The notes beneath the pieces were generated by a model. That model did no database searches, was not told where the DNA came from, and saw only the letters and a list, made by a program, of their open reading frames with translations. Made by a program: the position numbers and the translations under genes. A stretch of 64,000 nt of DNA from the NCBI GenBank assembly GCA_963760525.1, contig CAVXDT010000005.1, forward strand, positions 23,628 through 87,627, read 5' to 3'. Origin of the DNA: Nitrososphaeria archaeon. GTDB taxonomy: Archaea > Thermoproteota > Nitrososphaeria > JACIWG01. Below are positions 1 through 64,000 of this stretch, piece by piece. Within the stretch, counting starts at the first letter, position 1; every line of letters starts with the position of its first letter.

Positions 1-85
1 CGAAAAACTAAGTTAAACTCTGATTTTAGAGTTTGGCCAAAAGGTTTATGAGCTTCATATTTCATCTTCACTCTAGGAGAAAGTT

Positions 86-436
86 ATGGTTTACTGCACT
101 AAATGCGGTACCAAGAACGAGGATGGTACAGAATTCTGTGTAAAATGTGGTGCTCCACTTTCTCTGACAGCAGCAGGGTATGCGAAAACAGAACAGTATA
201 GGAGGGGCGGTGACTGCTTTGGATCTAGGGAAAGAGGGCCTAGAGAAGAATGCTTTGGTCTACCCCATGGTGGAGCAATCGTCGGCATAATATTCGGGAT
301 CTTCTTGATAATCGCTGGACTGGCAATATACTTAAAGATAGACCTGGGAAACCTCACCGGACCTTTCATCTTGGTCGTCATTGGGGCACTTGTTATCGCA
401 GGAGCAATCTACGGCTATAGCAGAAGCAAAAGATGA
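86..436 (+). CDS. zinc-ribbon membrane protein
   Basis: 116 aa ORF. The N-terminus YCTKCGTKNEDGTEFCVKCG is a double CxxC ribbon. Two C-terminal hydrophobic helices follow (GAIVGIIFGIFLIIAGLAIYL, FILVVIGALVIAGAIYG). An AAAAGGTTTAT BRE/TATA-like box lies about 30 nt upstream. Confidence 0.6.
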   Translation: MVYCTKCGTKNEDGTEFCVKCGAPLSLTAAGYAKTEQYRRGGDCFGSRERGPREECFGLPHGGAIVGIIFGIFLIIAGLAIYLKIDLGNLTGPFILVVIGALVIAGAIYGYSRSKR

Positions 437-463
437 TAACCTGACACATTCCCCCCTTTTTCT

Positions 464-1210
464 TTATGCAATATTACAGTTCTTTATGCCACACCTTGCA
501 CATATCTTCCCATGTTCTAGCTGGGAAAGCTTTGTTCTGGCAAAAATCCAGTAGAATATCAACCCGAAAAGATAAAGTTCAAGAACAAAACTTGCAGTGA
601 TTACATCTACCGCAACGAGCAAAAAGAAGGCTCCTACCACAAACAAGATGTTCAAAAGGAGATGTACTACAACCCCTCCAACGTCACGTATGCTATGCTG
701 AATAAGACCTAAGATAACCCATATGAAACCAGTCCAAAAAAGGAGCTGACTAACTCCTCCAAGATTCAGTTCAAATAGAACATAGATTAGACTTCCTATA
801 ACGGATATTATGGCGCCTGCAATTAAGCCGGTGCAGCCTGCACAGTAGATGTTTTCACCAAAAGAAATCGTGTGGCTTGAAAAGTTCCCGCAGACCGGAT
901 GATGGCCCGCATGTCCTACTATCTGTCGTACTGAACTGGGCTCGCTTGAGCTGTATGAGCTAGGTTTAGATTTTCTTCTCCACCTAATATCGAGCACATT
1001 CAAACATTTTGACGGAGAAGTTCCTGCTATTATGCCTAGAAGACATATCAGTACGAAAACTGATGTGACCATCTGTTTTCGAAAAGGGAAATCCAATGTT
1101 GGCACTTGAGAGTAAATTGTCAGCATCGTAAGTAGGCTTAAGCCTACTAATGACGTGCTAACATAGTAAAATTGCAAAATCCTGCTCGGTGCTATCGAGA
1201 ACATGTTCAA
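464..1210 (-). CDS. polytopic membrane protein with Cys/His-rich loop (DUF2085-like?), coupled to the upstream radical SAM gene
   Basis: 248 aa with about 6 hydrophobic helices. It has a HAGHHPVCGNF...YCAGCTG loop and a C-terminal CARCGIKNC. A TTG start overlaps the radical SAM stop (TTGA); an alternative ATG lies at 1204. Confidence 0.6.
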   Translation of the reverse strand: MNMFSIAPSRILQFYYVSTSLVGLSLLTMLTIYSQVPTLDFPFRKQMVTSVFVLICLLGIIAGTSPSKCLNVLDIRWRRKSKPSSYSSSEPSSVRQIVGHAGHHPVCGNFSSHTISFGENIYCAGCTGLIAGAIISVIGSLIYVLFELNLGGVSQLLFWTGFIWVILGLIQHSIRDVGGVVVHLLLNILFVVGAFFLLVAVDVITASFVLELYLFGLIFYWIFARTKLSQLEHGKICARCGIKNCNIA

Positions 1211-2646
1211 AACAGATTCCGTAGGGTCTGAAGAACACCTTGGCCTGCTAGATATCTGTAGGTTTTCCTCTTAATGGGGGATGAGGAGAAGAGCCCTGTT
1301 ATTCTCCTCCTATAAGATCCATAGAAGCTCCTATAGCAATTGTAGAGTTCTTCCTGAACCTCCTCCTTCGACATATACTCTGTGGGCATGATCGCGTGGA
1401 CCATGTCGTAGTTTCCCCAATTGTTGTCTTCAATCCATCCACTCTGTCTTGCAACATCGTAGAGTTCAGCTCCAGGGAAAGGAGTGAGAACCATAAATAT
1501 CGAAATATCAGGGTCGACGCTATTCACATAATTGCGAAATTCTTGCATTGATTTATGGGAGTCTTTCCTGTTGCCAATTATAAAGGTTGCCTGCGCGAAT
1601 ATACCGTTCTTCTTCAATAGATTCATAGTCTCTTTTCCTTTTAAAGGATCTATGTCTTTATGGAAAGAATCTAGAGTTTCTCTGCTGTGACTTTCCAGAC
1701 CAACCAGCATCCAGAGATTACCCGCTTTACGCATTTTTGGCAATACTTCGCTATTATCTATAATGTCATCGCATCTGGCTTGAAGGAACCACATTATGTC
1801 TTCTCCAATACCTCTACCTATTATCTCATCACATAATTCTCTAGCTTTGCTTCCAAGCCCAAAGTTGTCGTCGGTCAGCCAAAGAAACTCGGTTCCGAAT
1901 TCTCTATGACAGTATTCAAATTCGTCTGCAATACGTTTGGGAGATTTTGATCTCCATGTTCCTCCCCAGAATCTCCGTTGAGAACAGAATGTACATCTGT
2001 GAGGGCATCCTCTTGACGCTTCAATCAATGCATATCTTTTTGCTCCAGCCATCATTGTAAAATGATAGTTCTTCATGTTCTGTTCTACAAGGTGATAGCC
2101 TGGGAGAGGCAGCAGGTCCAAGTTTTCAATAAGAGGACGATCTGGGGTGTGAACAGTCTGTTCCAAATGTCTAAAGGAAAGTCCTTCAACTTCTGATAGC
2201 GACTTCTCTTCTTCCAGAGTTCTTAGGAGCTCAGATAGTGTCTGCTCGCCTTCACCTCTGACTACAATATCGATTTCCGGATACTGTTCAAGGCTCTCCT
2301 GTGCCATAACAGAAAAATGTCTACCTCCGACAACCGTCTTGATTTTGGGGTTCACTTTTTTCGCTACCTCGAGAGTTCTTAGAACAGTATATGTGTCGCA
2401 GGTTGCCAGAGCGCTGGGCGCTACAACATCAGGTTGGAAGGATTCAATGCGCCTTTCAAGCCCGCTCCAGTCTAATCTCTCAGCTTGGCAGTCGAGAACA
2501 GATATCTCCGCATTCTTATTGTGAGCTTCAACATATGATGCCAGCTGAATTATCCCATACGGTGGTGGAAGATACTCGCCCATAACAAACCAAAACTCCT
2601 TAGGCGGTTCAACAAACAAGATTTTCAAATGCGAGCATGCTGACAT
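1207..2646 (-). CDS. B12-binding (class B) radical SAM protein
   Basis: 479 aa. ASRGCPHRCTFCSQ is the CxxxCxxC radical SAM cluster motif. It is preceded by an N-terminal Rossmann-like cobalamin-binding-type domain (KILFVEPP...VVAPSA...VVGGRHFS). Confidence 0.9.
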   Translation of the reverse strand: MSACSHLKILFVEPPKEFWFVMGEYLPPPYGIIQLASYVEAHNKNAEISVLDCQAERLDWSGLERRIESFQPDVVAPSALATCDTYTVLRTLEVAKKVNPKIKTVVGGRHFSVMAQESLEQYPEIDIVVRGEGEQTLSELLRTLEEEKSLSEVEGLSFRHLEQTVHTPDRPLIENLDLLPLPGYHLVEQNMKNYHFTMMAGAKRYALIEASRGCPHRCTFCSQRRFWGGTWRSKSPKRIADEFEYCHREFGTEFLWLTDDNFGLGSKARELCDEIIGRGIGEDIMWFLQARCDDIIDNSEVLPKMRKAGNLWMLVGLESHSRETLDSFHKDIDPLKGKETMNLLKKNGIFAQATFIIGNRKDSHKSMQEFRNYVNSVDPDISIFMVLTPFPGAELYDVARQSGWIEDNNWGNYDMVHAIMPTEYMSKEEVQEELYNCYRSFYGSYRRRITGLFSSSPIKRKTYRYLAGQGVLQTLRNLF

Positions 2647-2796
2647 TTGCAGCAGAGGATAAAACTCTTTTGTCTAAGAAAAGCGTTTTAAACAAAATTA
2701 TCCATGACTTGACTAATGGTTCTTCTAAAGCAGTTATTACTATGCAGTGGATTGCTTTATAGAAATACTTATTAGACATGATACGGAAATTCTTTC

Positions 2797-3331
2797 GTGC
2801 CTACAAAACCGATATGGGTAATGCGAGACTATCCGAGATGTACGGGTTGTCGAAGATGCGAAATTGCATGTACTTTATACCATGAAAAAAAGATTTGGCC
2901 CGAAGCTTCAATGGTACGCGTCTTTATGTTAGCCCCAGGTTTGGAATTACCACACCTCTGTACACAGTGCGATGATTACCCATGCGTCAAGTCTTGCCCG
3001 ACAAAACCAAAGGCTCTGACAGTTGACGAATTGACTGGGGCAGTCATCGTGAATAGACAACTTTGCATTAGCTGCAAGAAATGTATCAGTGCTTGTCCTG
3101 GGCATATTCCATTCTTGCATCCAAAAGATAAGAAATCAACGATTTGCGATTTATGTAATGGCGATCCGCAATGCATTAAGGTTTGCCAAGAAGCTGGATT
3201 TAACTGCCTTAGTGCAGCGTCCATATCCAAAAGCCGAAGCGAAATTATTTCATAGGGTTTATGCTAAGACTCCTAAAGTAATAACGGAAGGTCTCTCCGA
3301 ATTGATCTTCGGAGAGAAAGTGGAGGTGTAG
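2797..3331 (+). pseudogene. 4Fe-4S dicluster ferredoxin-type protein (AOR-associated), C-terminal frameshift
   Basis: Four Cys clusters (CTGCRRCEIAC, CTQCDDYPCVKSCP, CISCKKCISACP, CDLCNGDPQCIKVC). After about 3200 the protein-like reading continues in the +1 frame (ALVQRPYPKAEAKLFHRVYAKTP...GEKVEV) and ends 4 nt before the AOR ATG. Confidence 0.75.
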
Positions 3332-3335
3332 AAAA

Positions 3336-5210
3336 ATGAGAGGATATGCAGGCAAGTTTGCTGAAATAGATTTGAGCAGTGGGAAAATTCAGGAAGTTGA
3401 AGTTTGATGATACGACCTTCCGAGAAAATATATAGGCGGAAGAGGGTTATCAGCAAGAATCCTATGGGATAGGTTGGGAGAGAAATGGGATACAATTGAC
3501 CCATCTTGGTCCAGAGAATATACTGATACTCTCAGCAGGCCCTATGACTGGATATTATCCGGGTGGACGAATCTGTGTTTCAGGGAAATCTCCGCAGAGC
3601 AATGGTATAGTTGGTAGCACGGTGGCAGGAGAATTCGCAGTTGATCTTAGATGTGCTGGTTGGGATGGCCTAGTCATATTAGGTAAGGCTCAAAAGCCCT
3701 CTATATTCTTGTGAAAGATTCCTCAATTGAAATAAGAGAACGCGAGCCATGTCTGGGGTAAAGATAGCAAACAAGTCGTCATTAACCCTATCAAAGGAGG
3801 TGAGAGAATGAATGGAACAAGAAGTATCCTGAACGTGAATGGAAAGAGCCTTCGATGGTGTACATTGGTCCAGCAGGAGAGAACAAAACTAGAGTCGCAG
3901 CAGTGGAAGTCAAAGTGGGCTCATGGTGCAGGATACGGAGGATACGGTGCTGTAATGGGATCAAAGAACCTGGTCGCTGTACTTGCAAGAGGAACTGGGC
4001 CTCTGCCTGATGTCTATGATCAACATGAAAGAAGTTCTGAAACTTATTGACGAAACTGTTCAAGAAGTGTTATAAATAACGATTCTATTAGAAGATGGGG
4101 TACAGGCAATCTAGGGTTCTTCTGTTGGAACATAACGAGTTCTGAACCCATAAGGAACTGGCAGGATGAATGGCACGATGAAAGATCCTATGGTGTTGAC
4201 CAGTTTGAAAGCAGGGTTTGGGTGAAAAGATATTGGGCTGACTTCGGTTGTCCAACATGCATGTGAAAAACTTTCGGTTGTTAGAACTGGGGAGTACAAA
4301 GGTGCGATAACAGACAATCCTGATTATGAGACACAAGCATACTGTGGACCGAACGTTAGGTATCTATACACCTGAAGCGGACGTATACTTAATTCTTGAT
4401 AGAAGATCTTGGGTTTCTGTGGAATACAAGGTGGTAACGTTATAGGTTTTGCAGGTGAACTATACCAACGCGGCATACTGACCAAGGAGGAATTGGGTGG
4501 TATTAGACCTTAAATGGGGAGACGTTAAGGAGTTTGCAAAGGTTGCTGAAATGATAGCTTACCGAAAAGGCGTCGGTGATATACTTGCAGAAGGAACCTA
4601 TCGTGCAGCGTTGAAGTTGGGAAAGATGAAGGGACAGGATCTACTCAAATATGCAGTGCAATGTAAAGGTATTTCATTGGCGCACATGGGATCAGAAGCG
4701 GACAGGACTTTCGTGCCTATCATGGGGTATCCTTGTGGTGCTCAAGGAGGAGACCATACATCTCCAGCATATCTACCGTAACCCATGGCAGCAGTGAACA
4801 TACTGTGATTCTACAGGATTCAGGCGTATACTGCATGTTCAACGCAGGTAAAGTGACACCAAAGTTCCAGATCGATTTTCTGAATGCTGTCACAGGATTC
4901 AATATTACATTTGATGAATGGTACAAAGAGAATGCGAAGAGAATTATTCAGATTCAGAGAGCTGCACTACTTATTAGGAGGTCCAGACGCTAAATGGGCT
5001 GGAATAGATGAAAACCCGCCAAGGTTCTATGAACCTCTGCCTTCAGGTCCATACAAAGGAAAAACTACAAACATCAAGGAAGTAGGCAGGATGAATCATG
5101 ATTACTACAAAGAGCTGGGTTGGGATGAAAAGGGAATACCCAAATCTGACACTCTGAAAAAACTGGGATTGGAGAAATTGGACAAAATCTTGAAGAACAA
5201 GCTCACCTAA
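3336..5210 (+). pseudogene. aor: aldehyde:ferredoxin oxidoreductase (tungsten AOR family), split into at least 5 frame segments
   Basis: AOR-like segments occur in different frames. They are MRGYAGKFAEIDLSSGKI, KYIGGRGLSARILWD, LGPENILILSAGPMTGYYPGG, GPAGENKTRVAAV, AGYGGYGAVMGSKNLVAV, ILAEGTYRAALKLG and DENPPRFYEPLPSGPYKGK...YYKELGWDEKGIP. The first two breaks are at GTTTGAT and GAGAAAATAT. Confidence 0.85.
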
Positions 5211-5408
5211 TCTTCTCTCGTATAGCGAAATCTACAACATCAAACACTCCTTTTATTTTATTATATAAGAGACAAATGGCAAAAAAAGAGAAGGATGAGT
5301 TAGTATGCTTCCATAGTCAAGTGCCAGAGTGATAATAGGGAATCATGTGTCAAAACTATTTATACATTGAAAATTCGACCTATCAAACTACATAAGCATG
5401 AGTGTCCG

Positions 5409-6545
5409 ATGCAAATGAAAAAAGATAGAGCATTAATTTTCAATGAAGATTCAAAACCATACATCATCGCTTTTTTATCGGGAATTGGGATAATAGTGGG
5501 TTCCATATATCTTCCTCTCTATGCTCATGAGCTGGGCGCGGACGAGATAATGATAGGATTAATAGTTGGAGCCCACAGTATTACATATATATTTATGCCT
5601 TTTCTGATTGGGCGTTTTTCAGACAAGATCAGTAGTAAGAGGACGCTTATTTATGGCACAATTATCCTAGGCTCACTCTACGCAATTTACTCAATGATTT
5701 CCAGTCCCATCTTCCTTATTCCATTGAAGGCTCTTGAAGGTCTAGGTTGGTCATTTATCTGGCCCTCCCTTCAGTCCTATTTTGGAGGCTTTCAAAAGAA
5801 GTTAAAAGTCTATAATTTAATGTGGAGCTCCGGAGTTGTGATTGGGCCTTATGCAGGAGCTGTGATTGTGCAGGACTATAACTTCCAATATGTCTTCGCA
5901 TTGGTGGCAATTCTTTTTGCAATCTCCTCGATTCTAGGAGTTCTTTTGCATCCCAACATAAAAAATGAAGGCAAAGTTGAAAATAGTCCTTCAGAAGATA
6001 GTGTGAAATTCAATTTGATGGAACTTCCGCTATTCCTATTTCCTGTCATGTACGGATTTGCTCTGACTCTTATCTTTACATTCTTTCCAATATACGCTGT
6101 CATAAGAGGAATCACAGTTATCGAGATGGGATACATATTGGTATTGTCCAATATTGGAAGAGTGCTCGCATTTATTATTCCAGGCGACTTTCAAAACGTA
6201 TTCGGTAGTCAGAGAAGGCTTCTACTTCTAGTGTTTGCAGTAGGCATTATTCCAACTCTTATTGTATTTTACGATCAAGTCATTGTACTATATTTTGACC
6301 TCTTCTTTTACGGTATAGTCTCCGGACTATTGTTCACTTCAATGCAATATAAGATATTACACCTTAGTGAAGAAAGAAGAGGATTCTACGCTGGACTGCT
6401 TGAATCAACTATGGGAGTAGGATCATTAGTAGCTCCGTTCTTAGGAGGGATTGTAGCTTCTGTTAATTCTAGCTATGTTTTTCTTCTGCCGATGTCTGTT
6501 GCTTTAGTTGTGATCGGAGGCAACATCGTAGGTCATCGGAATTAG
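5409..6545 (+). CDS. MFS transporter
   Basis: About 12 predicted TM helices and an MFS-like loop GRFSDKISSKRTL after TM2. The ATG at 5409 is preferred over the TTG at 5367. Confidence 0.8.
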   Translation: MQMKKDRALIFNEDSKPYIIAFLSGIGIIVGSIYLPLYAHELGADEIMIGLIVGAHSITYIFMPFLIGRFSDKISSKRTLIYGTIILGSLYAIYSMISSPIFLIPLKALEGLGWSFIWPSLQSYFGGFQKKLKVYNLMWSSGVVIGPYAGAVIVQDYNFQYVFALVAILFAISSILGVLLHPNIKNEGKVENSPSEDSVKFNLMELPLFLFPVMYGFALTLIFTFFPIYAVIRGITVIEMGYILVLSNIGRVLAFIIPGDFQNVFGSQRRLLLLVFAVGIIPTLIVFYDQVIVLYFDLFFYGIVSGLLFTSMQYKILHLSEERRGFYAGLLESTMGVGSLVAPFLGGIVASVNSSYVFLLPMSVALVVIGGNIVGHRN

Positions 6546-6682
6546 AAAGGACTTTATTGATGAATATCATTCTCTTTTTACTTTACAGTACGTCGGTTAA
6601 ACTTTTTTATGAGTATCTGGTTTGGGAATTCTTGTAACGTTTCAGGCAAGAGCCTTCTTTATGTAAATTCTCATGTGAATAC

Positions 6683-7681
6683 TTATGTAAAGTAGGGGCC
6701 TCTTGATGGTGCTGTTTGGTCTATCCGTACCAAGTCTACCTTACTGAGTGCAATTCCAGTTACAGCGAAGTTATCTTCTAACTGTTGCAGACTGGATGCT
6801 CCAACAATGGGCGCTGTTATAGCTGGATTGTTTAGGATCCATGCGAGCGCCAGTTGTGTCATGCTTTTGCCAAGTTCTTTAGATAGATTTTCCAGGTTTT
6901 CTAAAGTCTTCAAATTATATGAATCCTCCCAATGGAAAGCATTGAGTTTTATCCATCGTAGATTTGTTTCTCCCCTGCTGCCTGCGGGTGGAGGGCTTCC
7001 CGCTCTGTACTTGCCTGTTAGAACCCCACCAGCTAACGGGCTGTATGAGACAATGCCTAAACCTTGGTCAGCGCATAATGGGATAATCTCACGTTCAATT
7101 TCTCTGTTAAGGATATTATAAGGTGGCTGTATGACGGTAAAACTTTCTAGATCGTGGACATCGCTTGTCCAAAGAGATTTGCATATAAGCCATGCTGGAA
7201 AGTTGGAGCAGCCTATGTAATGAACCTTACCCCATCGGACAAGGTCGGTGAGAGCGCCCAATGTCTCAGTCAAAGGGACAGGTTCTCCGGAGTAACCTGT
7301 AGTGAGTTCAGCATTACTGGGTCTATGGACATATAGGATGTCTATGTAATCGGTTCCGAGTCGTTTGAGGCTTTCGTTGACTGCGTGCAGTATGTGTTTA
7401 CGGCTTAGACCTTCGTCGTTTGGACCAGAGCCCATTCTGTGACGAACCTTTGTAGCTATTACGAGGTCGTCTCTCATTCCTTTGATGGCTTTCCCGACGA
7501 TTTCCTCAGATTTTCCTTTAACGTAGACGTTCGCCGTATCAATGAAGTTGACTCCCAGTTCTATGGCACGCTTGATTATGTTGATAGATGTGTTCTCGTC
7601 GACCTTTGAGCCGAATTCCATTGTCCCAAGACAGATTTCAGATACTTTTACCCCATATTTTCCAAGACGCTTATAATCCAA
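6683..7681 (-). CDS. aldo/keto reductase family oxidoreductase
   Basis: 332 aa. Motifs: LGKYGVKVSEICLGTMEFG, INFIDTANVY, YIDILYVHRP, YSPLAGGVLTGKY. Confidence 0.9.
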   Translation of the reverse strand: MDYKRLGKYGVKVSEICLGTMEFGSKVDENTSINIIKRAIELGVNFIDTANVYVKGKSEEIVGKAIKGMRDDLVIATKVRHRMGSGPNDEGLSRKHILHAVNESLKRLGTDYIDILYVHRPSNAELTTGYSGEPVPLTETLGALTDLVRWGKVHYIGCSNFPAWLICKSLWTSDVHDLESFTVIQPPYNILNREIEREIIPLCADQGLGIVSYSPLAGGVLTGKYRAGSPPPAGSRGETNLRWIKLNAFHWEDSYNLKTLENLENLSKELGKSMTQLALAWILNNPAITAPIVGASSLQQLEDNFAVTGIALSKVDLVRIDQTAPSRGPYFT

Positions 7682-8306
7682 CTCTTTTCACCTATGTATA
7701 TTTACGCCTCTGATTAGAGTTCCGGACTTTATTAAGTATTACCTGCAAAGAATTATCATGAATCAAATCACTGTTCCAGAAACTTTGATGCAACGATTGC
7801 TTTAGCAATGGTAACCTACGCTTTGGAAGAGAAGTCAAAGTTCAAAAGGAATCCAAGCCTAAGAAGCATAAGTTCATGGTGTTCAGAGTTTTCCATTTTT
7901 TGTTCAAAATGTTCAAGTGTGAAAGTCTAAAAATAGAAGGATATGATAATTGACGCATGTAACACGGCTAAATGTACCGGTAAAGTCTTATGGTCAAACT
8001 GTCTATTTTTGGCTTTTTAAGCACAATAGTGCAGTTTGCATTTGAACAGTTAGTAAAAAGTGTGAACTTGTTACTAGTTAATAATTCGCTTCTTTCCAGT
8101 TTTTCTCGCACTTGGGATAAAGTAGTAATCATAAACTTCTCCAGAAATTGGGTTAAAGATAGCTTGTTCGGTAATGGCTCTTTAGGGCTTAGTAGACTAT
8201 AAAGACATGATAAGCGATGATAAGAGTAAGGCCTCATAACGGCTGGAAACAAAGCAAAATCAAAAAAGCTAATTAGTCAGTTAAAAGGAGTTGCAAGCAG
8301 GCGAAA

Positions 8307-8723
8307 ATGATTAGCAAAATCTTAGTCCCTGTTGACGGATCTGAGTCTTCAGAAAGAGCATTGGACTATGCTCTTGATATTGCTGTAAAATATGAAGCTG
8401 AACTTTATATATTGACTGTTGTTGAATACGCTAATCTCCCCGCGGAGGTCATTGTCGCTTACATGAATGCAACTGACAAATATCATAGAGAGACACTGTC
8501 AAAAGCTGTAGAAAAAGCTGAAAAGGTATTACCCCACCGTATTACGGGAAAACTCGTTGAAGGTTATCCCTCTGATAGGATAATTGATGAAGCGAAGAAA
8601 GGTGGCTGTGACTTGATAGTGATGGGTAGGAGAGGGCGAGGACATCTGACTCACACACTCCTTGGCAGTGTCAGCGATAGGGTCGCGGACAGTGCTCCAT
8701 GCCCTCTACTTATAATAAAATAA
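8307..8723 (+). CDS. universal stress protein (UspA family)
   Basis: 138 aa. ILVPVDGSESSERAL at the N-terminus and DLIVMGRRGRG...LGSVSDRV at the C-terminus. Confidence 0.9.
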   Translation: MISKILVPVDGSESSERALDYALDIAVKYEAELYILTVVEYANLPAEVIVAYMNATDKYHRETLSKAVEKAEKVLPHRITGKLVEGYPSDRIIDEAKKGGCDLIVMGRRGRGHLTHTLLGSVSDRVADSAPCPLLIIK

Positions 8724-8930
8724 GATTGATGAATAATCTGGAAACCAAGAAAAGAAAGAAAGGTTAATCAGTCTCGATGGTTTGAATTTCTTTAAATAAG
8801 AGTCTGCGCGTAAGACATTTAATGACTAGCGAAATCGATGAAGGGTTTATTGAGAGCAATCGTAAGATTCTTAAGGACACACTTGACCGTCTGGAAGACC
8901 AGTACCAGTATGAAGTATTTTTGTAACTGC

Positions 8931-9403
8931 AACAAAGCAGGTCATCAACCTGGCCACAGACGACGAACCGAACATTAGAAATAATAACGCTACAGTAAGC
9001 TTAGACGCTGATGCAGACGTAGATTCGTTCGATGATGTTATAGCTGCAAAAAATATTGCTACTACAGGTGGGGGCTTGACGAGCTCGATATGGAAGGAAT
9101 AGACATATCAAATTCAAGCTGGGATTGGTTCAGGGATTATGCTCTTCATCCTCAGCCTGGTAATATTGCTCCACCTTATACTCCTGGATGGATAGAGATT
9201 GTAGCAAACGCCACAGCGTTCTCTAACGTAGTTGCTTCGAAGTTCGCAAGGATAGTGACGACAACACAACGACACGAACTTTCAGCGTAGGCGGTGAACT
9301 GGCTGCTCCAAGCGCGTTCACAGTACTCGCATCTTGGGTGAGTATTGCCACTGTTCTAGCTTCAACTGCGATCATCGTATATAAAATTAGGCGCAAAGCC
9401 TAA
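8931..9403 (+). pseudogene. degraded secreted protein ending in a VGGEL-TM-KIRRKA tail
   Basis: Protein-like reading switches between three frames. The last frame ends FSVGGELAAPSAFTVLASWVSIATVLASTAIIVYKIRRKA-stop, with VGGEL at 9287-9301. Confidence 0.5.
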
Positions 9404-9515
9404 TTCCATCCTTTATTTTTTTCCGCGCAAGAATCATATACTAATTTTGACTTTTCAATATCCATACTTCTATTTTTGCACTCACTGTTTTCTCATGTCT
9501 CATGTAAATGTGCGA

Positions 9516-10684
9516 TTATTCAACGCGTATCATACGTTCGGTTTTGTAGTCAGTTATAACCTTTAGAGTGCGTGCTCGAAGGGCATCATCTAAGTTTTGG
9601 TCACCGGTGTCAACTCTTAGGCTTTTCAAGCTTCTTAATTTGCCTTCCGTGGCAATCACGATTATGTTATCTAGACCTACCTGTCGAATTACTTTTGGAC
9701 TTATCTGTTGGTTTCCCCTTCCAAATATGAAGCCTTGACCGCCAATCGGAGTGATAATAATCTGTGCTGTTTTTCCCTTAATTAATGATAATATTTGTTT
9801 CTCGTTTACGTCGCTTGCCATATCTTTCTGTTGCAGAAAACATCTACTCCTAAGAGAGTTTTCTTAGCGTCCAAAAGGTCTCCGATGGTGCGCGTTGTTG
9901 TTCCTGGGCCAATGATGTAAATCACATCTGGTTTCATTGTTTCAATAATGTATATTGCTATGGCGGCTTGATTACGCAGTTCGCTTTCGGTTATAGGACT
10001 CTCCATCTTGATTCCTTGAATCAGGTATGGTTCATAGGGAGTTAATAGGTAGCCTATGAGTCTTGCAGACACCCGCCCCTTCCTAAAAGCGTTTTCATCG
10101 ACATCCATTACCTCTGTCTCCCTCAGTGGTAGCTCTCCCCACAGAAAACCTGTAGCTATCTTCGCAGCAGCTTTGGGTTCCACCGCAAAAACAGAACTGT
10201 ACATCTTTACACCTGTTGGAACACCTAGTACAGGAATGTCGATGTGGACTGCTTCCAGTATGTCTCGAGCTGTGCCATCTCCGCCACAGAATATAAGAAG
10301 ATCGACCTTTGCATCGGCTATTTTCCTTGCGATTTCCCTTGTATCTTCAGCGGTGGTTTTCTTCTTTTTCTCTCCGAAAACCGTACAAGCGAAACCACAG
10401 TTCAGAGCTGCCTCTTCACCCATGTTTCCAGCGCCTACAACAAGCCGTATCTTTTTGTCGATGAATTTTAATTCGGAGAGAAAAGATTCAGCCCTCATAG
10501 GTGCTATGGGTTTTGCGCCGAGGGACATGGCTTTTTTCAGAACTTCCACGCCGTCAGTGCCTTTAAGTCCGACGGTTCCACCCATTCCAGCAACGGGGTT
10601 AACGATCAAACCAAGAGTTTTTACAGAATCTTCATCTCCTGCTGTTTCACTCAAAGTCCGTTCATCCTCCAATTCTCTGTACAT
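9516..10684 (-). CDS. ATP-NAD kinase family protein (COG3199-like), one frameshift near 9835
   Basis: The two ORFs 9806-10684 and 9516-9821 are contiguous parts of one family. Motifs: GLIVNPVAGMGG, LIFCGGDGT, GVPTGVKMYS, then ITPIGGQGFIFGRGNQQIS. The break is at a GTTTTC T-run. Confidence 0.8.
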
Positions 10685-10794
10685 CAGAGCAGGCAGTAAT
10701 TTAGGACAGAAAGCAAATAAAACAAGGGGATGTTATCCCTGAAGCCTCTTGTTACGTTGTATCACATGGTTAAGGTTTTCTTGCAGAGGGCGTT

Positions 10795-12189
10795 TTACAT
10801 GTATTTCTTTCTGGCTTCATCTAGCCAAGGATAGAGTTTTCTGAGTTTTTTCATTGATTCTTCAACTTTTTCTGCAGGATATTCATATGGAAGTAACTTG
10901 CCATTCATGTAATCATCGTAAGCTTGCATGTCGAAATAGCCATGGCCACATAGCAGAAAGAGAATGACCTTTTCTTCCCCTGTTTTTTTGCACTTCAAGG
11001 CCTCATCAATGGCTCCTTTGATGGCATGGGCTGGTTCCGGAGCAGGTATTATACCCTCAGTCTGAATGAACAGTTTGGCTGCATCGAAGACTTCTATTTG
11101 GTTATATGCTTTTGTTTCTAGTTTCTTCTCTGAAGCGAGGTTGCTTATAGTAGGAGCTATTCCATGGTAGCGTAGACCTCCTGCATGAATGGGGGCTGGT
11201 ATGAAATCATGTCCTATGGTGTGCATCGGAACTAAGGGAGTTAGCCTTGCCGTGTCACCATGATCAAAAGTGTATTCTCCTTTCGTGACCTTCGGGCACG
11301 CTGTCGCTTCGACCGCTATAAAACGAACGTCTTTCGGCGCCTTTCCAGTAATTTTATCGTAATAGAATGGCCAGATGAGGCCAGAAAAGCTGCTGCCTCC
11401 ACCTATGCATCCATATATCACGTCTGGGTAATCGCCTGCAATTTTTAGTTGCTCTTTGGCCTCCAATCCGATTACAGTCTGATGCAGAAGAACATGATTG
11501 AAAACGCTGCCTATTCCATATTTGGTTCCTTCGTGGGTTAAAGCATCTTCGACAGCTTCGCTTATGGCTATTCCCAAGCTGCCAGAGCTGTTAGGGTCTT
11601 CTTTTAAGATCGCTCTGCCACTCTCGGTTTGCTTGCTGGGGCTTGCATAGACTTCTGCGCCATAGGCCTCCATCATTATCCTCCTGTAAGGTTTTTGTTG
11701 ATAGCTGGCATTGACCATATAGACCGTGCATTTGATTCCAAATAACATGCACGCAAACGCTAAGGCGGATCCCCATTGGCCCGCCCCTGTTTCAGTGGCC
11801 ATATGTTCTGTGCCTTCCTTCATGTTATAGTAAGCTTGAGCAACTGCAGTGTTCGGTTTGTGGCTTCCCGGAGGGCTGACTCCTTCATACTTGTAGTAGA
11901 TTTTGGCTGGAGTCTTCAATGCCTTCTCTAAACCAACAGCTCTATAGAGGGGGGTAGGTCTCCAAAGTCTGTAGATATCCCTTACTTCTTCTGGAATGTT
12001 TATCCATCTTTCAGTGCTCATTTCTTGAGCTAGAATCTGCTTTGGGAATATTTTAGGGACGATTCCAGGTCCAGGTTCTCTCGTCTTCGGGTCTATTGTT
12101 GGAGGGAGCGGTTTAGGCAAATCCGGTAATATACAATACCACTGTTTTGGTATCTTTTCCTCATCTAACACTATTTTCCTATTGGTCAT
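10795..12189 (-). CDS. trpB2: TrpB2-type tryptophan synthase beta-like PLP enzyme
   Basis: 464 aa. The long N-terminus [19 protein letters not shown] is typical of TrpB2. Also GSHKPNTA (PLP lysine region) and GGGSSFSG. Confidence 0.9.
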
Positions 12190-12390
12190 GATTGATTTCT
12201 CCTATGTACCAATATGTGCTTGAAAGCTATTTTATAATCTTTTATGCACATATGTGTACACAAAGTCTGCTAGTGATCATAACAAATTGGTCTTTTCGGT
12301 TCTTTAGCCATCTTCCCACCTGTACATTTTTTTCTTTTTTTCGTAACTCATCTAGACTACAGTTGAAACATATTCCATTATGGCAGCATA

Positions 12391-12723
12391 TTATTTCACC
12401 GCATTTTGGGCACCGCCATTTTCCTCTTGCGCCTCCAGAAAGCTCATTACTCCATTATTTTTAATAAATTCAAGGTTATTAATCGGGCTCATCCTGAAAA
12501 AAGTTTGATATCTCCTGTCAATACGTTTTAGCCTTTCACAGGGAAAGTCTTTACATTCGTAGCAAAACTTCACTTTATTGTTCAGAAGCAATTCGCATCT
12601 CTTTTTGAGAAAGGCACATTTCTTATCTCTAGGTCGGCAGCCTTCGCAGTAAGGCATCCTAATTCCCTTACTCTTCACATCGTTCTTTAAGGCAAGGTAT
12701 CCGCTACAAATAGCACAATTCAT
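12391..12723 (-). CDS. cysteine-rich small protein (DUF3795-like?)
   Basis: 110 aa with CAICSGY, CEGCRPRDKKC and CYECKDFPCERL motifs. The open frame continues upstream without an ATG, so the start is uncertain. Confidence 0.5.
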   Translation of the reverse strand: MNCAICSGYLALKNDVKSKGIRMPYCEGCRPRDKKCAFLKKRCELLLNNKVKFCYECKDFPCERLKRIDRRYQTFFRMSPINNLEFIKNNGVMSFLEAQEENGGAQNAVK

Positions 12724-13020
12724 CCCGCATGGTGCTATAAGCTCAGGCGCGAATTTTTCTTTTGCACAGATATTCCATAATCGAACGATATCTTAAACTG
12801 TTTTGTTTACACCAAGCTTGAGAATAGTGTATGGTCTACTTTAGACATTCAATCACATGACGACTTTCTCAAGAAGGAGAAACGCATAGAAATCAGCTTT
12901 GCACATACTGTTTCAAAAAACGGAGGGAGTACCTAACAGAATTGACTAATCCTCGATTCAATTTAGCGATTAATTTAGCGCTCAAAACCTTAAGTAGTCA
13001 TCTTTCGTAAAAATCAGATA

Positions 13021-13899
13021 ATGTCTGATTCTCTAAAATTACTGGTAGAATCCAAGGCTGAACTTGGTGAAGGGCCAAGCTGGGATAGGGGGAGCAAGGT
13101 GCTTTATTGGGTGAATATATTAGGAGGCGACGTCCACATGTACCAACCCGATAATGGCGTTGATACAATCATCCACGTAGGTGGCTATGTCAGCTCTGTC
13201 GTTCCAAATAAGTCAGGTACTGTTGTGATTACCCTTCAACATGGATTCTACGCGTTGGACCTAAAGACTAAAGCTATCGCATGCTTAAGCGAAGTTGAAA
13301 AAGACATTTCTGGCAACAGGTTCAACGACGGGAAATGTGATGCTCGTGGGAGATTCTGGGCTGGAACCATGAGTATGAAGGAGTCTGAACCGACCGGATC
13401 GCTCTACGTCTTAGCGAATGATCATTCTGTGAACGAGGTGCTTTCTGGCATAACCATTTCGAATGGGCTCGGCTGGAGTCCGGACAACAGGATCATGTAC
13501 TATATCGATACGCCAATGCGTAAGGTTACAGCCTTCGACTTCGATCTTAAGACTGGCAAAATCAGCAATGGAAGGACAGCAGTGGACTTCCTTAACCAAG
13601 AGGGGAGTCCGGATGGGATGGCAGTCGATAGGGAGGGTATGATATGGGTTGCGCACTGGGCAGGCTCAAAGGTGTCAAGATGGAACCCATCGACTGGCAA
13701 ACTGTTGGATCAGATAGCTCTTCCTGCAAAGAATGTGTCCTCATGCTGTTTTGGAGGGAAAAACCTCGACGAACTGTACATAACGACCGCTAGAGCTGGG
13801 ATGGACCAGAAAGCTCTGTCAGAATGGCCTGAGTCGGGCGATTTATTCAGAGCGAAGGTCGATGTAGGAGGGTTGCCAACTTACTCCTTTAATGGATAA
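13021..13899 (+). CDS. SMP-30/gluconolactonase/LRE family protein
   Basis: 292 aa. Motifs: ELGEGPSWD, LYWVNILGG, NDGKCDARGRFWAGTM, SNGLGWSPD, PDGMAVD. Confidence 0.9.
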   Translation: MSDSLKLLVESKAELGEGPSWDRGSKVLYWVNILGGDVHMYQPDNGVDTIIHVGGYVSSVVPNKSGTVVITLQHGFYALDLKTKAIACLSEVEKDISGNRFNDGKCDARGRFWAGTMSMKESEPTGSLYVLANDHSVNEVLSGITISNGLGWSPDNRIMYYIDTPMRKVTAFDFDLKTGKISNGRTAVDFLNQEGSPDGMAVDREGMIWVAHWAGSKVSRWNPSTGKLLDQIALPAKNVSSCCFGGKNLDELYITTARAGMDQKALSEWPESGDLFRAKVDVGGLPTYSFNG

Positions 13900-13948
13900 A
13901 GTCCTAACAAATTTTGAAGTGAAATTGGTGAAGCCTAATTGTATTCAT

Positions 13949-14353
13949 TCATTGTGCTTTTGATGACACATATTCTTCGCTCTTGAAAAGTGGGCTTGAA
14001 ATTATGTAATCGGCTGTCGCCCTATTGCAAGCGGTTGGAATATTATATACTACGGCTACTCTCAGCAATGCTTTGACATCTACATCGTGAGGTGTCGCCT
14101 CCAAGGGGTCCCAGAAGAAGATCAGATAATCCAATTTTCCGTCAGCGATTAAGGCTCCAATCTCCATGTCCCCGCCTAGCGGGCCATGTTTGAGGATGGT
14201 GATTTCTAATCCTGTTCTTTCCGTTATCATGTTTCCAGTGTTGCCTGTCGCGTACAGGTTATGCTGGGATAACGTCCCCTTGTTGAATTCAACCCATTCT
14301 ACCATATCCTTCTTAGTATTGTCGTGGGCTACTAATGCGATTGTCTTTTTCAA
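13949..14353 (-). CDS. mgsA: methylglyoxal synthase
   Basis: 134 aa. Motifs: IALVAHDNTKKDMVEW, LYATGNTG, GPLGGDMEIGALI, FFWDPLEATPHDVDVKALLR. Confidence 0.9.
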   Translation of the reverse strand: MKKTIALVAHDNTKKDMVEWVEFNKGTLSQHNLYATGNTGNMITERTGLEITILKHGPLGGDMEIGALIADGKLDYLIFFWDPLEATPHDVDVKALLRVAVVYNIPTACNRATADYIISSPLFKSEEYVSSKAQ

Positions 14354-14573
14354 ATCATGAGCGACGATAAAATCGGATGGTCATAAACCTTTCCATAGAG
14401 ACAAATAGTAAAAAGGGTCTTCCCATGTATGCTAATTTCCGAAGATGATTACTGACTGTTTATACACAAGAAATGAATGAAGAAGGGGAAACTTGAAAGA
14501 TGGTGAGAAGAAGGGCGCTCAGTGATCATACCCATATCGTATTCCTTGAATTTCATTGAAGATGCTCAGCAAG

Positions 14574-15395
14574 CTAGAGTGAATGAGTTAGGAAGTCCGT
14601 CCTGCCACCGTCGACGGTCAATACTTGGCCAGTGATGAAGCTAGCCTCATCCGAAGCAAGGAACAAAACGCAGTGCGCTATGTCTTCAGGCTTTCCTTCA
14701 CGCTTCAACATCGTCTTAGCTTCGAAGTATCGGCGGCGTTCCTCGACTTCATCGGGGCTGTGCCCCACAATGGTCATATCGGTCACGATATGACCCGGGG
14801 CTATGGCATTCACGTTTATGCCATACGAACCCAGCTCTAGGGCTAAACGTTTTGTGAGTGATATTACAGCTGCCTTTGTTGGGGCGTAGAGAGTTGTACC
14901 TGAGATAGCTGTCCCCAAAGCTGCCACTGAGGATATGTTCACAATCTTACCATAGTGTTTGCTCATCATGTGAGGGGTGACAGCCTGAGAACAGAACAGG
15001 ATACCCTTAACGTTCGTGTCAACCATGGCGTCCAAATCCTCTTCTCTAAGATCAAGGAAAGGTACACCGCCTTTCACTATGCCCGCGTTGTTCACCAGGA
15101 TGTCGACTCCACCGAAACGCTTCACAGTTTCGTCCACCATCCTCTGCACTGCCTTTCGATCAGCGACGTCAGCTTGGAAGGAAAAAGCCTCTCCCCCTCC
15201 CATTCTGATTGAGTCAACGACTTCCTCAGCCTCTTTGCTCATTAAACGATAGTTTACAACGACCTTCGCACCTTCACGACCAAGAGTTATCGCTGTAGCC
15301 TTCCCTATGCCGCGAGAACCTCCAGTTACTATGGCGCGCATGTCTTCTACCCTACCGCGTGTGCTTCTTCCACCCTTTGATTTCCCTTCTGCCAT
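14574..15395 (-). CDS. SDR family oxidoreductase (FabG-like)
   Basis: TGGSRGIG cofactor motif, NNAG, and a YAPTKAA YxxxK catalytic motif. Confidence 0.9.
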   Translation of the reverse strand: MAEGKSKGGRSTRGRVEDMRAIVTGGSRGIGKATAITLGREGAKVVVNYRLMSKEAEEVVDSIRMGGGEAFSFQADVADRKAVQRMVDETVKRFGGVDILVNNAGIVKGGVPFLDLREEDLDAMVDTNVKGILFCSQAVTPHMMSKHYGKIVNISSVAALGTAISGTTLYAPTKAAVISLTKRLALELGSYGINVNAIAPGHIVTDMTIVGHSPDEVEERRRYFEAKTMLKREGKPEDIAHCVLFLASDEASFITGQVLTVDGGRTDFLTHSL

Positions 15396-15493
15396 GATGT
15401 GCTTGTGCTACAGTTTGACTTATAAAGGCTACTTGGTTAAACATTCGGAAATACTAAAACTTATAAACTTGAAATCGACGTTCTTAATGCAGT

Positions 15494-16121
15494 ATGAGCT
15501 TAGCGAGCAAATTACGAAAGCTTTTCGAGAAAAGATATGTTGGTCCCCGTGAGTCATTTGATCATGTTCACATAGGTCTTCTCATTTATTGGCTGGGCGA
15601 AAATTCACCTAAGAGTAGGTCTGAAATTTCCGATTTTCTTGGATTGGGTGAAGGCTCTACTAGGACGATGCTCAGGAGGCTGAAGGAGAAAGATATGATT
15701 TGCATTACCAAGGATGGAGTCCGCCTAAGCGACAATGGCTTCCTCTTCTTCTCCAAGCTCAGGAATACTTTTCCTGCAATTGAGGAAGGCTCATTCGGCA
15801 CGCTCTCTTTAGGCAAATACAGTGTTATTGTTCGAGTCAATAAAGGAAAAGAAAAAGTATCGCGTGGGATCGAACAAAGAGATGAATCGATAAGGTACGG
15901 TGCCAAGGGAACTATAACATTGGTGTATGAAAACAGTCACTTCATGTTTCCGGGAGTCGAAGAAGAGGGCTGCGAACCCTTACATCCTCGAGAGACTTGG
16001 GATAAGATTCGCCACCTTAACCAGTCCCAAGAATGGCGATATCATAATAATTTGTAGTGCTGAAAGCGCTCAGAGTGCATATTTGGGATGTTTTTCAGCT
16101 GCTTTGACATTGAATCTGTGA
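15494..16121 (+). CDS. archaeal winged-helix protein (DUF4443-like?), frameshift near 16040
   Basis: N-terminal wHTH (SRSEISDFLGLGEGSTRTMLRRLKEKDMI). The C-terminal part continues in another frame (GDIIIICSAESAQSAYLGCFSAALTL). Confidence 0.45.
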
Positions 16122-16162
16122 ATCTCTTAACCCTGATCTGAGACGCTCAACTAAATCGTGTT

Positions 16163-16184
16163 GTTTTGTTTTGTTTTGTTTTTT
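16163..16184. repeat. (GTTTT)x4 microsatellite in an intergenic region
   Basis: gttttgttttgttttgtttttt read directly from the sequence. Confidence 0.9.
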
Positions 16185-16234
16185 AAGTTGAAGATGCGTA
16201 ATACTTATTTAGTTGGCTGGATAATCCAACCAAG

Positions 16235-16753
16235 ATGAAGGATAAGATTAGGAAAATCGCACTAGTATCCGTTTTAACAGCTACAGCTGTAGCCTCAAGA
16301 ATAATTCTAGCACCTTTACCTAACATCAAACCAGTAGGCTTCTTATGTCTGTTCGCTGGCATACTAGGAGGCCCAATTGTCGGCTTCCTGGTCGGCTCGC
16401 TAACGATGGTTGTGACTGACGTCATGTTTTTTGGGGCAGGCTGGTGGACCTTTGCGACCTCTTTTTCAATGGGGATTGTGGGTTTTCTTGGCTACGTGTT
16501 TGTCAGATGTCGTTGTGGCTTCTCAAGGTTCAACCTTTTTGTCTTCACCTTTTTTTCAATACTTTTTTACGACATCTTTACTTCTATAGCATCGGCTTTC
16601 ATGTTTGGTAATACCTCGGTTGTCGCCTCACTTGTGATGCTCTTTTTTCCTACGCCACTTCCCTTTGGTCCAGCTCATGAAATTGCAAACGCTCTCTTTG
16701 CATCGTTGATCATACCGGAAGTCTATCCAAGAGTGAGGCGGACCTGGGTTTGA
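16235..16753 (+). CDS. small polytopic membrane protein, ECF-transporter S-component-like
   Basis: 172 aa with 5-6 TM helices. Its stop overlaps the start of the DUF4430-like gene. Confidence 0.55.
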   Translation: MKDKIRKIALVSVLTATAVASRIILAPLPNIKPVGFLCLFAGILGGPIVGFLVGSLTMVVTDVMFFGAGWWTFATSFSMGIVGFLGYVFVRCRCGFSRFNLFVFTFFSILFYDIFTSIASAFMFGNTSVVASLVMLFFPTPLPFGPAHEIANALFASLIIPEVYPRVRRTWV

Positions 16754-17196
16754 ACTGGCTGAAGATTGTCATTTTGTTTTTGATTTTTTCAAGCAGTCTT
16801 TCTGCTTCTCTAGCCAGCTACTACTACGTCAGAAGCCAAAATTTGGAGGAGGAAGTCGATTACTTGCGGTCTAATGCAGCGAATTCATCAAAGAACGTCA
16901 CTGTTATCGTAGTCGTAAATTTCTACAATGGTACTGTTTTTGCAAAATCGGTCAATTTTGACTTGGGCAATGAATTCTCGGCTTTCAATGCTACACAACG
17001 TGTTTTTGAAGGAGCCATAGACTACAAGTACTATCCGGAGTACAAAGATTTCATTATTTCCCGTTTCTTTGATGTATCAAATGACAAGTCACATTTCTGG
17101 TCGTTATATATCAACAATATCCCTTCGAGTTCAGGTGCACTTCAGACCATTCTTTCTGCCAACGATGTTGTGGAATGGAGATATCAAGGATTTTAG
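16750..17196 (+). CDS. membrane-anchored DUF4430-like (transcobalamin beta-domain-like) protein
   Basis: N-terminal TM helix. The C-terminus HFWSLYINNIPSSSGALQTILSANDVVEWRY matches the yW.y.vNg...l.dGD.v.w.y signature I recall for DUF4430. Confidence 0.6.
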   Translation: MNWLKIVILFLIFSSSLSASLASYYYVRSQNLEEEVDYLRSNAANSSKNVTVIVVVNFYNGTVFAKSVNFDLGNEFSAFNATQRVFEGAIDYKYYPEYKDFIISRFFDVSNDKSHFWSLYINNIPSSSGALQTILSANDVVEWRYQGF

Positions 17197-17410
17197 TCAA
17201 ATTTGCTCTAGATAAGAGTTTAAGCTTTACGCCTTTTCAAGACCGCAACACCGTCGCTTGAAACCGTAGACCCTGTCGAAGTCTAGGGTGAAAGTAGTTC
17301 GATACTATAATGCTATTAAGGGTCGGCATACACCGAAATTGAATACTAGGTATCATTTATCCTATAATCTTTAAATATCTCGTTCACTATTTTTCTCAAG
17401 TTAGGATAAA

Positions 17411-17995
17411 ATGTCTTTGAAAAAGATCGCTCCAATCTCCATTTTGGTAATAATCATTATTGCCTTGGTCGGGTTTGTTGGTTATCTATATGGCGAGAAT
17501 ACAGCGATTAAAGGGCAAACAACCACTATATCATATACTACAACCGCGACTTCGACAGCCACGCTTACTGCAACTGCAACAACTACGACCACTTCAATAT
17601 CTACTATTATACAGTCTCAGACTTGCACGACGACGATTTCTTTCACACAAACCTACACTTATATACCTGAGAATTTCGAAATAACAGATTCCTTTGTCAC
17701 TAGGAATTCTGGCGATTACACTATTACTATTGGATACAAGAACACTGGCTTCACCGAGATTTTCATAACAGAAATTCTTATTGGCGATGAGCCTCTGAAC
17801 ACTTTCTGGAGTGCGTCTGTGGTTAACGGGAGCTACTTTAGCTCCATAATAGTAAAAATGGGCACATCTGGTGTGATTTTAGTCACTTTTCCTGATAAAG
17901 GTGACGCGAAGGCGTTTGTTTCCGGGCAGGTAATTGAAATTAAAATCAGAGCTCCTTCTGAGACGTATTATGTTGGATCCTTTTCGATACCTTGA
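17411..17995 (+). CDS. N-terminally anchored Thr-rich surface protein (pilin-like N-terminus?)
   Basis: The N-terminus is MSLKKIAPISILVIIIIALVGFVGY, a basic segment followed by a hydrophobic helix. A T-rich linker (TTTISYTTTATSTATLTATATTTTT) follows, then a beta-rich domain of about 110 aa. Confidence 0.6.
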   Translation: MSLKKIAPISILVIIIIALVGFVGYLYGENTAIKGQTTTISYTTTATSTATLTATATTTTTSISTIIQSQTCTTTISFTQTYTYIPENFEITDSFVTRNSGDYTITIGYKNTGFTEIFITEILIGDEPLNTFWSASVVNGSYFSSIIVKMGTSGVILVTFPDKGDAKAFVSGQVIEIKIRAPSETYYVGSFSIP

Positions 17996-18217
17996 TATCG
18001 ACAATTTAAATACGCAGGAATGACTGGACGAACCTTATAATTGTTGGCAATCTTCAATCATAGCAGACTCGAAATATTGAAATATTCACAATTGACTGAC
18101 ATGTTCTAGCGCTTCTTATACAAAAGATTGATTCTACTTCGTATTCTATGTTTAAGCTGGATTAGAATTTCTTTTCAGAAAAAACCTTAAATGCAGCCCC
18201 ATGCTTTATGAAAGAAT

Positions 18218-19441
18218 ATGAAATTAGAGGACGCATGTGTTCTAATCGTGATCGTTGCATTAATATCATGTCAGATAATCCCTTTTATCCCGAGAGCATT
18301 TGCTCAGACTTCGTATACTTTAACCGGAAAGGTTCTGTATCATGAAAAACCCATTTCTGATTTTACAGAAAAACTTCCTTCTTTTTGGGCAAGGAACGAA
18401 AGCTCCGGTGAAGTGGTTTCGTTGACTTTCCATTATGACCCTTTAACATCAGAATATTCTGTGTACGACATTCTTCCGGGGCAATATGGCATCAACGTAT
18501 ATATTGATGCAGCAGAATCTTCTGGAGGTTATGCAGGAGACTTTGACGGCTGGATAACGCCAATAGATATTCCACAGGACCAGCCAGTAGTTAACATTAA
18601 CTTGGAAGTGCAGAAGATCGTTCACCTTGTAAATCCGATAGATAACGCAAAGGTTTTGGGTTCAATGTCTGATCTGGATTCTTATCTCCAAAAAGGAATA
18701 GTGTTCAGATGGGATCCTATCCCAGAAGCAGTATTGTACACATTGAAAATAGAAGAAATAGAGGAACCATATCAATTTATCAAAGATGTAGTCAGCATTC
18801 AGACAAACATGACAGAATGGAAACCAGAGCTACCATTATCAGAGGACAACAGATTCGACCTTTTTACGCTATACGCATACGATACAGCTCAAAAGTACGT
18901 AGGGAAGCTCATGATAGTATACTCGAACGGCTACACCTGGGACTACCGTTTTAGGATAGTAGAAAGCATCAGCACAACTACAACTGCAACCCCGACTTCG
19001 ACTTCTACTGCAACTGCAACTACAACTACAACTCCGACTTCTACTACTATCGCAACAACTACTGCTCCAAGTACCACGACTACTACAAAGCCTACAACTA
19101 CGACAACGTCGACAGCTACTGCTTCGACAACGTCTTCAAGGCCAACACAGACTTTGAATTCGACAACATATCCTACTACTACTTCCACGACTTCCCCCCC
19201 TATAACTCAGACTACACATTCCACTACATCCTCGACATCGCACCCTATGACAACCGATAAACCCTCATCAACTTCCACTAGTCCTTCCACTACTCTTACT
19301 TCAACTTCGACTTCAACTTCCACAACATCCGCTCAGCCTACAAAAGGACCGGACCTCCTAGTTGTTGTAGTGTCAATAGTAGCAATAATCATAGCAGTCA
19401 TGATTCTATCTTTCATTTTGGCGAGAAAGAAGGCGAAGTGA
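18218..19441 (+). CDS. secreted surface protein with Thr/Ser/Pro-rich stalk and C-terminal TM anchor
   Basis: Signal peptide ending AFAQT, a globular part of about 240 aa, a T/S/P stalk of about 130 aa, then LLVVVVSIVAIIIAVMILSFILARKKAK. Confidence 0.7.
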   Translation: MKLEDACVLIVIVALISCQIIPFIPRAFAQTSYTLTGKVLYHEKPISDFTEKLPSFWARNESSGEVVSLTFHYDPLTSEYSVYDILPGQYGINVYIDAAESSGGYAGDFDGWITPIDIPQDQPVVNINLEVQKIVHLVNPIDNAKVLGSMSDLDSYLQKGIVFRWDPIPEAVLYTLKIEEIEEPYQFIKDVVSIQTNMTEWKPELPLSEDNRFDLFTLYAYDTAQKYVGKLMIVYSNGYTWDYRFRIVESISTTTTATPTSTSTATATTTTTPTSTTIATTTAPSTTTTTKPTTTTTSTATASTTSSRPTQTLNSTTYPTTTSTTSPPITQTTHSTTSSTSHPMTTDKPSSTSTSPSTTLTSTSTSTSTTSAQPTKGPDLLVVVVSIVAIIIAVMILSFILARKKAK

Positions 19442-19599
19442 TGACTTCAGTTTCAATTGTTGATATCCATAGATCGGTAGTGGCTCGTATCATTGAAGAC
19501 CTTGCTATGCTCACACGTCTTAACTGCCTTTACAATCCTGCAGTCTCCAGATTCTTTTATGTAATTTCAACTACAAAAAATAGGAAGATAGATGACTAG

Positions 19600-20052
19600 C
19601 TACTCTTGAACAACTATTTTCCCGTCCATTATGCCTGGATGAACCGCACAGGCGTACGTATAGTTCCCCCCTGTACTGAACGTGACTGTGAAGTTTGCGG
19701 TTTGGCCAGGGGTTATTGTAGATGTCGAAGCACTAGGGATTTCTTTTATATACAAACTATGTGGCATCGAACCACTCTCTTGGTTGATAATTATGAACTT
19801 AACAGTCTGACCTACCTTCAAGTGGATTGTCGGATTTGTAGCGTTGAATCTGGTATCCTTAGCAATAAGAGTAATGGTTGTTGTTGCAGTTGTGCTAGTG
19901 GTTGTGGATGATGTGGTCGTTGTGGTTGATGTGGTTGTGCTGGAGGTTGTGGTTGTTGTGTTGGGTGGCATGAAGTAAAGCACGTAGATACTTGCTGCTG
20001 TGACAACTATGACGACGACAGCGATAATGGCATAAAACGCTTGCTTCTGCAT
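19600..20052 (-). CDS. membrane-anchored cupredoxin (plastocyanin/azurin-like blue copper protein)
   Basis: N-terminal TM helix, T-rich linker, then type-1 Cu ligands: H in MPHSLY and C-x2-H-x4-M in YACAVHPGIM. Confidence 0.85.
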   Translation of the reverse strand: MQKQAFYAIIAVVVIVVTAASIYVLYFMPPNTTTTTSSTTTSTTTTTSSTTTSTTATTTITLIAKDTRFNATNPTIHLKVGQTVKFIIINQESGSMPHSLYIKEIPSASTSTITPGQTANFTVTFSTGGNYTYACAVHPGIMDGKIVVQE

Positions 20053-20103
20053 ATTTTTTCCCTCTACAGAGCTACAAACGCATAGGTATTCTAATCTCCT
20101 ATG

Positions 20104-20496
20104 TTAGCTTTTTGGTGACAGAAAGTGTAACGCAAATAGGTGTCCTTGGTAGGCTATTGGCACAACCGTCAAAGCTGAGTCCACTTTTGTCCCTGATTTT
20201 TTCTTCCATTCGACTCTTATGGTTGATCCTATCATCTTTGTCATGGCATTGTTGTATGCGTTTACTAGAGCTTCTTGGCTTTTCTCGTCCACCAAATCTA
20301 GTGGGTGCTTCTTAGATGCTGCTATCTCCTCTATCGATTTATACTCTAAGAGGGACAGGAACTTCTTGTTTGATATCCAATGGTTATCGTCAAGGTAGAG
20401 GTACATTGGCTGCTCTGATGAATCAAAGATCGTCTTCAACTGATCATACAATCCGCTCACCAATTTCTCATGATGCTCGCGTTCTACATTACTCAA
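20104..20496 (-). CDS. hypothetical cytoplasmic protein (PAS-like fold?)
   Basis: 130 aa ORF with normal composition, directly upstream of the cupredoxin on the same strand. Confidence 0.45.
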   Translation of the reverse strand: MSNVEREHHEKLVSGLYDQLKTIFDSSEQPMYLYLDDNHWISNKKFLSLLEYKSIEEIAASKKHPLDLVDEKSQEALVNAYNNAMTKMIGSTIRVEWKKKSGTKVDSALTVVPIAYQGHLFALHFLSPKS

Positions 20497-20626
20497 TTTT
20501 TATCATCTCCGAAGAAAAGAAACTCGTCTCGCTAGTTAAGTATTTCCCGAACTTATTCGGGATGTCTTCTAGCGGTCTTCTTATTTCAGCGGGATGATGG
20601 CAGCCATCTTTTACCTATGAGAGATG

Positions 20627-21502
20627 TCAGTTCCCTCTACTATTCTTGATGCTTCCTTTTATGTTAACCAAGTACGTGCTGAATATGATCAGTGCTGAGC
20701 CTATCAGCGATTGAACCCCTAGCTCTTCGCCTAAGAGTATCCAGCCAAAGAATAATGCTATCATTGGAACGATCATGCTCGAGCTCGACAGTGAAGTGGT
20801 AATCTCTCTTTTTACTAGAAAAACCCATATGGTCATCCCAATTCCAGTTGAAGCAATACCGCAGTAGGCTATCGTTGCCATATAATTTAGGCTCCATGAT
20901 GTGAACGGTGGCTCGAAGAAGATGCCCATGACAAATGATATTAGGGTAGAAAGTGAAGTGTAAGAAAGGCTGGCAACTACAGCGTCCACATTCTGAAGTT
21001 TCACCTTATAATAGACAATGCCCACGGACCATAAAGCTGCTCCTGCTACAAGTATCAAGGCTGAAAAAGACATGATAGAGCCTAACTCTTCAAGGAAAAG
21101 GATGAGTAATCCCAAGAAACCTAATATTGTTCCGAAGACTTTCAGCAAAGACAATTTCTCGTTGAGGAAGAAAATGGCTAAGATGAGTATCCACAATGGC
21201 TGAGTGTAAGTTAGGACCGCCCCAATGCCACTACTCACAGACACAAGGCCTACAGCGGTAAAAGTGAATCCGACTGAGGTCAGTAGGCCGTAAATTAAGA
21301 GTCTCAATAACGTCTTTGAGTCTCTCGGAATTTTGGACTTGAATAAGAATAGCAATAATACGCCAAAAGCAAACGATAATATGAATCGATGGAAGTTGAA
21401 GGCGAATGGAGGCGCGTTTTCGAGTCCAACCTTCATTATGGACCAGTTCAAACTCCAAAAAAGCACCATAATCGCGAAGAGCACTTTGTTTCTCGAATTC
21501 AT
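20627..21502 (-). CDS. EamA/DMT family transporter
   Basis: 291 aa, 10 TM helices, two EamA-like halves. It is a paralogue of 29337-30218. Confidence 0.9.
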   Translation of the reverse strand: MNSRNKVLFAIMVLFWSLNWSIMKVGLENAPPFAFNFHRFILSFAFGVLLLFLFKSKIPRDSKTLLRLLIYGLLTSVGFTFTAVGLVSVSSGIGAVLTYTQPLWILILAIFFLNEKLSLLKVFGTILGFLGLLILFLEELGSIMSFSALILVAGAALWSVGIVYYKVKLQNVDAVVASLSYTSLSTLISFVMGIFFEPPFTSWSLNYMATIAYCGIASTGIGMTIWVFLVKREITTSLSSSSMIVPMIALFFGWILLGEELGVQSLIGSALIIFSTYLVNIKGSIKNSRGN

Positions 21503-21563
21503 TTAGAATACAGCCATGGGACGTTGCAAATACTAGTTATATATTGTTAAAAAACAAAGGAGT

Positions 21564-22166
21564 TTACGTTTCTTTTTCAACTGCTTTTCTTATTCGTTGA
21601 AGCTCGTTAAGCATGGCTTCGTTCACGTTCCTGTGCTCTTCAGTCCCTGCTTCAACAGCCGTTGGTGTGATTCCTTTAATAGCATCGATAACAACATCTT
21701 TAATCTCTTCAAAGTTTTTAATTCCAAAAATGTCCGCTTCAGCGGTCTTAATACCTGACCTGTCGACCCCTGAAAAACCCGCTGTCTGTATCGCCAAATG
21801 GCCTAAGCCAAAACGCCTTGATATAGGACCCTGATAGACATTGATGTTTGTTATCCGGTTGTAGGGTACAACGCTCTTGGTCTTCCACCAAACACCTTTG
21901 TCAATTACGATTCTGTCATCTTCAAGAAGATATTTCACTGAAGAAGTGAACCTCGGGATCCAATAGAGGGTGACTGCGACAATTATGGAAAATGGTATTA
22001 GCGTAAGTAGGGCAACTATCGTTCCAACAAATGGGTCAATGAAAAGCGTTAAAGAGACGACGAGCGGAATCGCCCACCATACGAAGCCGGCTGCGATCAA
22101 GCCGATCAAATATGTCAGGTAAAGCTTCTTCAACTCAGGTGCAACACCAAACTCTCTTTTAACCAT
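21564..22166 (-). CDS. bacterial-type PH domain (bPH_2/YdbS-like) membrane protein
   Basis: Two N-terminal TM helices, then DRIVIDKGVWWKTKSVVPYNRITNINVYQGPISRRFGLGHLAIQTAG. Confidence 0.8.
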   Translation of the reverse strand: MVKREFGVAPELKKLYLTYLIGLIAAGFVWWAIPLVVSLTLFIDPFVGTIVALLTLIPFSIIVAVTLYWIPRFTSSVKYLLEDDRIVIDKGVWWKTKSVVPYNRITNINVYQGPISRRFGLGHLAIQTAGFSGVDRSGIKTAEADIFGIKNFEEIKDVVIDAIKGITPTAVEAGTEEHRNVNEAMLNELQRIRKAVEKET

Positions 22167-22431
22167 GAATAACACATCCTCTAATATTCGAATCGCTTCA
22201 ATGCCAAATTTAGCTTATAAGGTTTTCCAGAGAATTAATCTTACAGTTATCCGTTTTTGCCTTTTTTTCTTCTTTTATTGAAGCTATCTCTGGGCTTGAT
22301 GTCCTTCTTATATCTAATATATTTTCGCATTAACGTCGCTCCCTCATGCTTTTATATATACTTATTTCTCCCTCTAAGCACGTCTGCATGGCATCTTATC
22401 TCTCCCAAACGACGGTTTCACTGGAACGTTA

Positions 22432-22551
22432 CTACTTCACGTATTTCTCTGGGCTTCTGTCAAACTTCTGTTTGCACATGGGAGCGCAGAAGTAGTATGT
22501 TTTCCCCTTATGTTCTGACTTCCACTTCGCAGTCTTTTCATTTACTTCCAT
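22432..22551 (-). CDS. YHS/TRASH-type small metal-binding protein (39 aa, below the ORF-track cutoff)
   Basis: Translation is MEVNEKTAKWKSEHKGKTYYFCAPMCKQKFDRSPEKYVK. The YYFC..xC...F...PekY pattern is typical of YHS domains. Confidence 0.6.
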   Translation of the reverse strand: MEVNEKTAKWKSEHKGKTYYFCAPMCKQKFDRSPEKYVK

Positions 22552-22682
22552 TTTACAGACTAAGTCCAAAACCATTTTCCTTCATTATTAACAGAGTGTA
22601 TGAGGATTATTTATCTTTTATCTTAAGCAACGATCGTTATAAACGATAACTAAAATATCATATGATTTGAAAATTTGTTTTA

Positions 22683-23747
22683 TCACATGGTTCGTGCCTT
22701 CTGGTAGGCAAAGGCTATTCCTTCATTGGTTACTGCTCCTATTACTTTACTGGGTTCTTCCCTTGAAACCACAGCTAGAAGGTCGAGCTTCTCGCGCTGC
22801 ATAATCTTATACGCTTCAAGGACTGATTCATCAGGATAAATGGAGATTAACTTAGATGGCAGTTGTCCAAGTACGAGTTCCTTTCTTTGCTCTGGCTTAA
22901 TTTTTATGATCTCTTTCCAAGCTACGATTCCTTTGAAGATGTCACCTTCTACAATTAGTATATCATGATATCGTGCCCTGAACATTATTTCCAATGCTTC
23001 GAAAAGCGTTGTTTCGGGTTTTGCGAAAGCCACTTCAGTATACATTACGTCTTTTACGCTGATCTGGGCGATGGTGGTCGAGACTAATGTCGACTCATTC
23101 TCCTCAGATGCTCCCACATATATGAAAAAACCTATTATCATCAGCCATAAATTTGAAAGACCTCCAAAAACAACCATTCCCATTCCCAGAATCCTACCGA
23201 TAAAAGCAGCATCTCTTGTCGCATCTGAAAATTTCATTCGTTCTGCAAGCAAAGCCCTCAGAACCCTTCCTCCGTCCATTGGAAAAGCTGGAATAAGGTT
23301 AAAGAGGGCAAGAAACAAGTTGAGTCCTCCAAGGTCAAAAAGCACGTTACCCGTTGGGTTTTGGTTAAGTAAGAAAGTCCATAGAGAAGACAGTGTTGAA
23401 GGGGTTAGTGATAGTGTCAAGAGCGCTGTGCCAATGGCCAGACTTGTCAGCGGTCCAGAGATAGCCATACGCCATTCCACTCTCGGTTTATCAGGTATAT
23501 CTTCGATCTGTGATGTTCCTCCTATGGGGTAAAGAATTATTTTACGCACTCCAATTCCGTAGTGTCTAGCGACAACCGAGTGTGAAATTTCGTGAGCAAC
23601 TACCGAGACGAAAAGAAGAACCATCAACAATAGCGGGTAGAGATCAGGATATGAGAAAATAAACACAAAAGCCATTAGCAAAACAAAAGTTATATGAAGC
23701 TCCAGAGGAATTCCGAACAAAGAGCCGATTCTGAAAGAATATTTCAT
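22683..23747 (-). CDS. site-2 protease (M50 family) with C-terminal CBS pair
   Basis: HEISH zinc motif, NLIPAFPMDGGRVLRA motif, then two CBS-like repeats. The start is placed at MKYSFRIGSLFGIPLELH. Confidence 0.9.
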   Translation of the reverse strand: MKYSFRIGSLFGIPLELHITFVLLMAFVFIFSYPDLYPLLLMVLLFVSVVAHEISHSVVARHYGIGVRKIILYPIGGTSQIEDIPDKPRVEWRMAISGPLTSLAIGTALLTLSLTPSTLSSLWTFLLNQNPTGNVLFDLGGLNLFLALFNLIPAFPMDGGRVLRALLAERMKFSDATRDAAFIGRILGMGMVVFGGLSNLWLMIIGFFIYVGASEENESTLVSTTIAQISVKDVMYTEVAFAKPETTLFEALEIMFRARYHDILIVEGDIFKGIVAWKEIIKIKPEQRKELVLGQLPSKLISIYPDESVLEAYKIMQREKLDLLAVVSREEPSKVIGAVTNEGIAFAYQKARTM

Positions 23748-23924
23748 GGATAGGAAAAGACTAAACCCTAGTTTTAAACTTTTGGACAAATGACCCAATA
23801 GTCATTGCTTTTGTTATGTTCTAACTTAGAACGCTTATTGAAGGTTGAACGCTTATGGGTATGAAATCAATTCTTAGCCATGTCTTAAGAACAATCAGGG
23901 GCTTATCAAAATTGAGCCGGGAAA

Positions 23925-25031
23925 TTAAGTCTGCTTCCTTCTTGTCATTATGAGTGCAAGAATTATCACAATTCCAATTATAGTTATGATCAGAATAAGC
24001 TCGATTGACCCAACTTGGCCGGGGGAAGTCAGGGTAGTCGTGTAGGTGGTTGTTGAAGTCTGAGTCATTGTTGAAGTCTGAGTCATTGTTGAAGTCTGAG
24101 TCATTGTTGAAGTCTGAGTCATTGTCGAAGTTGTAGTAGAAGTAGTTGTGATGGAAGCGGTTGTAGTTTTGGTTGTTGTTGAGGTTACAGTAGGTCCTGG
24201 AACAGTGGATGTCATGGTTGTTGTTGAAGTTGTTGTAGACGTGGATGTCGGCATATTATGAAGGTAGTTCACTGTGAAACTGGATCCATCTGACGTGGGG
24301 TCTGAAATAGCGACCAAAGTCGTATTCGTCTCATCCATCATTAGCACTCTTGTGAAAGGAAAGCTGCTGATTGTTCCGGCGACGTTATTTACTACGGCAT
24401 TTGCGTCGGTGATGGTCACAGCTCCAAAGTCCGCTAGAGAGGTGAGCGAATTGTTCACTGTGGGTCTCTCAACAATCCATTCGGCGGACAACATAGAGGA
24501 GCGATAGCGTATGCTTGTCTGAAACGTTTGCCCTGTTGTAACATCTGCTATTACTATTGACCATCCATCTATTGCAGGATTAGCGAGGTATATTGAAGCC
24601 GATATTTTGTCGCCTGAGGAGACGTCTAGTCTGCCTATCGTCCTAGAATATTGAGGCAGCACCTCGAACCAGGCGGAATAAACTTCTTGTCCTCCTACAT
24701 AGTCCTGTTCAGTACCGGTCTGGATTAGCGTTCGGTCAAAATATCCGCCTATTCCAATCCACATAGCAGAAAAAGTGTCGTTTTGGGAAATGTTCACTCT
24801 GGGAACGACCCAGGAGCCTGTAACGTTGACTACTACAGGCTGTGGGTTACTGTTGTCTGAAACGACGACATAACCTCCCCAATCCAAGCTTGGAACATCA
24901 GTAATCTGCTGTAATAGGATTGGAGATAGATTGGAAGATGATGTTGCAGATGGAATAGGAACAATTAGTAAGAATGATGATAGTATGATAACTGAAGTCC
25001 ATAGACTTCTACTCGGATTTCCATAACACAA
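23925..25031 (-). CDS. secreted G1-family (eqolisin-like) glutamic peptidase with Thr-rich stalk and C-terminal anchor
   Basis: Motifs: SAMWIGIGGY, LIQTGTE (candidate catalytic Gln), YSAWFEVLP (candidate catalytic Glu), SSGDKISASI, SAEWIVERP, LADFGAVTITDA. The stalk contains (MTQTST)x4. The tail is PGQVGSIELILIITIIGIVIILALIMTRRKQT. Confidence 0.7.
   Translation of the reverse strand: MCYGNPSRSLWTSVIILSSFLLIVPIPSATSSSNLSPILLQQITDVPSLDWGGYVVVSDNSNPQPVVVNVTGSWVVPRVNISQNDTFSAMWIGIGGYFDRTLIQTGTEQDYVGGQEVYSAWFEVLPQYSRTIGRLDVSSGDKISASIYLANPAIDGWSIVIADVTTGQTFQTSIRYRSSMLSAEWIVERPTVNNSLTSLADFGAVTITDANAVVNNVAGTISSFPFTRVLMMDETNTTLVAISDPTSDGSSFTVNYLHNMPTSTSTTTSTTTMTSTVPGPTVTSTTTKTTTASITTTSTTTSTMTQTSTMTQTSTMTQTSTMTQTSTTTYTTTLTSPGQVGSIELILIITIIGIVIILALIMTRRKQT
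24050..24121. repeat. perfect 18-bp tandem repeat x4 inside the peptidase stalk
   Basis: tgttgaagtctgagtcat repeated four times. It encodes (MTQTST)n on the minus strand. Confidence 0.9.
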
Positions 25032-25189
25032 TATTATTCCCCTACATGTTAGCAGATGATGCTTGATATAAACTGTTCACCTTGACAGTGAGCGAAGGCT
25101 ATGCTTTTTTTCATAAACACGCGAGGGTTTAAGGTGAATCCAACGTTTATATCCCAGATAAAAATGCTTGCGTTCAAGAGGTCCAATTA

Positions 25190-26138
25190 ATGGAGTTAGC
25201 TATAGAAACCAGCGGCCTGACAAAGAGGTACGGCTCACTAACCGCAGTGAATAAGCTTGACTTGAAGGTCGAACAGAAATACGATCCACGGTTTTCTAGG
25301 CCCTAACGGGGCTGGGAAAACTACGACAATGAAGGTTTTGGTGGGATTGTTGAAGCCCGACGAGGGGGCTGTTAGAATCCTAGGGCAGGAGATGCGCGGG
25401 GACCAGCCAGATATTAGACTGCGGATGGGTTACATGCCTGAACTCCCAAAGTTCCCCAAACACTTGAAGGGGTGGGAACTTTTAGATATTTATGGAAGAA
25501 TGTATGGAATGACTGAGCAAGAGCGTAGAGAGCAGATACCCAAGCTTCTGAAAATTGTCGGACTCAAGGGCAGGGAAAGAGACCTTGTTGGAAAGTACAG
25601 CAAGGGGATGCAACAACGTATAGGTATCGCACAAGCTTTGCTGGATGAGCCTGAACTGGTCATATTGGACGAGCCAAGCATAGGTTTAGACCCCGTTGGC
25701 ATGGTTGAAGTTAGAGAGTTAGTAAAAGAAATCGTGAAGAAAGGCGTGACCGTTTTCATCTCCTCTCACCTTCTGTTTGAGATTGAACAGATTTGCAGCC
25801 ACGTTACCATCATCAATCGTGGAACATCCTTGGTCTCAGGCACCATTCAAAACGTTTCCAGCATGATTTCTGGACCGTCCACTTTGCAGGCGGAGGTGGT
25901 TAAGCTCTCTGACGCGATCGTTGAAAACGTGAAGAAGCTACCATTTGTCTCTAACACGTCGCAAGACGGCAACGTGTTAAGTGTCGAGTTGAAAACAAGG
26001 GATGATGTCAGGTCACAGGTCTCCCAGGAAATAACAAGATCTGGAGGAATCATCGTTTCCATGAGTTTGAAGGGACAGAATCTTGAGGAAGTCTTCATGC
26101 AGCTCGTCGCTAAATCGCAAGGAGGTAAGGCAGAATGA
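25190..26138 (+). CDS. ABC transporter ATP-binding protein (ABC-2 type), frameshift near 25275
   Basis: The N-terminus MELAIETSGLTKRYGSLTAVNKLDLKVEQ is in one frame. Walker [11 protein letters not shown], the signature YSKGMQQRIG and Walker B LVILDEPS are in the next. The break is at CAGAAATAC. Confidence 0.85.
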
Positions 26139-27100
26139 GCGCCGTTAGGAGTAGGAATGCCAGAGCAAATCCGAGCTGGACGACTCGTTTCTGGGCAATT
26201 GTGAGATACGAGCTTCTCTGGAATATTCGAAAGAAGAAGTTTCTGGGCCTGATCATTGTCGCGTTTGCCTTAGCTACCCTAGGTTTAGCTTTACCAGCGA
26301 TTCTAAGCAACATGGTAGGTCAGTCGCTTGGCCAGAACCCCGACTATGCGACCAACTCCGGCACTGGTGCCTTTGGTTTCTTTCTTTTCGCACTCGTAAT
26401 AGCTATGAACAGCATCTCAGGCGAGTTTGAGAGTGGCACAATTGTCCCACTGTTGACGAAGCCTGTATCCAGAACACTGGTTTTCCTCGGCAAGCTATTT
26501 ACAGCTTTCATCATTCTTCTATCGACATACACTATTCTCTTTCTTTACACGACTATCGGTGGAACAATCGTGTATGGCCCTCAAAACAACCTTCAACTTG
26601 TTCCCCTCGTATTATTAGGGGATGTTATCAGCACTCTTGTTTGGGTGGCCATAGTTTTGGCGATAGGCTCCATTTCTAAGAGCTCGCTACTGGCGGCTCT
26701 TGGAGCTTTTGGCATTTTCATGGCCCTGTTAATAAGCGCCCCAATTGTCTCAGCGTTTTCAGATCAAGCGTGGACTCTCAACTATATTCCGGGAAATGGG
26801 GCTTCAGGAACTTTGCGGAGCATTAGTCAGGTAAACCAGACACGTGTAATAACTGAAACCATATCAACTGGAACGAACAACATTGGCACAAACTTGATCG
26901 CTTACATTCTTAATCCTTCGGCCAATGTAACATTCTATAAGTTGGAGATTCAGCGTCCTTCCAACATAAGCCAAATACTATTGTATACTGAACCGCTTTC
27001 TCTTGTCGTCTTTAGAACGGTCGCAGTAGCCTTGATCTACATCATTGCGTTCACGTTTTTAGCATTGTATGCCTTCAAACGAGCACAAGTGGCGGAATAG
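26135..27100 (+). CDS. ABC-2 type transporter permease
   Basis: 321 aa, multi-TM. Its start overlaps the ATPase stop (ATGA). Confidence 0.75.
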   Translation: MSAVRSRNARANPSWTTRFWAIVRYELLWNIRKKKFLGLIIVAFALATLGLALPAILSNMVGQSLGQNPDYATNSGTGAFGFFLFALVIAMNSISGEFESGTIVPLLTKPVSRTLVFLGKLFTAFIILLSTYTILFLYTTIGGTIVYGPQNNLQLVPLVLLGDVISTLVWVAIVLAIGSISKSSLLAALGAFGIFMALLISAPIVSAFSDQAWTLNYIPGNGASGTLRSISQVNQTRVITETISTGTNNIGTNLIAYILNPSANVTFYKLEIQRPSNISQILLYTEPLSLVVFRTVAVALIYIIAFTFLALYAFKRAQVAE

Positions 27101-27304
27101 CGTAGACATCCCATAGAACAGTAAGAATCATAGAATTGTGTAGGTTCCAATTCTCCCTATAATATTTGTGTTGTTGCAATCGCGAAAATTCTTGGATTTC
27201 TTAAGACGTTAAAAGGAGAGAGGAAGTTGTAGCAAATATTTAATCATATAGAAAACAAGCGACTTGATGGCTTTCCTTAATCTGTTTGAGAAACGGCTTG
27301 ACAT

Positions 27305-27568
27305 TTGAGCATTTATCAAATGCGTATGGAAATTGATGCTAGGCTTCGAGATTACGTGTTAGACATCACTAAGATCGTCATCAGGGTATTAGTTCTAGCG
27401 ATTATTGGGATGGGCCTCATCTTAATTGGAATTTTGTTCCTTTGCATGGCGATGGTCAATTACATATCCATCTATCTTCCTTCATGGTTAGCCTGGTTGT
27501 GAGCTGGATTTATGATCTTCTTCGTCAATTTTGTTATTTCCATATTATCATTGGAAAGAAAAAGGTGA
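27305..27568 (+). pseudogene. small two-helix membrane protein with an in-frame TGA at 27500
   Basis: The first helix (VLVLAIIGMGLILIGILFLCMAMV) ends in YLPSWLAWL-TGA. The same frame then encodes AGFMIFFVNFVISILSLERKR-stop. Confidence 0.35.
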
Positions 27569-27825
27569 CCCGAGAAACATCTGTATCTTATCGGGATGAT
27601 CTTATTAGCGTTGGATTTTTTTATTATCTTTTAATATGCATAAAAAAGGGGAGTTTCAAGATTTCTATGGCTGCCCGCATGTTAAAGCGGATTCAAAATC
27701 AGGAAATGCACAAAAAAGATGTTCTAAACATAAAAAATAGGTGTAACCCATTTCGATGGAACAGATTCCAATGGAGAAAATGGGAAATTATGCAACGATT
27801 CGATTGACAGATTCCTTGATCATTC

Positions 27826-28218
27826 TTACTTCTTGGCATGTTTGCTTAGGTATTCACCTATTTGTGCTGTTTCTTTAGCGAAGGTCTCGTAGGAGTAGTT
27901 TTGGGCGTGAATCATAGCGCTCCACCTGGAGGTGTAGCTGGCTAGGAACGCAATCTCGGCAAATTCCTCTGGTGTGGCTCCATACAGTTGGGCTGCGCTC
28001 TTGTGGAAGAGTTGGCAATACGGACATTTTATGTTAGCTGCTACCGACAACCCCATGAGCTCCCTATACTTTGCGGGTATCTTGCTCTCTCCGAGAACGT
28101 ATTTTTTGAAAAGAGGCCAATCGTGATTAAGGACATCCTGTGGCAGTCCTTTCATGAAGCCTGGGACAATTCCGAGGCTTTTCTCAATATCTTTTAACGT
28201 ATCTTCATATTCGTTCAT
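27826..28218 (-). CDS. carboxymuconolactone decarboxylase (AhpD-like) family protein
   Basis: 130 aa with a KCPYCQLFH CxxC motif in a CMD-type helical context. Confidence 0.85.
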   Translation of the reverse strand: MNEYEDTLKDIEKSLGIVPGFMKGLPQDVLNHDWPLFKKYVLGESKIPAKYRELMGLSVAANIKCPYCQLFHKSAAQLYGATPEEFAEIAFLASYTSRWSAMIHAQNYSYETFAKETAQIGEYLSKHAKK

Positions 28219-28913
28219 TTATTTCGAAAATAAAAGGAACAATCATTCACTTAAATCTTTCCAGTTAATAAAAAAAATTAATAAATATCTTCTATTTTAA
28301 ACGCACCAAGTCATACATTAGCCACTAGCAACTAGCTCCTTGGCATTAGCATTAGCGAAGATCTTCGGGAAAGTCTTATATGTGGAGTCTAGAGTACGTT
28401 ACATCTAGAAGAAAATCTTAGTTTCTATTTGATCTTTATTACAGCTTTAACATCAATTATTTCCTTTTGGCCAATTGCTCATACTAGGAAGAATATTCTT
28501 TCTTCGACGGGTTTGCCTTACAAATTTTTTTCTATGGTTTGATGTCTTTTAAGGTGTCTTTATATTCGTCCATTTATCTTACCTCCACTCCTATCATCTA
28601 GCTTTTCTATATAGTAATTGAGGAGTAACACCTGTTACCTACCATCTGGAAACAGCCCTAAATATTCATAATCTGTTGACTGACAAGTTGATAGATGAGG
28701 TAAAGGGGTTCTGATTATGGAAGATATTATAGTAGTTGATGACCTGCGCTTCTGATTTAAAGCGATTTCTCGAGGATAAAAGAAATGTTGTGTATTTCTT
28801 AATGACAGTAGCCCCTTGATAACGCTTTTCATTTCTATACGTTATCTCCAAAAATGCTGGATTCACAAATACCCTTTCTAATTATTTTCTTGGATACTAA
28901 TCCTCCCAATATC

Positions 28914-29090
28914 CTAACTTACTTTAACATACAAAAGTAGTGGAAGACAAGAGGCTGAAGGCTTCTGGCGGATGACATCTCCCACATAATATGGTCGTAG
29001 GTCTCTTCCGCATTCTGGGCAAAAGTTTACCCTGGTAAGATTCAACGATTCCACTGAGGTTCCACAGTTGGGGCAGAACTTTATTTTCAT
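28914..29090 (-). CDS. small zinc-ribbon protein
   Basis: MKIKFCPNCGTSVES...NFCPECGRDL double CxxC. The surrounding region is AT-rich and the signal is weak. Confidence 0.35.
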   Translation of the reverse strand: MKIKFCPNCGTSVESLNLTRVNFCPECGRDLRPYYVGDVIRQKPSASCLPLLLYVKVS

Positions 29091-29336
29091 AAGGATCAAA
29101 TTGTATGTGTGTATGAAACTTGTTATTTAAGCTTACTAGAACAAACAAATTATCCTGTATTATGTCCCATGGAAAGGGAGTCCTGTTCTTCTTCCACCTT
29201 CCTTGATCAACTTTTTGAAAAGCGCATTTGCTTCAAGTGCCCAATCGAACCCGAATGGTACATTAAAGTGAGTGTGGGATCGATCTGATTTGATTTATAT
29301 AATTGAGAATTGTTTCACCTGAGGACGGTGTGTAAT

Positions 29337-30218
29337 ATGGATCACAGGAACAAGATACTCTTTTCTGTCATGGTACTTACGTGGGGCTTGAACTGGTCCG
29401 TCATGAAGATGGGTCTGGGAGACGCGCCTCCTTTCGCATTCACCTTCCACCGGTACCTGGCATCGTTTCTCTTTGGCCTAATACTATTGTTTCTATTCAA
29501 ACCGAAAATTCCCAGAGACTTTGATACAATAAAGAAACTCCTAATCTATGGCTCACTTACTGCGGTCGCATTCACTCTCAACACTGTAGGACTCGTGTCA
29601 CAGTCAAGCGGTGTAGGAGCTGTGCTTACAGCTTCCTCACCCATATGGATATTGATCTTGGCTGTCTTCTTCCTCGACGAGCATTTGTCGCCAGTAAAGA
29701 CAGTTGGCACAATCGTAGGATTCGTCGGAATAACCATCCTGTTCCTTGGTGAACTAGGATCGATCGCATCATTTTCGTCCCTGATTCTTGTACTAGGTAC
29801 TGTCTTTTGGTCTGTCGCAAGCGTCTACGGTAAGATTAAACTGAAGAATGTGGATGCGATAACAGCTAATCTTTCGCTCATGTCTCTTACTGCCTTAATA
29901 GGGCTTGTTCTAAGCAGCCTCTTCGAGCCACCATTCACATCATGGAGCTTAAGCTACTTGGGAATAGTAGCATACTCTGGCATCTGCGCTACTGGGATCG
30001 GGATGACCATTTGGGTGACTCTCCTAAGAAGCGAAAACACAACCACTTTGTCCAGCTTGACCCTAGTCGTTCCCATGTTAGCCTTGTTCATCGGATGGCT
30101 CATCCTCGGCGAGAAGCTAGGCCAACAAATCTTAGTGGGCTCAGCGTTGGTAATCGCGAGCACCTATCTAGCTAACCGAAGTGTTAAATCTAAGAACGGT
30201 AAATCCTTGATAGGCTAA
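29337..30218 (+). CDS. EamA/DMT family transporter (paralogue of 20627-21502)
   Basis: Roughly half of positions are identical to the other copy by eye along the whole length (NWSVMKMGLGDAPPFAFTFHR vs NWSIMKVGLENAPPFAFNFHR). The ATG is at 29337. Confidence 0.9.
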   Translation: MDHRNKILFSVMVLTWGLNWSVMKMGLGDAPPFAFTFHRYLASFLFGLILLFLFKPKIPRDFDTIKKLLIYGSLTAVAFTLNTVGLVSQSSGVGAVLTASSPIWILILAVFFLDEHLSPVKTVGTIVGFVGITILFLGELGSIASFSSLILVLGTVFWSVASVYGKIKLKNVDAITANLSLMSLTALIGLVLSSLFEPPFTSWSLSYLGIVAYSGICATGIGMTIWVTLLRSENTTTLSSLTLVVPMLALFIGWLILGEKLGQQILVGSALVIASTYLANRSVKSKNGKSLIG

Positions 30219-30327
30219 GTACCATTTCTTATTAAGAGACATCAAACCATTTTCCTTCATTTTGAAAAATTCGCAAAAGTAATATTCATACTTTGTCTTA
30301 ACCCCTTTTGAAATTGTTTGGATTTGT

Positions 30328-31080
30328 CTAGATGGCAAGAAGCAAGTCTGTGAAGTACATGAGAAGTATGCCAATTACCATGCCTGTAAAAGCGCTCTTG
30401 GGTGAAAACGTTGTCCCCTTTACAATTTCCACTATGACATAGAGCAAGGCTCCTGCAGCTGTCGAAAAGAAGAATGCGCTTATCAGATCTGAGTACAGTA
30501 TGGATCCAACTACACTCCCAAGAATAGTAGGAGCACCTGCAAGGAAACCCATAAGCAACAGCTCTTTTGTTCTAATTTTTGTCTCTGAAATAGGCCCAGA
30601 AATGGCCATACCTTCCGTCCCATTGTGTATGATGAATCCTATGACTAGAACAGTGGTTAGACCCAGTTGTCCACCAGCATAGGCAGCACCGATAGCCAAC
30701 CCTTCACCTAGATTATGAAGCCCTATTGCAACCGATATTACATAAGCTGTGAAGAATCTGGCAGAAACATCTTTGTCCATAGCAAAGGTGTCCGTATCAT
30801 CCTTCCGTCTTCTCAAGGAGGCAGCAAGGGGAACGCCGAGCCCTACAATTAAACCAACTGCGAACAAGATTGGGCTATACATGGTATGCTTCGAAATTTT
30901 TACAGCTTCCGCTGTAACATCAACAAAAAGAAACAGAAGTATGCCGAGAGAGAAGCTGATGAGGAGATCGCGCTTAGGCCTAGAAAGTCGTCTGAAGAAG
31001 GGAACCGGAAGGAGTCCAAGATATACAGGTATGACACCCGCGACGAAACCTAACATTAGAGCGTAAACTATGTCAACCAT
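30328..31080 (-). CDS. ZIP family metal transporter (ZupT-like)
   Basis: GLHNLGEGLAIGAAY and FIIHNGTEGMAI motifs. 7-8 TM helices. Confidence 0.85.
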   Translation of the reverse strand: MVDIVYALMLGFVAGVIPVYLGLLPVPFFRRLSRPKRDLLISFSLGILLFLFVDVTAEAVKISKHTMYSPILFAVGLIVGLGVPLAASLRRRKDDTDTFAMDKDVSARFFTAYVISVAIGLHNLGEGLAIGAAYAGGQLGLTTVLVIGFIIHNGTEGMAISGPISETKIRTKELLLMGFLAGAPTILGSVVGSILYSDLISAFFFSTAAGALLYVIVEIVKGTTFSPKSAFTGMVIGILLMYFTDLLLAI

Positions 31081-31182
31081 CAAATGTGATTATTTTTGTT
31101 GTCTGTTTAAAAGATTTCTCTTTTCAGGTTCATTTCAAGAAGATTGAACTTATTTTCCGTAACTTCTTCCTTTTCCGTTTCA

Positions 31183-31668
31183 TTATCTCTCAAGCTTGAG
31201 CACCACTGAGGTTTCTACCTGTCTATCTGGGATCCTCCAGTATTTTCTTAAGAGTCTGTCTTTTTCCATATTTGACACTAACTCGAAACCATTCACTTCG
31301 TAGAAGTGTATTGCCCACTGCGCGTCCTTCCATGTTCCAACTAAGATCTCAGGAGTTTCAGCTATGTTGATCAGATACTTCAATAACTTTCTTCCAATGC
31401 CTCGTCTCTGATATCGTTTAAGCACGTAGGAGTGTCTTATCAGCGTAACATCCGAGATGGGCTGAATGCCCATGACGCCGATCAGCTTATTGTTCTCAAC
31501 CCAGCCATAGAATCTGACTCCCGAATCAATTTCCTCCTTCAATTCTTCGCTTGGCATGTAGGGTTCTTTCCACCTATCTCCCGGTATTACTCCTCTGTAC
31601 GCCTGTGCAGCGTCGTTCACAACCGTTAGAATAGAATTGAAGTCGGATGACGATAGTTCACGGATCAT
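31183..31668 (-). CDS. GNAT family N-acetyltransferase
   Basis: 161 aa with an acetyl-CoA motif RYQRRGIGRKLL. Confidence 0.85.
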   Translation of the reverse strand: MIRELSSSDFNSILTVVNDAAQAYRGVIPGDRWKEPYMPSEELKEEIDSGVRFYGWVENNKLIGVMGIQPISDVTLIRHSYVLKRYQRRGIGRKLLKYLINIAETPEILVGTWKDAQWAIHFYEVNGFELVSNMEKDRLLRKYWRIPDRQVETSVVLKLER

Positions 31669-31805
31669 TTTCAGTAAGCAGTCACCAATTACTATAAAAA
31701 CCTATATTTTCAATTAATGATCGTCTCCTGATATCGTCTACTTTCTATGTTCCGAAAACTTTCTCAGATAATCATCTTCGGTCTCGATTTTGAGTGGGCA
31801 TTTGC

Positions 31806-32963
31806 TTAGATCTTATAGTATTTTGCGTACAAGGCTATGCCTATCACCAAGATGGCTAAGCAGGATATAGATGTAATAGCCAAGTCCAATAGTATGGTTG
31901 GGCTGATGATGGCTGCTCCTCTCAGGAATAGCGAGGTTAGTGCATCAGTAACGTAGTAGCTGGGTACGAATCTGCCTGCCACTTGGGCGCCGGAGGAGAG
32001 GGATGCGCCGACGAAGGTACCCAAGAACAATTGAGGGAGCACAAAGAGGAAACTTAGACCTGTTGCTGCGCCTGAGGATTTTGCTATAGTGGCTGTGATT
32101 AAGCCAAAGCCGACGTTAGAAAGCGAGAATAGAAGCACCAGTATGAAAGCGAACACATAAACAGGTATTCCAACTGCGGTCTGAAACCCAAAGCGTACAT
32201 CATGACGAAAACTAAGGCTGCTTGGATTAGCGCGATGCCCATGTAGGAGATGACTTGACTTGTCATAAATTCGGTCGGCGTGGTGGGTGTGATGCGGATA
32301 CGTTTCATCATGCCATTCTCGCGGTCTTGGGTGAATGATTGGGCGACCATCATGATGAGAAATATGGATGCGAAAGTAAACATGCCTGGAGCAATGAAGT
32401 CGAGTGCGGACGGGAGCCTTCACCTCAATCAGAGAAGCAATCTCTAAGTGGAATGGGATTGCGGGTGCTTGCTGGTTTTGACCAGCGATGGCTGTCAGAG
32501 CTCTGCTGGATAATAGGCGGAATGGCTTGGGTGGCTACAATTGAGCCCTTGTCCAGGTAAAGACAACTGTAGCGTTCGTCCACGTGCTCGGCTCGTTAGG
32601 TGCTGTCTGGTACGAAGCGAAGCTCTGGCTAAAATCGGTTGGAACTATCATGACTGCTTGAATACTGCCTTGGGACAGGTCGTTTTGAGCTGTCTGGTTG
32701 TCAGAGTACATTTGGAGATTCAATATTTTCGTGTCGGACAATGCAGTAAGGAGTATCTGCGATGCGTTTACCGAGTTTCCTTGATCCATGTTAACTACAC
32801 CGACATTGTAGATGGGTTGTCCACCTCCGACCCCACTGAAGGCAGAGCCGAAAGCGAAGACGAAAACTATGGGGAAAAGAAAGATCATGAAAAGCACCGC
32901 AGGTTCACGAACAGTTTTCTTCATTTCTTTTTTCGTTAAAGCTATGACCCGTTGAAGTTTCAT
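31806..32963 (-). pseudogene. ABC-2 type permease, at least 2 frameshifts
   Basis: There are three overlapping partial ORFs. They contain MKLQRVIALTKKEMKKTVREPAVLFMIFLFPIVF, FTQDRENGMMKRIRITPTTPTEFM and a C-terminal TM block ending IALYAKYYKI. Confidence 0.7.
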
Positions 32964-33710
32964 CTATATCTCCTCCCTTATCCTTCTCCCAGTGAGTTTA
33001 ATGAAGATCTCTTCCAAGTTCGTTACTCGTCCCTTTGAAATCAAATCTTTGGGCGAACCAAGTGCTATCAGCTTTCCATGGTCGATTATGCCGACGCGGT
33101 CGCAAAGTGCCTCAGCTTCTTCCATGTAATGTGTGGTCAGAACGATGGTTTTGCCTTCTTTCTTAAGTTCTCTTATGAAGTCCCAAACAGCATGGCGCGA
33201 CTGCGGGTCCATGCGCTACTGTCGGCTCATCTAAGAATGCGATTTGCGGGTCGTGGATAAGCGCAAGGATAAGGCTTAGTCTGCGCTTCATGCCGCCGCT
33301 GTATTTCTCAGCCTTTCTCTTAGCAGTCTTGTGTAAGCCCCATTTTTTCCAGAAGCATAGCACGTCGCTTTTTGAGCGTTTCTTTGTCCATGCTTTGTAG
33401 ATTTCCGAAGAGTTCTACGTTCTCAGCACCAGTCAGATAAGGGTAGACTGCGGTCTCTTGAGGGCATACACCTATCATATCCTTAACCTTCCGCCTTCTT
33501 TTTGAACGTCGTAATCACCAACCTTTGCGGTGCCCTTGTTGGCTTTGTCAAGCCGCAGAGAATGTTTATGGTAGTGGTTTTACCTGCACCATTTGGACCC
33601 AACAATCCGAAAAGCTCACCTTTTGCAACCTGTAAGCTGACGCCATCCACTGCAGTAACATCCTCGAATTTCTTGACGAGGTTTTCTATTACGACGGCTG
33701 ATTCAATCAT
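32964..33710 (-). pseudogene. ABC transporter ATP-binding protein, at least 2 frameshifts
   Basis: Walker [11 protein letters not shown] (ORF 33483-33722), signature YSGGMKRRLSL plus Walker B AFLDEPT (33163-33363), and the C-terminus LTTHYMEEAEALCDRVGIIDHGK (32964-33212) lie in different frames. Confidence 0.8.
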
Positions 33711-33860
33711 GTTTGCACACATATTCTATTCCCCCCGAATAAACACTATTATTCTAGGAATATAGGTCCATGTCAATGTGTTCATTAAAGAAAACGCCTA
33801 AAGAAGGCTCCAAAAAGTTACTTTTCCACTATTCTAGGTTAAGGAAAGGTACATACACAG

Positions 33861-34756
33861 CTATTTCTCGACCAGTCGATTAATCCAAGTTTTGAAGATA
33901 TACCCTGTATAAAGAATGTTAGCTGAAACAGACTGAACCGTTGCTTCTTGCTCGAAGCCCTCGCGTATGCTCTTCAGTTCCTTCATAGTGTTGGTCCATA
34001 CAAAGGCGAGAAAAGAGTTCGGAATGTTGCTGAAGCCCCAGTAGAAGATCATGTTGGGCCAGAACTTGTTTAAGATTTCTCCAATCGCGTTTTTGTCGGT
34101 TCCGGATTTTAAGTGAAAGTGGAATATGGTCATTATATCGTTTGAAACATCCGGATACCATTCTATTGACAGTTCCACCAGCCCAAGTTTCATCATTCGT
34201 AAAAGACGACGGCGCACGGTTTTAGCTGAAACACCTAACTCTTCAGCGACATCTGATGTAGCCTTACGCGAGTTGTCTTCTAGAGAGCGGATAATCTGAT
34301 AGTCCAGGTCGTAGAGCGTTGCATTAGTTGTGCTGTAAGCATTGATGGGAGAGGCGAAAGACGTTATGCCCACGGTCGGTTCAATTATACCTGCTGTCCC
34401 TTTGACGTAGTCCACTAGGGACCCCAGTTCAGTAATGTTTTTGAGGTAAGCGCCCACGTATAGGAAGTTACCGCCACCGATGGCGAGCCAGTATATTGAG
34501 CCATGCTTCTAAATTCCATATTTAGATCGTGGAGTGGAGCGACACCAGACACTCCGAAGATCAAGACAGGAACTGCATTTAATGCGCCAGCGTTTACCCT
34601 AGCGAAGAACCTCCGGATTACGCCCATTTCGACTAGAGACCGAATGCGTGCGTGAACGGCAGTCGTGGAAAGGTTTAACTTATCTGCTAGTTCGCGATAG
34701 GAAAGCCTAGAATTCAACAATAAAAGTTGGCAGAGAATCACGTCTGTCTTGTCCAT
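33861..34756 (-). CDS. tandem Lrp/AsnC-type HTH regulator, frameshift near 34470
   Basis: There are two HTH_AsnC-like modules. They are DVILCQLLLLNSRLSYRELADKLNLSTTAVHARIRSLVEMGVI and LDYQIIRSLEDNSRKATSDVAEELGVSAKTVRRRLLRMMKLGLV. The two ORFs join through LAIGGGNFLYVGAYLKNI in the alternative frame. Confidence 0.7.
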
Positions 34757-34848
34757 GCACACCTGCTTACTTCCATATCTAAAACATACTTAAAAGATTT
34801 TGACTTTTTAAGGTATGGTTACATCAAAGAGGTCAATTACATCTTTAC

Positions 34849-35381
34849 TTGCGACTTTATCTGCTAAGCTGGGTTCGAAGGGGAGGTGCTATAGTGGCCT
34901 TATCTGAATTCTCTATTGGCTATTTCTCGTGGTTACCTCTTCCAGTTACGATCCGGGGACTGAGTGCAGAGCAAGTTGAAATTGTCTTGCACAAGCAATC
35001 CCGTTATGACAATATTAACCGATGCCCTGCTCTCTATTGGGGAAACTCCTACCACAACTATTTCACTGCATGGATCCAGGCTACCAAGTAGTTGCCATAT
35101 CAAACGATGTCAGATATACCGTAATATTGTCCGCCTACTATGGGAATGGGGTGATAATGATCACAGGTCAAGACGCGGACTATCACGCCTACTATGAATC
35201 CCAACTAGGTGCCTATATACTTCTAAACAACATGTTAAGCTATGGCTGCTCTTATAGGTCTAAGAGTCCAGTAGGAGGCGAACTAGTATCGGGCAGCTTA
35301 CCTATTTCAATGGCGCCATATGTCATGCTCGTCGGAGCTGCTGGAACAGCGATTATCCTGCGCAAGAAAAGAAAGCTATGA
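34849..35381 (+). pseudogene. secreted protein of the VGGEL-tail family, frameshifted
   Basis: The protein-like reading is spread over three overlapping frames. It ends KSPVGGELVSGSLPISMAPYVMLVGAAGTAIILRKKRKL, with VGGEL at 35280-35294. Confidence 0.5.
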
Positions 35382-35540
35382 GAAGGAATAGAAGATAATA
35401 TCTTCCTCTCACCAACTTTTTTTATTTAATTACAGTGTGCGCCCTTAAATCCCCCTATCTATTTTTTTCTATGGCTCTTTTTGACGAAACATCGCCTAAA
35501 ACAATGAATCTGGTTTCTTATGCAAATATAATGCACCTAA

Positions 35541-35580
35541 AACAAAGAAAAAACGGGATGAGAAGATGTTTCCCGAACCC
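35541..35580 (-). terminator. hairpin plus T-tract downstream of cdvB
   Basis: Minus strand reads CGGGA-13 nt-TCCCG followed by TTTTTTCTTTGTTTT, about 35 nt after the cdvB stop. Confidence 0.35.
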
Positions 35581-35613
35581 TTTTGTTCGAGCAAGCTGTC
35601 TTCTCTTTTGAAT

Positions 35614-36258
35614 CTAGGTGAAGGTTTGGTTTGCTTCTTCTGACGGCACTCCTGTAGGAAGCTCTGGAAACTTTTCTTTCATTCTCTGTTCTGCTACTGC
35701 CGATGCTTCTGCGACTATTCTTTCAGCGTCTTCGTTTGCTGCCTCAAAGTTAAGTGTTGCACCACTTACGGTTCCAGCGTCCATCAGAATGCCGCTGAGC
35801 AGTCCGCTGATCTCATTAATCTCTCTTTCAGCTTCAGGCATTGCGCCTGCTATTCCATTCTTCACACTTCTCAACACGGACATTGCTGGAGCCAACGCTA
35901 CTACAACGTCTCCAAGCTCTGTTACAGTATTTAGTCTTAGCGCAATCTGTTCTAGGGCGAGCTTTGACGAAGTAACAGTCTTATTCATTTTTCTTATTTC
36001 TGCAAGCTCGTTCGCGTAGACGCTAGCATGCTGTGTATCATGCTTCTGAATGGCGGTGACGACCTTGTTGAATATTGCGGCATCCTTCTCCTTCTGCCTT
36101 GTGGAAATATTCTCCATCTTCGCAGTCTGAGCCTGTATCGCACGAACAGCATCCTCAAGCCTAGGCTTCAGTGGGCTAGGAGTCCTAATAGCCTCCCTAA
36201 ACCTATCACCCACGGAAGGCTTCTTTTCTTTAATCCACTTTTCTTCAAACTTGGACAT
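35614..36258 (-). CDS. cdvB: ESCRT-III/Snf7 family protein (CdvB-like)
   Basis: 214 aa. There is an N-terminal basic segment (PLKPRLEDAVRAIQAQ). The helical core includes HDTQHASVYANELAEIRKMNK, ALEQIALRLNTVTELGD and MPEAEREINEISGLL, and it ends in an acidic tail. It resembles thaumarchaeal CdvB as I remember it. Confidence 0.8.
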   Translation of the reverse strand: MSKFEEKWIKEKKPSVGDRFREAIRTPSPLKPRLEDAVRAIQAQTAKMENISTRQKEKDAAIFNKVVTAIQKHDTQHASVYANELAEIRKMNKTVTSSKLALEQIALRLNTVTELGDVVVALAPAMSVLRSVKNGIAGAMPEAEREINEISGLLSGILMDAGTVSGATLNFEAANEDAERIVAEASAVAEQRMKEKFPELPTGVPSEEANQTFT

Positions 36259-36880
36259 TCTTACCCCTCAACCTTAGGCGACATGATCAACTATTACTCT
36301 CCTATGTCACCCATAACATTGTAACCAAGGTGACAGGTATGACGGTGACAAAGATCGCCGTAGCAACGAAAATATATCCTTAGAAGAGTTCGGCCATTAT
36401 TCTATTTTTAAGTTAAATTAGTAAAATAAATTAGAGGAAGACTAAAATTATAACGTTGCAAAGTGATTGTCGTGAAAAGAAGTCTTGTATGATAATAGCC
36501 CAAAGCATACTGCCGAACACATCTGTCCAGGAGGAATGATAAAGCCTTACAAGGAATTCACTGCAAAACTAGAAAAGAATCTGAAAGAATCCAAGTGAAG
36601 GTTGTAGGAGGATACATAGTCGCACCAAGAGGTCACACATGAGTACTTCATTATCGAAGCGGATACCGGCGAACGTTGATAATGCCGTTGAGCGCTGAGG
36701 CTAGTTGGAAGACGAAGATCGTTCCTGTTAGAAGTTCCTAAAGGGTATTGTTCGGACAACGCAGATGCGGAATCCTGTTGTGAGCCTATGAAAATACTAA
36801 AAGAACAAGAGGAACAAAACAATCATATAGGCTTTAATCCCTCCTTTTTTTATTGTTACTTCTGGTGATTAGTTTCATGA

Positions 36881-36934
36881 TTCGTTCCGGCTGCTGCCAT
36901 ATTCTACTTGGAAAAGAGAAAAAGCAGAAAGTAA
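36881..36934 (+). pseudogene. orphan remnant of the VGGEL-family membrane anchor
   Basis: Encodes FVPAAAIFYLEKRKSRK-stop, preceded by in-frame stops. About 80-85 % nt identity by eye to 50745-50796. Confidence 0.6.
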
Positions 36935-36945
36935 GAGGAAGTATT

Positions 36946-36997
36946 AGACAGCAAATCCTTCTTTTTTATCTGTCACCGACAATTTGAAAAAATAAAA
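36946..36997. repeat. intergenic element of about 52 nt, copy A
   Basis: agacagcaaatccttcttttttatctgtcaccgacaatttgaaaaaataaaa. Differs from 41576-41628 at 3 positions plus 1 indel. Confidence 0.85.
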
Positions 36998-37078
36998 TAC
37001 TGGAAACTAGCTAACTTCTGCATTATGCTGGGTTTTTGTCTATCGCCAGCGGAAGTCCACTGTTAGAGAGGTTGGTAA

Positions 37079-37124
37079 GAAAGGTTTATATGTACTACGC
37101 GAGAAAAGTACTACTTGAAGGCAG
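37079..37124 (+). promoter_or_regulatory. vapB-1 promoter with candidate operator repeats
   Basis: AAAGGTTTATAT BRE/TATA at 37080-37091. GTACTAC occurs at 37092 and 37108. The 11-mer GTACTACTTGA is shared with the second vapB locus. Confidence 0.5.
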
Positions 37125-37355
37125 ATGGAATCAGAAGTCGTAGTAACAAGGAAAGGTCAGACAACAATACCGGCCAAGCTTCGGTCTAAGTACAAAATCG
37201 TGGAAGGCACAAGGCTCGAGTTTATTGACACAAAAGAAGGGATACTCATCAAACCGAAGAAGTCAACTATCGACCTCGCTGGTTCGGGTTCTTCACATGC
37301 GACTCCTGAGGAAATGAAGTGTCTTTTGGACAAGCTCAGGGATGAAGATGTCTAG
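37125..37355 (+). CDS. vapB: AbrB/SpoVT-type antitoxin (VapB-like)
   Basis: 76 aa. The motif VVVTRKGQTTIPAKLRSKYKIVEG matches a swapped-hairpin AbrB motif. Confidence 0.85.
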   Translation: MESEVVVTRKGQTTIPAKLRSKYKIVEGTRLEFIDTKEGILIKPKKSTIDLAGSGSSHATPEEMKCLLDKLRDEDV

Positions 37356-37443
37356 GGTCGTCTACGATACACGGTTCTTTTTTGAACATTACTACTCAAA
37401 AGACCACATTATTTCACAGAACGTACGCAACGAAATTGATTGA
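37348..37443 (+). pseudogene. vapC: truncated PIN-domain toxin remnant (31 codons)
   Basis: MSRVVYDTRFFFEHYYSKDHIISQNVRNEID-stop. It overlaps the vapB stop and is homologous to the N-terminus of 53583 (MRAVIDTRFFIAHF). About 100 C-terminal residues are missing. Confidence 0.55.
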
Positions 37444-37500
37444 TAACTCTAGTCAACCCAAGAACGATAGAAAAAAAGAATATGGGGGTTCTAGAGTTTT

Positions 37501-38400
37501 AGCTTTTTCCTGGCAACTAGTATGGACGTGCTACTGCTGCGAGCACGGTGATTGAAGTGAGGAACGTGGAGGAGAGAACGGATCCGATGTCAAACGCAGA
37601 ATTGCTTACAAGCTCACCACCGACCGGAGGCTGCCTTCCAACACAGACGAATGTAATCTCGTTCTCCATCATGTCCACAGCCTTCGAATCATGCACCTCA
37701 TCGAGAAGGAAAGTGTTGAGCAAAGTTCTGCCATAATTGGCAACCACTATGAATGCCTGTCCGTCCGCAGGCGACGACGTGATACCACCTAAAGCTGTGC
37801 CGCCATCGATCACCTTCTCAGTTATCGCATCAACACCGTATACTTTAGGTGTAACTTGAGAAAGCGGATTAGGTATGCTATTTGGTATGCGAAATATAGG
37901 ATGAGCCCAATTCCACTGATACAGAGATGTAAGACTTGTTACTTCAACAGCAGAGCTCTGATCGACACCGAGGGTAGCCCAAAGAGGATGAGGAATTACA
38001 TCTACCAGCCACGAGCACATGATTAGCTTGCCACCACCCACCACGTAAGCATTGAGCGCATCATATGTCTCAATATCCGGAGACCGAAATTGGTCGTCGA
38101 AGATCACGCAGCAGGGATTCATCGTTTCCAAAGCAGTTTTGAAGCCTGCGAAATTGGCATTATAATATGCTACGTAAGCCTAAGCCTAAGCCTCTGCAGA
38201 GCCTGGTCGACTATGGTGTTCGGAGCTGTGAAAACAACTCCGTCAGCGTAGACGAGTATACATGGATCGCTGCCAACGCGCTGTGAACTTACCTGTGAAG
38301 CCTCCTCAACTGGATTTAGAGAATTAATTTCTTGCGATGCCATATGATGGATCAGGAAAATGATTGCCACTATTATGTAAACTAAGAATATTTTCTTCAC
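37501..38400 (-). pseudogene. secreted protein of the VGGEL-tail family, frameshifted
   Basis: Signal peptide MKKIFLVYIIVAIIFLIHHMA. There is a break after a (GGCTTA)x3 repeat near 38170. The C-terminus is RQPPVGGELVSNSAFDIGSVLSSTFLTSITVLAAVA. A basic tail ARKKLKL is reachable only through another -1 shift. Confidence 0.6.
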
Positions 38401-38787
38401 AGCAATATTTCAACCCTTCACCGCTTAAAACTTTTCCTGTCAGTTTTCCAAGTTTTATTTATAAAATTAACAAATTTTCTGAAATTATCAAATATTTTAC
38501 CTCTTAAGAGAAAAACCGTGTTTTCCCAAGATCCATTCCTGATAATAGTTTCCATTTCGATATATTATCTCCAGATACCAGATTCATAAATACGCTTCCT
38601 AATTGCTTTCTTAAACAAATAAAGTATCTAGTAAGATGCGTAAAGTTCAAAATTGTTTAGTCCTGTTAAACTCCAATTAATACAATTCCATGCTTATGCA
38701 TAAATCACAGTAGTGTAAAAAGCGGATTTCGAGAAACTTAATGAGAAGCTGGTAACAATTATTAAAGATGGGGTATATCTCTCGAAC

Positions 38788-39309
38788 GTGCAAGAATTTT
38801 CATTCAGAATCCGCTGTGCCAAAGCTGTGGATGCTGCTCAAATAGCCTCAATTTACAACCAATGTATTGATGAGCGAGTAGCAACCTTCGACACAGAACA
38901 TGTAACCGAGGAAGAAAGGCGGAATCGTATTGAGCAAGGCGGTGAAAAGCATCCAGTGATCGTCGCTGCTCTGAATGATTCAAGTAGGATTGTGGGATGG
39001 GCTTCGATCTCCCCATATAGTCCACGCAAGTGTTATTCTGGAATTGGTGAAGTCTCAATATACGTGGAAAAGAAATACCGTGGTAAAGGCGTCGGGAGAT
39101 CTTTGCTCCAATCCTTGATAGAGACGGGGAGACAGCAGGAGTACTGGAAGTTGATGGGTAGGATCTTCGTTTTCAATCAGGTCAGCAGGAATCTTTGCAA
39201 GAAACTTGGGTTTAGGGAGATAGGATTCCATGAGAAGCATGGTAAGCTCGATGGGGAGTGGATTGATGTCGTCGAAGTTGAAAGACTGATCCCTGAAAAT
39301 ATCACTTGA
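38788..39309 (+). CDS. GNAT acetyltransferase, phosphinothricin/methionine-sulfoximine acetyltransferase-like
   Basis: IRCAKAVDAAQIASIYNQCIDERVATFDTE, GWASISPYSPRKCYSGIGEVSIYV, RGKGVGRSLL. GTG start. Confidence 0.8.
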   Translation: MQEFSFRIRCAKAVDAAQIASIYNQCIDERVATFDTEHVTEEERRNRIEQGGEKHPVIVAALNDSSRIVGWASISPYSPRKCYSGIGEVSIYVEKKYRGKGVGRSLLQSLIETGRQQEYWKLMGRIFVFNQVSRNLCKKLGFREIGFHEKHGKLDGEWIDVVEVERLIPENIT

Positions 39310-39541
39310 ATACTGCAACCCCTCCAATGTGGTATGTTTTCAAATCTTGATACTTTGATCGTTTGTTACATTAAAGAGATCAGTTACATCTTTAATTACA
39401 ACTTCATCTGCTAAATGTTCGAGTTCGTTCCAAGGTTTATCATAGTACTCTGGCAATAGCGTTGTTTTCAATGACATCTTCAGCCTTCGCGACCCACTAA
39501 AAAAAGTTAAAAAAAGTCCGTCTCCTTCTTCAACACAAATT

Positions 39542-39739
39542 TCACATTTGGAACATCGCCTTTATCCCATCTAATACACAAAGGTAAGGTTTTCTCTTTA
39601 TTGTTTTCACAACACACTTCGAGACATCGCCTAAGACATGTTTAGCATGTAAGCAAGCTTTTAACCCTAACATTAGCGATGGCCCATAGTGTCCATGTAA
39701 AGTTACAGCTTTTTCAACGAGTTCTTTTTCAGAATCCAT
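39542..39739 (-). CDS. FmdE-domain protein, N-terminal part (possibly frameshifted)
   Basis: The HGHYGPSLMLGLKA motif resembles the FmdE HGHxCPG...G motif. A protein-like frame continues downstream (CEICVEEGDG...) after A/T runs. Confidence 0.5.
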   Translation of the reverse strand: MDSEKELVEKAVTLHGHYGPSLMLGLKACLHAKHVLGDVSKCVVKTIKRKPYLCVLDGIKAMFQM

Positions 39740-40256
39740 TGTTCCTTCTGACCCCGGTTCTTTCCAATGCTGCCAGTATTGGATAGGATAGTATTAGGCT
39801 GATGGCGCCACCAACCGCATGCAAAGGTCCCCAGATCAAGAATGCCCATTGAATAGTCCCACTCATAAATAGTAATCCTATGATTACGCCTGCTACATAA
39901 GCGGAAAGGATTGTTGAAAAAGAGACTGCCAAGATATTCTTTGTCTGAAATTTAATATCGTGTTTTACGGTATACAATAGCAGATCAAATAAAAACGAAG
40001 ATATTGTGAATCCAATAACCAGGGTCATACCTGGTCCTAGAAAGAGAACGACAAGAGTACTGATAATTCCAACGCTTGTCGCACCTCCAAATCTTCTCAA
40101 AACCCAAACAGAAAGAAGTAAGCAAAAGAAGACTAATATGTCATGGCCAAATGGTAGTTGGGTTATTGAAAATATGATAGGAGCAACAAATACTTGCAGA
40201 ACCCCAGAAAACGCACTCAACATACTTACAATTGCGATATATTTTGATTTCACCAT
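39729..40256 (-). CDS. small polytopic membrane protein (ECF-S-like)
   Basis: The start is placed at MVKSKYIAIVSML. 5-6 TM helices. It overlaps the downstream FmdE-like gene start. Confidence 0.55.
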   Translation of the reverse strand: MVKSKYIAIVSMLSAFSGVLQVFVAPIIFSITQLPFGHDILVFFCLLLSVWVLRRFGGATSVGIISTLVVLFLGPGMTLVIGFTISSFLFDLLLYTVKHDIKFQTKNILAVSFSTILSAYVAGVIIGLLFMSGTIQWAFLIWGPLHAVGGAISLILSYPILAALERTGVRRNNGF

Positions 40257-40288
40257 TATGTGATTCACTAGTCGTCTTTGCAAATAAT

Positions 40289-40561
40289 TTAACTTTTTGA
40301 AGCATACAGGATTAAAGCGGTTATGACCGTCATTATTCCTAACCAGAAGGCGAGGTCTAGGGCTAGAGCCATTGCGTCGACGCTCCATTTGTCCACCGCC
40401 CCGGCGATCGTGCTCGTGGTATGGGTGCCCCAATCTAATGGGAAACCGTAATCTGTGTGAACATTATCTGGCCAATTCACTAGAACCCCCCATGTAAGCG
40501 CGAGTATCGTCACTACAATCCACATTGCCATGAAGGCTGCAGCTTGGGTATTTTTATTCAT
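40289..40561 (-). CDS. small two-TM membrane protein
   Basis: 90 aa with hydrophobic helices at both ends. It is the first gene of a three-gene minus-strand string. Confidence 0.45.
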   Translation of the reverse strand: MNKNTQAAAFMAMWIVVTILALTWGVLVNWPDNVHTDYGFPLDWGTHTTSTIAGAVDKWSVDAMALALDLAFWLGIMTVITALILYASKS

Positions 40562-40839
40562 ATCACAACTGAAAACTCATTTCATCTATTTAACATTTTT
40601 CTTAATTCAAGCATATTTAAGAAAACTAACTAAATCTCCTTCGTAGAAATCAAAAATGGAATGAATAGACTCGATCTATTGAACTCTGTAACATATCTAG
40701 AAAAGACATAGGCACCCGAGAACCTCTTTTCATCCTTACTTCGAGTTTGCATGATTTTGATTCCTGTTGTCTCCTAAAGGAATAGGCTCAAACAGCACAA
40801 AGATAAATGAAATAGGAAAAAAGAAAAAAAGGAGTGTTG

Positions 40840-41527
40840 CTAAAACTTTTGTTTCCTTTTAGCAGTCACCACTACTAGAACGGCTCCAAAACTCCCAGCA
40901 AAGCCACAATAGGCGATACCAACGCAAGTCTGTTTGCAGGCATAAGGCTGCCACCGACAGCGCCAATAGTTGGTCCAGGACAGAATTTAGCATAGAAAGC
41001 TCCTGCTCCATAATGTGCAATAATTGCCTGAAAGCAAAATAGTGTATTCCAGACTGTAAAAGCACTCGGAACGTATCGTGGCTATAGGTTGGATCAGCAA
41101 AAGCCACGTCTGGATCTGTTACACTTCCAGAAACCACTGGCACTTGAGGCGTTGTGCCGATCAGGTTAGCTATTGTAGGATGGACACCATTCACTTCATA
41201 CACTTCGAAATAGTCTCCTTTACTAAATGCGTCAGTAACTGAGATATCAACGTACATCGGCTGCATTACATATATTGACACAATATCATCAGCCCACCCT
41301 GACCCCGAAAATGGAGGCAGAGTACTACTATCAGACCATACTATGTGACCAGGCCATGGGCTCCAAGTGCAGTTCACCTTCATAGGCAATTCTGTAGGTG
41401 TTATCGGGCCTTGCATCGCGATCTGGCCCCCTCCGTTGTTCGACGAGGCTAAGATTGGCTGCATTACACCTAGCATCAGCAAGAGCGTTAATGTCTCTAA
41501 CACTAGCAATTTCTTCAATGCGATCAA
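40840..41527 (-). pseudogene. secreted protein with VGGSL-TM-KRKQKF tail, at least 2 frameshifts
   Basis: The signal peptide is MIALKKLLVLETLTLLLMLGVMQPILASS. The C-terminal reading can be recovered in alternative frames. It reads AIIAHYGAGAFYAKFCPGPTIGAVGGSLMPANRLALVSPIVALLGVL..AVLVVVTAKRKQKF-stop. Confidence 0.55.
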
Positions 41528-41575
41528 CTCAAGGGATGAAAGGCATTATTTATGCTTATTCTTTTTTATATGATC

Positions 41576-41628
41576 AGACAGCAAATCCTTCTTTTTTTCT
41601 CTGTCACCGACCATTTGAAAAAATGAAA
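41576..41628. repeat. intergenic element of about 52 nt, copy B
   Basis: agacagcaaatccttctttttttctctgtcaccgaccatttgaaaaaatgaaa, in the divergent intergenic region between 41527(-) and 41693(+). Confidence 0.85.
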
Positions 41629-41692
41629 CTCCACAACTTGAACGAGCTCTCAATCAATCCTTAATAGGGAGACATAAAATAGTTGCTAACAT

Positions 41693-43411
41693 ATGGCAAT
41701 ATCTGTCTACCTCGATCTAGCTTTGCTATCGCTAGTGAACTTGATACTTTTGTTCGTCATCTTTGGCATTCCAGGGCGCAGAACCAATAGTGAAGAAGAC
41801 CGCGATGTTCGATACAACTATGGCATACTCAGAACAATAGCTGTTATCATAGTAATTTCCATTATACTGGGATTGCTATTCATTTTCGTTACAGTTACAT
41901 TCCTATACGAACTGCTCGCCGACATAGTGCTCGTAGGCCTTTCCATGTCAGCCCTGCAGTATTCGAAGAACATAAGAAATCCGGGCAAGAAGAGCACGCT
42001 CCTCATAGTTTTGTTCATCTTACTCGGCAGTGTGGGTGCAGGCTATTATGGATGGTATGCCCAAGTCAACAACGCTTACTACTTTAATCATCTTCTCGAA
42101 TTCGAACCGGGCAATATTCTATTCAGCAATTCAACTTTACGGTTAGGAGAACTGCCTTTGGTTTCAGAAGACTACGCGAAATCGATTGCTTCTTCGCATC
42201 TGAGTGAGTTTGGAGGCAGCGTGCAACTCGTAGACGAGGAGCAGATCGTTCATCAGGGCCAACCGTACTGGATCTTCACAGTCGCGCCGACAAACACGTT
42301 TGCAGAGAACCATGAGCTGGGTTTCGTACTGGTTGATGCTGTGAACGGCAGTTACATAGATATCAAATCGCCTAACGATGTGGGGCCAGGACTCTTCCTG
42401 TTCAACGAGATTGACTTTCATTCTTTTTTGGAGGATACGACCATCGTCATCGGAAATCACTATCCGACTCCCTCATTACAAGGCAACTCGACAGTCTACT
42501 ACGTTTTTACGCAGAACCAGGTGCAGTTGGACGGTGCGACAGCCTTCAATGGAGGGACGATTTATGGGCCAGACGGGTCCATGGTTTCCAAATATGAAGG
42601 ATTGGATTCCCCTGCTTATGTCAATCAACCTTGGGATAAATTCGTGGTTGCTCAATTGGCAACGAATTGGGGTTCGACTAGGTCGGGAAATAACACCTTC
42701 AGCGTTTTCGCAGGAGGATTCTTCACCATTCCAGCAAGTCAGTTTAGACTAGCTCTTAGCACTGATCAGGAATTAATTCCGTACAGAAATGGGACGGCCT
42801 TCATGCTCTTTGTCAGCCCAGCCAATGCCCCGAATTCACTTGTAGGAGTCATCCTTACGTACAGGGACCAATTTTCCTTTTACGACATGCAGGGAATCAA
42901 TCTTATCTCACCGGACTATGCTAAAGCGACGGTGCAGTCAAAGTTGCCAGCATTGAGCAACGGAAACCTATTCGCTGCAAACCCGGTAATATATCCCTCG
43001 AATGGCAAATTCATTTGGATCGTGCCATATTACTATGACAGCGGCACTGGCGTAGTTCAATTTCAAGGCATAGCTGTAATGGACGCGTCGAACGCAGGTA
43101 ACCTGATAATTCAGGAAGCTCAAGGGGGAATCGAGCAGACCAGGGACACCGCCCTAGCCAGCTTCCTCGGTGAGGGCACCGGCAATCAGACGAAGACAAC
43201 TCAGATTACCGGAACCATACAAGACATCCTCTCCTACGTACAGAACGGAAGCACATACCTCTCGATCGAAATCAATGGAACCTACTATTATGCGACACCG
43301 AATACCTTGTCCTTTGAACAGTGGGTTCAAGCTTTACGACTAAAGATCGGGGATGCGGTCAAACTCCAGGTGGAGGGACAGAAGATAGTCCAGCTGAATA
43401 TTGGAACATAA
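41693..43411 (+). CDS. large membrane-anchored extracellular protein, unknown family
   Basis: 572 aa. Four N-terminal TM helices followed by about 440 aa of a beta-rich, N-glycosylation-sequon-rich domain. Confidence 0.7.
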   Translation: MAISVYLDLALLSLVNLILLFVIFGIPGRRTNSEEDRDVRYNYGILRTIAVIIVISIILGLLFIFVTVTFLYELLADIVLVGLSMSALQYSKNIRNPGKKSTLLIVLFILLGSVGAGYYGWYAQVNNAYYFNHLLEFEPGNILFSNSTLRLGELPLVSEDYAKSIASSHLSEFGGSVQLVDEEQIVHQGQPYWIFTVAPTNTFAENHELGFVLVDAVNGSYIDIKSPNDVGPGLFLFNEIDFHSFLEDTTIVIGNHYPTPSLQGNSTVYYVFTQNQVQLDGATAFNGGTIYGPDGSMVSKYEGLDSPAYVNQPWDKFVVAQLATNWGSTRSGNNTFSVFAGGFFTIPASQFRLALSTDQELIPYRNGTAFMLFVSPANAPNSLVGVILTYRDQFSFYDMQGINLISPDYAKATVQSKLPALSNGNLFAANPVIYPSNGKFIWIVPYYYDSGTGVVQFQGIAVMDASNAGNLIIQEAQGGIEQTRDTALASFLGEGTGNQTKTTQITGTIQDILSYVQNGSTYLSIEINGTYYYATPNTLSFEQWVQALRLKIGDAVKLQVEGQKIVQLNIGT

Positions 43412-43501
43412 TGCGAGATTTCTCGGCATCACATTATGAATAAGGAGGCTGTCTGCTATATCTAAATTTCCAAATCATAAAAGTGATAAAATAATCCTTA
43501 T

Positions 43502-44152
43502 ATGTTCCAAACTGGACAAGACTTTAGGAGTGAACAAGAAATGGAGGAGTACATTCTCTCACTTTTTCCCGACCTAAACCGGATAGAAGATGAAAAGATA
43601 AGGAGGAAGGTCGTGCAAGTCTGGAAGGTCCTCATAGAAAGAAGTGGAGGGACAAAACCCGAGGATCTCCTGCACCCATTATCCGAATATTCACCTCTCA
43701 AGAAAACCCTTGTAGAACACTTGAACGATGTCACTGAAATGTCCATTGAAATAGCGAAATTCGCAGAGAAAGCCTTTAACATACGGGTTAAAATGGACTA
43801 TTTGATCGCGGCAGCGAACCTTTCTGATGCCGGCGCGCTCTTGGAAGGCGGTTGGCATAGGAAATCGAAGAAAGTCGGCGAAAATGAGACGGGGGAAGTC
43901 GGAAAACTGATGGCTCATGCCTTCATCAGCTCGCATGAAGCTCTAAACGCAGGCTTACCCTTGGAGGTCGCTCACGCGATAAGCGCGCACGCTACAGAAT
44001 CGAGTAGGCCGCCGAAGACAGTCGAAGCGATTATTTGCAGGTACGCTGACATGATCGTAGACGACGTACTCGCCGTCCATCTAAAGAGAAAGCCTCTGCT
44101 GACGTCGAAAATGTCCTTCTTCGAGCCACATTTCTTCGAGAAAACAGAATAG
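43502..44152 (+). CDS. HD-domain-like phosphohydrolase (divergent)
   Basis: The helical pattern resembles HD domains: H...V.E....IA then AANLSDAG, then HAFISSHE and AHAISAHA. The canonical HD doublet reads SD. Confidence 0.45.
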   Translation: MFQTGQDFRSEQEMEEYILSLFPDLNRIEDEKIRRKVVQVWKVLIERSGGTKPEDLLHPLSEYSPLKKTLVEHLNDVTEMSIEIAKFAEKAFNIRVKMDYLIAAANLSDAGALLEGGWHRKSKKVGENETGEVGKLMAHAFISSHEALNAGLPLEVAHAISAHATESSRPPKTVEAIICRYADMIVDDVLAVHLKRKPLLTSKMSFFEPHFFEKTE

Positions 44153-44214
44153 AGGCTAGGACGCGATCGCGTTCTCATTACGTGGATTTTCCGACGTTTT
44201 AACCGAAGCTGTTG

Positions 44215-45213
44215 TTAGATTTTTTCACGAGCTGTCTTAACCACTTCTTCCAGGTTTCCTTCTGCTGCGTTCAATGGTATGACGCAGCCAGGGCCGAGAA
44301 TAAGCCTTCTTCTTCCCGTCTGGGAAATCGCGTCTAGAACTTCCCTTCTCACCGACTCGGGTGTTCCTATCGTAAGCGTCTCAGTCTGCTTCAACCCTCC
44401 TATCAGTACTCCCTTAAACCTATGAAATGCTTCCCTGAGCGAAGGCTGCGTCGCCCTATCATGCCAGTTAACAGCTGGAACAGGATAACTATTGGCGACT
44501 TCGTCGAACATCAAATTGGTGCCATGAATGTGAAGCACATTGAAAAAGGCCTTCGTTTCAAGAGCTTTCAAGATCGGCACATCGTACCTAGAGCCAAATA
44601 CTCTAAATTCGTCCATGCTAAGTATATCATATGAGGCTTGCTGGGTTGAAAAGAAGATACCGTTCGCGCCCGTATCCAGAGCATTCCTGCAGAACTCCAA
44701 TGTTGTCCCACTGATTAGTTCCAGTGCTCTATGAACCTTCTCTGGCTCAGTCCTTATGTCTCTGAGGAATCGTTTTCCTGAGATTTTTGAAGCAACTGTA
44801 AGCGGTGAAAAGACCGTCGCGATAAATGGAACCGTTTCTCCAATCGCCTTCTTGAACAATTTGATTCCCTTAAGCATTTCAGCAAGTACGCCCGTTTGAA
44901 CGTTGGGTTCCTTCAGTTTCTCCCAATCTTCAACCGCGTTAATGCTGTACTTTGTGACGATCGGAGCGCCTTCAGTGGAGTTGATGTATTCCATTTCAGT
45001 GCCGAAGGCTATGTTCATGTATCCTCCACTCAGAGAGAATTTTACGAGGTCAAGGTCAAATTTTCTCTGGAGCTCTATATGACGTTTGCAGAGAGACTCA
45101 GCTCTTAGATCGTCGACTGGAAAGTGTTTCCAAAGGCTGACTGGCACGGCCTCCATGACTTCCCCCTTCATCAGCTTTTTGATTAAATCGTATTTAGAGA
45201 CCAACTTCTTCAC
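44215..45213 (-). CDS. uroporphyrinogen decarboxylase (URO-D) family protein, MtaA/CmuA-like
   Basis: 332 aa. Motifs: FIATVFSPLTVA, GANGIFFSTQ, FNVLHIHG, LILGPGCVIP. Confidence 0.8.
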   Translation of the reverse strand: MKKLVSKYDLIKKLMKGEVMEAVPVSLWKHFPVDDLRAESLCKRHIELQRKFDLDLVKFSLSGGYMNIAFGTEMEYINSTEGAPIVTKYSINAVEDWEKLKEPNVQTGVLAEMLKGIKLFKKAIGETVPFIATVFSPLTVASKISGKRFLRDIRTEPEKVHRALELISGTTLEFCRNALDTGANGIFFSTQQASYDILSMDEFRVFGSRYDVPILKALETKAFFNVLHIHGTNLMFDEVANSYPVPAVNWHDRATQPSLREAFHRFKGVLIGGLKQTETLTIGTPESVRREVLDAISQTGRRRLILGPGCVIPLNAAEGNLEEVVKTAREKI

Positions 45214-45227
45214 CGTAAGCTATTCTA

Positions 45228-45629
45228 TCACTTGCGTTCGCTCTTGTCGCCGACGTACGCTATCGCGTTGATCTCCACCAGCTGGCCGTAGCCCCTCGGA
45301 TTTCCAGCCTCCCAACAGGTTCGAGCCGGAGGATCTTTTTTGAAATATGTTCCGTAGACAGCGTTCGCCTTTGCGTAATCGTTCATGTTTCTAAGGATCA
45401 CCTGACATTGCACTACATCATCCATTGTGCCTCCGCCTGCCTCAACTATGGCCTTAACGTTCTCCATCACCTGTCTCGTCTGGCCTTCAACATCTTCCGG
45501 TGTCTCCTTCGTTTTAGGGTTTGTTGGGCCCTGTCCAGAAACGAAGATGAAACCTCCAGCCTTCGTCCCATGTGAATATGGCGCAATTGGCGGTGGCGCA
45601 TCCTTCGTGTGCAAAACTTCTTTTGGCAT
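45228..45629 (-). CDS. ridA: RidA/YjgF/UK114 family protein
   Basis: PIAPYSHGTKAGGFIFVSGQ, PARTCWEAG, VEINAIAY. Confidence 0.9.
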   Translation of the reverse strand: MPKEVLHTKDAPPPIAPYSHGTKAGGFIFVSGQGPTNPKTKETPEDVEGQTRQVMENVKAIVEAGGGTMDDVVQCQVILRNMNDYAKANAVYGTYFKKDPPARTCWEAGNPRGYGQLVEINAIAYVGDKSERK

Positions 45630-45996
45630 TTCTATCTAACTCCAGCGTCAAATTTGGCAAGGTCGTATATAAACCCAATTCTTCGTCTTATGCGCGCTTA
45701 TCCAAAAGCAGCTGTTCTAGTACCAGTGACTGCATGATTATTTTATGTCATCAATTAGTATGTCAATGGGCTTCACTGTCGAGACTTCAGAGACGGTAGC
45801 AACGACCACTACTTCTGTAAAAACTAGTGCTTCTACTGCAACCAGTACTTTTACTACAAACACCTCGACTTTGACTTCTACAACCACTACACAAACCGAG
45901 ATGTTGTCGCCATTCTTTTCTGCCCTTGACTTGACTTTCTTAATGCGTGTATGTAAGAAGAGTTTATAAAATGGGAGTTAGGCGTGTGGTATAGAA

Positions 45997-46584
45997 GTGG
46001 GAGATGTGTTAATCGTAGGGATAAGCGGTAGTCCTAGGGTTGGTGGAAATACTGACATGATCCTACAAGAGGCTCTGGCGGCTGCGAAGGAGGAGGGTGC
46101 GAACGTGAAGCTGATACGCATATCCGACTACAGTCTCCAGCCATGCAACGCCTGTAGGACCTGTTACAGTACTAAAAAGTGTGTTATCGACGATGATGGC
46201 GAGAAGATCTACCAGGAGATTCTCGAAGCGGATGGCGTTATCTTGGGCAGTCCCTCATACTTCCAGGGGGTGACAGCGCAGATGAAGACTTTCATTGACA
46301 GGATCGGCTATCTCGCCTTGGCAAGGGGAAGAAAGGGCTTCGCAGGGAAGGTGGGCAGCGTCATCGGTATCGCCCGTCGCTCTGGCGTGGCGAGAACTTG
46401 TGACCAGATGATGATGTTCATAACAGGTATGAGGATGATAATTCCGAGCGCTGGACGGGCATTCGCCATCGGTAATGAAAAGGGCGAAGTCGCGAAGGAC
46501 ACGGAGGGCATGGAAGGTGCGAGGCGCTTGGGAAAGATGATGGTTAAAACTATAGCAGCTACCTATAACTTGAGAGAGAGTTAA
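45997..46584 (+). CDS. NADPH-dependent FMN reductase / iron-sulfur flavoprotein (Isf-like)
   Basis: VGISGSPRVGGNT, Cys cluster CNACRTCYSTKKC, GVILGSPSYFQGVTAQMKTFIDR. GTG start. Confidence 0.85.
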   Translation: MGDVLIVGISGSPRVGGNTDMILQEALAAAKEEGANVKLIRISDYSLQPCNACRTCYSTKKCVIDDDGEKIYQEILEADGVILGSPSYFQGVTAQMKTFIDRIGYLALARGRKGFAGKVGSVIGIARRSGVARTCDQMMMFITGMRMIIPSAGRAFAIGNEKGEVAKDTEGMEGARRLGKMMVKTIAATYNLRES

Positions 46585-46913
46585 AGTACTTGAATGCTGT
46601 TGACAAGACGTAAATCTTTCTCTTCCTCAACTTCGTCTTCGAATCCAAGGATATGATCTGACAAGCGTCATATTCAGCATACTTAGATAGATCAAAATAT
46701 TATCAGGACTATTTTAGGGCGATATCGAGTTCCATTGACCCCCAGGACGCGTTTATGGTTCGTGATGAGAATCTTGACAAGGTCTTCAAAGCTCCGGTTC
46801 ACTTCAGGAAACTTTTTTTTCATGAATATAACACGTCATCATACTGGAACGCGTTAGGCTTTACATAAGTGTTAATGAACTCGGGCAGGCAAAATTTTCT
46901 GACGATTTTTTAA

Positions 46914-46982
46914 ATATCTGCGATCTTAATCGTTCCAGCAACAGCCATATTCTACTTCGAAAAGAAGAAGAATAGAAAGTAG
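46914..46982 (+). pseudogene. second orphan remnant of the VGGEL-family membrane anchor
   Basis: ISAILIVPATAIFYFEKKKNRK-stop directly after an in-frame TAA. No coding body is recognisable upstream. Confidence 0.55.
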
Positions 46983-47197
46983 ATACGAAGGAGTATCAGA
47001 TAGCAACGAACCATCCTCCTTTTTTTCTCTGCAGACGATGAATCTCCAACGTTATTGTAAGCCTATAAGCCCTAGTTGGAGGTCACATCAATGAGTTAAT
47101 ACATTCTCCTAGCCTTCTTTCTCTTTTCCTCTTCTCTCAGGGCTGAACCCTCCATTTCCTTTTCTCATCCTCGTTTTCTCTTGTTGGTTTTGTGATG

Positions 47198-47737
47198 CTA
47201 TGATGGTAGTTCCTTTCCGCAGTTGCTACAGAAACGCGCGCCTACAGACACTGGCCTTCCACAATTCACACAAAATCTCTGGGGCACTGCTTGAATTGCT
47301 GGGGGAGGTTGAATTGCTGATCTGCTTATCCTATTTGTTGTCGTTTCACTTAGCTTGCCATAGGCGAGGAGAAAGAGAATCCCGCTTATTATTCCATAGA
47401 ATAGGCCTATTATTCCGAGTATGAGGCTGTATGTGCGTGCTTGGCTGTACCTCTCTCTATCGATATTTCCAACTGTAATCCAAGCGAATATCGTGAATAT
47501 TACTCCCGGAACGAAAAGTAAGAGGAAGATCAGAGATATGAAAAAGAAACGTGGGGGAACAACAAGACTTGGAGATGCGACTCCCATAATTGCTCTAAGA
47601 AGGAAGAACCTAAGAACCAAGAAGCCGATGAACCCCATAATCGTCGAAATAATGTAGAATATGAAGCCGACAAAGGCGTATGTCCTAGCGACGCTTTCAG
47701 ATTGACCATGCATCGGATCGCGTTCAACGTTGATCAA
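47198..47737 (-). CDS. membrane protein with C-terminal zinc ribbon
   Basis: 179 aa with four TM helices. The C-terminus is RFCVNCGRPVSVGARFCSNCGKEL. Confidence 0.6.
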   Translation of the reverse strand: MINVERDPMHGQSESVARTYAFVGFIFYIISTIMGFIGFLVLRFFLLRAIMGVASPSLVVPPRFFFISLIFLLLFVPGVIFTIFAWITVGNIDRERYSQARTYSLILGIIGLFYGIISGILFLLAYGKLSETTTNRISRSAIQPPPAIQAVPQRFCVNCGRPVSVGARFCSNCGKELPS

Positions 47738-47851
47738 TTTCCATCATCTCCCGACAAGAGTATTCTGTTTAGTTAAATTTTTCCTAGCCCGAACATTTGC
47801 GGGAAAAGTGTATGTGGAATGCTTGTGGAATGAGTTCGAGGTGAACAAAAA

Positions 47852-48001
47852 ATGTTAGGAAAACCAAATGAGATATTAGATGTGCATGAGAAGGGGTTTG
47901 TCTGCGAAGTATGTGGAAAGGTGTTTCAGAGTAGGGACGAATACAAGCAGCACAACTGCGAACAACACATAGAGGGCGGCTGTAGCATAAAATGGCACTA
48001 G
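47852..48001 (+). CDS. small C2H2 zinc-finger protein (49 aa, below the ORF-track cutoff)
   Basis: MLGKPNEILDVHEKGFVCEVCGKVFQSRDEYKQHNCEQHIEGGCSIKWH. The pattern is C-x2-C-x12-H-x5-H. Confidence 0.6.
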   Translation: MLGKPNEILDVHEKGFVCEVCGKVFQSRDEYKQHNCEQHIEGGCSIKWH

Positions 48002-48090
48002 AGAGATCTGGGCCTGTGCTGTGCTGAAATACTTTACGTCCAAGAGAAGCTTTATATAAGAAAAGTTAGTTGAAGTATGAGACAGAGAAA

Positions 48091-48657
48091 ATGAGCGAAA
48101 AACTAGCGAATCCAGCCCCACTCGGTCTCTTAGGATTTGGAATTACAACCGTGCTGCTTAACATGCATAACGCTGGCTTTTTTCCACTTGACAGCATGAT
48201 CCTCGCGATGGGCATAGCCTATGGAGGTCTTGCGCAGGTAATAGTTGGCATAATGGAATACAAGAACAAAAACACATTTGGTATGGTAGCATTTACTTCA
48301 TATGGCCTGTTCTGGTGGTCCCTTGTAATACTATTATTATTGCCAAATAATCTCGTTGGAGTGAACGCTGCAACAGCAGGTTCCATGGCTGCGTACTTCT
48401 TCATGTGGGGGCTGTTCACGTTTGCCATGTTCTTTGGAACCCTAAAAACAAATCGTGGACTACAGTTTGTTTTCATGAGCTTGACCATCCTCTTCTTCCT
48501 CCTGACTGTCAGAGAACTGACTGGAAACTCTGTCATAGCCCAAATCACAGGTTACGAAGGCATCATATGTGGGCTGAGCGCTGTATACGTGGCTTTGGCA
48601 GAAGTGTTGAATGAGGCTCAGGGAAAAACAGTACTACCCATAGGGAAAGTAAAATAA
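48091..48657 (+). CDS. satP: acetate uptake transporter, GPR1/FUN34/YaaH (SatP) family
   Basis: [18 protein letters not shown] signature and six TM helices. ATG at 48091. Confidence 0.9.
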
Positions 48658-49013
48658 GCAAGTTTTTTTGTTTAGTTCGATCAGAATAGCGTCCAATAAT
48701 GCATGAATTTCTTTCATATCAAAAAAATGTGAAATGCAGAAATGATGTCTTTGAGCCCCTTGCGGATCGATTGTACTGGGACATTTGTTGATGTCAAAGG
48801 TTTTAAATAGGGTACCCTAAACATCCGCTTTAAAGGCGGTCTTAAGCCTTGACCCACCACTCCTTCAATCATTATGGCATTTTTCTAATATTGTACGGTT
48901 CAAGTTTCTAGCTTTGTTTTTGTTGTTCTGCTTTTGTTGGCCGGTTGAAGGGTTGGCTGCTGAAGGTTCTGTTTTAGTTTTCGAAGCTTCCATCTCTTCT
49001 GCTTCTTTCGTAT

Positions 49014-49316
49014 CTATGACATTCGACGTGACCCCATTCGCTGAAAGCCTGGTACAAAACCTCCTTTTTCTTCAGGCCAATTATCGTGCCTGCTTGAAAA
49101 CTTCATAGGTTTGCCGCACACACTGCATGGAACCCTGAAGTTGTCCTCCTGTTCTCTGACCTGCTTTCTTCCCTGCTCCCTGAATGCTTCCGTCGCGTTT
49201 CTCACGCCTTCTGCTACTTCAATAATATATTGTTGGGTTAGATTCCTGATGAAGGTTGCGTACGATTTTTTTCCCTTAAGCGCATCCAAGGTACTCTTAA
49301 ATCTCGTGAGAGACAT
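49014..49316 (-). CDS. putative ribbon-helix-helix DNA-binding protein with C-terminal Cys/His motif (possible frameshift near 49075)
   Basis: The N-terminus MSLTRFKSTLDALKGKKSYATFIRNL fits a strand-helix-helix pattern. The alternative frame after an A-run gives CSVCGKPMKF...EVLYQAFSEWGHVECH, ending at 48974. Confidence 0.45.
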   Translation of the reverse strand: MSLTRFKSTLDALKGKKSYATFIRNLTQQYIIEVAEGVRNATEAFREQGRKQVREQEDNFRVPCSVCGKPMKFSSRHDNWPEEKGGFVPGFQRMGSRRMS

Positions 49317-49396
49317 ATAGAAATAGAGGTGTGGGTCTTCCTATACTTGTAATATGCTGGGGGATAGTGATATTTTCGCTTTGGCATAGTCAAAGG

Positions 49397-49526
49397 CATA
49401 TGTCACATCCATATATTAAAGGTATATGTTTGCTATATGTTAAAGCTATACACCAGAAATATGTTATTGTTATATGTTTGATATATGCTAATCCATATCT
49501 TAATCCATATGTTATTTGTATATGTT
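49397..49526. repeat. array of ten phased (T/C)ATATGTT-like boxes
   Basis: Boxes start at 49397, 49410, 49423, 49434, 49458, 49471, 49482, 49494, 49506 and 49519, with spacing of 11-13 bp and one 24-bp gap. Four are exact TATATGTT. An 18-mer TATATGTTAAAGC(T/C)ATAC occurs at 49434 and 49519. Confidence 0.9.
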
Positions 49527-49548
49527 AAAGCCATACCATTTTTTTGCT

Positions 49549-49720
49549 TTTTAGCGGGGTCATGTAATTGACGTTTTCCCTAGAGAAATGCCCCAGACTA
49601 CGCTCGACTTTTAGGCGTTGCAAACTCCTTTTTTTACAGTTTTAACGGTCGAAATTTGGATGCAAAACCCCTTTTTTAGCGGTCTAAATTTGCGTTTTTG
49701 GAGGGTGTTTTTAGACGATT
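49549..49720. repeat. second set of direct repeats, TTTTA(G/A)(G/C)CG-type
   Basis: Copies are TTTTAGCGGGGTC (49549), TTTTAGGCG (49609), TTTTAACGGTCGAAATTTGG (49640), TTTTAGCGGTCTAAATTTGC (49674) and TTTTAGACG (49709). The two 20-mers differ at 3 positions. Confidence 0.85.
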
Positions 49721-50044
49721 TTGGAACTTGGAAAAATAAGCGAAATCGATAGATCGCGCATGGGGAACATGTCGTCATCATCGTCATCAGAAGAGGAGAT
49801 GGGTTCCTTTAGGACAAGGATTTTTACTGCTCTTCGCGTCTGACTTTGGATGCACTGGGATAACGTCTGTAGACCAGAAACAAATGCCTCTCGACGTAGA
49901 ATAATCCAATCTGGTACACTTCGTTAGGGAGTCAATGTTGAGCGAGCCTCGCTTCAACAAAGACTTCTTTTCAACTTCACCCTAAGGGCGACGGTCTGAG
50001 ATTGTTTGCAAGCTTATATACTGTAATGGCTCACATGGATTGAG

Positions 50045-50796
50045 TTGAGTGATGGTTTGACGCGTTACAAACGCCTTATTGTATTCTCGGTCGCATTTTT
50101 TGTTGTTTTGGTGCTATCCTTGTCAGCTGTTCCTGTCTTCGCTGAATCAGTGCAAAGCCCATCCGCTGGAGTCTCACAAGCTGATGTGCAGGCGAGCAGC
50201 CTGGTGGGAAGATATCCGCCCAAGATCACTATAGGGGAGACGATAACGGACAATCATGATGGTACGTGGACTTACTCCTACGACATCTGCTCCAACGAGG
50301 AAACTGTGAACATTTGGTGGGTCCTCATATATACCAGATTTGACTATGCGTCGACGGCGGTGGGCTCCTTCACTGCATTCGGAGGTCACACGTCGTGGGG
50401 TTTCGAAATTAACGAGCCTATCAACGCGAATCCCGAACAGGATGCCAGAAACATTGATCCGACCTTAACCGCGTTCCAGGACACTTATGCCCAGGTTGGC
50501 CGGGACCGCCTGTACAGGAACCCATAATCCCTGGAGAGCGAACTTATGGCTTCTCTTTCACAGCGAACGCCTACGATCCTAATCCGAAGGTCTTCGCGTA
50601 TGAGGTTGAAGGCCAATATTTCCATTATGATAGTAAGTTCGCTGCTTGGGGTTGGACGACTGGACCATGTAGGCAGACTCCTCCTGTGGGCGGCGAACTA
50701 GTTGTCTCCTCGAAGTATGGTCTAGTGTTCTCTGCTGCGGCCTTGATTGTTCCAGCTGCTGCCATCTTCTACGTGGAAAAGAAGAAGAGAAAGTAA
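50045..50796 (+). CDS. secreted protein of the VGGEL-tail family, one frameshift near 50500 (best preserved member)
   Basis: The signal peptide ends AVPVFAES. The mature part continues in the -1 frame without stops. It reads PIIPGERTYGFSFTANAYDPNPKVFAYEVEGQYFHYDSKFAAWGWTTGPCRQTPPVGGELVVSSKYGLVFSAAALIVPAAAIFYVEKKKRK-stop. Confidence 0.65.
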
Positions 50797-50958
50797 AAGG
50801 AAGTATCGGACAACAAAACATCCCTTCTTTTTTTATATCATAAATTCCCATATATCAAACTTAGACTGTCCCGAAATAATGAATGACACGTGCAATACTG
50901 AAGAAGCGCACGCAAAAATCCCAAGATAAAGAATCCATGTGCTCGAGTTTCACGTCTT

Positions 50959-51441
50959 TTACAGGTTCTGCTTCAAGTTCAGAGCAAACTCTTCCGCATG
51001 TTTGAGGTCTTCAGCATTAGGTCTACCCTTGTTTATTCCCCCAAATATTTAAGAAAACTATTGGTGTTGAAACCTGCACAACTAAATTCATCAACAATCA
51101 TGTAACCTTTAGATTGCAGTTTTTCCCTAAGCGCGAGTGATTTTTTGCACAACTTCTTCTGTCATACCTATCGCTGGAACTCCACAGGTTGAGAAGATGA
51201 ATGCTTTCTTATTTGTGACTTGTGGCAGTTTATCGGCAAAGTCAAGCAGAACTTTATGGTGTTTTCCACCATATATCCCTGAGCCAAAGCCTATCAGATC
51301 ATACTCCTGAAGCTCTTCAGGGTTTATTTGCTGTGGCGTTTTTATTTGTGCATCAAGAACTTTTGCAAAGACGTTAGCGATTTTCTCAGTATTATTGTGA
51401 TGATATGAAAACAAAACTAATAGAGATTTCATTGGAGACAC
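50959..51441 (-). CDS. flavodoxin family protein, two frameshifts
   Basis: SLLVLFSYHHNNTEKIA, YDLIGFGSGIYGGKHH and KAFIFSTCG are in the listed ORF. The C-terminus is recoverable in two further frames: LREKLQSKGYMIVDEFSCAGFNTNSFLKY and GGINKGRPNAEDLKHAEEFALNLKQNL. Confidence 0.7.
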
Positions 51442-51493
51442 AACACTAACTTACTTATGCCATCCGATTGATTCTTTCCCAATCTTTCCACCC

Positions 51494-52555
51494 TTAAGAG
51501 TATTTGCTGCTGGTTTCCGCTAACTGATTATAGGCGTTTTCTTCGATTTCAGCGATTTCTCTGAATTTCTCGGAGGTAGCACTTAGTCTTTCGTTGATGT
51601 CCTGCATTTTTTCAGCGTTTTCGAACATCAATCCTATTTCAGTGAATTTCCTGCCTGCCTGATCAAACATCGCCGAAGCTTCTTCAAGCGCTTTGTCTCC
51701 AACGATCTTTGCTGCTTCCTTCAGGAATCTTGAATACATGTATCGGAAACAGCCACCGCCTGTTCCGCCGATCTCGATGTAGATGTATAGGCTAAACAGG
51801 TTCATTCTGAGCTCTTTGTCTTCAAACATCTGTGGCCATTTCAGTATCTCGTTGGCAGTATATCGTAGCCCTTTTACGCCAAGGTTTTTGATGGGCGGGT
51901 TGAGTTGAGATTCTGCTGTTTGCTTCAATGCTGAAAAAAGGTCTTCGGGTCGGGGATCATGGTATTTTTCAAAATCAAATTCGAGGTAGGTGTTCTTTGG
52001 CGGAAAGGGCTTGTGAGTTGAGCCCCTTGCTTTGCGCAGTTGCTCAAGCGTGATTTCATGATAGAATCCCTTCTTCAGGCCAGCTGCTTTCTGATCCATG
52101 TCCGAAGCCAAAGCGGTGTTTTTTCCGTCAAAACCGCAGACCACGAAAGTGTGTCCTCCAAAGTGATAATCTTCAGGCAATTGGAACCATGGTAGCAGCC
52201 CCATGTCTCCGAACATCATCACTGGTTCTTTTTTCGCAAGCTTTTCTAATAGTGATGCTTCCGCTTTGCCAGCGCTTAAAGTGGATAAAACTGATATTTT
52301 AACGCCAGTTCTTTTGCCCAAGTCATCAAAGAAATCCTTGTTGTTGCCCCTGCCACCTATGAAGACGTAAGTTCCCAGACCCATCTTCATCTTCCAGTAG
52401 ATGAAACCCATTCCTGCACCTAGTCCAAGGATCATATCTTCTGACAATGGATGACTGTAGTAATGGAATATTTTTGCCAATGAGTTGGTCTGACAATGAT
52501 ATCCGTCTAAAACGGGACAGTTGCTGAAGGGTTTGATGGCGACATTTCTTTCCAT
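51494..52555 (-). CDS. BtrH_N plus DUF4872-like protein (papain-fold N-terminal domain)
   Basis: 353 aa. The motif CQTNSLAKIFHYYSHPLSEDMILGLGAGMGFIYW matches the BtrH N-terminal domain pattern as I recall it. Confidence 0.6.
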   Translation of the reverse strand: MERNVAIKPFSNCPVLDGYHCQTNSLAKIFHYYSHPLSEDMILGLGAGMGFIYWKMKMGLGTYVFIGGRGNNKDFFDDLGKRTGVKISVLSTLSAGKAEASLLEKLAKKEPVMMFGDMGLLPWFQLPEDYHFGGHTFVVCGFDGKNTALASDMDQKAAGLKKGFYHEITLEQLRKARGSTHKPFPPKNTYLEFDFEKYHDPRPEDLFSALKQTAESQLNPPIKNLGVKGLRYTANEILKWPQMFEDKELRMNLFSLYIYIEIGGTGGGCFRYMYSRFLKEAAKIVGDKALEEASAMFDQAGRKFTEIGLMFENAEKMQDINERLSATSEKFREIAEIEENAYNQLAETSSKYS

Positions 52556-52786
52556 TGTTTGACACTTCAGTCTTTAATTAATCAGTCCATTTTTAAATTT
52601 TTTTTGAATAGATTTAATCTTCACTATTAAATTCTTATATATCAAACATAAACTATCCTAAAATAATGATAGGTATTCGCTGTAGTGAAAAGGAATGTGT
52701 AATGGCTTCTAGACAAAACCACGTGCTTTTATCGGACTCAAATCCATCGTTTGATCCGACCACTTTAATATCGATATTGTGAAGGG

Positions 52787-53200
52787 ATGACGGAGAAAGC
52801 ATCTGGCATGAAGATTTTGGAAGATAATATGTCAGCTTCAAACGGAGACACGAGCCATAGGATCAGGTCTTCTATCTTGAGGATTATAGCACGAGCAAGA
52901 AGGTCTGGTGCGTGGAATAGGATGGAGAAGATTGATAGGGGCATTCTAGTGTTGAGTTCGAGGCTTGAGATAAAGTTCAGAAGCCTCAACCTGCTAAGGT
53001 CGATAGCAGTAATAGCGAGGAAGATAGCTGAGATATCATCTTTCACCTACAGGAACTATGTTTTGGGAATGAAAACCGCTTACAGGATGGCAGAGTTCGC
53101 GGTTCAAAATGGATACGATTCAGCAGCAGACTGGGTCAAGGAAAAACAATTTATCGTATGGTGGGGTATATTCGTAAGCCCGAGGACCTACACAAAATGA
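52787..53200 (+). CDS. hypothetical basic helical protein
   Basis: 137 aa and Arg-rich. It is preferred over the overlapping antisense ORF 52765-53046 on composition. Confidence 0.4.
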   Translation: MTEKASGMKILEDNMSASNGDTSHRIRSSILRIIARARRSGAWNRMEKIDRGILVLSSRLEIKFRSLNLLRSIAVIARKIAEISSFTYRNYVLGMKTAYRMAEFAVQNGYDSAADWVKEKQFIVWWGIFVSPRTYTK

Positions 53201-53300
53201 ATAGAGTAAGAAAGAAAGATTGAATGTGATCAGCGTAATGGGCGAAAACAAGGACTACACTTGAGAAAGGTCAGAAAACAGCACAGGTTTGTCGACCCAA

Positions 53301-53353
53301 AAAGGTTAAGTAGTACTTTAATACTATGTACTACTTGATTGGGTGGTTGAACT
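53301..53353 (+). promoter_or_regulatory. vapB-2 promoter with inverted GTAGTAC/GTACTAC repeat
   Basis: An AAAAGGTTAAG BRE/TATA-like box. GTAGTAC at 53310 and GTACTAC at 53328 are reverse complements of each other. The 11-mer GTACTACTTGA is shared with 37108. Confidence 0.5.
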
Positions 53354-53581
53354 GTGGAGGTCAAAGTGACCCGTAAGGGTCAGGTTACTGTTCCAATAGG
53401 ATTAAGGAAAAAATATAGAATAGTGGAGGGAATGAGAATGTCCGTTGAAGACTCGCCTAAAGGCATTATATTAAAGGTCATTCCAAAGATCGAAGACCTT
53501 GCTGGCATCGATGCTGGGAAGTTGAAGATCGATGACGCTTTCAAGAAGTTGGATAAGATGAGATCAGAAGACAGATACTAA
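53354..53581 (+). CDS. vapB: AbrB/SpoVT-type antitoxin (VapB-like)
   Basis: 75 aa with VKVTRKGQVTVPIGLRKKYRIVEG. GTG start. Confidence 0.85.
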   Translation: MEVKVTRKGQVTVPIGLRKKYRIVEGMRMSVEDSPKGIILKVIPKIEDLAGIDAGKLKIDDAFKKLDKMRSEDRY

Positions 53582-53582
53582 A

Positions 53583-53985
53583 ATGAGAGCTGTTATAGAC
53601 ACAAGATTTTTCATAGCGCACTTTCTTGCTGAAGATAGGGAGACAATAAACAAGACAAGGAGAATTTTAGAGGATTTGCAGAAGGAAGATAGTCGAGGAA
53701 TTATCCCAACTGTTGTAATTCACGAACTTTACAAGTTCGAAATGGAGAAATTTGGGCGCGAAGTCGCAGACATAAGAATTAACTCTATCTTAAAATCTAA
53801 TCTGAAATCATGAACTTGATTCCCAAAAAGCCATCGAATCTGCACAACTGAGATCTAGATATTCAGATTTGCCAATGGCTGATGCTATCATAGTCGCTAC
53901 TGCAATTAGCTCTTCTTCTGACTTTGTACTGACAGACGATATCCATATCAAACAGATTAAAGAAATAAAGACAAAATGGATATGA
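53583..53985 (+). CDS. vapC: PIN-domain toxin (VapC-like), frameshift near 53810
   Basis: The N-terminus AVIDTRFF carries the first acidic residue, and HELYKF follows. The C-terminus in the next frame is ELDSQKAIESAQLRSRYSDLPMADAIIVATAISSSSDFVLTDDIHI. Confidence 0.8.
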
Positions 53986-54038
53986 ATAGATATAAGCAAT
54001 TAACATCAGAGAACACAAAAGAAAAGGTTAGGTAGATA

Positions 54039-54935
54039 ATGCAAGCCGACAAGTCAAAGATCATAGCCTGCATTCCAGCTTTTAATGAAGAGCGGAGTAT
54101 AGCCGGTGTCATCATCAAAGCGCAGAAGCATGTTGACAAGATCATAGTATGCGATGATGGGTCAAAGGATATGACAGCGGAAATAGCTGAGAAGCTGGGA
54201 GCAGAGGTTGTCCGGCATGAAAGGAACATGGGGTATGGTGCAGCCTTAGCCACACTATTCAAGAAAGCCAGAGAAAATAATGCTGATATCATGATTACGT
54301 TGGATGGTGATGGCCAGCATGATCCCGATGATATTCCTAAGATGATGTCTCATCTTGCATCCGAGGAAGCTGATATTGTCATAGGATCAAGGTTCATGAC
54401 TATCGGCGGAGAAGGAGTTCCAAGTTATAGGAAGGTGGGTGTTAAGGCAATTACGAGGATTTCGAACATTGTTTCCTATCAAGAATTAACGGACGCCCAA
54501 TCCGGTTTCAGAGCGTACAACAAGGTGGCATTGAATTCGATTATGCCGAGTGAGACTCAAATGGGGGCGAGCACTGAAGTCCTGATGAAGGCAAGCGAGC
54601 TCAAGCTCAGAATCAGGGAAGTCCCTATAAAGATATCTTACGCTGGAAAAATTCCAGCGCGCAATCCAGTATATCAGGGGTTAGACGTTGTTCTGTCAAC
54701 GATAAAGCACCTTTCGATGAGGCATCCACTTCTCTTCTATGGTGTCCCCGGGTTTGCCTCTCTCGTGGTTGCTGCTTTCTTCTCGTTTTGGACGCTAGAA
54801 ATATTCGCAAACACAAGAGCAGTCGAAACAAACATAGCATTGGTAGCTGTAGCAGCAGCGATCGTAGGGCTGATGCTCATGACAACCGCGATATTGCTCT
54901 GGGTAATAATCAGCGTAGTACGGGAAAAGCAATGA
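54039..54935 (+). CDS. GT2 family glycosyltransferase (dolichyl-phosphate hexose synthase-like) with C-terminal TM helices
   Basis: IACIPAFNEERSI, VCDDGSKDMT, TLDGDGQHDP, two C-terminal TM helices. Confidence 0.9.
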   Translation: MQADKSKIIACIPAFNEERSIAGVIIKAQKHVDKIIVCDDGSKDMTAEIAEKLGAEVVRHERNMGYGAALATLFKKARENNADIMITLDGDGQHDPDDIPKMMSHLASEEADIVIGSRFMTIGGEGVPSYRKVGVKAITRISNIVSYQELTDAQSGFRAYNKVALNSIMPSETQMGASTEVLMKASELKLRIREVPIKISYAGKIPARNPVYQGLDVVLSTIKHLSMRHPLLFYGVPGFASLVVAAFFSFWTLEIFANTRAVETNIALVAVAAAIVGLMLMTTAILLWVIISVVREKQ

Positions 54936-55022
54936 TCGCAGGCGAACGGAAATCAGGGCAAATTGACCTGAATAGTAAGAATTATAGCATCGTCTATTAC
55001 ATAACTGCAGTGTGAAAATGGA

Positions 55023-55958
55023 TTGAGCACTATTCTGGTGACTGGTGGAGCAGGGTTCATAGGTTCTAACCTTGCAAAGGAACTCAGACAGAGAGGTCAC
55101 CATGTTATCGCTTTAGACCAGTTTAACACTGACAATGAAGGCTATGTTAGAGCTGATGTTCAAAGCTTCAGGCAGGTGGAGGAAGCTTTTGAAAAATGGA
55201 AGTTCGACTATGTCTACCATCTCGCAGCAGAATATGGCAGATGGAACGGAGAAGACTACTATGAAAACCTTTGGAGGACCAACGTCATAGGAACAAAACA
55301 TATGCTGCGATTGCAGCAGAAGCTCAATTTCAAGCTCATATTCTTCTCCTCCGCTGAAGTATACGGTGATTACGGAGGGCTTATTACAGAAGATGTTATG
55401 GAAAGAAATCCCATCAAGGACACCTATCAGATGAACGACTACGCGGTGACCAAGTGGGCAGGTGAGCTGATGTGCATGAACGCTGCCAAAATGTATGAGG
55501 CAGAGATTGTGAGGGTTAGGCCCGTCAACTGTTATGGGCCAGGAGAGCATTACACGCCCTACAGAGGTTTCATCCCGAAGTTCATCTTCCATGCGCTCTT
55601 CTGTAAGCCATATATCGTCTACAAGGGGCATCGGAGGATAATCGACTACGTTGACGACTCATGTCGAACTTTCGCCAACATTGTAGACAACTTTGTTCCA
55701 GGAGAAGTCTATAATGTGGGAGGAAGACTGGAGTGGGAGAAAGACATCAAAGAATATTCGGACATCGTTCTTAAAACAGTTGGCAGAGACGATTCTACAG
55801 TTGTATACAGGGATGCTGAGCCTTTTACTACAAAGATCAAGCACATAGACTGTTCAAAGGCAATCCGAGACCTGAAGCACAATCCTATGGTCTCTCCAGA
55901 AGAAGGGATAAAAAGAACTGTCGAATGGATGAAATGGTACTATAGGATGGGTGAATAG
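55023..55958 (+). CDS. NAD-dependent epimerase/dehydratase (extended SDR)
   Basis: VTGGAGFIGSNL, SSAEVYG, YAVTKWAGE (YxxxK). TTG start. Confidence 0.85.
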   Translation: MSTILVTGGAGFIGSNLAKELRQRGHHVIALDQFNTDNEGYVRADVQSFRQVEEAFEKWKFDYVYHLAAEYGRWNGEDYYENLWRTNVIGTKHMLRLQQKLNFKLIFFSSAEVYGDYGGLITEDVMERNPIKDTYQMNDYAVTKWAGELMCMNAAKMYEAEIVRVRPVNCYGPGEHYTPYRGFIPKFIFHALFCKPYIVYKGHRRIIDYVDDSCRTFANIVDNFVPGEVYNVGGRLEWEKDIKEYSDIVLKTVGRDDSTVVYRDAEPFTTKIKHIDCSKAIRDLKHNPMVSPEEGIKRTVEWMKWYYRMGE

Positions 55959-55960
55959 TG

Positions 55961-56965
55961 ATGGAAGAATCATATGATGCGTTCACGGGAAAGATCATTC
56001 TTGTCACAGGAGGAGCAGGCTCCATTGGAGCAAATCTGGTCAGAAGATTAAGTTTGCTGCAATATAAAGTAAGGAAAATAATCATTTTAGACGACTTATC
56101 ATCATCCTACGAATGGAATATTCCAAGAGGACCTAACATTCAATTCATAAGAGGCAGCATTCTAGACGAAGAAAAATTGAAGTGCGCCTTTAAAGACAAG
56201 CCTAACATAGTATATCATCTTGCAGCCCATTTCGCCAACCAGAACTCCGTAGACAACCCTGAAACAGACCTCATGGTGAACGGGATGGGTATCCTGAAGG
56301 TTCTCGAATACTCCCATCTTGCCAAGGTGGAACGGTTCATCTACTCCTCTTCAGGATGTGGCATATACGGACCCGATTCCAAAATACCCTTCGAAGAACA
56401 TGACGTGTCAATGAAGCTCTACACGCCATATCAGGTTACAAAGATGCTCGGCGAACTCTACACAAACTACTTCCACAACTTATATGACCTACCCATTGTA
56501 AACGCTAGGTTCTTCAACTCTTACGGTCCGGGAGAGGTTCCGGGAAAGTACAGGAACGTCATACCCAACTTCTTCTATTGGGCGATTAGCGGAAAACCGC
56601 TTCCCATCACCGGAACTGGCGAGGAAACGAGGGACTTCACCTATGTCGGAGACATAGTTGACGGTCTCTTGGCAATGACATCTAATGATAAAGCCGTAGG
56701 GGAAGCCTTCAACCTTGCCACGGCAAAGGAAATAAAAATCATAGATCTCGCCATGTGGGTAAATGACCTTGAAGGAACCAAGTCTGCAATAATATTCAAG
56801 GAAAGAAGAGAATGGGATAAGAAGACAAGGCTTCTCGCATCAATAGAGAAAGCGCATAGAATACTAGGCTATGAGCCGAAAGTGGAATTCAGGCAGGGGC
56901 TTATACGCGTTCATCAATGGTTTAGAGAGAATTGGGAGAGCATACAGAAGTCAGCGGAATTCTAG
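55961..56965 (+). CDS. NAD-dependent epimerase/dehydratase (extended SDR)
   Basis: VTGGAGSIGANL, SSSGCGIYG, YQVTKMLGE (YxxxK). Confidence 0.85.
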   Translation: MEESYDAFTGKIILVTGGAGSIGANLVRRLSLLQYKVRKIIILDDLSSSYEWNIPRGPNIQFIRGSILDEEKLKCAFKDKPNIVYHLAAHFANQNSVDNPETDLMVNGMGILKVLEYSHLAKVERFIYSSSGCGIYGPDSKIPFEEHDVSMKLYTPYQVTKMLGELYTNYFHNLYDLPIVNARFFNSYGPGEVPGKYRNVIPNFFYWAISGKPLPITGTGEETRDFTYVGDIVDGLLAMTSNDKAVGEAFNLATAKEIKIIDLAMWVNDLEGTKSAIIFKERREWDKKTRLLASIEKAHRILGYEPKVEFRQGLIRVHQWFRENWESIQKSAEF

Positions 56966-57055
56966 AAACCACCTGCTGTAAACCAGAAAACTTTGTCTCC
57001 AACGAAGCATCCGAATTTACGTAATACTCGATTGCAGCCTTGAAGTAACCGAAGA

Positions 57056-58132
57056 TTGAAAATAGCGATAGTCCTAGGCACAAGACCTGAAATAGTAAAG
57101 ATGTCGCCTATTGTCAGGGAACTTGAGCAGTCGGAATCAGATTTTCTTATCGTTCATACAGGCCAACATTATTCCTACAACATGGATAGGCAGTTCTTCG
57201 AACAACTTGAAATTCCAGAACCGAAATATAACTTGAACGTTGGCTCAGGCAGTCATGCAGAAGAAACTGGAAAAATGCTTATCGGAATAGAGCGGATCCT
57301 GATCAAGGAGAATCCGGATATAGTGCTCGTTGAGGGAGACACGAACAGCGTGCTTTCTGGAGCGTTAACTTCTTCAAAACTGCACATAAAGGTAGGCCAT
57401 GTTGAAGCTGGACTGCGCAGCTTTGACAGAGATATGCCAGAAGAAATAAACCGAGTTTTAACAGATCATATTTCCGACTATCTTTTTGCCCCAACAGAAA
57501 AAGCAAAAGAAAACCTGCTCAAAGAAGGAATAGAGGACAACAAGATATACGTTACAGGAAATACTATAGTTGACGCTGTAATGCAGAACATTAAAATGGC
57601 TAATGACGTCAACTCCCTCTCAAATGTCAGTTTGAACGAAAAATACTTCCTTGCTACCTTGCACAGACAAGAAAACGTTGACAAAGAGAAGAGTCTGAAG
57701 AGCATAATAATTGGTCTGGAAAATGCAGCTGAAAGGTTCGATATTCCCATAGTGTTCCCCATCCATCCGAGAACGAGAAAGATGATAGAGCGGTTCAACA
57801 TCCACATTAGCAACGGTGTGAAGCTCATTGAACCGTTGGACTACTTGGCATTCCTGAAGCTTCTGAGTGGGGCTAGTCTTGTGTTCACGGATTCTGGAGG
57901 CGTACAAGAGGAAGCATGCATCCTTAAAGTACCGTGTGTAACGTTGAGGTACAACACTGAAAGACCTGAGACCATAGATGTCGGAGCTAACATGCTTGCT
58001 GGAACTGAACCTCAAAGTATAGTTGAGAAAGCGTCAACCATGATCAGCAGGAAAAGAATTTGGGCAAATCCCTTTGGCGACGGCAAAGCTGCCGAGAGGA
58101 TAGTAAGAATTATAACATCATCCATAACCTAA
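57056..58132 (+). CDS. wecB: UDP-N-acetylglucosamine 2-epimerase (non-hydrolysing)
   Basis: IVLGTRPEIVKMSPI, HTGQHY, VEGDTNSVL, HVEAGLRSFD, TDSGGVQEEA. Confidence 0.9.
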   Translation: MKIAIVLGTRPEIVKMSPIVRELEQSESDFLIVHTGQHYSYNMDRQFFEQLEIPEPKYNLNVGSGSHAEETGKMLIGIERILIKENPDIVLVEGDTNSVLSGALTSSKLHIKVGHVEAGLRSFDRDMPEEINRVLTDHISDYLFAPTEKAKENLLKEGIEDNKIYVTGNTIVDAVMQNIKMANDVNSLSNVSLNEKYFLATLHRQENVDKEKSLKSIIIGLENAAERFDIPIVFPIHPRTRKMIERFNIHISNGVKLIEPLDYLAFLKLLSGASLVFTDSGGVQEEACILKVPCVTLRYNTERPETIDVGANMLAGTEPQSIVEKASTMISRKRIWANPFGDGKAAERIVRIITSSIT

Positions 58133-58136
58133 AGCC

Positions 58137-60353
58137 TTGAAGGTTAAAAGCTTGAACACAGAAGGTAGCTACCAAACTCATGCCCAATGCGGCATATTTG
58201 GCATTGTAATCGGGGAAAACCTCCAGCTGTCGGTTCCTGAGCTTATGGGGACAATGAACAATATGTTCAAGCTTTCAGAGTCGCGGGGCAAAGAAGCGTC
58301 GGGGATCGCTGTGAGGGTTAATCAGTCAATTTACGTTTTCAAGGAGCCTGTTTCCTCGTCTGAACTGATCAAATCGGCAGAGTATCACAATCTCTTCAGG
58401 ACCGTAATTAAGAGTGAGGGCTACGTGGAGGGCTGTCTTAAGGCTCCTCTGGTTATTTTTGGCCACTCCCGTTTGGCGACCAATGGACCTAGTGGAATGA
58501 ATTCTAATAATCAACCCGTGGTTAAAGATGGTGCCGTAGGGGTTCACAACGGGATAATTGTTAATGATGGGGAACTTTGGAAATCGTTTCCAGTGCTTGA
58601 AAGGAAGTATGATGTGGACACGGAGGTTTTTCTCAGTCTCTTGCAGATGTTTAGGAAGCAGGATGAATCTTTTGTGAGCGCTGTTAGGCGTGTATTTGAG
58701 TGTATTGAGGGCTCAGCGTCTGTGGCTGTGCTGTTTGAGGATGCTGACGCCGTCTTGCTTGCGACTAACACGGGTTCCCTGTATATGTGCTTGAGCCACA
58801 GTGGAAAAGTGTTAATTTTTGCTTCGGAAAAATACATTCTCGGACAGATTATCAGCGCTAGACATATGACGAACCTTTTTGACCCCAACGCGATCGTTCA
58901 GGTCAAGGCAGGGCAGGGATGCCTGCTTGATCTCGTTACAATGACAGAGAGCATGTTTGCTCTGAAAGACGGGGAAACTGGCAACATTTCAGAACCGATG
59001 ATACCTCTGAGTGCTAAAATTGTCGAGCTTTATGACCCTAAAGCCAGTATGAGCTCTCCTAGTATGGATCTTTACGCGCTTAGGGATGATGTTAAACAGT
59101 CTATGATGAAGACTTGGGAGGATCTATATTCTGGTGTAATTAGTCTGCGGCGATGCTCTAGGTGTCTTCTGCCTGAGACGATGCCTTTCATCGGTTTTGA
59201 CGAGGAGGGGGTCTGCAACTATTGTAGGGACTATGAACATAGAGGTAGCTTTCTGAAAGGGGAGAAAGCATTAGAAGAGTATATCTCAAAGTATAGGAGT
59301 GCTTCTGGTGAGCCGGATTGCATCATAGGTTTCAGCGGTGGCAGAGATAGTTCCTATGGATTGGACTATTTCAAAAACCGTTTGGGGATGCATCCCATTA
59401 CTTTCACTTATGACTGGGGTATGGTTAATGATCTTGCGCGCAGAAACCAAGCACGTGTCATCGGAAAGTTAGGCATTGAACAGATCGTGGTTTCTGCTGA
59501 TATTAACTGGAAGAGGAAGAACATCCACAGGAATTTGAAGGCTTGGCTTAAGAAGCCTGACTTGGGCATGGTTCCTCTGCTGATGGCTGGGGATAAGCAG
59601 TTCTACTACTATTTCCATAAGGTGCGCAATCAGACTGGGGTTAAGTTGTTCGTTTTCTGTGGTGGTTATGAAGCTGAGGAGGGCACTGGTCTCTTCAAGT
59701 ATGGTTTCTGCAATGTGAGTCAGGGTAGCAAGAATGCTTTGAAGAGGATGACTGGAATATCGTTGGTTGACAAGCTGAAGATGATATATTATTACATGAA
59801 GCAGTATGTTAGGAATCCATCCTACATTAACAGGTCAATATTAGACACTTTGTTTGCGTTCTATTCCTCGTACATACTGCGTGATGATTACCTGTATTTG
59901 TATCATTACTTGGATTGGGATGAGAATAAGATTCTTTCGCATATAGTTGAGAAGTTTAATTGGGAGCGAGAGACTGACACGATAGCAACTTGGCGCATAG
60001 ATGATGGTACCGCTCCGTTCTATAACTATATTTACATGACTATGGCAGGCTTTACGGAATTTGATATATTCAGAAGCCACCAGATACGCGAAGGCAAACT
60101 GAGCAGAGTAGAAGCCTATAATCTTGTGAAAGAAGAGAACAGGCCTCGCTTCAAATCAATCGAATGGTACGGTCAAGCAATAGACTTTGACATGAACAGA
60201 GCCATTGAGATAATCAATTCAGCACCGAAACTTTACCGAAAAGCTTCAGGGAAGAAAGATGTTTCTCAGGATGGCGCAGCAGGGTTTAAGGAGAGTCAAG
60301 AGCTTTCGGCTTCGACGTTAACAATACAGGATAAGGTAAATTCTACACCTTGA
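58137..60353 (+). CDS. fusion of a class II (Ntn) glutamine amidotransferase domain with a WbuX/WbpG/PseA-type N-acetyl-sugar amidotransferase (PP-loop)
   Basis: The N-terminal part has QCGIFGIV, GHSRLATNG and VGVHNGIIVN. The C-terminal part has RCSRCLLPETMPFIGFDEEGVCNYCRDYE (Zn ribbon) and IGFSGGRDSSYG (PP-loop). Confidence 0.8.
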   Translation: MKVKSLNTEGSYQTHAQCGIFGIVIGENLQLSVPELMGTMNNMFKLSESRGKEASGIAVRVNQSIYVFKEPVSSSELIKSAEYHNLFRTVIKSEGYVEGCLKAPLVIFGHSRLATNGPSGMNSNNQPVVKDGAVGVHNGIIVNDGELWKSFPVLERKYDVDTEVFLSLLQMFRKQDESFVSAVRRVFECIEGSASVAVLFEDADAVLLATNTGSLYMCLSHSGKVLIFASEKYILGQIISARHMTNLFDPNAIVQVKAGQGCLLDLVTMTESMFALKDGETGNISEPMIPLSAKIVELYDPKASMSSPSMDLYALRDDVKQSMMKTWEDLYSGVISLRRCSRCLLPETMPFIGFDEEGVCNYCRDYEHRGSFLKGEKALEEYISKYRSASGEPDCIIGFSGGRDSSYGLDYFKNRLGMHPITFTYDWGMVNDLARRNQARVIGKLGIEQIVVSADINWKRKNIHRNLKAWLKKPDLGMVPLLMAGDKQFYYYFHKVRNQTGVKLFVFCGGYEAEEGTGLFKYGFCNVSQGSKNALKRMTGISLVDKLKMIYYYMKQYVRNPSYINRSILDTLFAFYSSYILRDDYLYLYHYLDWDENKILSHIVEKFNWERETDTIATWRIDDGTAPFYNYIYMTMAGFTEFDIFRSHQIREGKLSRVEAYNLVKEENRPRFKSIEWYGQAIDFDMNRAIEIINSAPKLYRKASGKKDVSQDGAAGFKESQELSASTLTIQDKVNSTP

Positions 60354-60418
60354 ACGTGCTAGCTAGTTATTGCTCTACGCTTCTTAGGAAACTGCTGGAT
60401 AGGAGAATAAATTAAGTT

Positions 60419-61613
60419 TTGAACGTACTAATTGTGGCACAATTCTTTCCACCTGACTTGGGTGGTTCAGCAACACGCGTGTACAATGTAGCCAAAGGAC
60501 TGGTCCTTAACGATTGCAGGGTCACTGTTGTCACAGCATTTCCACACTATCCTCAAGGGAGAATATCCAGAGAATATAGGTGGAAGCCTTTGAAGATTGA
60601 GATGCTAGGTAAGATCAGAGTTATCAGAACATTTCAGCTGCCACTAGCATCAAAAGGAATTGTGAAAAGGTTGATCTTAAAAGGCGTCTTCGTGATAACT
60701 TCCCTATTTGCCATGCCAATTGTGGGTCATGTTGACTCGGTTTGGGCTTCCAGCTGGGTTTCGGGAACACTATTTGCTCAGATAAAAAGAAAACCTATTG
60801 TTCTAAATGTTGATGATCTTGATCTTGAAGATATGTCAGATCTAAAGCTATCAAGAGAGGATTCAATAATCATCAAATTAGCCAGAATAGTGTACAAGTC
60901 TGTTCTACCTAAAGGGGGATGCAATAACACCAATCAGTCCAGGTTACGTCAGTAAAATCGTAAACAAATATGGTGTGCCAAAGGAACGGATTCAAGTGAT
61001 CAAAGGCGGTGTTGATCTAACAATATTCAAGCCTGAACCTATCCATCATAGCACTAATGAGAAATTCATCGTACTTTACTCGGGAGCATTTTCTGTTGCT
61101 TATGACTTTGAACAAGTTCTCAAAGCTGCTAAGAGCTTGAAAGAAGATAAAGCAATCGAATTCATACTTCAAGGAAAAGGCGAACTCATAGATCAAATAA
61201 GGTCAATGATCAGAGAATTGGACCTAAAAAATGTAAAAGTAATAGATAAGATATTGAGTAGAGAGGAAGTGTCAAGGCTACTAAACGAAGCTGATGTTCT
61301 GCTTCTTCCTCTACGGGACTTCGGAAAACCCTATCTTGGAATATCATCAAAGCTCTACGAATATCAAGCAGTTGGAAAGCCAATAATCTGTTGTGCTAGT
61401 GGGATGCCAGCATCCTATGTTTTGGAAACAAAATCAGGAATTGTAGTCGAACCTGGTGATTATGTCACTTTAGCTAAGTCTATACGTTATCTGAAAGAAG
61501 ACCATAACGCTGCAATTGAAATGGGACAAAGAGGAAGAGTTTATGTCGAAGAAAATCTTTCTATTGAAAGGATTGGTCAAAGTATGAAAAGTCTTTTTGA
61601 ACATATTTCCTGA
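60419..61613 (+). CDS. GT4 family glycosyltransferase, frameshift at a G5 run near 60925
   Basis: The N-terminus has VAQFFPPDLGGSATRV. Removing one G from AAAGGGGGA gives KGDAITPISPGYVSKIVNKYGVPKERIQV, joining the two ORFs. The C-terminal domain has LPLRDFGKPYLGISSKLYEYQAVGKPII. Confidence 0.85.
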
Positions 61614-61626
61614 AAACAGAAATCCA

Positions 61627-62373
61627 TTGCGATCACCGAGTAAGGCAATAATCCTTGCAGCAGGTATGAGTAGTAGATTACGTTCAGTGACGGCTTCACC
61701 CAAGACGCTGTTAAGTTTTGGTTCCCACACGCTCCTAGATAGAATATTGCTCTCTTGTAGGAAGGCTAGCATATTTAGGATTGTTATTGTTGTAGGCTAC
61801 CGAGCAGAAGAGATTGAACATCACTTAGAAAAGAATGAGAGCATAATAAAGGGTCTAAACATGAAAATTATTTACAATCCGGAATATGAAAAAACAAACA
61901 ATATCTATTCTTTTTGGCTTGCGAAGGAAGAGATGAATGAGGATTTTGTCCTATTTAACTCTGATGTCCTCTTCCACGAAGGAATCATTGACAAAGTAGC
62001 TAATAGCAACAAAAATTCATTTTTGTTAATAGATGATAAGAAGAAGTTAGGGGTGGAAGATATGAAGGTCATCCTGAACGATTCTGGGTTTGTGACAGAT
62101 ATTTCAAAGACAATTGACCCTAGGCTCGGCAATGGCGAATATATTGGCATTGCAAGATTCTCCGATCAAGAAGTTATAGGAAGGATTTTGTCAAAATGCA
62201 GATTGTTGCTTGATGCGAATAGCGTAGGCGTATTTTACGAAGAAGCACTTAGGCTCCTATCCGTCGAAGAGCCTTGTATTCAAGGATTAAGTACTGATGG
62301 TTTGCCTTGGATAGAAATTGATACCCCTAAAGATTATGAGAAAGCAAAAACGATAGCTAATAAGATGAAATAG
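61627..62373 (+). CDS. sugar/alcohol-phosphate nucleotidyltransferase (LicC/MobA-like NTP transferase)
   Basis: KAIILAAGMSSRL...PKTLL, NNIYSFWLA, LFNSDVLF, GEYIGIARFS. The start is uncertain (TTG at 61627 or 61597). Confidence 0.75.
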   Translation: MRSPSKAIILAAGMSSRLRSVTASPKTLLSFGSHTLLDRILLSCRKASIFRIVIVVGYRAEEIEHHLEKNESIIKGLNMKIIYNPEYEKTNNIYSFWLAKEEMNEDFVLFNSDVLFHEGIIDKVANSNKNSFLLIDDKKKLGVEDMKVILNDSGFVTDISKTIDPRLGNGEYIGIARFSDQEVIGRILSKCRLLLDANSVGVFYEEALRLLSVEEPCIQGLSTDGLPWIEIDTPKDYEKAKTIANKMK

Positions 62374-62485
62374 ATGAATCTGTATCTCAAACATATGATG
62401 GTAACATAGACTCATAATATTATAGATATTTTGTTAATTCTTGCTGTCACAACTGATTTCTAAATTAGGAAAAAAGGAGCCTAGG

Positions 62486-64000
62486 ATGGTTACGATTATT
62501 CTCATATGTATAGAATGTATGACGGAATTTTTGGATTATATTTTTCATAAGGACAGTAAGATAATAGTTTTTGGTTCTAATACGGGACAATATGCTTCAG
62601 GTTCGTCAAAAGCCTTGTTCGATTATATTAAGAGAAAAAATACTAAATACAAGATCTATTATTATGAACCTTTTAAGAAATCCTTAAGCCTAAATTCTAG
62701 GATACAATATATTGTCAGTTTCGTTCCTATTTTTTTTAGAGCGAGTTTTCTGGTTAGTACTCATCCACCTTCAGATTTCATTCCATACTTATCATGGTCC
62801 AGAAGGAAAGTGTTTGTTAATGTGTGGCATGGTACTCCTTTCAAATCCATTTTCTTTGCAGATAAGAGTGAAACAAAACTAGATCTATATAGACTTTCGA
62901 GACTCAACAATAGGACATCTGCTTTCATTGTTTCATCAAACTTAGAGGCCAAGTTGATTAAGAAATGTTTTCTTATAGATTCCAAGAAAATCTATTGTCT
63001 AGGGCACCCAAGAAATGACATATTACTGAAAATAGAGCATTCCAAAACTCTTTCTAATCTCATCAAGAATATCCCTGAATACAATAAAGTAATTCTGTAT
63101 TGCCCGACTTATCGCGAGAGCAACAATGCATCTTTTTTTCCTTTTAGTGACCTTGATTTGGAGCATCTGAATCGCTACTTAAAAGAAAATAAGATGCTTA
63201 TCCTTATTAGGGCGCATTATTATGATCAGAAGCTCGACAATCGTTTCTTCTCTGAAAGAATAATCTATTTTGGTTTTGATGTGTGCGAAGATATTAACCC
63301 CATCTTGCCTGAAGTGGATATTCTCGTTACCGATTATTCTTCCATCTACATTGACTACCTGCTCATCGACAGACCCATGATTTTTATCCCATATGATCTA
63401 GAGAATTATAAGGCAAACAGAGGCATTCTCTTGGAATATGAATCATGGACACCAGGTCCTAAGGTCCTTACATATAGAGAATTAATCCAAGCAATTGAAG
63501 AGATAATATCGGGAAAGGACAAATACAGCAATTGGAGAAACGTCTTAAGTAGACAATTTCATTCTTGTCAGACCAACAACTCTTGTGAAAAAGTCTCCAA
63601 ATTAATTGATAAATGGAAATCAAATAATACTTCAATGGAAATCCCAAACAATACATCAATAAAAATACTGCAAGTTTGCCATTCATTCTACCCTTGTCTT
63701 GCTGCTGGCGGAGTGGTAAGGGTTTCACTTGAAATGTCTAGAAACCTAGTAAAAAGAGGCCATCTAGTTACAGTTTACACAACAGATGGCTGTACAAAAA
63801 GACTGAAGGTACCTAAGAATCGTCTAGTTGACGTAGAAGGTATCAAAACATACTACTTTAGTAATCTATCCAATTGGCTAAGGGAAAGTCTAAAGGTCGC
63901 AACTCCTTTCTACTGGTTTGTCACAGCAGATAATGATTTTAAGCATTCTGATGTAGTGCATATTCATGAATTCACTACAATGTTGTCAATACTTGCTTAT
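62486..64000 (+). CDS. TagF-like CDP-alcohol phosphotransferase domain fused in frame to a GT4 N-terminal domain (partial, open at the window end)
   Basis: My codon-by-codon reading from the ATG at 62486 to 64000 found no stop. This ORF is absent from the supplied track. TagF-type motifs are VWHGTPFK, VILYCPTYRE and DILVTDYSSIYIDYLLIDRPMIFIPYDLENYKANRGILLEYESWTPGPKV. From about 63655, IKILQVCHSFYPCLAAGGVVRVSLEMSRNLVKRGHLVTVYTTDG is a GT4 N-terminus. Confidence 0.8.
   Translation, partial: MVTIILICIECMTEFLDYIFHKDSKIIVFGSNTGQYASGSSKALFDYIKRKNTKYKIYYYEPFKKSLSLNSRIQYIVSFVPIFFRASFLVSTHPPSDFIPYLSWSRRKVFVNVWHGTPFKSIFFADKSETKLDLYRLSRLNNRTSAFIVSSNLEAKLIKKCFLIDSKKIYCLGHPRNDILLKIEHSKTLSNLIKNIPEYNKVILYCPTYRESNNASFFPFSDLDLEHLNRYLKENKMLILIRAHYYDQKLDNRFFSERIIYFGFDVCEDINPILPEVDILVTDYSSIYIDYLLIDRPMIFIPYDLENYKANRGILLEYESWTPGPKVLTYRELIQAIEEIISGKDKYSNWRNVLSRQFHSCQTNNSCEKVSKLIDKWKSNNTSMEIPNNTSIKILQVCHSFYPCLAAGGVVRVSLEMSRNLVKRGHLVTVYTTDGCTKRLKVPKNRLVDVEGIKTYYFSNLSNWLRESLKVATPFYWFVTADNDFKHSDVVHIHEFTTMLSILAY

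Follow-up and report, generated by a model that had tools for sequence, protein, structure and literature searches.

The window, the whole stretch of 64,000 nucleotides analyzed here from the genome of a Nitrososphaeria archaeon, contains a non-coding array of direct repeats immediately before the gene of a small protein. On balance, this array is probably the cognate operator, or binding platform, of that protein, which is predicted to regulate its own gene through it. As judged from its sequences, the protein belongs to an uncatalogued and mostly archaeal family in which a probable RHH domain at the N-terminus is combined with a long helix and a zinc knuckle of the form CxxC...HxxC. Across the family, gene and array go together, with boxes that are specific to each lineage. 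The action of RHH proteins on tandem repeats is a known principle (ParR/parC, omega, MetJ, CopG), here encountered in a family absent from the catalogues. The features of the locus are as follows.

49394–49528, plus strand: direct-repeat array of 11 contiguous units, consensus (A/T)GNYATATGYTA, spacing 11–13 bp, mean 12.2 bp
49410–49420, minus strand: TATA-like box TTTAATATATG, which is array unit 2 in gene orientation (sequence reading and conservation)
48865–49387, minus strand: disrupted gene of a predicted RHH, long-helix, and CxxC...HxxC zinc-knuckle protein (comparison with intact homologues)
49536–49745, plus strand: lineage-specific non-coding spacer with a second repeat set and T runs
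49549, 49609, 49640, 49674, and 49709, plus strand: TTTTA boxes TTTTAGCGG, TTTTAGGCG, TTTTAACGG, TTTTAGCGG, and TTTTAGACG, respectively
49330–49745, no strand assigned: block that occurs twice in the genome (second copy at G000:C12, about 27389–27760, on the opposite strand; locus L002, about 1490–1870)

Structure and distribution of the array

The repeat array is real. The ten octamer boxes listed in the original prediction were all recovered at their positions, as was an 18-mer said to be duplicated 85 bp apart. The reported spacing of 11–13 bp also held, but the single gap of 24 bp did not: a position-weight scan seeded with the boxes of the window located a degenerate box in register at 49446 (TATACACC). 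As this box fills the gap, the array consists of 11 contiguous units with successive spacings of 13, 13, 11, 13, 11, 13, 11, 12, 12, and 13 bp. A possible twelfth unit, again degenerate, is found at 49529–49541. The conserved unit is about 12 nt wide, (A/T)G-N-Y-ATAT-G-Y-T-A, and its consensus can also be written AGCYATATGTTA. Across 50 units from five loci, the ATAT core carries 1.5–2.0 bits per position compared to 0.3–0.4 bits at the spacer positions. Tandem Repeats Finder reports periods of 12–13 and 24 in the region. The boxes had been proposed to lie on one face of the DNA, which the mean spacing of 12.2 bp contradicts; at this spacing, successive boxes are rotated by roughly 60 degrees and spiral round the helix.

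The array stands out within its genome. The assembly searched comprises 1.22 Mb in 15 contigs and is 68.5% complete, with the window corresponding to C5:23628–87627. The 64-kb window has 11 exact matches to YATATGTT, five of them in 49423–49526. When both strands of the assembly are searched, three or more copies of ATATGTT per 130 bp are found at only two places, namely the window array and the copy on contig C12. We also scored non-coding DNA by the number of successive 10–14-bp spacings of its best 7-mer, with one mismatch allowed. The window array, which is AT-rich (about 30% GC), scores 8, the highest of the 156 non-coding stretches in the genome that are 250 nt or longer.

The C12 copy is partial and 81% identical to the window block. 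It retains the first 22 or so codons of the gene, an array of seven units, and the spacer, whereas the rest of the gene has been lost. Its array shares 95% identity with the array of metagenome locus L018 and 79% with that of the window, while the window array is closest to that of L017 (89% identity). The genome therefore holds two diverged versions of the module rather than a recent internal duplicate. In two metagenome contigs, L018 and L019, synteny with the window extends to either side, and the gene, the array, the 200-nt spacer, a further stretch of about 280 nt, and a secreted-protein gene follow one another in the same order. L017 has the gene and a 10-unit array next to a different gene, without the 200-nt spacer; the array plus the gene thus constitutes the minimal unit. 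Conservation in close relatives, one of the checks proposed originally, is hence borne out at L017, L018, and L019 as well as in the C12 copy. Among these loci and the window, array length varies by whole units and the core is fixed.

Broader nucleotide searches added little. A DNA search of 40 related genomes with the 441-bp region returned the paralogue of the same genome only, and the exact 17-mer GAAATGCCCCAGACTAC had 12 matches in 596 Gb of genome contigs, all in unrelated bacteria and at or below chance level. A protein-pattern scan of metagenome contigs confirmed no relative. A palindrome, GGGTACCCTA, lies on opposite sides in the two copies, which raised the idea of a circularly permuted integrated element. 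It occurs at five loci, where it accompanies the 3' ends of other genes, and this rules the idea out.

The spacer to the right of the array is, on sequence comparison, a lineage-specific part that is separable from the array and gene. It shares 78–83% identity with its counterparts in L018, L019, and C12, whereas L017 and L021 lack it, and its conservation is not above that of the non-coding DNA lying further right in the same relatives. Indels of 1–2 nt between relatives indicate that it is not coding. The last three of its TTTTA boxes stand in tandem units of 34–35 bp. The two similar 20-mers noted earlier at 49640 and 49674, 34 bp apart, were confirmed. Three copies of TTTTARCGG occur in these 200 nt, compared to 20 in the whole genome with both strands counted (2.4 Mb). 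The spacer also contains six T runs of at least 5 nt on the plus strand, where there is a single A run. Among 23,254 stretches of 210 nt taken from the genome, just 9 reach five such runs or more, and L018, L019, and C12 preserve the asymmetry. Oligo-T tracts terminate archaeal transcription. Given this strand asymmetry, the spacer might, as a tentative proposal, stop rightward transcripts that leave the TATA-rich array. A scan for bacterial promoters and terminators remained at shuffle level, such bacterial models not being applicable to an archaeon. We also compared the spacer with that of the L027-type paralogues. Local alignment scores fell within the shuffled null, so homology was rejected, and the words TAATTGAC(G/A)TTT and ATGCCCCAG that are common to both spacers are coincidental.

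The adjacent gene and its protein family

The gene of a putative RHH/Cys-His protein was originally placed at 49014–49316 on the minus strand, with the array abutting its 5' end. The adjacency stands and the coordinates do not. The interval is merely the middle frame of a frame-shifted gene at 48865–49387, the true start of which is the ATG at 49387 (MPKRKYHYPPAYYKYRKTHTSISICL...), and the array begins 7 nt upstream of this codon. A homology search with the 100-aa open reading frame of 49014–49316 retrieved three longer proteins (P0002–P0004; 149–159 aa, 56–74% identity) that begin with MPKR or MSKR and follow the pattern MPKR(V/K)Y(H)YPPAYYKYR..HTSIS. This N-terminus is encoded in the window from 49387 downward, in a frame that differs from that of the 100-aa open reading frame. 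In single-frame translation, accordingly, the N-terminus shares its frame with the EVLYQAFSEWGHVEC segment, while the middle part is read in a different one.

The frame of the gene breaks three times. Relative to the intact genes of L017–L019, the break near 49300 is a 1-nt deletion and that near 49065 a 1-nt insertion in an A/T run; the third break directly follows the HVEC codons near 49015. These shifts represent either decay or assembly errors, and the window copy of the gene and its locus are probably a relic. The next gene rightward (50045–50796) is likewise split over two frames.

A profile search of 1.84 billion representative proteins recovered 206 representatives of the family at E ≤ 0.001, including 55 at E ≤ 1e-10, most of them 115–160 aa in length. 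In an alignment of 43 members, the N-terminal motif PP(S/A)..(R/K)Y...HP.(I/V)(S/T).R(L/V)T.E.K..LD is followed by SY......L, a variable helical linker, and then an invariant C-x2-C ... H-x2-C. Residues C88, C91, and C123 are invariant and H120 is kept in at least 90% of the aligned members. The whole protein is covered by no Pfam, NCBIfam, or PHROG model. Matches to RHH-clan models, though weak, recur among the 43 members, namely DUF6290 (8/43, best 2.8e-6), NikA-like (4/43, 4.9e-6), RHH_1 (4/43, 6.9e-5), and RHH_7 (3/43), and the family has weak matches also to Arc-like phrogs and to RelB, VapB, and ORF56 copy control models. For P0002, the best curated match is VAPB_antitox with an E value of 0.039, which is below the cut-off, and no curated RHH threshold was reached. 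One member carries the JGI name ‘predicted CopG family antitoxin’.

A confident AF2 monomer model (pLDDT 88) was obtained with the family alignment as input. It consists of a short helix, an unpaired segment (residues 19–27), a helix (28–38), a long helix (43–80), and a C-terminal part in which a beta-hairpin with two cysteines precedes two more helices. The unpaired segment is where the RHH strand (THTSISI in the window type) would pair in a dimer, and of the two helices behind it the second continues into the long helix. The monomer had no match in the PDB at E ≤ 0.001 by Foldseek, and a sequence-profile search of the PDB gave chance-level matches only. The RHH assignment of the family is therefore no more than probable. 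Members are sparse and patchy in distribution, being present in 5 of 151 genomes sampled in the class and in 6 of 401 in the phylum.

An operator model for the array

To compare loci across the family, homologous genes were fetched from related genomes and metagenome contigs and their upstream regions were read. A spacing score of at least 3 was found for 10 of about 15 lineages, a count that covers few independent lineages and was partly judged by eye, compared to 7 of 154 further non-coding stretches that are 250 nt or longer (4.5%) and 1 of 300 random windows from the genome of the window. The arrays read are listed below.

L021 (same taxonomic family, other genus; 124 aa, clear orthologue): NNTATGYT, 12 units, 11–12 or 23–24 bp apart
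L022: TATGGTAAA / (C/A)YATAGGGTAAA, 6 units, 11–13 bp
L027, L028, L029, L031: ATAGATATC-type, four copies in two genomes, several with in-frame stops
L033: TGGAYAY, 11 units
L035: GATAKGGTTTAC, 6 units, 12 bp, in an element with RepB_primase, AAA_25, and HTH_17 genes
L039: ...GGAAAAC, 4–5 units, 12–13 bp
L040: TCGATGA / GCGGTRA, about 25 units, 11–12 bp, over 250 bp
L042: AATAnnGGGG, about 5 units by eye, 11 bp
L043: AAAYRTTACY, 6 units, exactly 11 bp
L044: CTTACCAY, 12–13 bp

In these lineages, the array directly precedes the gene and the sequence of the box differs from one lineage to another, while the spacing of 11–13 bp is constant. Such a pattern would be expected from proteins that each read the array of their own gene. 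The units of L021 all lie on one strand, and the array is inverted relative to the gene when compared with the window. No clear array was seen in five lineages, in which the genes are mostly operonic or degraded (L037, L038, L041, L045–L047).

A box that is particular to the lineage, repeated every 12 bp or so directly before the gene, provides an unusually clear and computable signature. The family thereby offers ready-made protein-DNA specificity pairs from archaea that are almost all uncultured, and a natural test bed for the reading of DNA by RHH beta-strands. Its members are also candidate maintenance elements of archaeal plasmids or chromosomes, a class with very few known examples. The window locus is itself of lesser interest given its broken gene and probable relic status.

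The array of the window contains a predicted promoter element. Unit 2, in gene orientation, is the TATA-like box TTTAATATATG, with its center about 29 nt upstream of the ATG at 49387. It departs from the other units in the same way at every locus, reading (T/A)TTAATATA(T/C)GG. The TTAATATA box is found about 29–34 nt from the ATG at six loci, namely the window, L017, L018, L019, C12, and L021 of the other genus, and a similar element, AAGCTTATATAC, precedes the start of the neighboring gene by about 30 nt. In archaea, the distance from the TATA box to the transcription start is usually about 25 nt. Transcription from unit 2 would therefore begin a few nucleotides before the ATG, a distance that fits a leaderless mRNA or one with a very short leader.

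Since the TATA-like unit is conserved and well placed for the gene, the array is best read as a cooperative operator through which the RHH gene is autoregulated. A cooperative repressor operator was among the functions suggested at the outset, and it gains from three observations: the array lies 7 nt from the ATG, it holds a conserved TATA-like unit in register, and arrays with 11–13 bp spacing occur family-wide. Whereas the array, its conservation, the gene family, and the link between arrays and these genes across the family are observed, we infer binding, cooperativity, and repression by the RHH protein. One RHH/zinc-knuckle dimer would occupy each repeat of about 12 bp; the arrays found with the genes are the ground for proposing an obligate RHH-type dimer whose paired beta-strands would read the major groove of the repeated sub-sites. 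Dimers would then polymerize cooperatively along the array into a nucleoprotein filament, and a spacing that is not an exact helical repeat favors a spiral form. Such a filament would cover the TATA box of the gene in unit 2 and the transcription start in unit 1, resulting in self-repression. The zinc domain might mediate contacts between dimers or recruit a partner.

Some observations sit less easily with the operator model. Both arrays are well preserved, even though the window gene is broken and the C12 copy lacks the gene; this counts against the model. With the one gene frame-shifted and the other missing, both arrays may be binding sites left orphaned, provided that the frame shifts do not stem from the assembly. 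Moreover, the TATA box has eight or nine units upstream of it, far beyond the need of simple repression. So many upstream units, and the 25 or so of L040, suggest a filament of higher order that would do more than repress, and the L040 array looks more like a centromere or silencing platform.

The proposed operator has precedents among other RHH proteins. Omega of pSM19035 on its heptads and MetJ on met boxes are RHH dimers bound to short repeats in tandem, which overlap the promoter of their own gene. A likeness of the present family to the omega, MetJ, and CopG/ORF56 group is seen in one member that weakly matches the ORF56 copy-control model, while others match Arc-like, RelB, and VapB models. 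The family differs from this group in its longer unit (12 compared to 7–8 bp), its much longer arrays (7–25 units), and its additional long helix and zinc domain, and no toxin or Rep gene was noted downstream of the gene in the window. F55 of Sulfolobus spindle-shaped virus 1, compared here by description only, is likewise a small archaeal RHH regulator and reportedly binds 11-bp tandem repeats in promoters. It is a 6-kDa viral protein that lacks a zinc domain and has few sites per promoter.

Alternative readings

The closest known parallel is ParR/parC. In plasmid R1, parC consists of ten 11-bp direct repeats that flank the par promoter and are bound cooperatively by ParR, with about one dimer per iteron, and this binding serves both to repress the promoter and to form the partition complex (PMC2241845). 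The window array resembles R1 parC in having the same unit number and nearly the same spacing. Both systems place some ten direct repeats of about 11–12 bp in and around the promoter of a small RHH protein gene. By analogy, the array could be a centromere-like or maintenance site that the protein would coat to form a segrosome-like filament, with the zinc knuckle recruiting a motor or partner and autoregulation being secondary. We regard this as unlikely for the window. Consistent with it, some family members occur in mobile elements (L035, L038 with its serine recombinase genes, and L037 adjoining the 3' end of a tRNA), L040 has its 25 or so units over 250 bp, and one genome carries two divergent versions of the module. 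However, of the two features of ParMRC that were sought, the repeat array at a promoter is present (11 units with a TATA-like box in register) and the adjacent NTPase is absent: no gene for a ParM-, ParA-, or TubZ-type NTPase lies next to the window array, among the called genes of L033, L039, and L040, or among the open reading frames of L021. The neighbors in the window instead encode a SatP-type transporter, a zinc-ribbon membrane protein, a secreted protein, and a BtrH_N/DUF4872 protein. The window locus is also chromosomal, with synteny in L018 and L019, and the family is monocistronic at most loci seen. The protein has a zinc knuckle that ParR lacks, and no profile scan detected sequence similarity to ParR. 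The partition site suggested in the original prediction is thus unsupported here.

A related reading extends to the family as a whole. It posits an undescribed archaeal filament system in which lineage-specific arrays of 7 to about 25 repeats would be bound and the zinc knuckle would recruit a partner. Instead of a simple autorepressor, this would be a module for silencing, incompatibility, or a centromere-like function, able to pass from chromosomes to mobile elements and back. Its probability is similarly low.

It is a little less probable again that the array is drifting AT-rich tandem-repeat DNA, a functionless fossil kept through the close kinship of the relatives sampled. The gene is indeed broken in the window and lost from the C12 copy, the neighboring gene is also frame-broken, and the relatives that share the same box are all close (56–74% protein identity). 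Drift is nevertheless at odds with the information content of the ATAT core relative to its flanks in the 50 aligned units, with the retention of a TATGYT array by the orthologue from another genus (L021), and with the recurrence of unrelated boxes at the same spacing in distant family members.

There is little likelihood that the conserved block encodes a non-coding RNA or that the array acts as RNA within a long 5' leader. The identity of the 200-nt spacer across four copies, including the paralogous one, might have suggested this, and its strand-asymmetric T runs could be the ends of short rightward transcripts. Yet the conservation of the spacer does not exceed that of flanking non-coding DNA in the relatives examined, and no conserved TATA box facing rightward was found. 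Rfam 15 gave no match at the gathering score across the whole window and only a microRNA at a chance-level E value of 0.84 under the relaxed threshold. In RNAalifold of the four copies, the covariation terms were +1.6 and -0.6 kcal/mol, and compensatory pairs were almost lacking on both strands. The spacer of the L027-type paralogues was equally devoid of support from these analyses.

A replication origin at the array is the most unlikely of the readings. The ATATGTT boxes and the 34-bp TTTTARCGG units would then be iterons of a secondary chromosomal origin or of a relic origin left by a plasmid or virus that had integrated. As at archaeal oriC sites, the DNA is AT-rich, non-coding, and furnished with repeated elements, here of two direct-repeat classes; an ORB-core-like TTTCCAAG at 49728–49735 on the minus strand is conserved in four loci, and the relative in L035 lies 1.4 kb from a RepB primase gene, the only such case among distant relatives. 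However, the ORB elements of an archaeal oriC are inverted around an unwinding element beside cdc6, whereas the array is made of direct repeats beside an RHH gene. Neither copy has an initiator or Rep gene next to it, the arrays of different lineages travel with the RHH gene rather than with Rep genes, and L017 and L021 are devoid of the second repeat set. Cumulative GC skew, proposed earlier as a check, has an extremum at neither copy, although skew is weak in the whole genome and uninformative even near the cdc6-linked origin. The window was correctly said to contain no Orc1/Cdc6 gene: both cdc6 genes are on contig C14, with neither array copy nearby, and the origin offered in the original prediction is not supported. 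One of these cdc6 genes is flanked by repeats of the ORB type TTTCCA(C/T/G)TG and an AT-rich stretch (L015). This intergenic region, with its three repeats CCCCTTTATTTCCACTGGAC, CCCCTTTGTTTCCATTGCAC, and CTATTTCCAGTGCAA next to the AT-rich stretch, is likely to be oriC.

Surroundings of the RHH gene and its array

Four features flank the gene for the RHH/zinc-knuckle protein, the 11-unit array and the adjoining non-coding spacer in the window:
47852-48001, C2H2-type zinc-finger mini-ORF (49 aa)
48070-48657, GPR1/FUN34/YaaH (SatP-type) transporter gene
48808-48824, palindromic element AAATAGGGTACCCTAAA, just 3' of the RHH gene
50045-50796, gene for a secreted protein, on the right-hand side of the spacer

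The mini-ORF and the transporter gene separate the RHH gene from the gene for the zinc-ribbon membrane protein. As both are absent from the syntenic metagenome locus L019, they represent a local insertion or deletion. The palindrome, followed by a CCGCTTTAAAGGCGG hairpin, is kept at the three loci with intact relatives of the RHH gene (L017, L018, L019). In the genome, GGGTACCCTA occurs at five loci, on contigs C5, C11, C12 and C13 (twice), apparently where genes have their 3' ends. Several loci may thus share a small repeat or an element resembling a terminator.

The secreted-protein gene is read in two frames, split near 50527-50560, with its C-terminal VGGEL, transmembrane segment and KKKRK tail in a different frame. 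As the RHH gene has three breaks of its own, at least four frame breaks fall within 1.9 kb, caused either by decay of the genes in this area or by indels in the assembly.

Family members in other contexts

A multi-copy module is present at four loci of genomes G004 and G006 (L027, L028, L029, L031). It consists, in order, of a divergent HTH-like gene (product MIRSSKFKVNLERNERLYSYWRLGNTVKETALITGIPESSVGYYFAKF...), a conserved spacer of ~250 nt containing the palindrome ATCTTATAGGATTACCATAAGAT, an array of the ATAGATATC type, and a paralogue of the RHH/zinc-knuckle gene. In-frame stops are present in several of the copies. The module resembles a repeated cassette that may be mobile.

One protein of the genome has the family's C-terminal zinc-knuckle domain but none of its other parts:
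G000:C14:92884-93081 (L030, ORF 1306-1707), 133-aa protein with zinc-knuckle domain CSVCSRLVYYNSTDEDWETKVKPELIKAFGNWIHGEC
Since this domain is joined here to an unrelated N-terminus, the family's zinc domain also exists as a separate module.

Further repeat arrays and a probable origin

An exceptionally long array precedes another family member, P0156: at L040 490-760, ~25 boxes spaced 11-12 bp apart extend over ~250 bp, reading TCGATGA first and GCGGTRA or GACGGTA thereafter. Outside the window, the spacing statistic (successive 10-14-bp spacings of the best 7-mer, one mismatch allowed) reached 4 in the non-coding region G000:C5:19890-20506 (ATTTTGA at 13, 12, 11 and 11 bp) and 3 in G000:C3:198127-198960, also non-coding (TTGACGG at 12, 13 and 12 bp). 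These two regions may be additional phased arrays of other regulators.

A different type of repeat adjoins a cdc6 gene on contig C14:
G000:C14, L015 2900-3100, three intergenic ORB-type repeats (TTTCCACTGGAC, TTTCCATTGCAC, TTTCCAGTGCAA)
The same intergenic region contains an AT-rich stretch, and it is the probable chromosomal replication origin.

Follow-up and report, generated by a model that had tools for sequence, protein, structure and literature searches.

LPXTG/sortase is the founding example of a tripartite design in which a short signature, a transmembrane helix and a cluster of basic residues occupy the extreme C-terminus of a secreted protein. ArtA transfers PGF-CTERM proteins to lipid, and lineage-specific classes such as Loki-, Heimdall-, CGP- and PEFG-CTERM are described regularly. 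PEP-CTERM, PGF-CTERM, GlyGly-CTERM and MYXO-CTERM are all defined by the same sequence criteria (10.1101/2023.06.07.544157; PMC3237569). In the GlyGly-CTERM system one enzyme serves many substrates and is usually not encoded beside them (PMC3237569). The signals of the myxosortases, which belong to the CPBP family, are also tripartite (MYXO-, JDVT- and CGP-CTERM, the last of these archaeal; 10.1101/2023.06.07.544157; PMC11980579), and JDVT-CTERM illustrates that processed signals can have invariant residues within the helix (10.1101/2023.06.07.544157).

Here we describe C-terminal tails of this design that are marked by a Val-Gly-Gly (VGG) signature and recur in the window, by which we mean the whole 64-kb stretch of archaeal DNA that was analysed. 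The carriers have an N-terminal signal peptide, extracellular cargo that is unrelated from one protein to the next and, at the very end of the chain, the tail. We are inclined to regard these tails as a lineage-specific tripartite sorting or anchoring domain of Bathyarchaeia, the larger family of which is uncatalogued. Few archaea of sediments and peat are as abundant as Bathyarchaeia, yet hardly any have been cultured, and to our knowledge next to nothing has been established about their cell envelope. With a dedicated tag, their surface proteome could be listed from sequence alone, including adhesin-like, propeller and carbohydrate-binding proteins and many proteins of unknown function. Such a tag would also help to trace the cognate sorting enzyme via phylogenetic profiling, the route by which both rhombosortase and myxosortase were found. 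The VGG tail is thus of use for annotation as well as for the envelope biology of Bathyarchaeia, and a tail HMM would fill an annotation gap, as gene callers now often truncate or miss the tail genes. The design being familiar, the VGG tail extends the catalogue and leaves the concept as it was; only an enzyme of a new class would alter that.

Tail genes of the 64-kb window

A six-frame regular-expression search of the window for xVGG[ES]L returned five copies, at 9278(+), 35262(+), 37633(-), 40967(-) and 50677(+), and in every case a hydrophobic stretch, then a K/R cluster and finally a stop codon come within the next 40 residues or so. The sole further VGGxL in the window (55707) is internal to a cytoplasmic-looking ORF. 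The chance expectation for VGG[ES]L had a mean of 0.2 and a maximum of 3 in 100 Markov-1 simulations, and was 0.09 with a maximum of 2 in 200 amino-acid shuffles of the ORF residues. The shared tripartite C-terminal architecture that the original prediction had attributed to five proteins is therefore confirmed, with five copies observed against 0.1-0.2 expected. Its claim that the mature domains differ between members was borne out as well: among the passengers of six PVGGEL-type carriers (window genes 1-4, the focal family and P0006) similarity was undetectable, all BLASTP E values exceeding 0.6. Signal peptides had been claimed for three members; they are readable in the focal gene and in gene 4, whereas for gene 3 the claim stands only via an intact orthologue, P0010 (299 aa), which has a signal peptide and the same tail. 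The coordinates of these genes and of their parts are collected in Table 1.

Table 1. Positions of the tail genes and their parts in the window, with the basis on which each was assigned.
Feature	Position	Strand	Description and basis
Focal gene	50045-50796	+	Secreted protein of ~251 aa with PVGGEL tail; 1-nt frameshift
Focal signal peptide (MSDGLTRYKRLIVFSVAFFVVLVLSLSAVPVFA, then ES)	50045-50143	+	Read from translation; conserved in orthologues
Focal frameshift site	50490-50492	+	CCC here; CCCC (TYAPGWPGP) implied by orthologues
Focal signature P-V-G-G-E-L	50683-50700	+	Regular expression/translation; alignments
Focal predicted transmembrane helix (YGLVFSAAALIVPAAAIFYV)	50716-50775	+	Hydrophobic stretch from translation
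Focal basic cluster EKKKRK and stop codon	50776-50796	+	Translation
Tail 1: FSVGGEL (VGGEL 9287-9301), helix, KIRRKA, stop	9227-9403	+	Tail HMM E 1.1e-11
Gene 2 (119 aa, N-terminus missing): SPVGGEL 35268-35285, helix, RKKRKL	35022-35381	+	HMM E 1.1e-11
Gene 3: PPVGGEL 37610-37627, helix, ARKKLKL	37491-38131	-	N-terminus disrupted
Gene 4: AVGGSLMPANRLALVSP (motif 40944-40961), helix, KRKQKF	40840-41527	-	Orthologue P0008 has an intact tail

In the alignments V, G, G and L are invariant (A1 and A2), and E is also invariant in the alignment comprising PVGGEL-type tails only (A8). At the DNA level, synonymous codons vary among the five motifs (GTA/GTC/GTG, GGA/GGC/GGT, GAA/GAG and CTA/CTG/CTT) and the 120-nt tails share 44-55% identity, which argues that the motif is maintained by selection on the protein and represents neither a DNA repeat nor a recent duplication. 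These figures bear directly on the possibility that the recurrence is an artefact, either a chance recurrence of a short peptide before generic anchors or repeated DNA or an assembly error. Such a reading could draw on the many 1-nt indels of the assembly, conserved genes included, and on the frameshifts in four of the five carriers, and it is nonetheless extremely improbable: it is effectively refuted by the chance statistics, the differing codons and low DNA identity, the intact orthologues with the same tails in independent assemblies, the more than 130 related tails in independent metagenomes, and the C-terminal placement of 128 of 134 matches to the tail profile (see below).

The focal gene is read as two ORFs in different frames, 50045-50527 (frame 1, with its stop at 50527) and the tail frame 50458-50796, whereas its orthologues P0002, P0003 and P0004 are intact proteins of 246-257 aa that are 55-64% identical. 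A further orthologue, P0005, reads TYAPGWPGPG at the junction of the two frames, from which it follows that the window has lost one C from a run of four. The predicted helix of the focal protein falls within helix H222-245 of the AlphaFold model of P0002, a model of low confidence, and an AlphaFold2 run on five sequences of the focal family gave an unusable result (mean pLDDT 37.8). The focal tail is without seven residues (EPQSxxx) that are present in all orthologues. Concerning the other carriers, the gene upstream of tail 1 is broken over at least three frames, gene 2 matches the database protein P0013, gene 3 has a 1-nt frameshift within the helix (near 37531-37534), and gene 4 has two 1-nt frameshifts, one in a T-run at 40888-40891 and one near 41015.

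All tail carriers of the window are therefore interrupted or incomplete in this assembly, and the same is seen in genes unrelated to the tail. The 380-aa gene adjoining trpB2 is split near 9830 here and intact in 56 relatives, genes at 3505-4918 and 32988-33707 are likewise split, and A-runs lie near two of the junctions among these split conserved genes. ORFs cover a fraction of 0.675 of the window, less than in any of the 11 related loci used for comparison (0.70-0.86). Because conserved housekeeping genes are frameshifted too, the frameshifts point to assembly indels, and assembly or sequencing indels are the simplest explanation for them, although some may represent real decay. Phase variation of surface genes was considered as the main cause of the frameshifts and rejected, given that conserved non-surface genes are frameshifted as well.

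The larger VGG family and its cargo

When 1.84 billion representative proteins were searched exhaustively with a tail profile (E <= 0.001), only 14 matched: orthologues of window genes 2-5, P0006 with a different cargo and the same tail, P0014, P0016 and P0017 with a related tail, and two repeat proteins. All of these matches are C-terminal or lie in truncated ORFs, except for the two repeat proteins, which match the short signature only. A word-indexed search with a mixed tail profile returned three proteins only. The tails of P0014, P0016 and P0017 resemble window tail 4, and a profile of this type (built from alignment A4) added 34 proteins whose tails are very uniform; among them is P0037, from a Bathyarchaeia MAG (GCA_050012535.1, NCBI). 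The pattern of this larger family is [AP]-VGG-VV-x-P-x-N...PWLAVIGLVGCIG...KKRR. Comparison of the PVGGEL sub-form with the common form by hhalign gave a probability of 89.7% (E 1.9e-6), and window tail 4 is a visible intermediate between the PVGGEL tails and the larger family; the PVGGEL form of the window is a divergent branch of the commoner VGGVVxPxN...PWLAVIGLVGCIG...KKRR form. Some very short database proteins (27-83 aa) were considered as standalone mini-genes or cassettes, and this was rejected: P0036 proved to be part of a longer ORF (157 aa) that has a signal peptide, and P0024 to be a truncated remnant.

Metagenomes were scanned for the larger family with the search patterns PWLAVIG[LQ]V and VGGVV[MIV]P[AV]N, which confirmed 147 copies and returned 79 loci. 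The tail HMM was then run on all six-frame ORFs of these loci and of the earlier contexts, 552 kb together, and gave 136 matches, 134 of them in ORFs with a stop codon. In 128 of these 134 the tail ends 0-3 residues from the stop codon, so that enrichment of the tail at C-termini is evident on this larger scale, and the 14 matches of the protein search agree. At E < 0.1 the HMM found no tail in 1.36 Mb comprising 80 other Bathyarchaeia loci, and no relative of the focal protein family was found in the genome-collection scan. The host of the window is a Bathyarchaeia archaeon: the best 80 of about 600 relatives of its TrpB2 (10795-12189) are nearly all labelled Bathyarchaeia or Bathyarchaeota, at identities of up to 88%.

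A profile anchored at VGG was derived from 92 unique tails. It begins with [AP]-V98-G96-G95-[VCI]-V81-x-P86-[VA]-N83-T-[FL]-A81-x-x-[AS] and continues with P92-W89-L-A-V-I-G90-L-V90-G84-C86-I-G-T-V-V-V-V-A-K-K (numbers are percentages, and the conservation, including that of the helix, is inflated by the search patterns used). The median distance from the V of the signature to the stop codon is 39 residues, and the helix starts 7-13 residues after [AP]-V-G-G. Cys residues occur in two places, inside the helix (85 of the 92 tails) and among the eight residues that precede VGG (34 of the 92, and most PVGGEL tails). The unusual conservation of the helix, which concerns P (92%), W (89%), G (90%) and C (86%) in particular, is a point against processing and would also fit a retained functional helix.

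Among 106 unique tailed ORFs, 78 have a signal-peptide-like N-terminus as judged by a simple hydrophobicity rule, and the cargo of these 78 falls into 16 BLAST homology groups. Recognisable cargo domains include a SpaA-like prealbumin fold, which is typical of sortase-anchored adhesins, as well as PD40 propellers and CBM96/disaggregatase repeats, while many cargo proteins have no known domain. Tail genes are clustered: four are consecutive in L088 (2.8 kb) and in L111 (3.5 kb), four occur within 20 kb of L082, and five in the 64 kb of the window.

Comparison with named sorting signals

The window tails, their relatives and 89 tails of the larger family were compared with the models of NCBIfam 20.0 and Pfam, and none of these models was matched at its cut-off. 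The original prediction, which could match VGGEL to no named signal, was right in this respect, in that matches were either nil or below cut-off and confined to the helix and basic part. For the window tails these sub-cut-off matches, again to the helix and basic part, were to LPXTG (12.7 bits) and Loki-CTERM (13.9 bits, cut-off 19.9), while the 89 tails of the larger family had best E values of 0.002-0.04 to LPXTG, Loki-, Heimdall- and VPXXXP-CTERM, all below cut-off. A positive control was provided by L082:17022-18119 (...PVPGF...RRRRT), which scores 26.9 bits on Loki-CTERM, above the cut-off, and whose contig also has four VGG tails; the VGG signature therefore coexists with a separately named signal. 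A literature search for the strings VGGEL and PVGG gave matches solely from the neural-network field.

The closest named signals are archaeal. PGF-CTERM/ArtA, Loki-CTERM (NF033507) and Heimdall-CTERM (NF045529) resemble the VGG tails in being tripartite, in standing at the extreme C-terminus of Sec-exported surface proteins, and in being carried by many unrelated proteins of one genome. The VGG tails belong to none of these three classes, as their best score, on Loki-CTERM, is the sub-cut-off one given above. Compared with PGF-CTERM, the signature is [AP]-VGG rather than PGF, the spacer is longer and a Thr-rich linker is usually not found upstream; with 7-13 residues, the spacer is longer than in PEP- and LPXTG-type signals as well. 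PEP-CTERM/exosortase, PEF-CTERM and VPXXXP-CTERM share the architecture and the tandem arrays of small secreted proteins, but have a different signature. No VGG tail matched PEF-CTERM and a single one of the 89 matched PEP_CTERM (E 0.29), whereas VPXXXP-CTERM, with a cut-off of 30 bits, gave scores no higher than about 14 (best E 0.002), so that the tails are members of none of the three. The same applies to LPXTG (TIGR01167/PF00746), on which the top-scoring tail reached 15.5 bits (cut-off 15.9), with the match confined to the helix and basic part; the VGG tails are without an LPXTG-like motif and the host is an archaeon without peptidoglycan.

GlyGly-CTERM/rhombosortase resembles the VGG tail in having a Gly-Gly signature followed by a C-terminal helix and a basic cluster (PMC3237569), but is bacterial (Shewanella, Vibrio and others), whereas the VGG tails have additional conserved P-x-N and P-W. 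The GlyGly-CTERM model (TIGR03501) had no match at E <= 10 among six window tails and six relatives, or at E <= 1 among the 89 further tails. In myxosortase-type signals the signature Cys is invariant, whereas VGG tails often have a Cys nearby, upstream in 34 of 92 only; they had no match to the MYXO-, JDVT- or CGP-CTERM models and are not members of these classes, although conserved residues within the helix are common to JDVT-CTERM and the larger VGG family. Processing of the tail by an intramembrane protease, either a rhomboid-type "rhombosortase" or a CPBP/Rce1-type "myxosortase", is for these reasons unlikely. The invariant Gly-Gly beside the helix does recall GlyGly-CTERM (PMC3237569), the frequent Cys residues upstream of VGG and inside the helix recall the myxosortase-type signals, and a methyltransferase of the ICMT/PEMT family is encoded 3 kb from one tail gene (L171), a single observation. 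Against this stand the lack of matches to the GlyGly-, MYXO- and CGP-CTERM models at the thresholds given, the variable upstream Cys, and the fact that neither a rhomboid nor a CPBP domain was found in the window or the contexts.

Judged against the general definition of a tripartite sorting domain, the VGG tails combine signature, helix and basic cluster at the very C-terminus, and their carriers have signal peptides, unrelated passengers and several copies per genome. They thus show every sequence-level feature by which PEP-, PGF-, GlyGly- and MYXO-CTERM are recognised, apart from a partner enzyme and biochemical processing. The tail of the G1 peptidase (23925-25031), which had been put forward as a possible divergent variant, does not belong here: it is not matched by the tail HMM and is a Thr-rich stalk with a plain anchor. 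A second plain anchor on a Thr-rich stalk, also without VGG, is found at 18218-19441, which indicates that the VGG signature is dispensable for simple anchoring.

Processing, retention and the search for an enzyme

On balance, the sequence patterns favour the VGG tail as a new class of C-terminal sorting signal that would be processed by an enzyme. After Sec export, the precursor would stay anchored in the membrane by its helix and basic cluster, its C-terminus facing inwards and its cargo outwards. The VGG signature, just outside the membrane, would then be recognised by a dedicated membrane enzyme that removes the helix, and the cargo would thereby become attached to the cell surface, perhaps through transfer to a lipid like that performed by ArtA on PGF-CTERM proteins. 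A paralogue of the archaeosortase family would be the most likely enzyme and an intramembrane protease a less likely one; the former is favoured a priori, given that the host is an archaeon and that in L082 a Loki-CTERM protein, with a PGF-like signal, is encoded on the same contig as VGG tails. The original prediction had also read the tail as a sorting signal, and all architectural features fit this reading; since no enzyme was found in the window or in the 552 kb around the tail genes, cleavage or other processing is inferred.

It is possible, though less probable, that the tail is a permanent, unprocessed membrane anchor, in which VGG and P-x-N would form a flexible or structured hinge adjacent to the membrane and no dedicated enzyme would be required. 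The Gly and Cys residues of the helix (IGLVGCIG) would then mediate helix-helix packing, for instance in oligomerisation or in docking to an envelope partner. The strong conservation of specific helix residues in the larger family fits such an anchor, as do the long spacer between signature and helix and the lack of a sorting enzyme near any tail gene. However, among the non-orthologous PVGGEL tails of the window conservation is limited to the extracellular PVGGEL signature and the helix is not conserved, a pattern that is expected of a recognition site and not of a packing helix. Plain anchors without VGG serve other surface proteins in the same genome, the search patterns exaggerate how conserved the helix of the larger family is, and JDVT-CTERM, which is processed, has invariant helix residues too (10.1101/2023.06.07.544157).

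The window had been described as devoid of a visible archaeosortase-like gene, and this still holds after domain searches of its ORFs, which revealed no domain of the exosortase/archaeosortase, rhomboid, CPBP or sortase type. The membrane ORFs of the window are an MFS transporter, EamA, ZIP, ABC-2, an ECF S-component, a YaaH-type protein, bPH_2, an M50+CBS protease and three unknowns. Eighty further ORF fragments of the window matched 35 Pfam families, and the 25 families listed include no exosortase, rhomboid, CPBP or sortase. For a search based on guilt by association, all ORFs in the 552 kb around the 136 tail genes were clustered, and the 31 non-redundant membrane ORFs among them comprised no exosortase/archaeosortase, rhomboid, CPBP or sortase; in Pfam, NCBIfam and PDB searches they were transporters, an acyltransferase, DUF4386, RDD or unknowns. 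Likewise, no sorting enzyme appeared in the Pfam lists precomputed for seven tail-gene contexts. In known systems the enzyme is often encoded far from its many substrates (PMC3237569; 10.1101/2023.06.07.544157), and its absence near the tail genes therefore does not refute processing.

That the enzyme of the VGG tail lies outside the five known classes (sortase, exo/archaeosortase, rhombosortase, myxosortase/CPBP and type IX-like) seems quite unlikely; if it were so, the Bathyarchaeia surface would be built with a new anchoring chemistry. A candidate under this reading would be a multi-pass membrane protein such as the 7-helix ORF that immediately precedes tail genes in L093, L101 and L102. 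As these three contigs are 95-100% identical, the ORF counts as one observation, and it has no homologue in the window or the PDB. The unknown membrane ORFs found with the larger family have no homologue in the window either. A 15-helix ORF of L082 has only a fragmentary relative, which is present in L132 and L135.

A second type of C-terminal tail

Besides the VGG tails, other C-terminal tails were identified in the window and at metagenome locus L082 (see table). The G1/A4-family peptidase, regarded in the original prediction as a possible divergent variant of the VGG tail, did not match the tail HMM (the profile of VGG tails). The C-terminus of the 407-aa secreted protein lacks the VGG signature; within the genome of the window it stands for a second class of anchor, simpler than the VGG tails. 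At metagenome locus L082, the propeller-like protein matched Loki-CTERM (NF033507) with 26.9 bits, exceeding the cut-off, and shares its contig with four VGG tails; therefore, one organism carries two distinct sorting-type tails.

Features discussed in this part (window coordinates, or metagenome loci with VGG-tail genes, designated L)
Feature	Location	Strand	Characteristics
G1/A4-family peptidase	window 23925-25031	-	Thr-rich stalk of TMTQTS repeats, plain C-terminal anchor
M50 site-2-type protease with CBS domains	window 22683-23798	-	immediate neighbour of the G1/A4-family peptidase
Secreted protein, 407 aa	window 18218-19441	+	long Thr/Ser/Pro-rich stalk, C-terminal helix, ARKKAK end
Propeller-like protein	L082:17022-18119	-	Thr-rich linker, C-terminus PVPGF...RRRRT
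ORF of ~260 aa	L102:8380-9165, L093:653-1405, L101:2-442		~7 predicted helices, directly upstream of VGG-tail genes
ICMT/PEMT-family membrane methyltransferase	L171:6571-7101	-	3 kb away from VGG-tail gene
PaaK/F390-synthetase-like adenylate-forming enzymes	L092:400-2951, L162:2-2016, five near-identical contigs		tandem paralogues, assessed by eye
ORF containing P0036	L082:9635-10105	+	157 aa, signal peptide
P0024	L081:9974-10156	+	leftover tail
Extended VGG tail	L088:1-270	+	26 extra residues before stop codon
Frameshift-split, conserved tail-less genes	window 9519-10739, 3505-4918, 32988-33707	-, +, -	
Protein, 572 aa	window 41693-43411	+	four N-terminal helices, large extracellular domain
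Glycan and teichoic-acid-like biosynthesis cluster	window 54000-64000		

Neighbours of the VGG-tail genes

The ~7-helix ORF, found on three near-identical contigs, had no match in Pfam, NCBIfam and PDB searches, and the window contains no homologue; as a partner of the VGG tails, this ORF is a weak candidate. The ICMT/PEMT-family methyltransferase was seen only once near a VGG tail, and its sole interest is that in the CAAX pathway the ICMT step comes after Rce1/CPBP cleavage. The PaaK/F390-synthetase-like genes, located just upstream of a VGG-tail gene, probably reflect synteny inside one population. In the window, the 572-aa protein, for which Pfam, NCBIfam and PDB gave no match, is encoded divergently to a frameshifted VGG-tail gene (tail gene 4). 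It is not a tail-specific component, because homologues occur near trpB2 at other Bathyarchaeia loci without VGG-tail matches.

Gene calls and frameshifts

Public gene calls cut VGG-tail genes short or left them out. The short database protein P0036 (35 aa) is contained in a longer ORF, at whose locus the public call had placed a gene on the opposite strand, while P0024 lies close to an IS605-type transposase gene. The extended tail at L088 (…VKKRRTWTLAANLISYRLN…), one of the six tail-HMM matches that are not strictly terminal, may have lost its stop codon.

Since conserved genes without a tail are split too, the frameshifts in the window suggest assembly-wide indel errors rather than decay confined to surface genes. 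The 380-aa gene adjoining trpB2 is broken near 9821-9839 and unbroken in 56 Bathyarchaeia relatives, and A-runs lie close to two of the split-gene junctions (near 9830 and 4250).

Remaining content of the window

No tRNA gene and no Rfam match were found in the entire window. The glycan and teichoic-acid-like cluster, which comprises Pfam matches to Glyphos_transf, GT2, GT4 and NTP_transferase together with epimerase- and amidotransferase-like ORFs recognized by eye alone, may be envelope-related.
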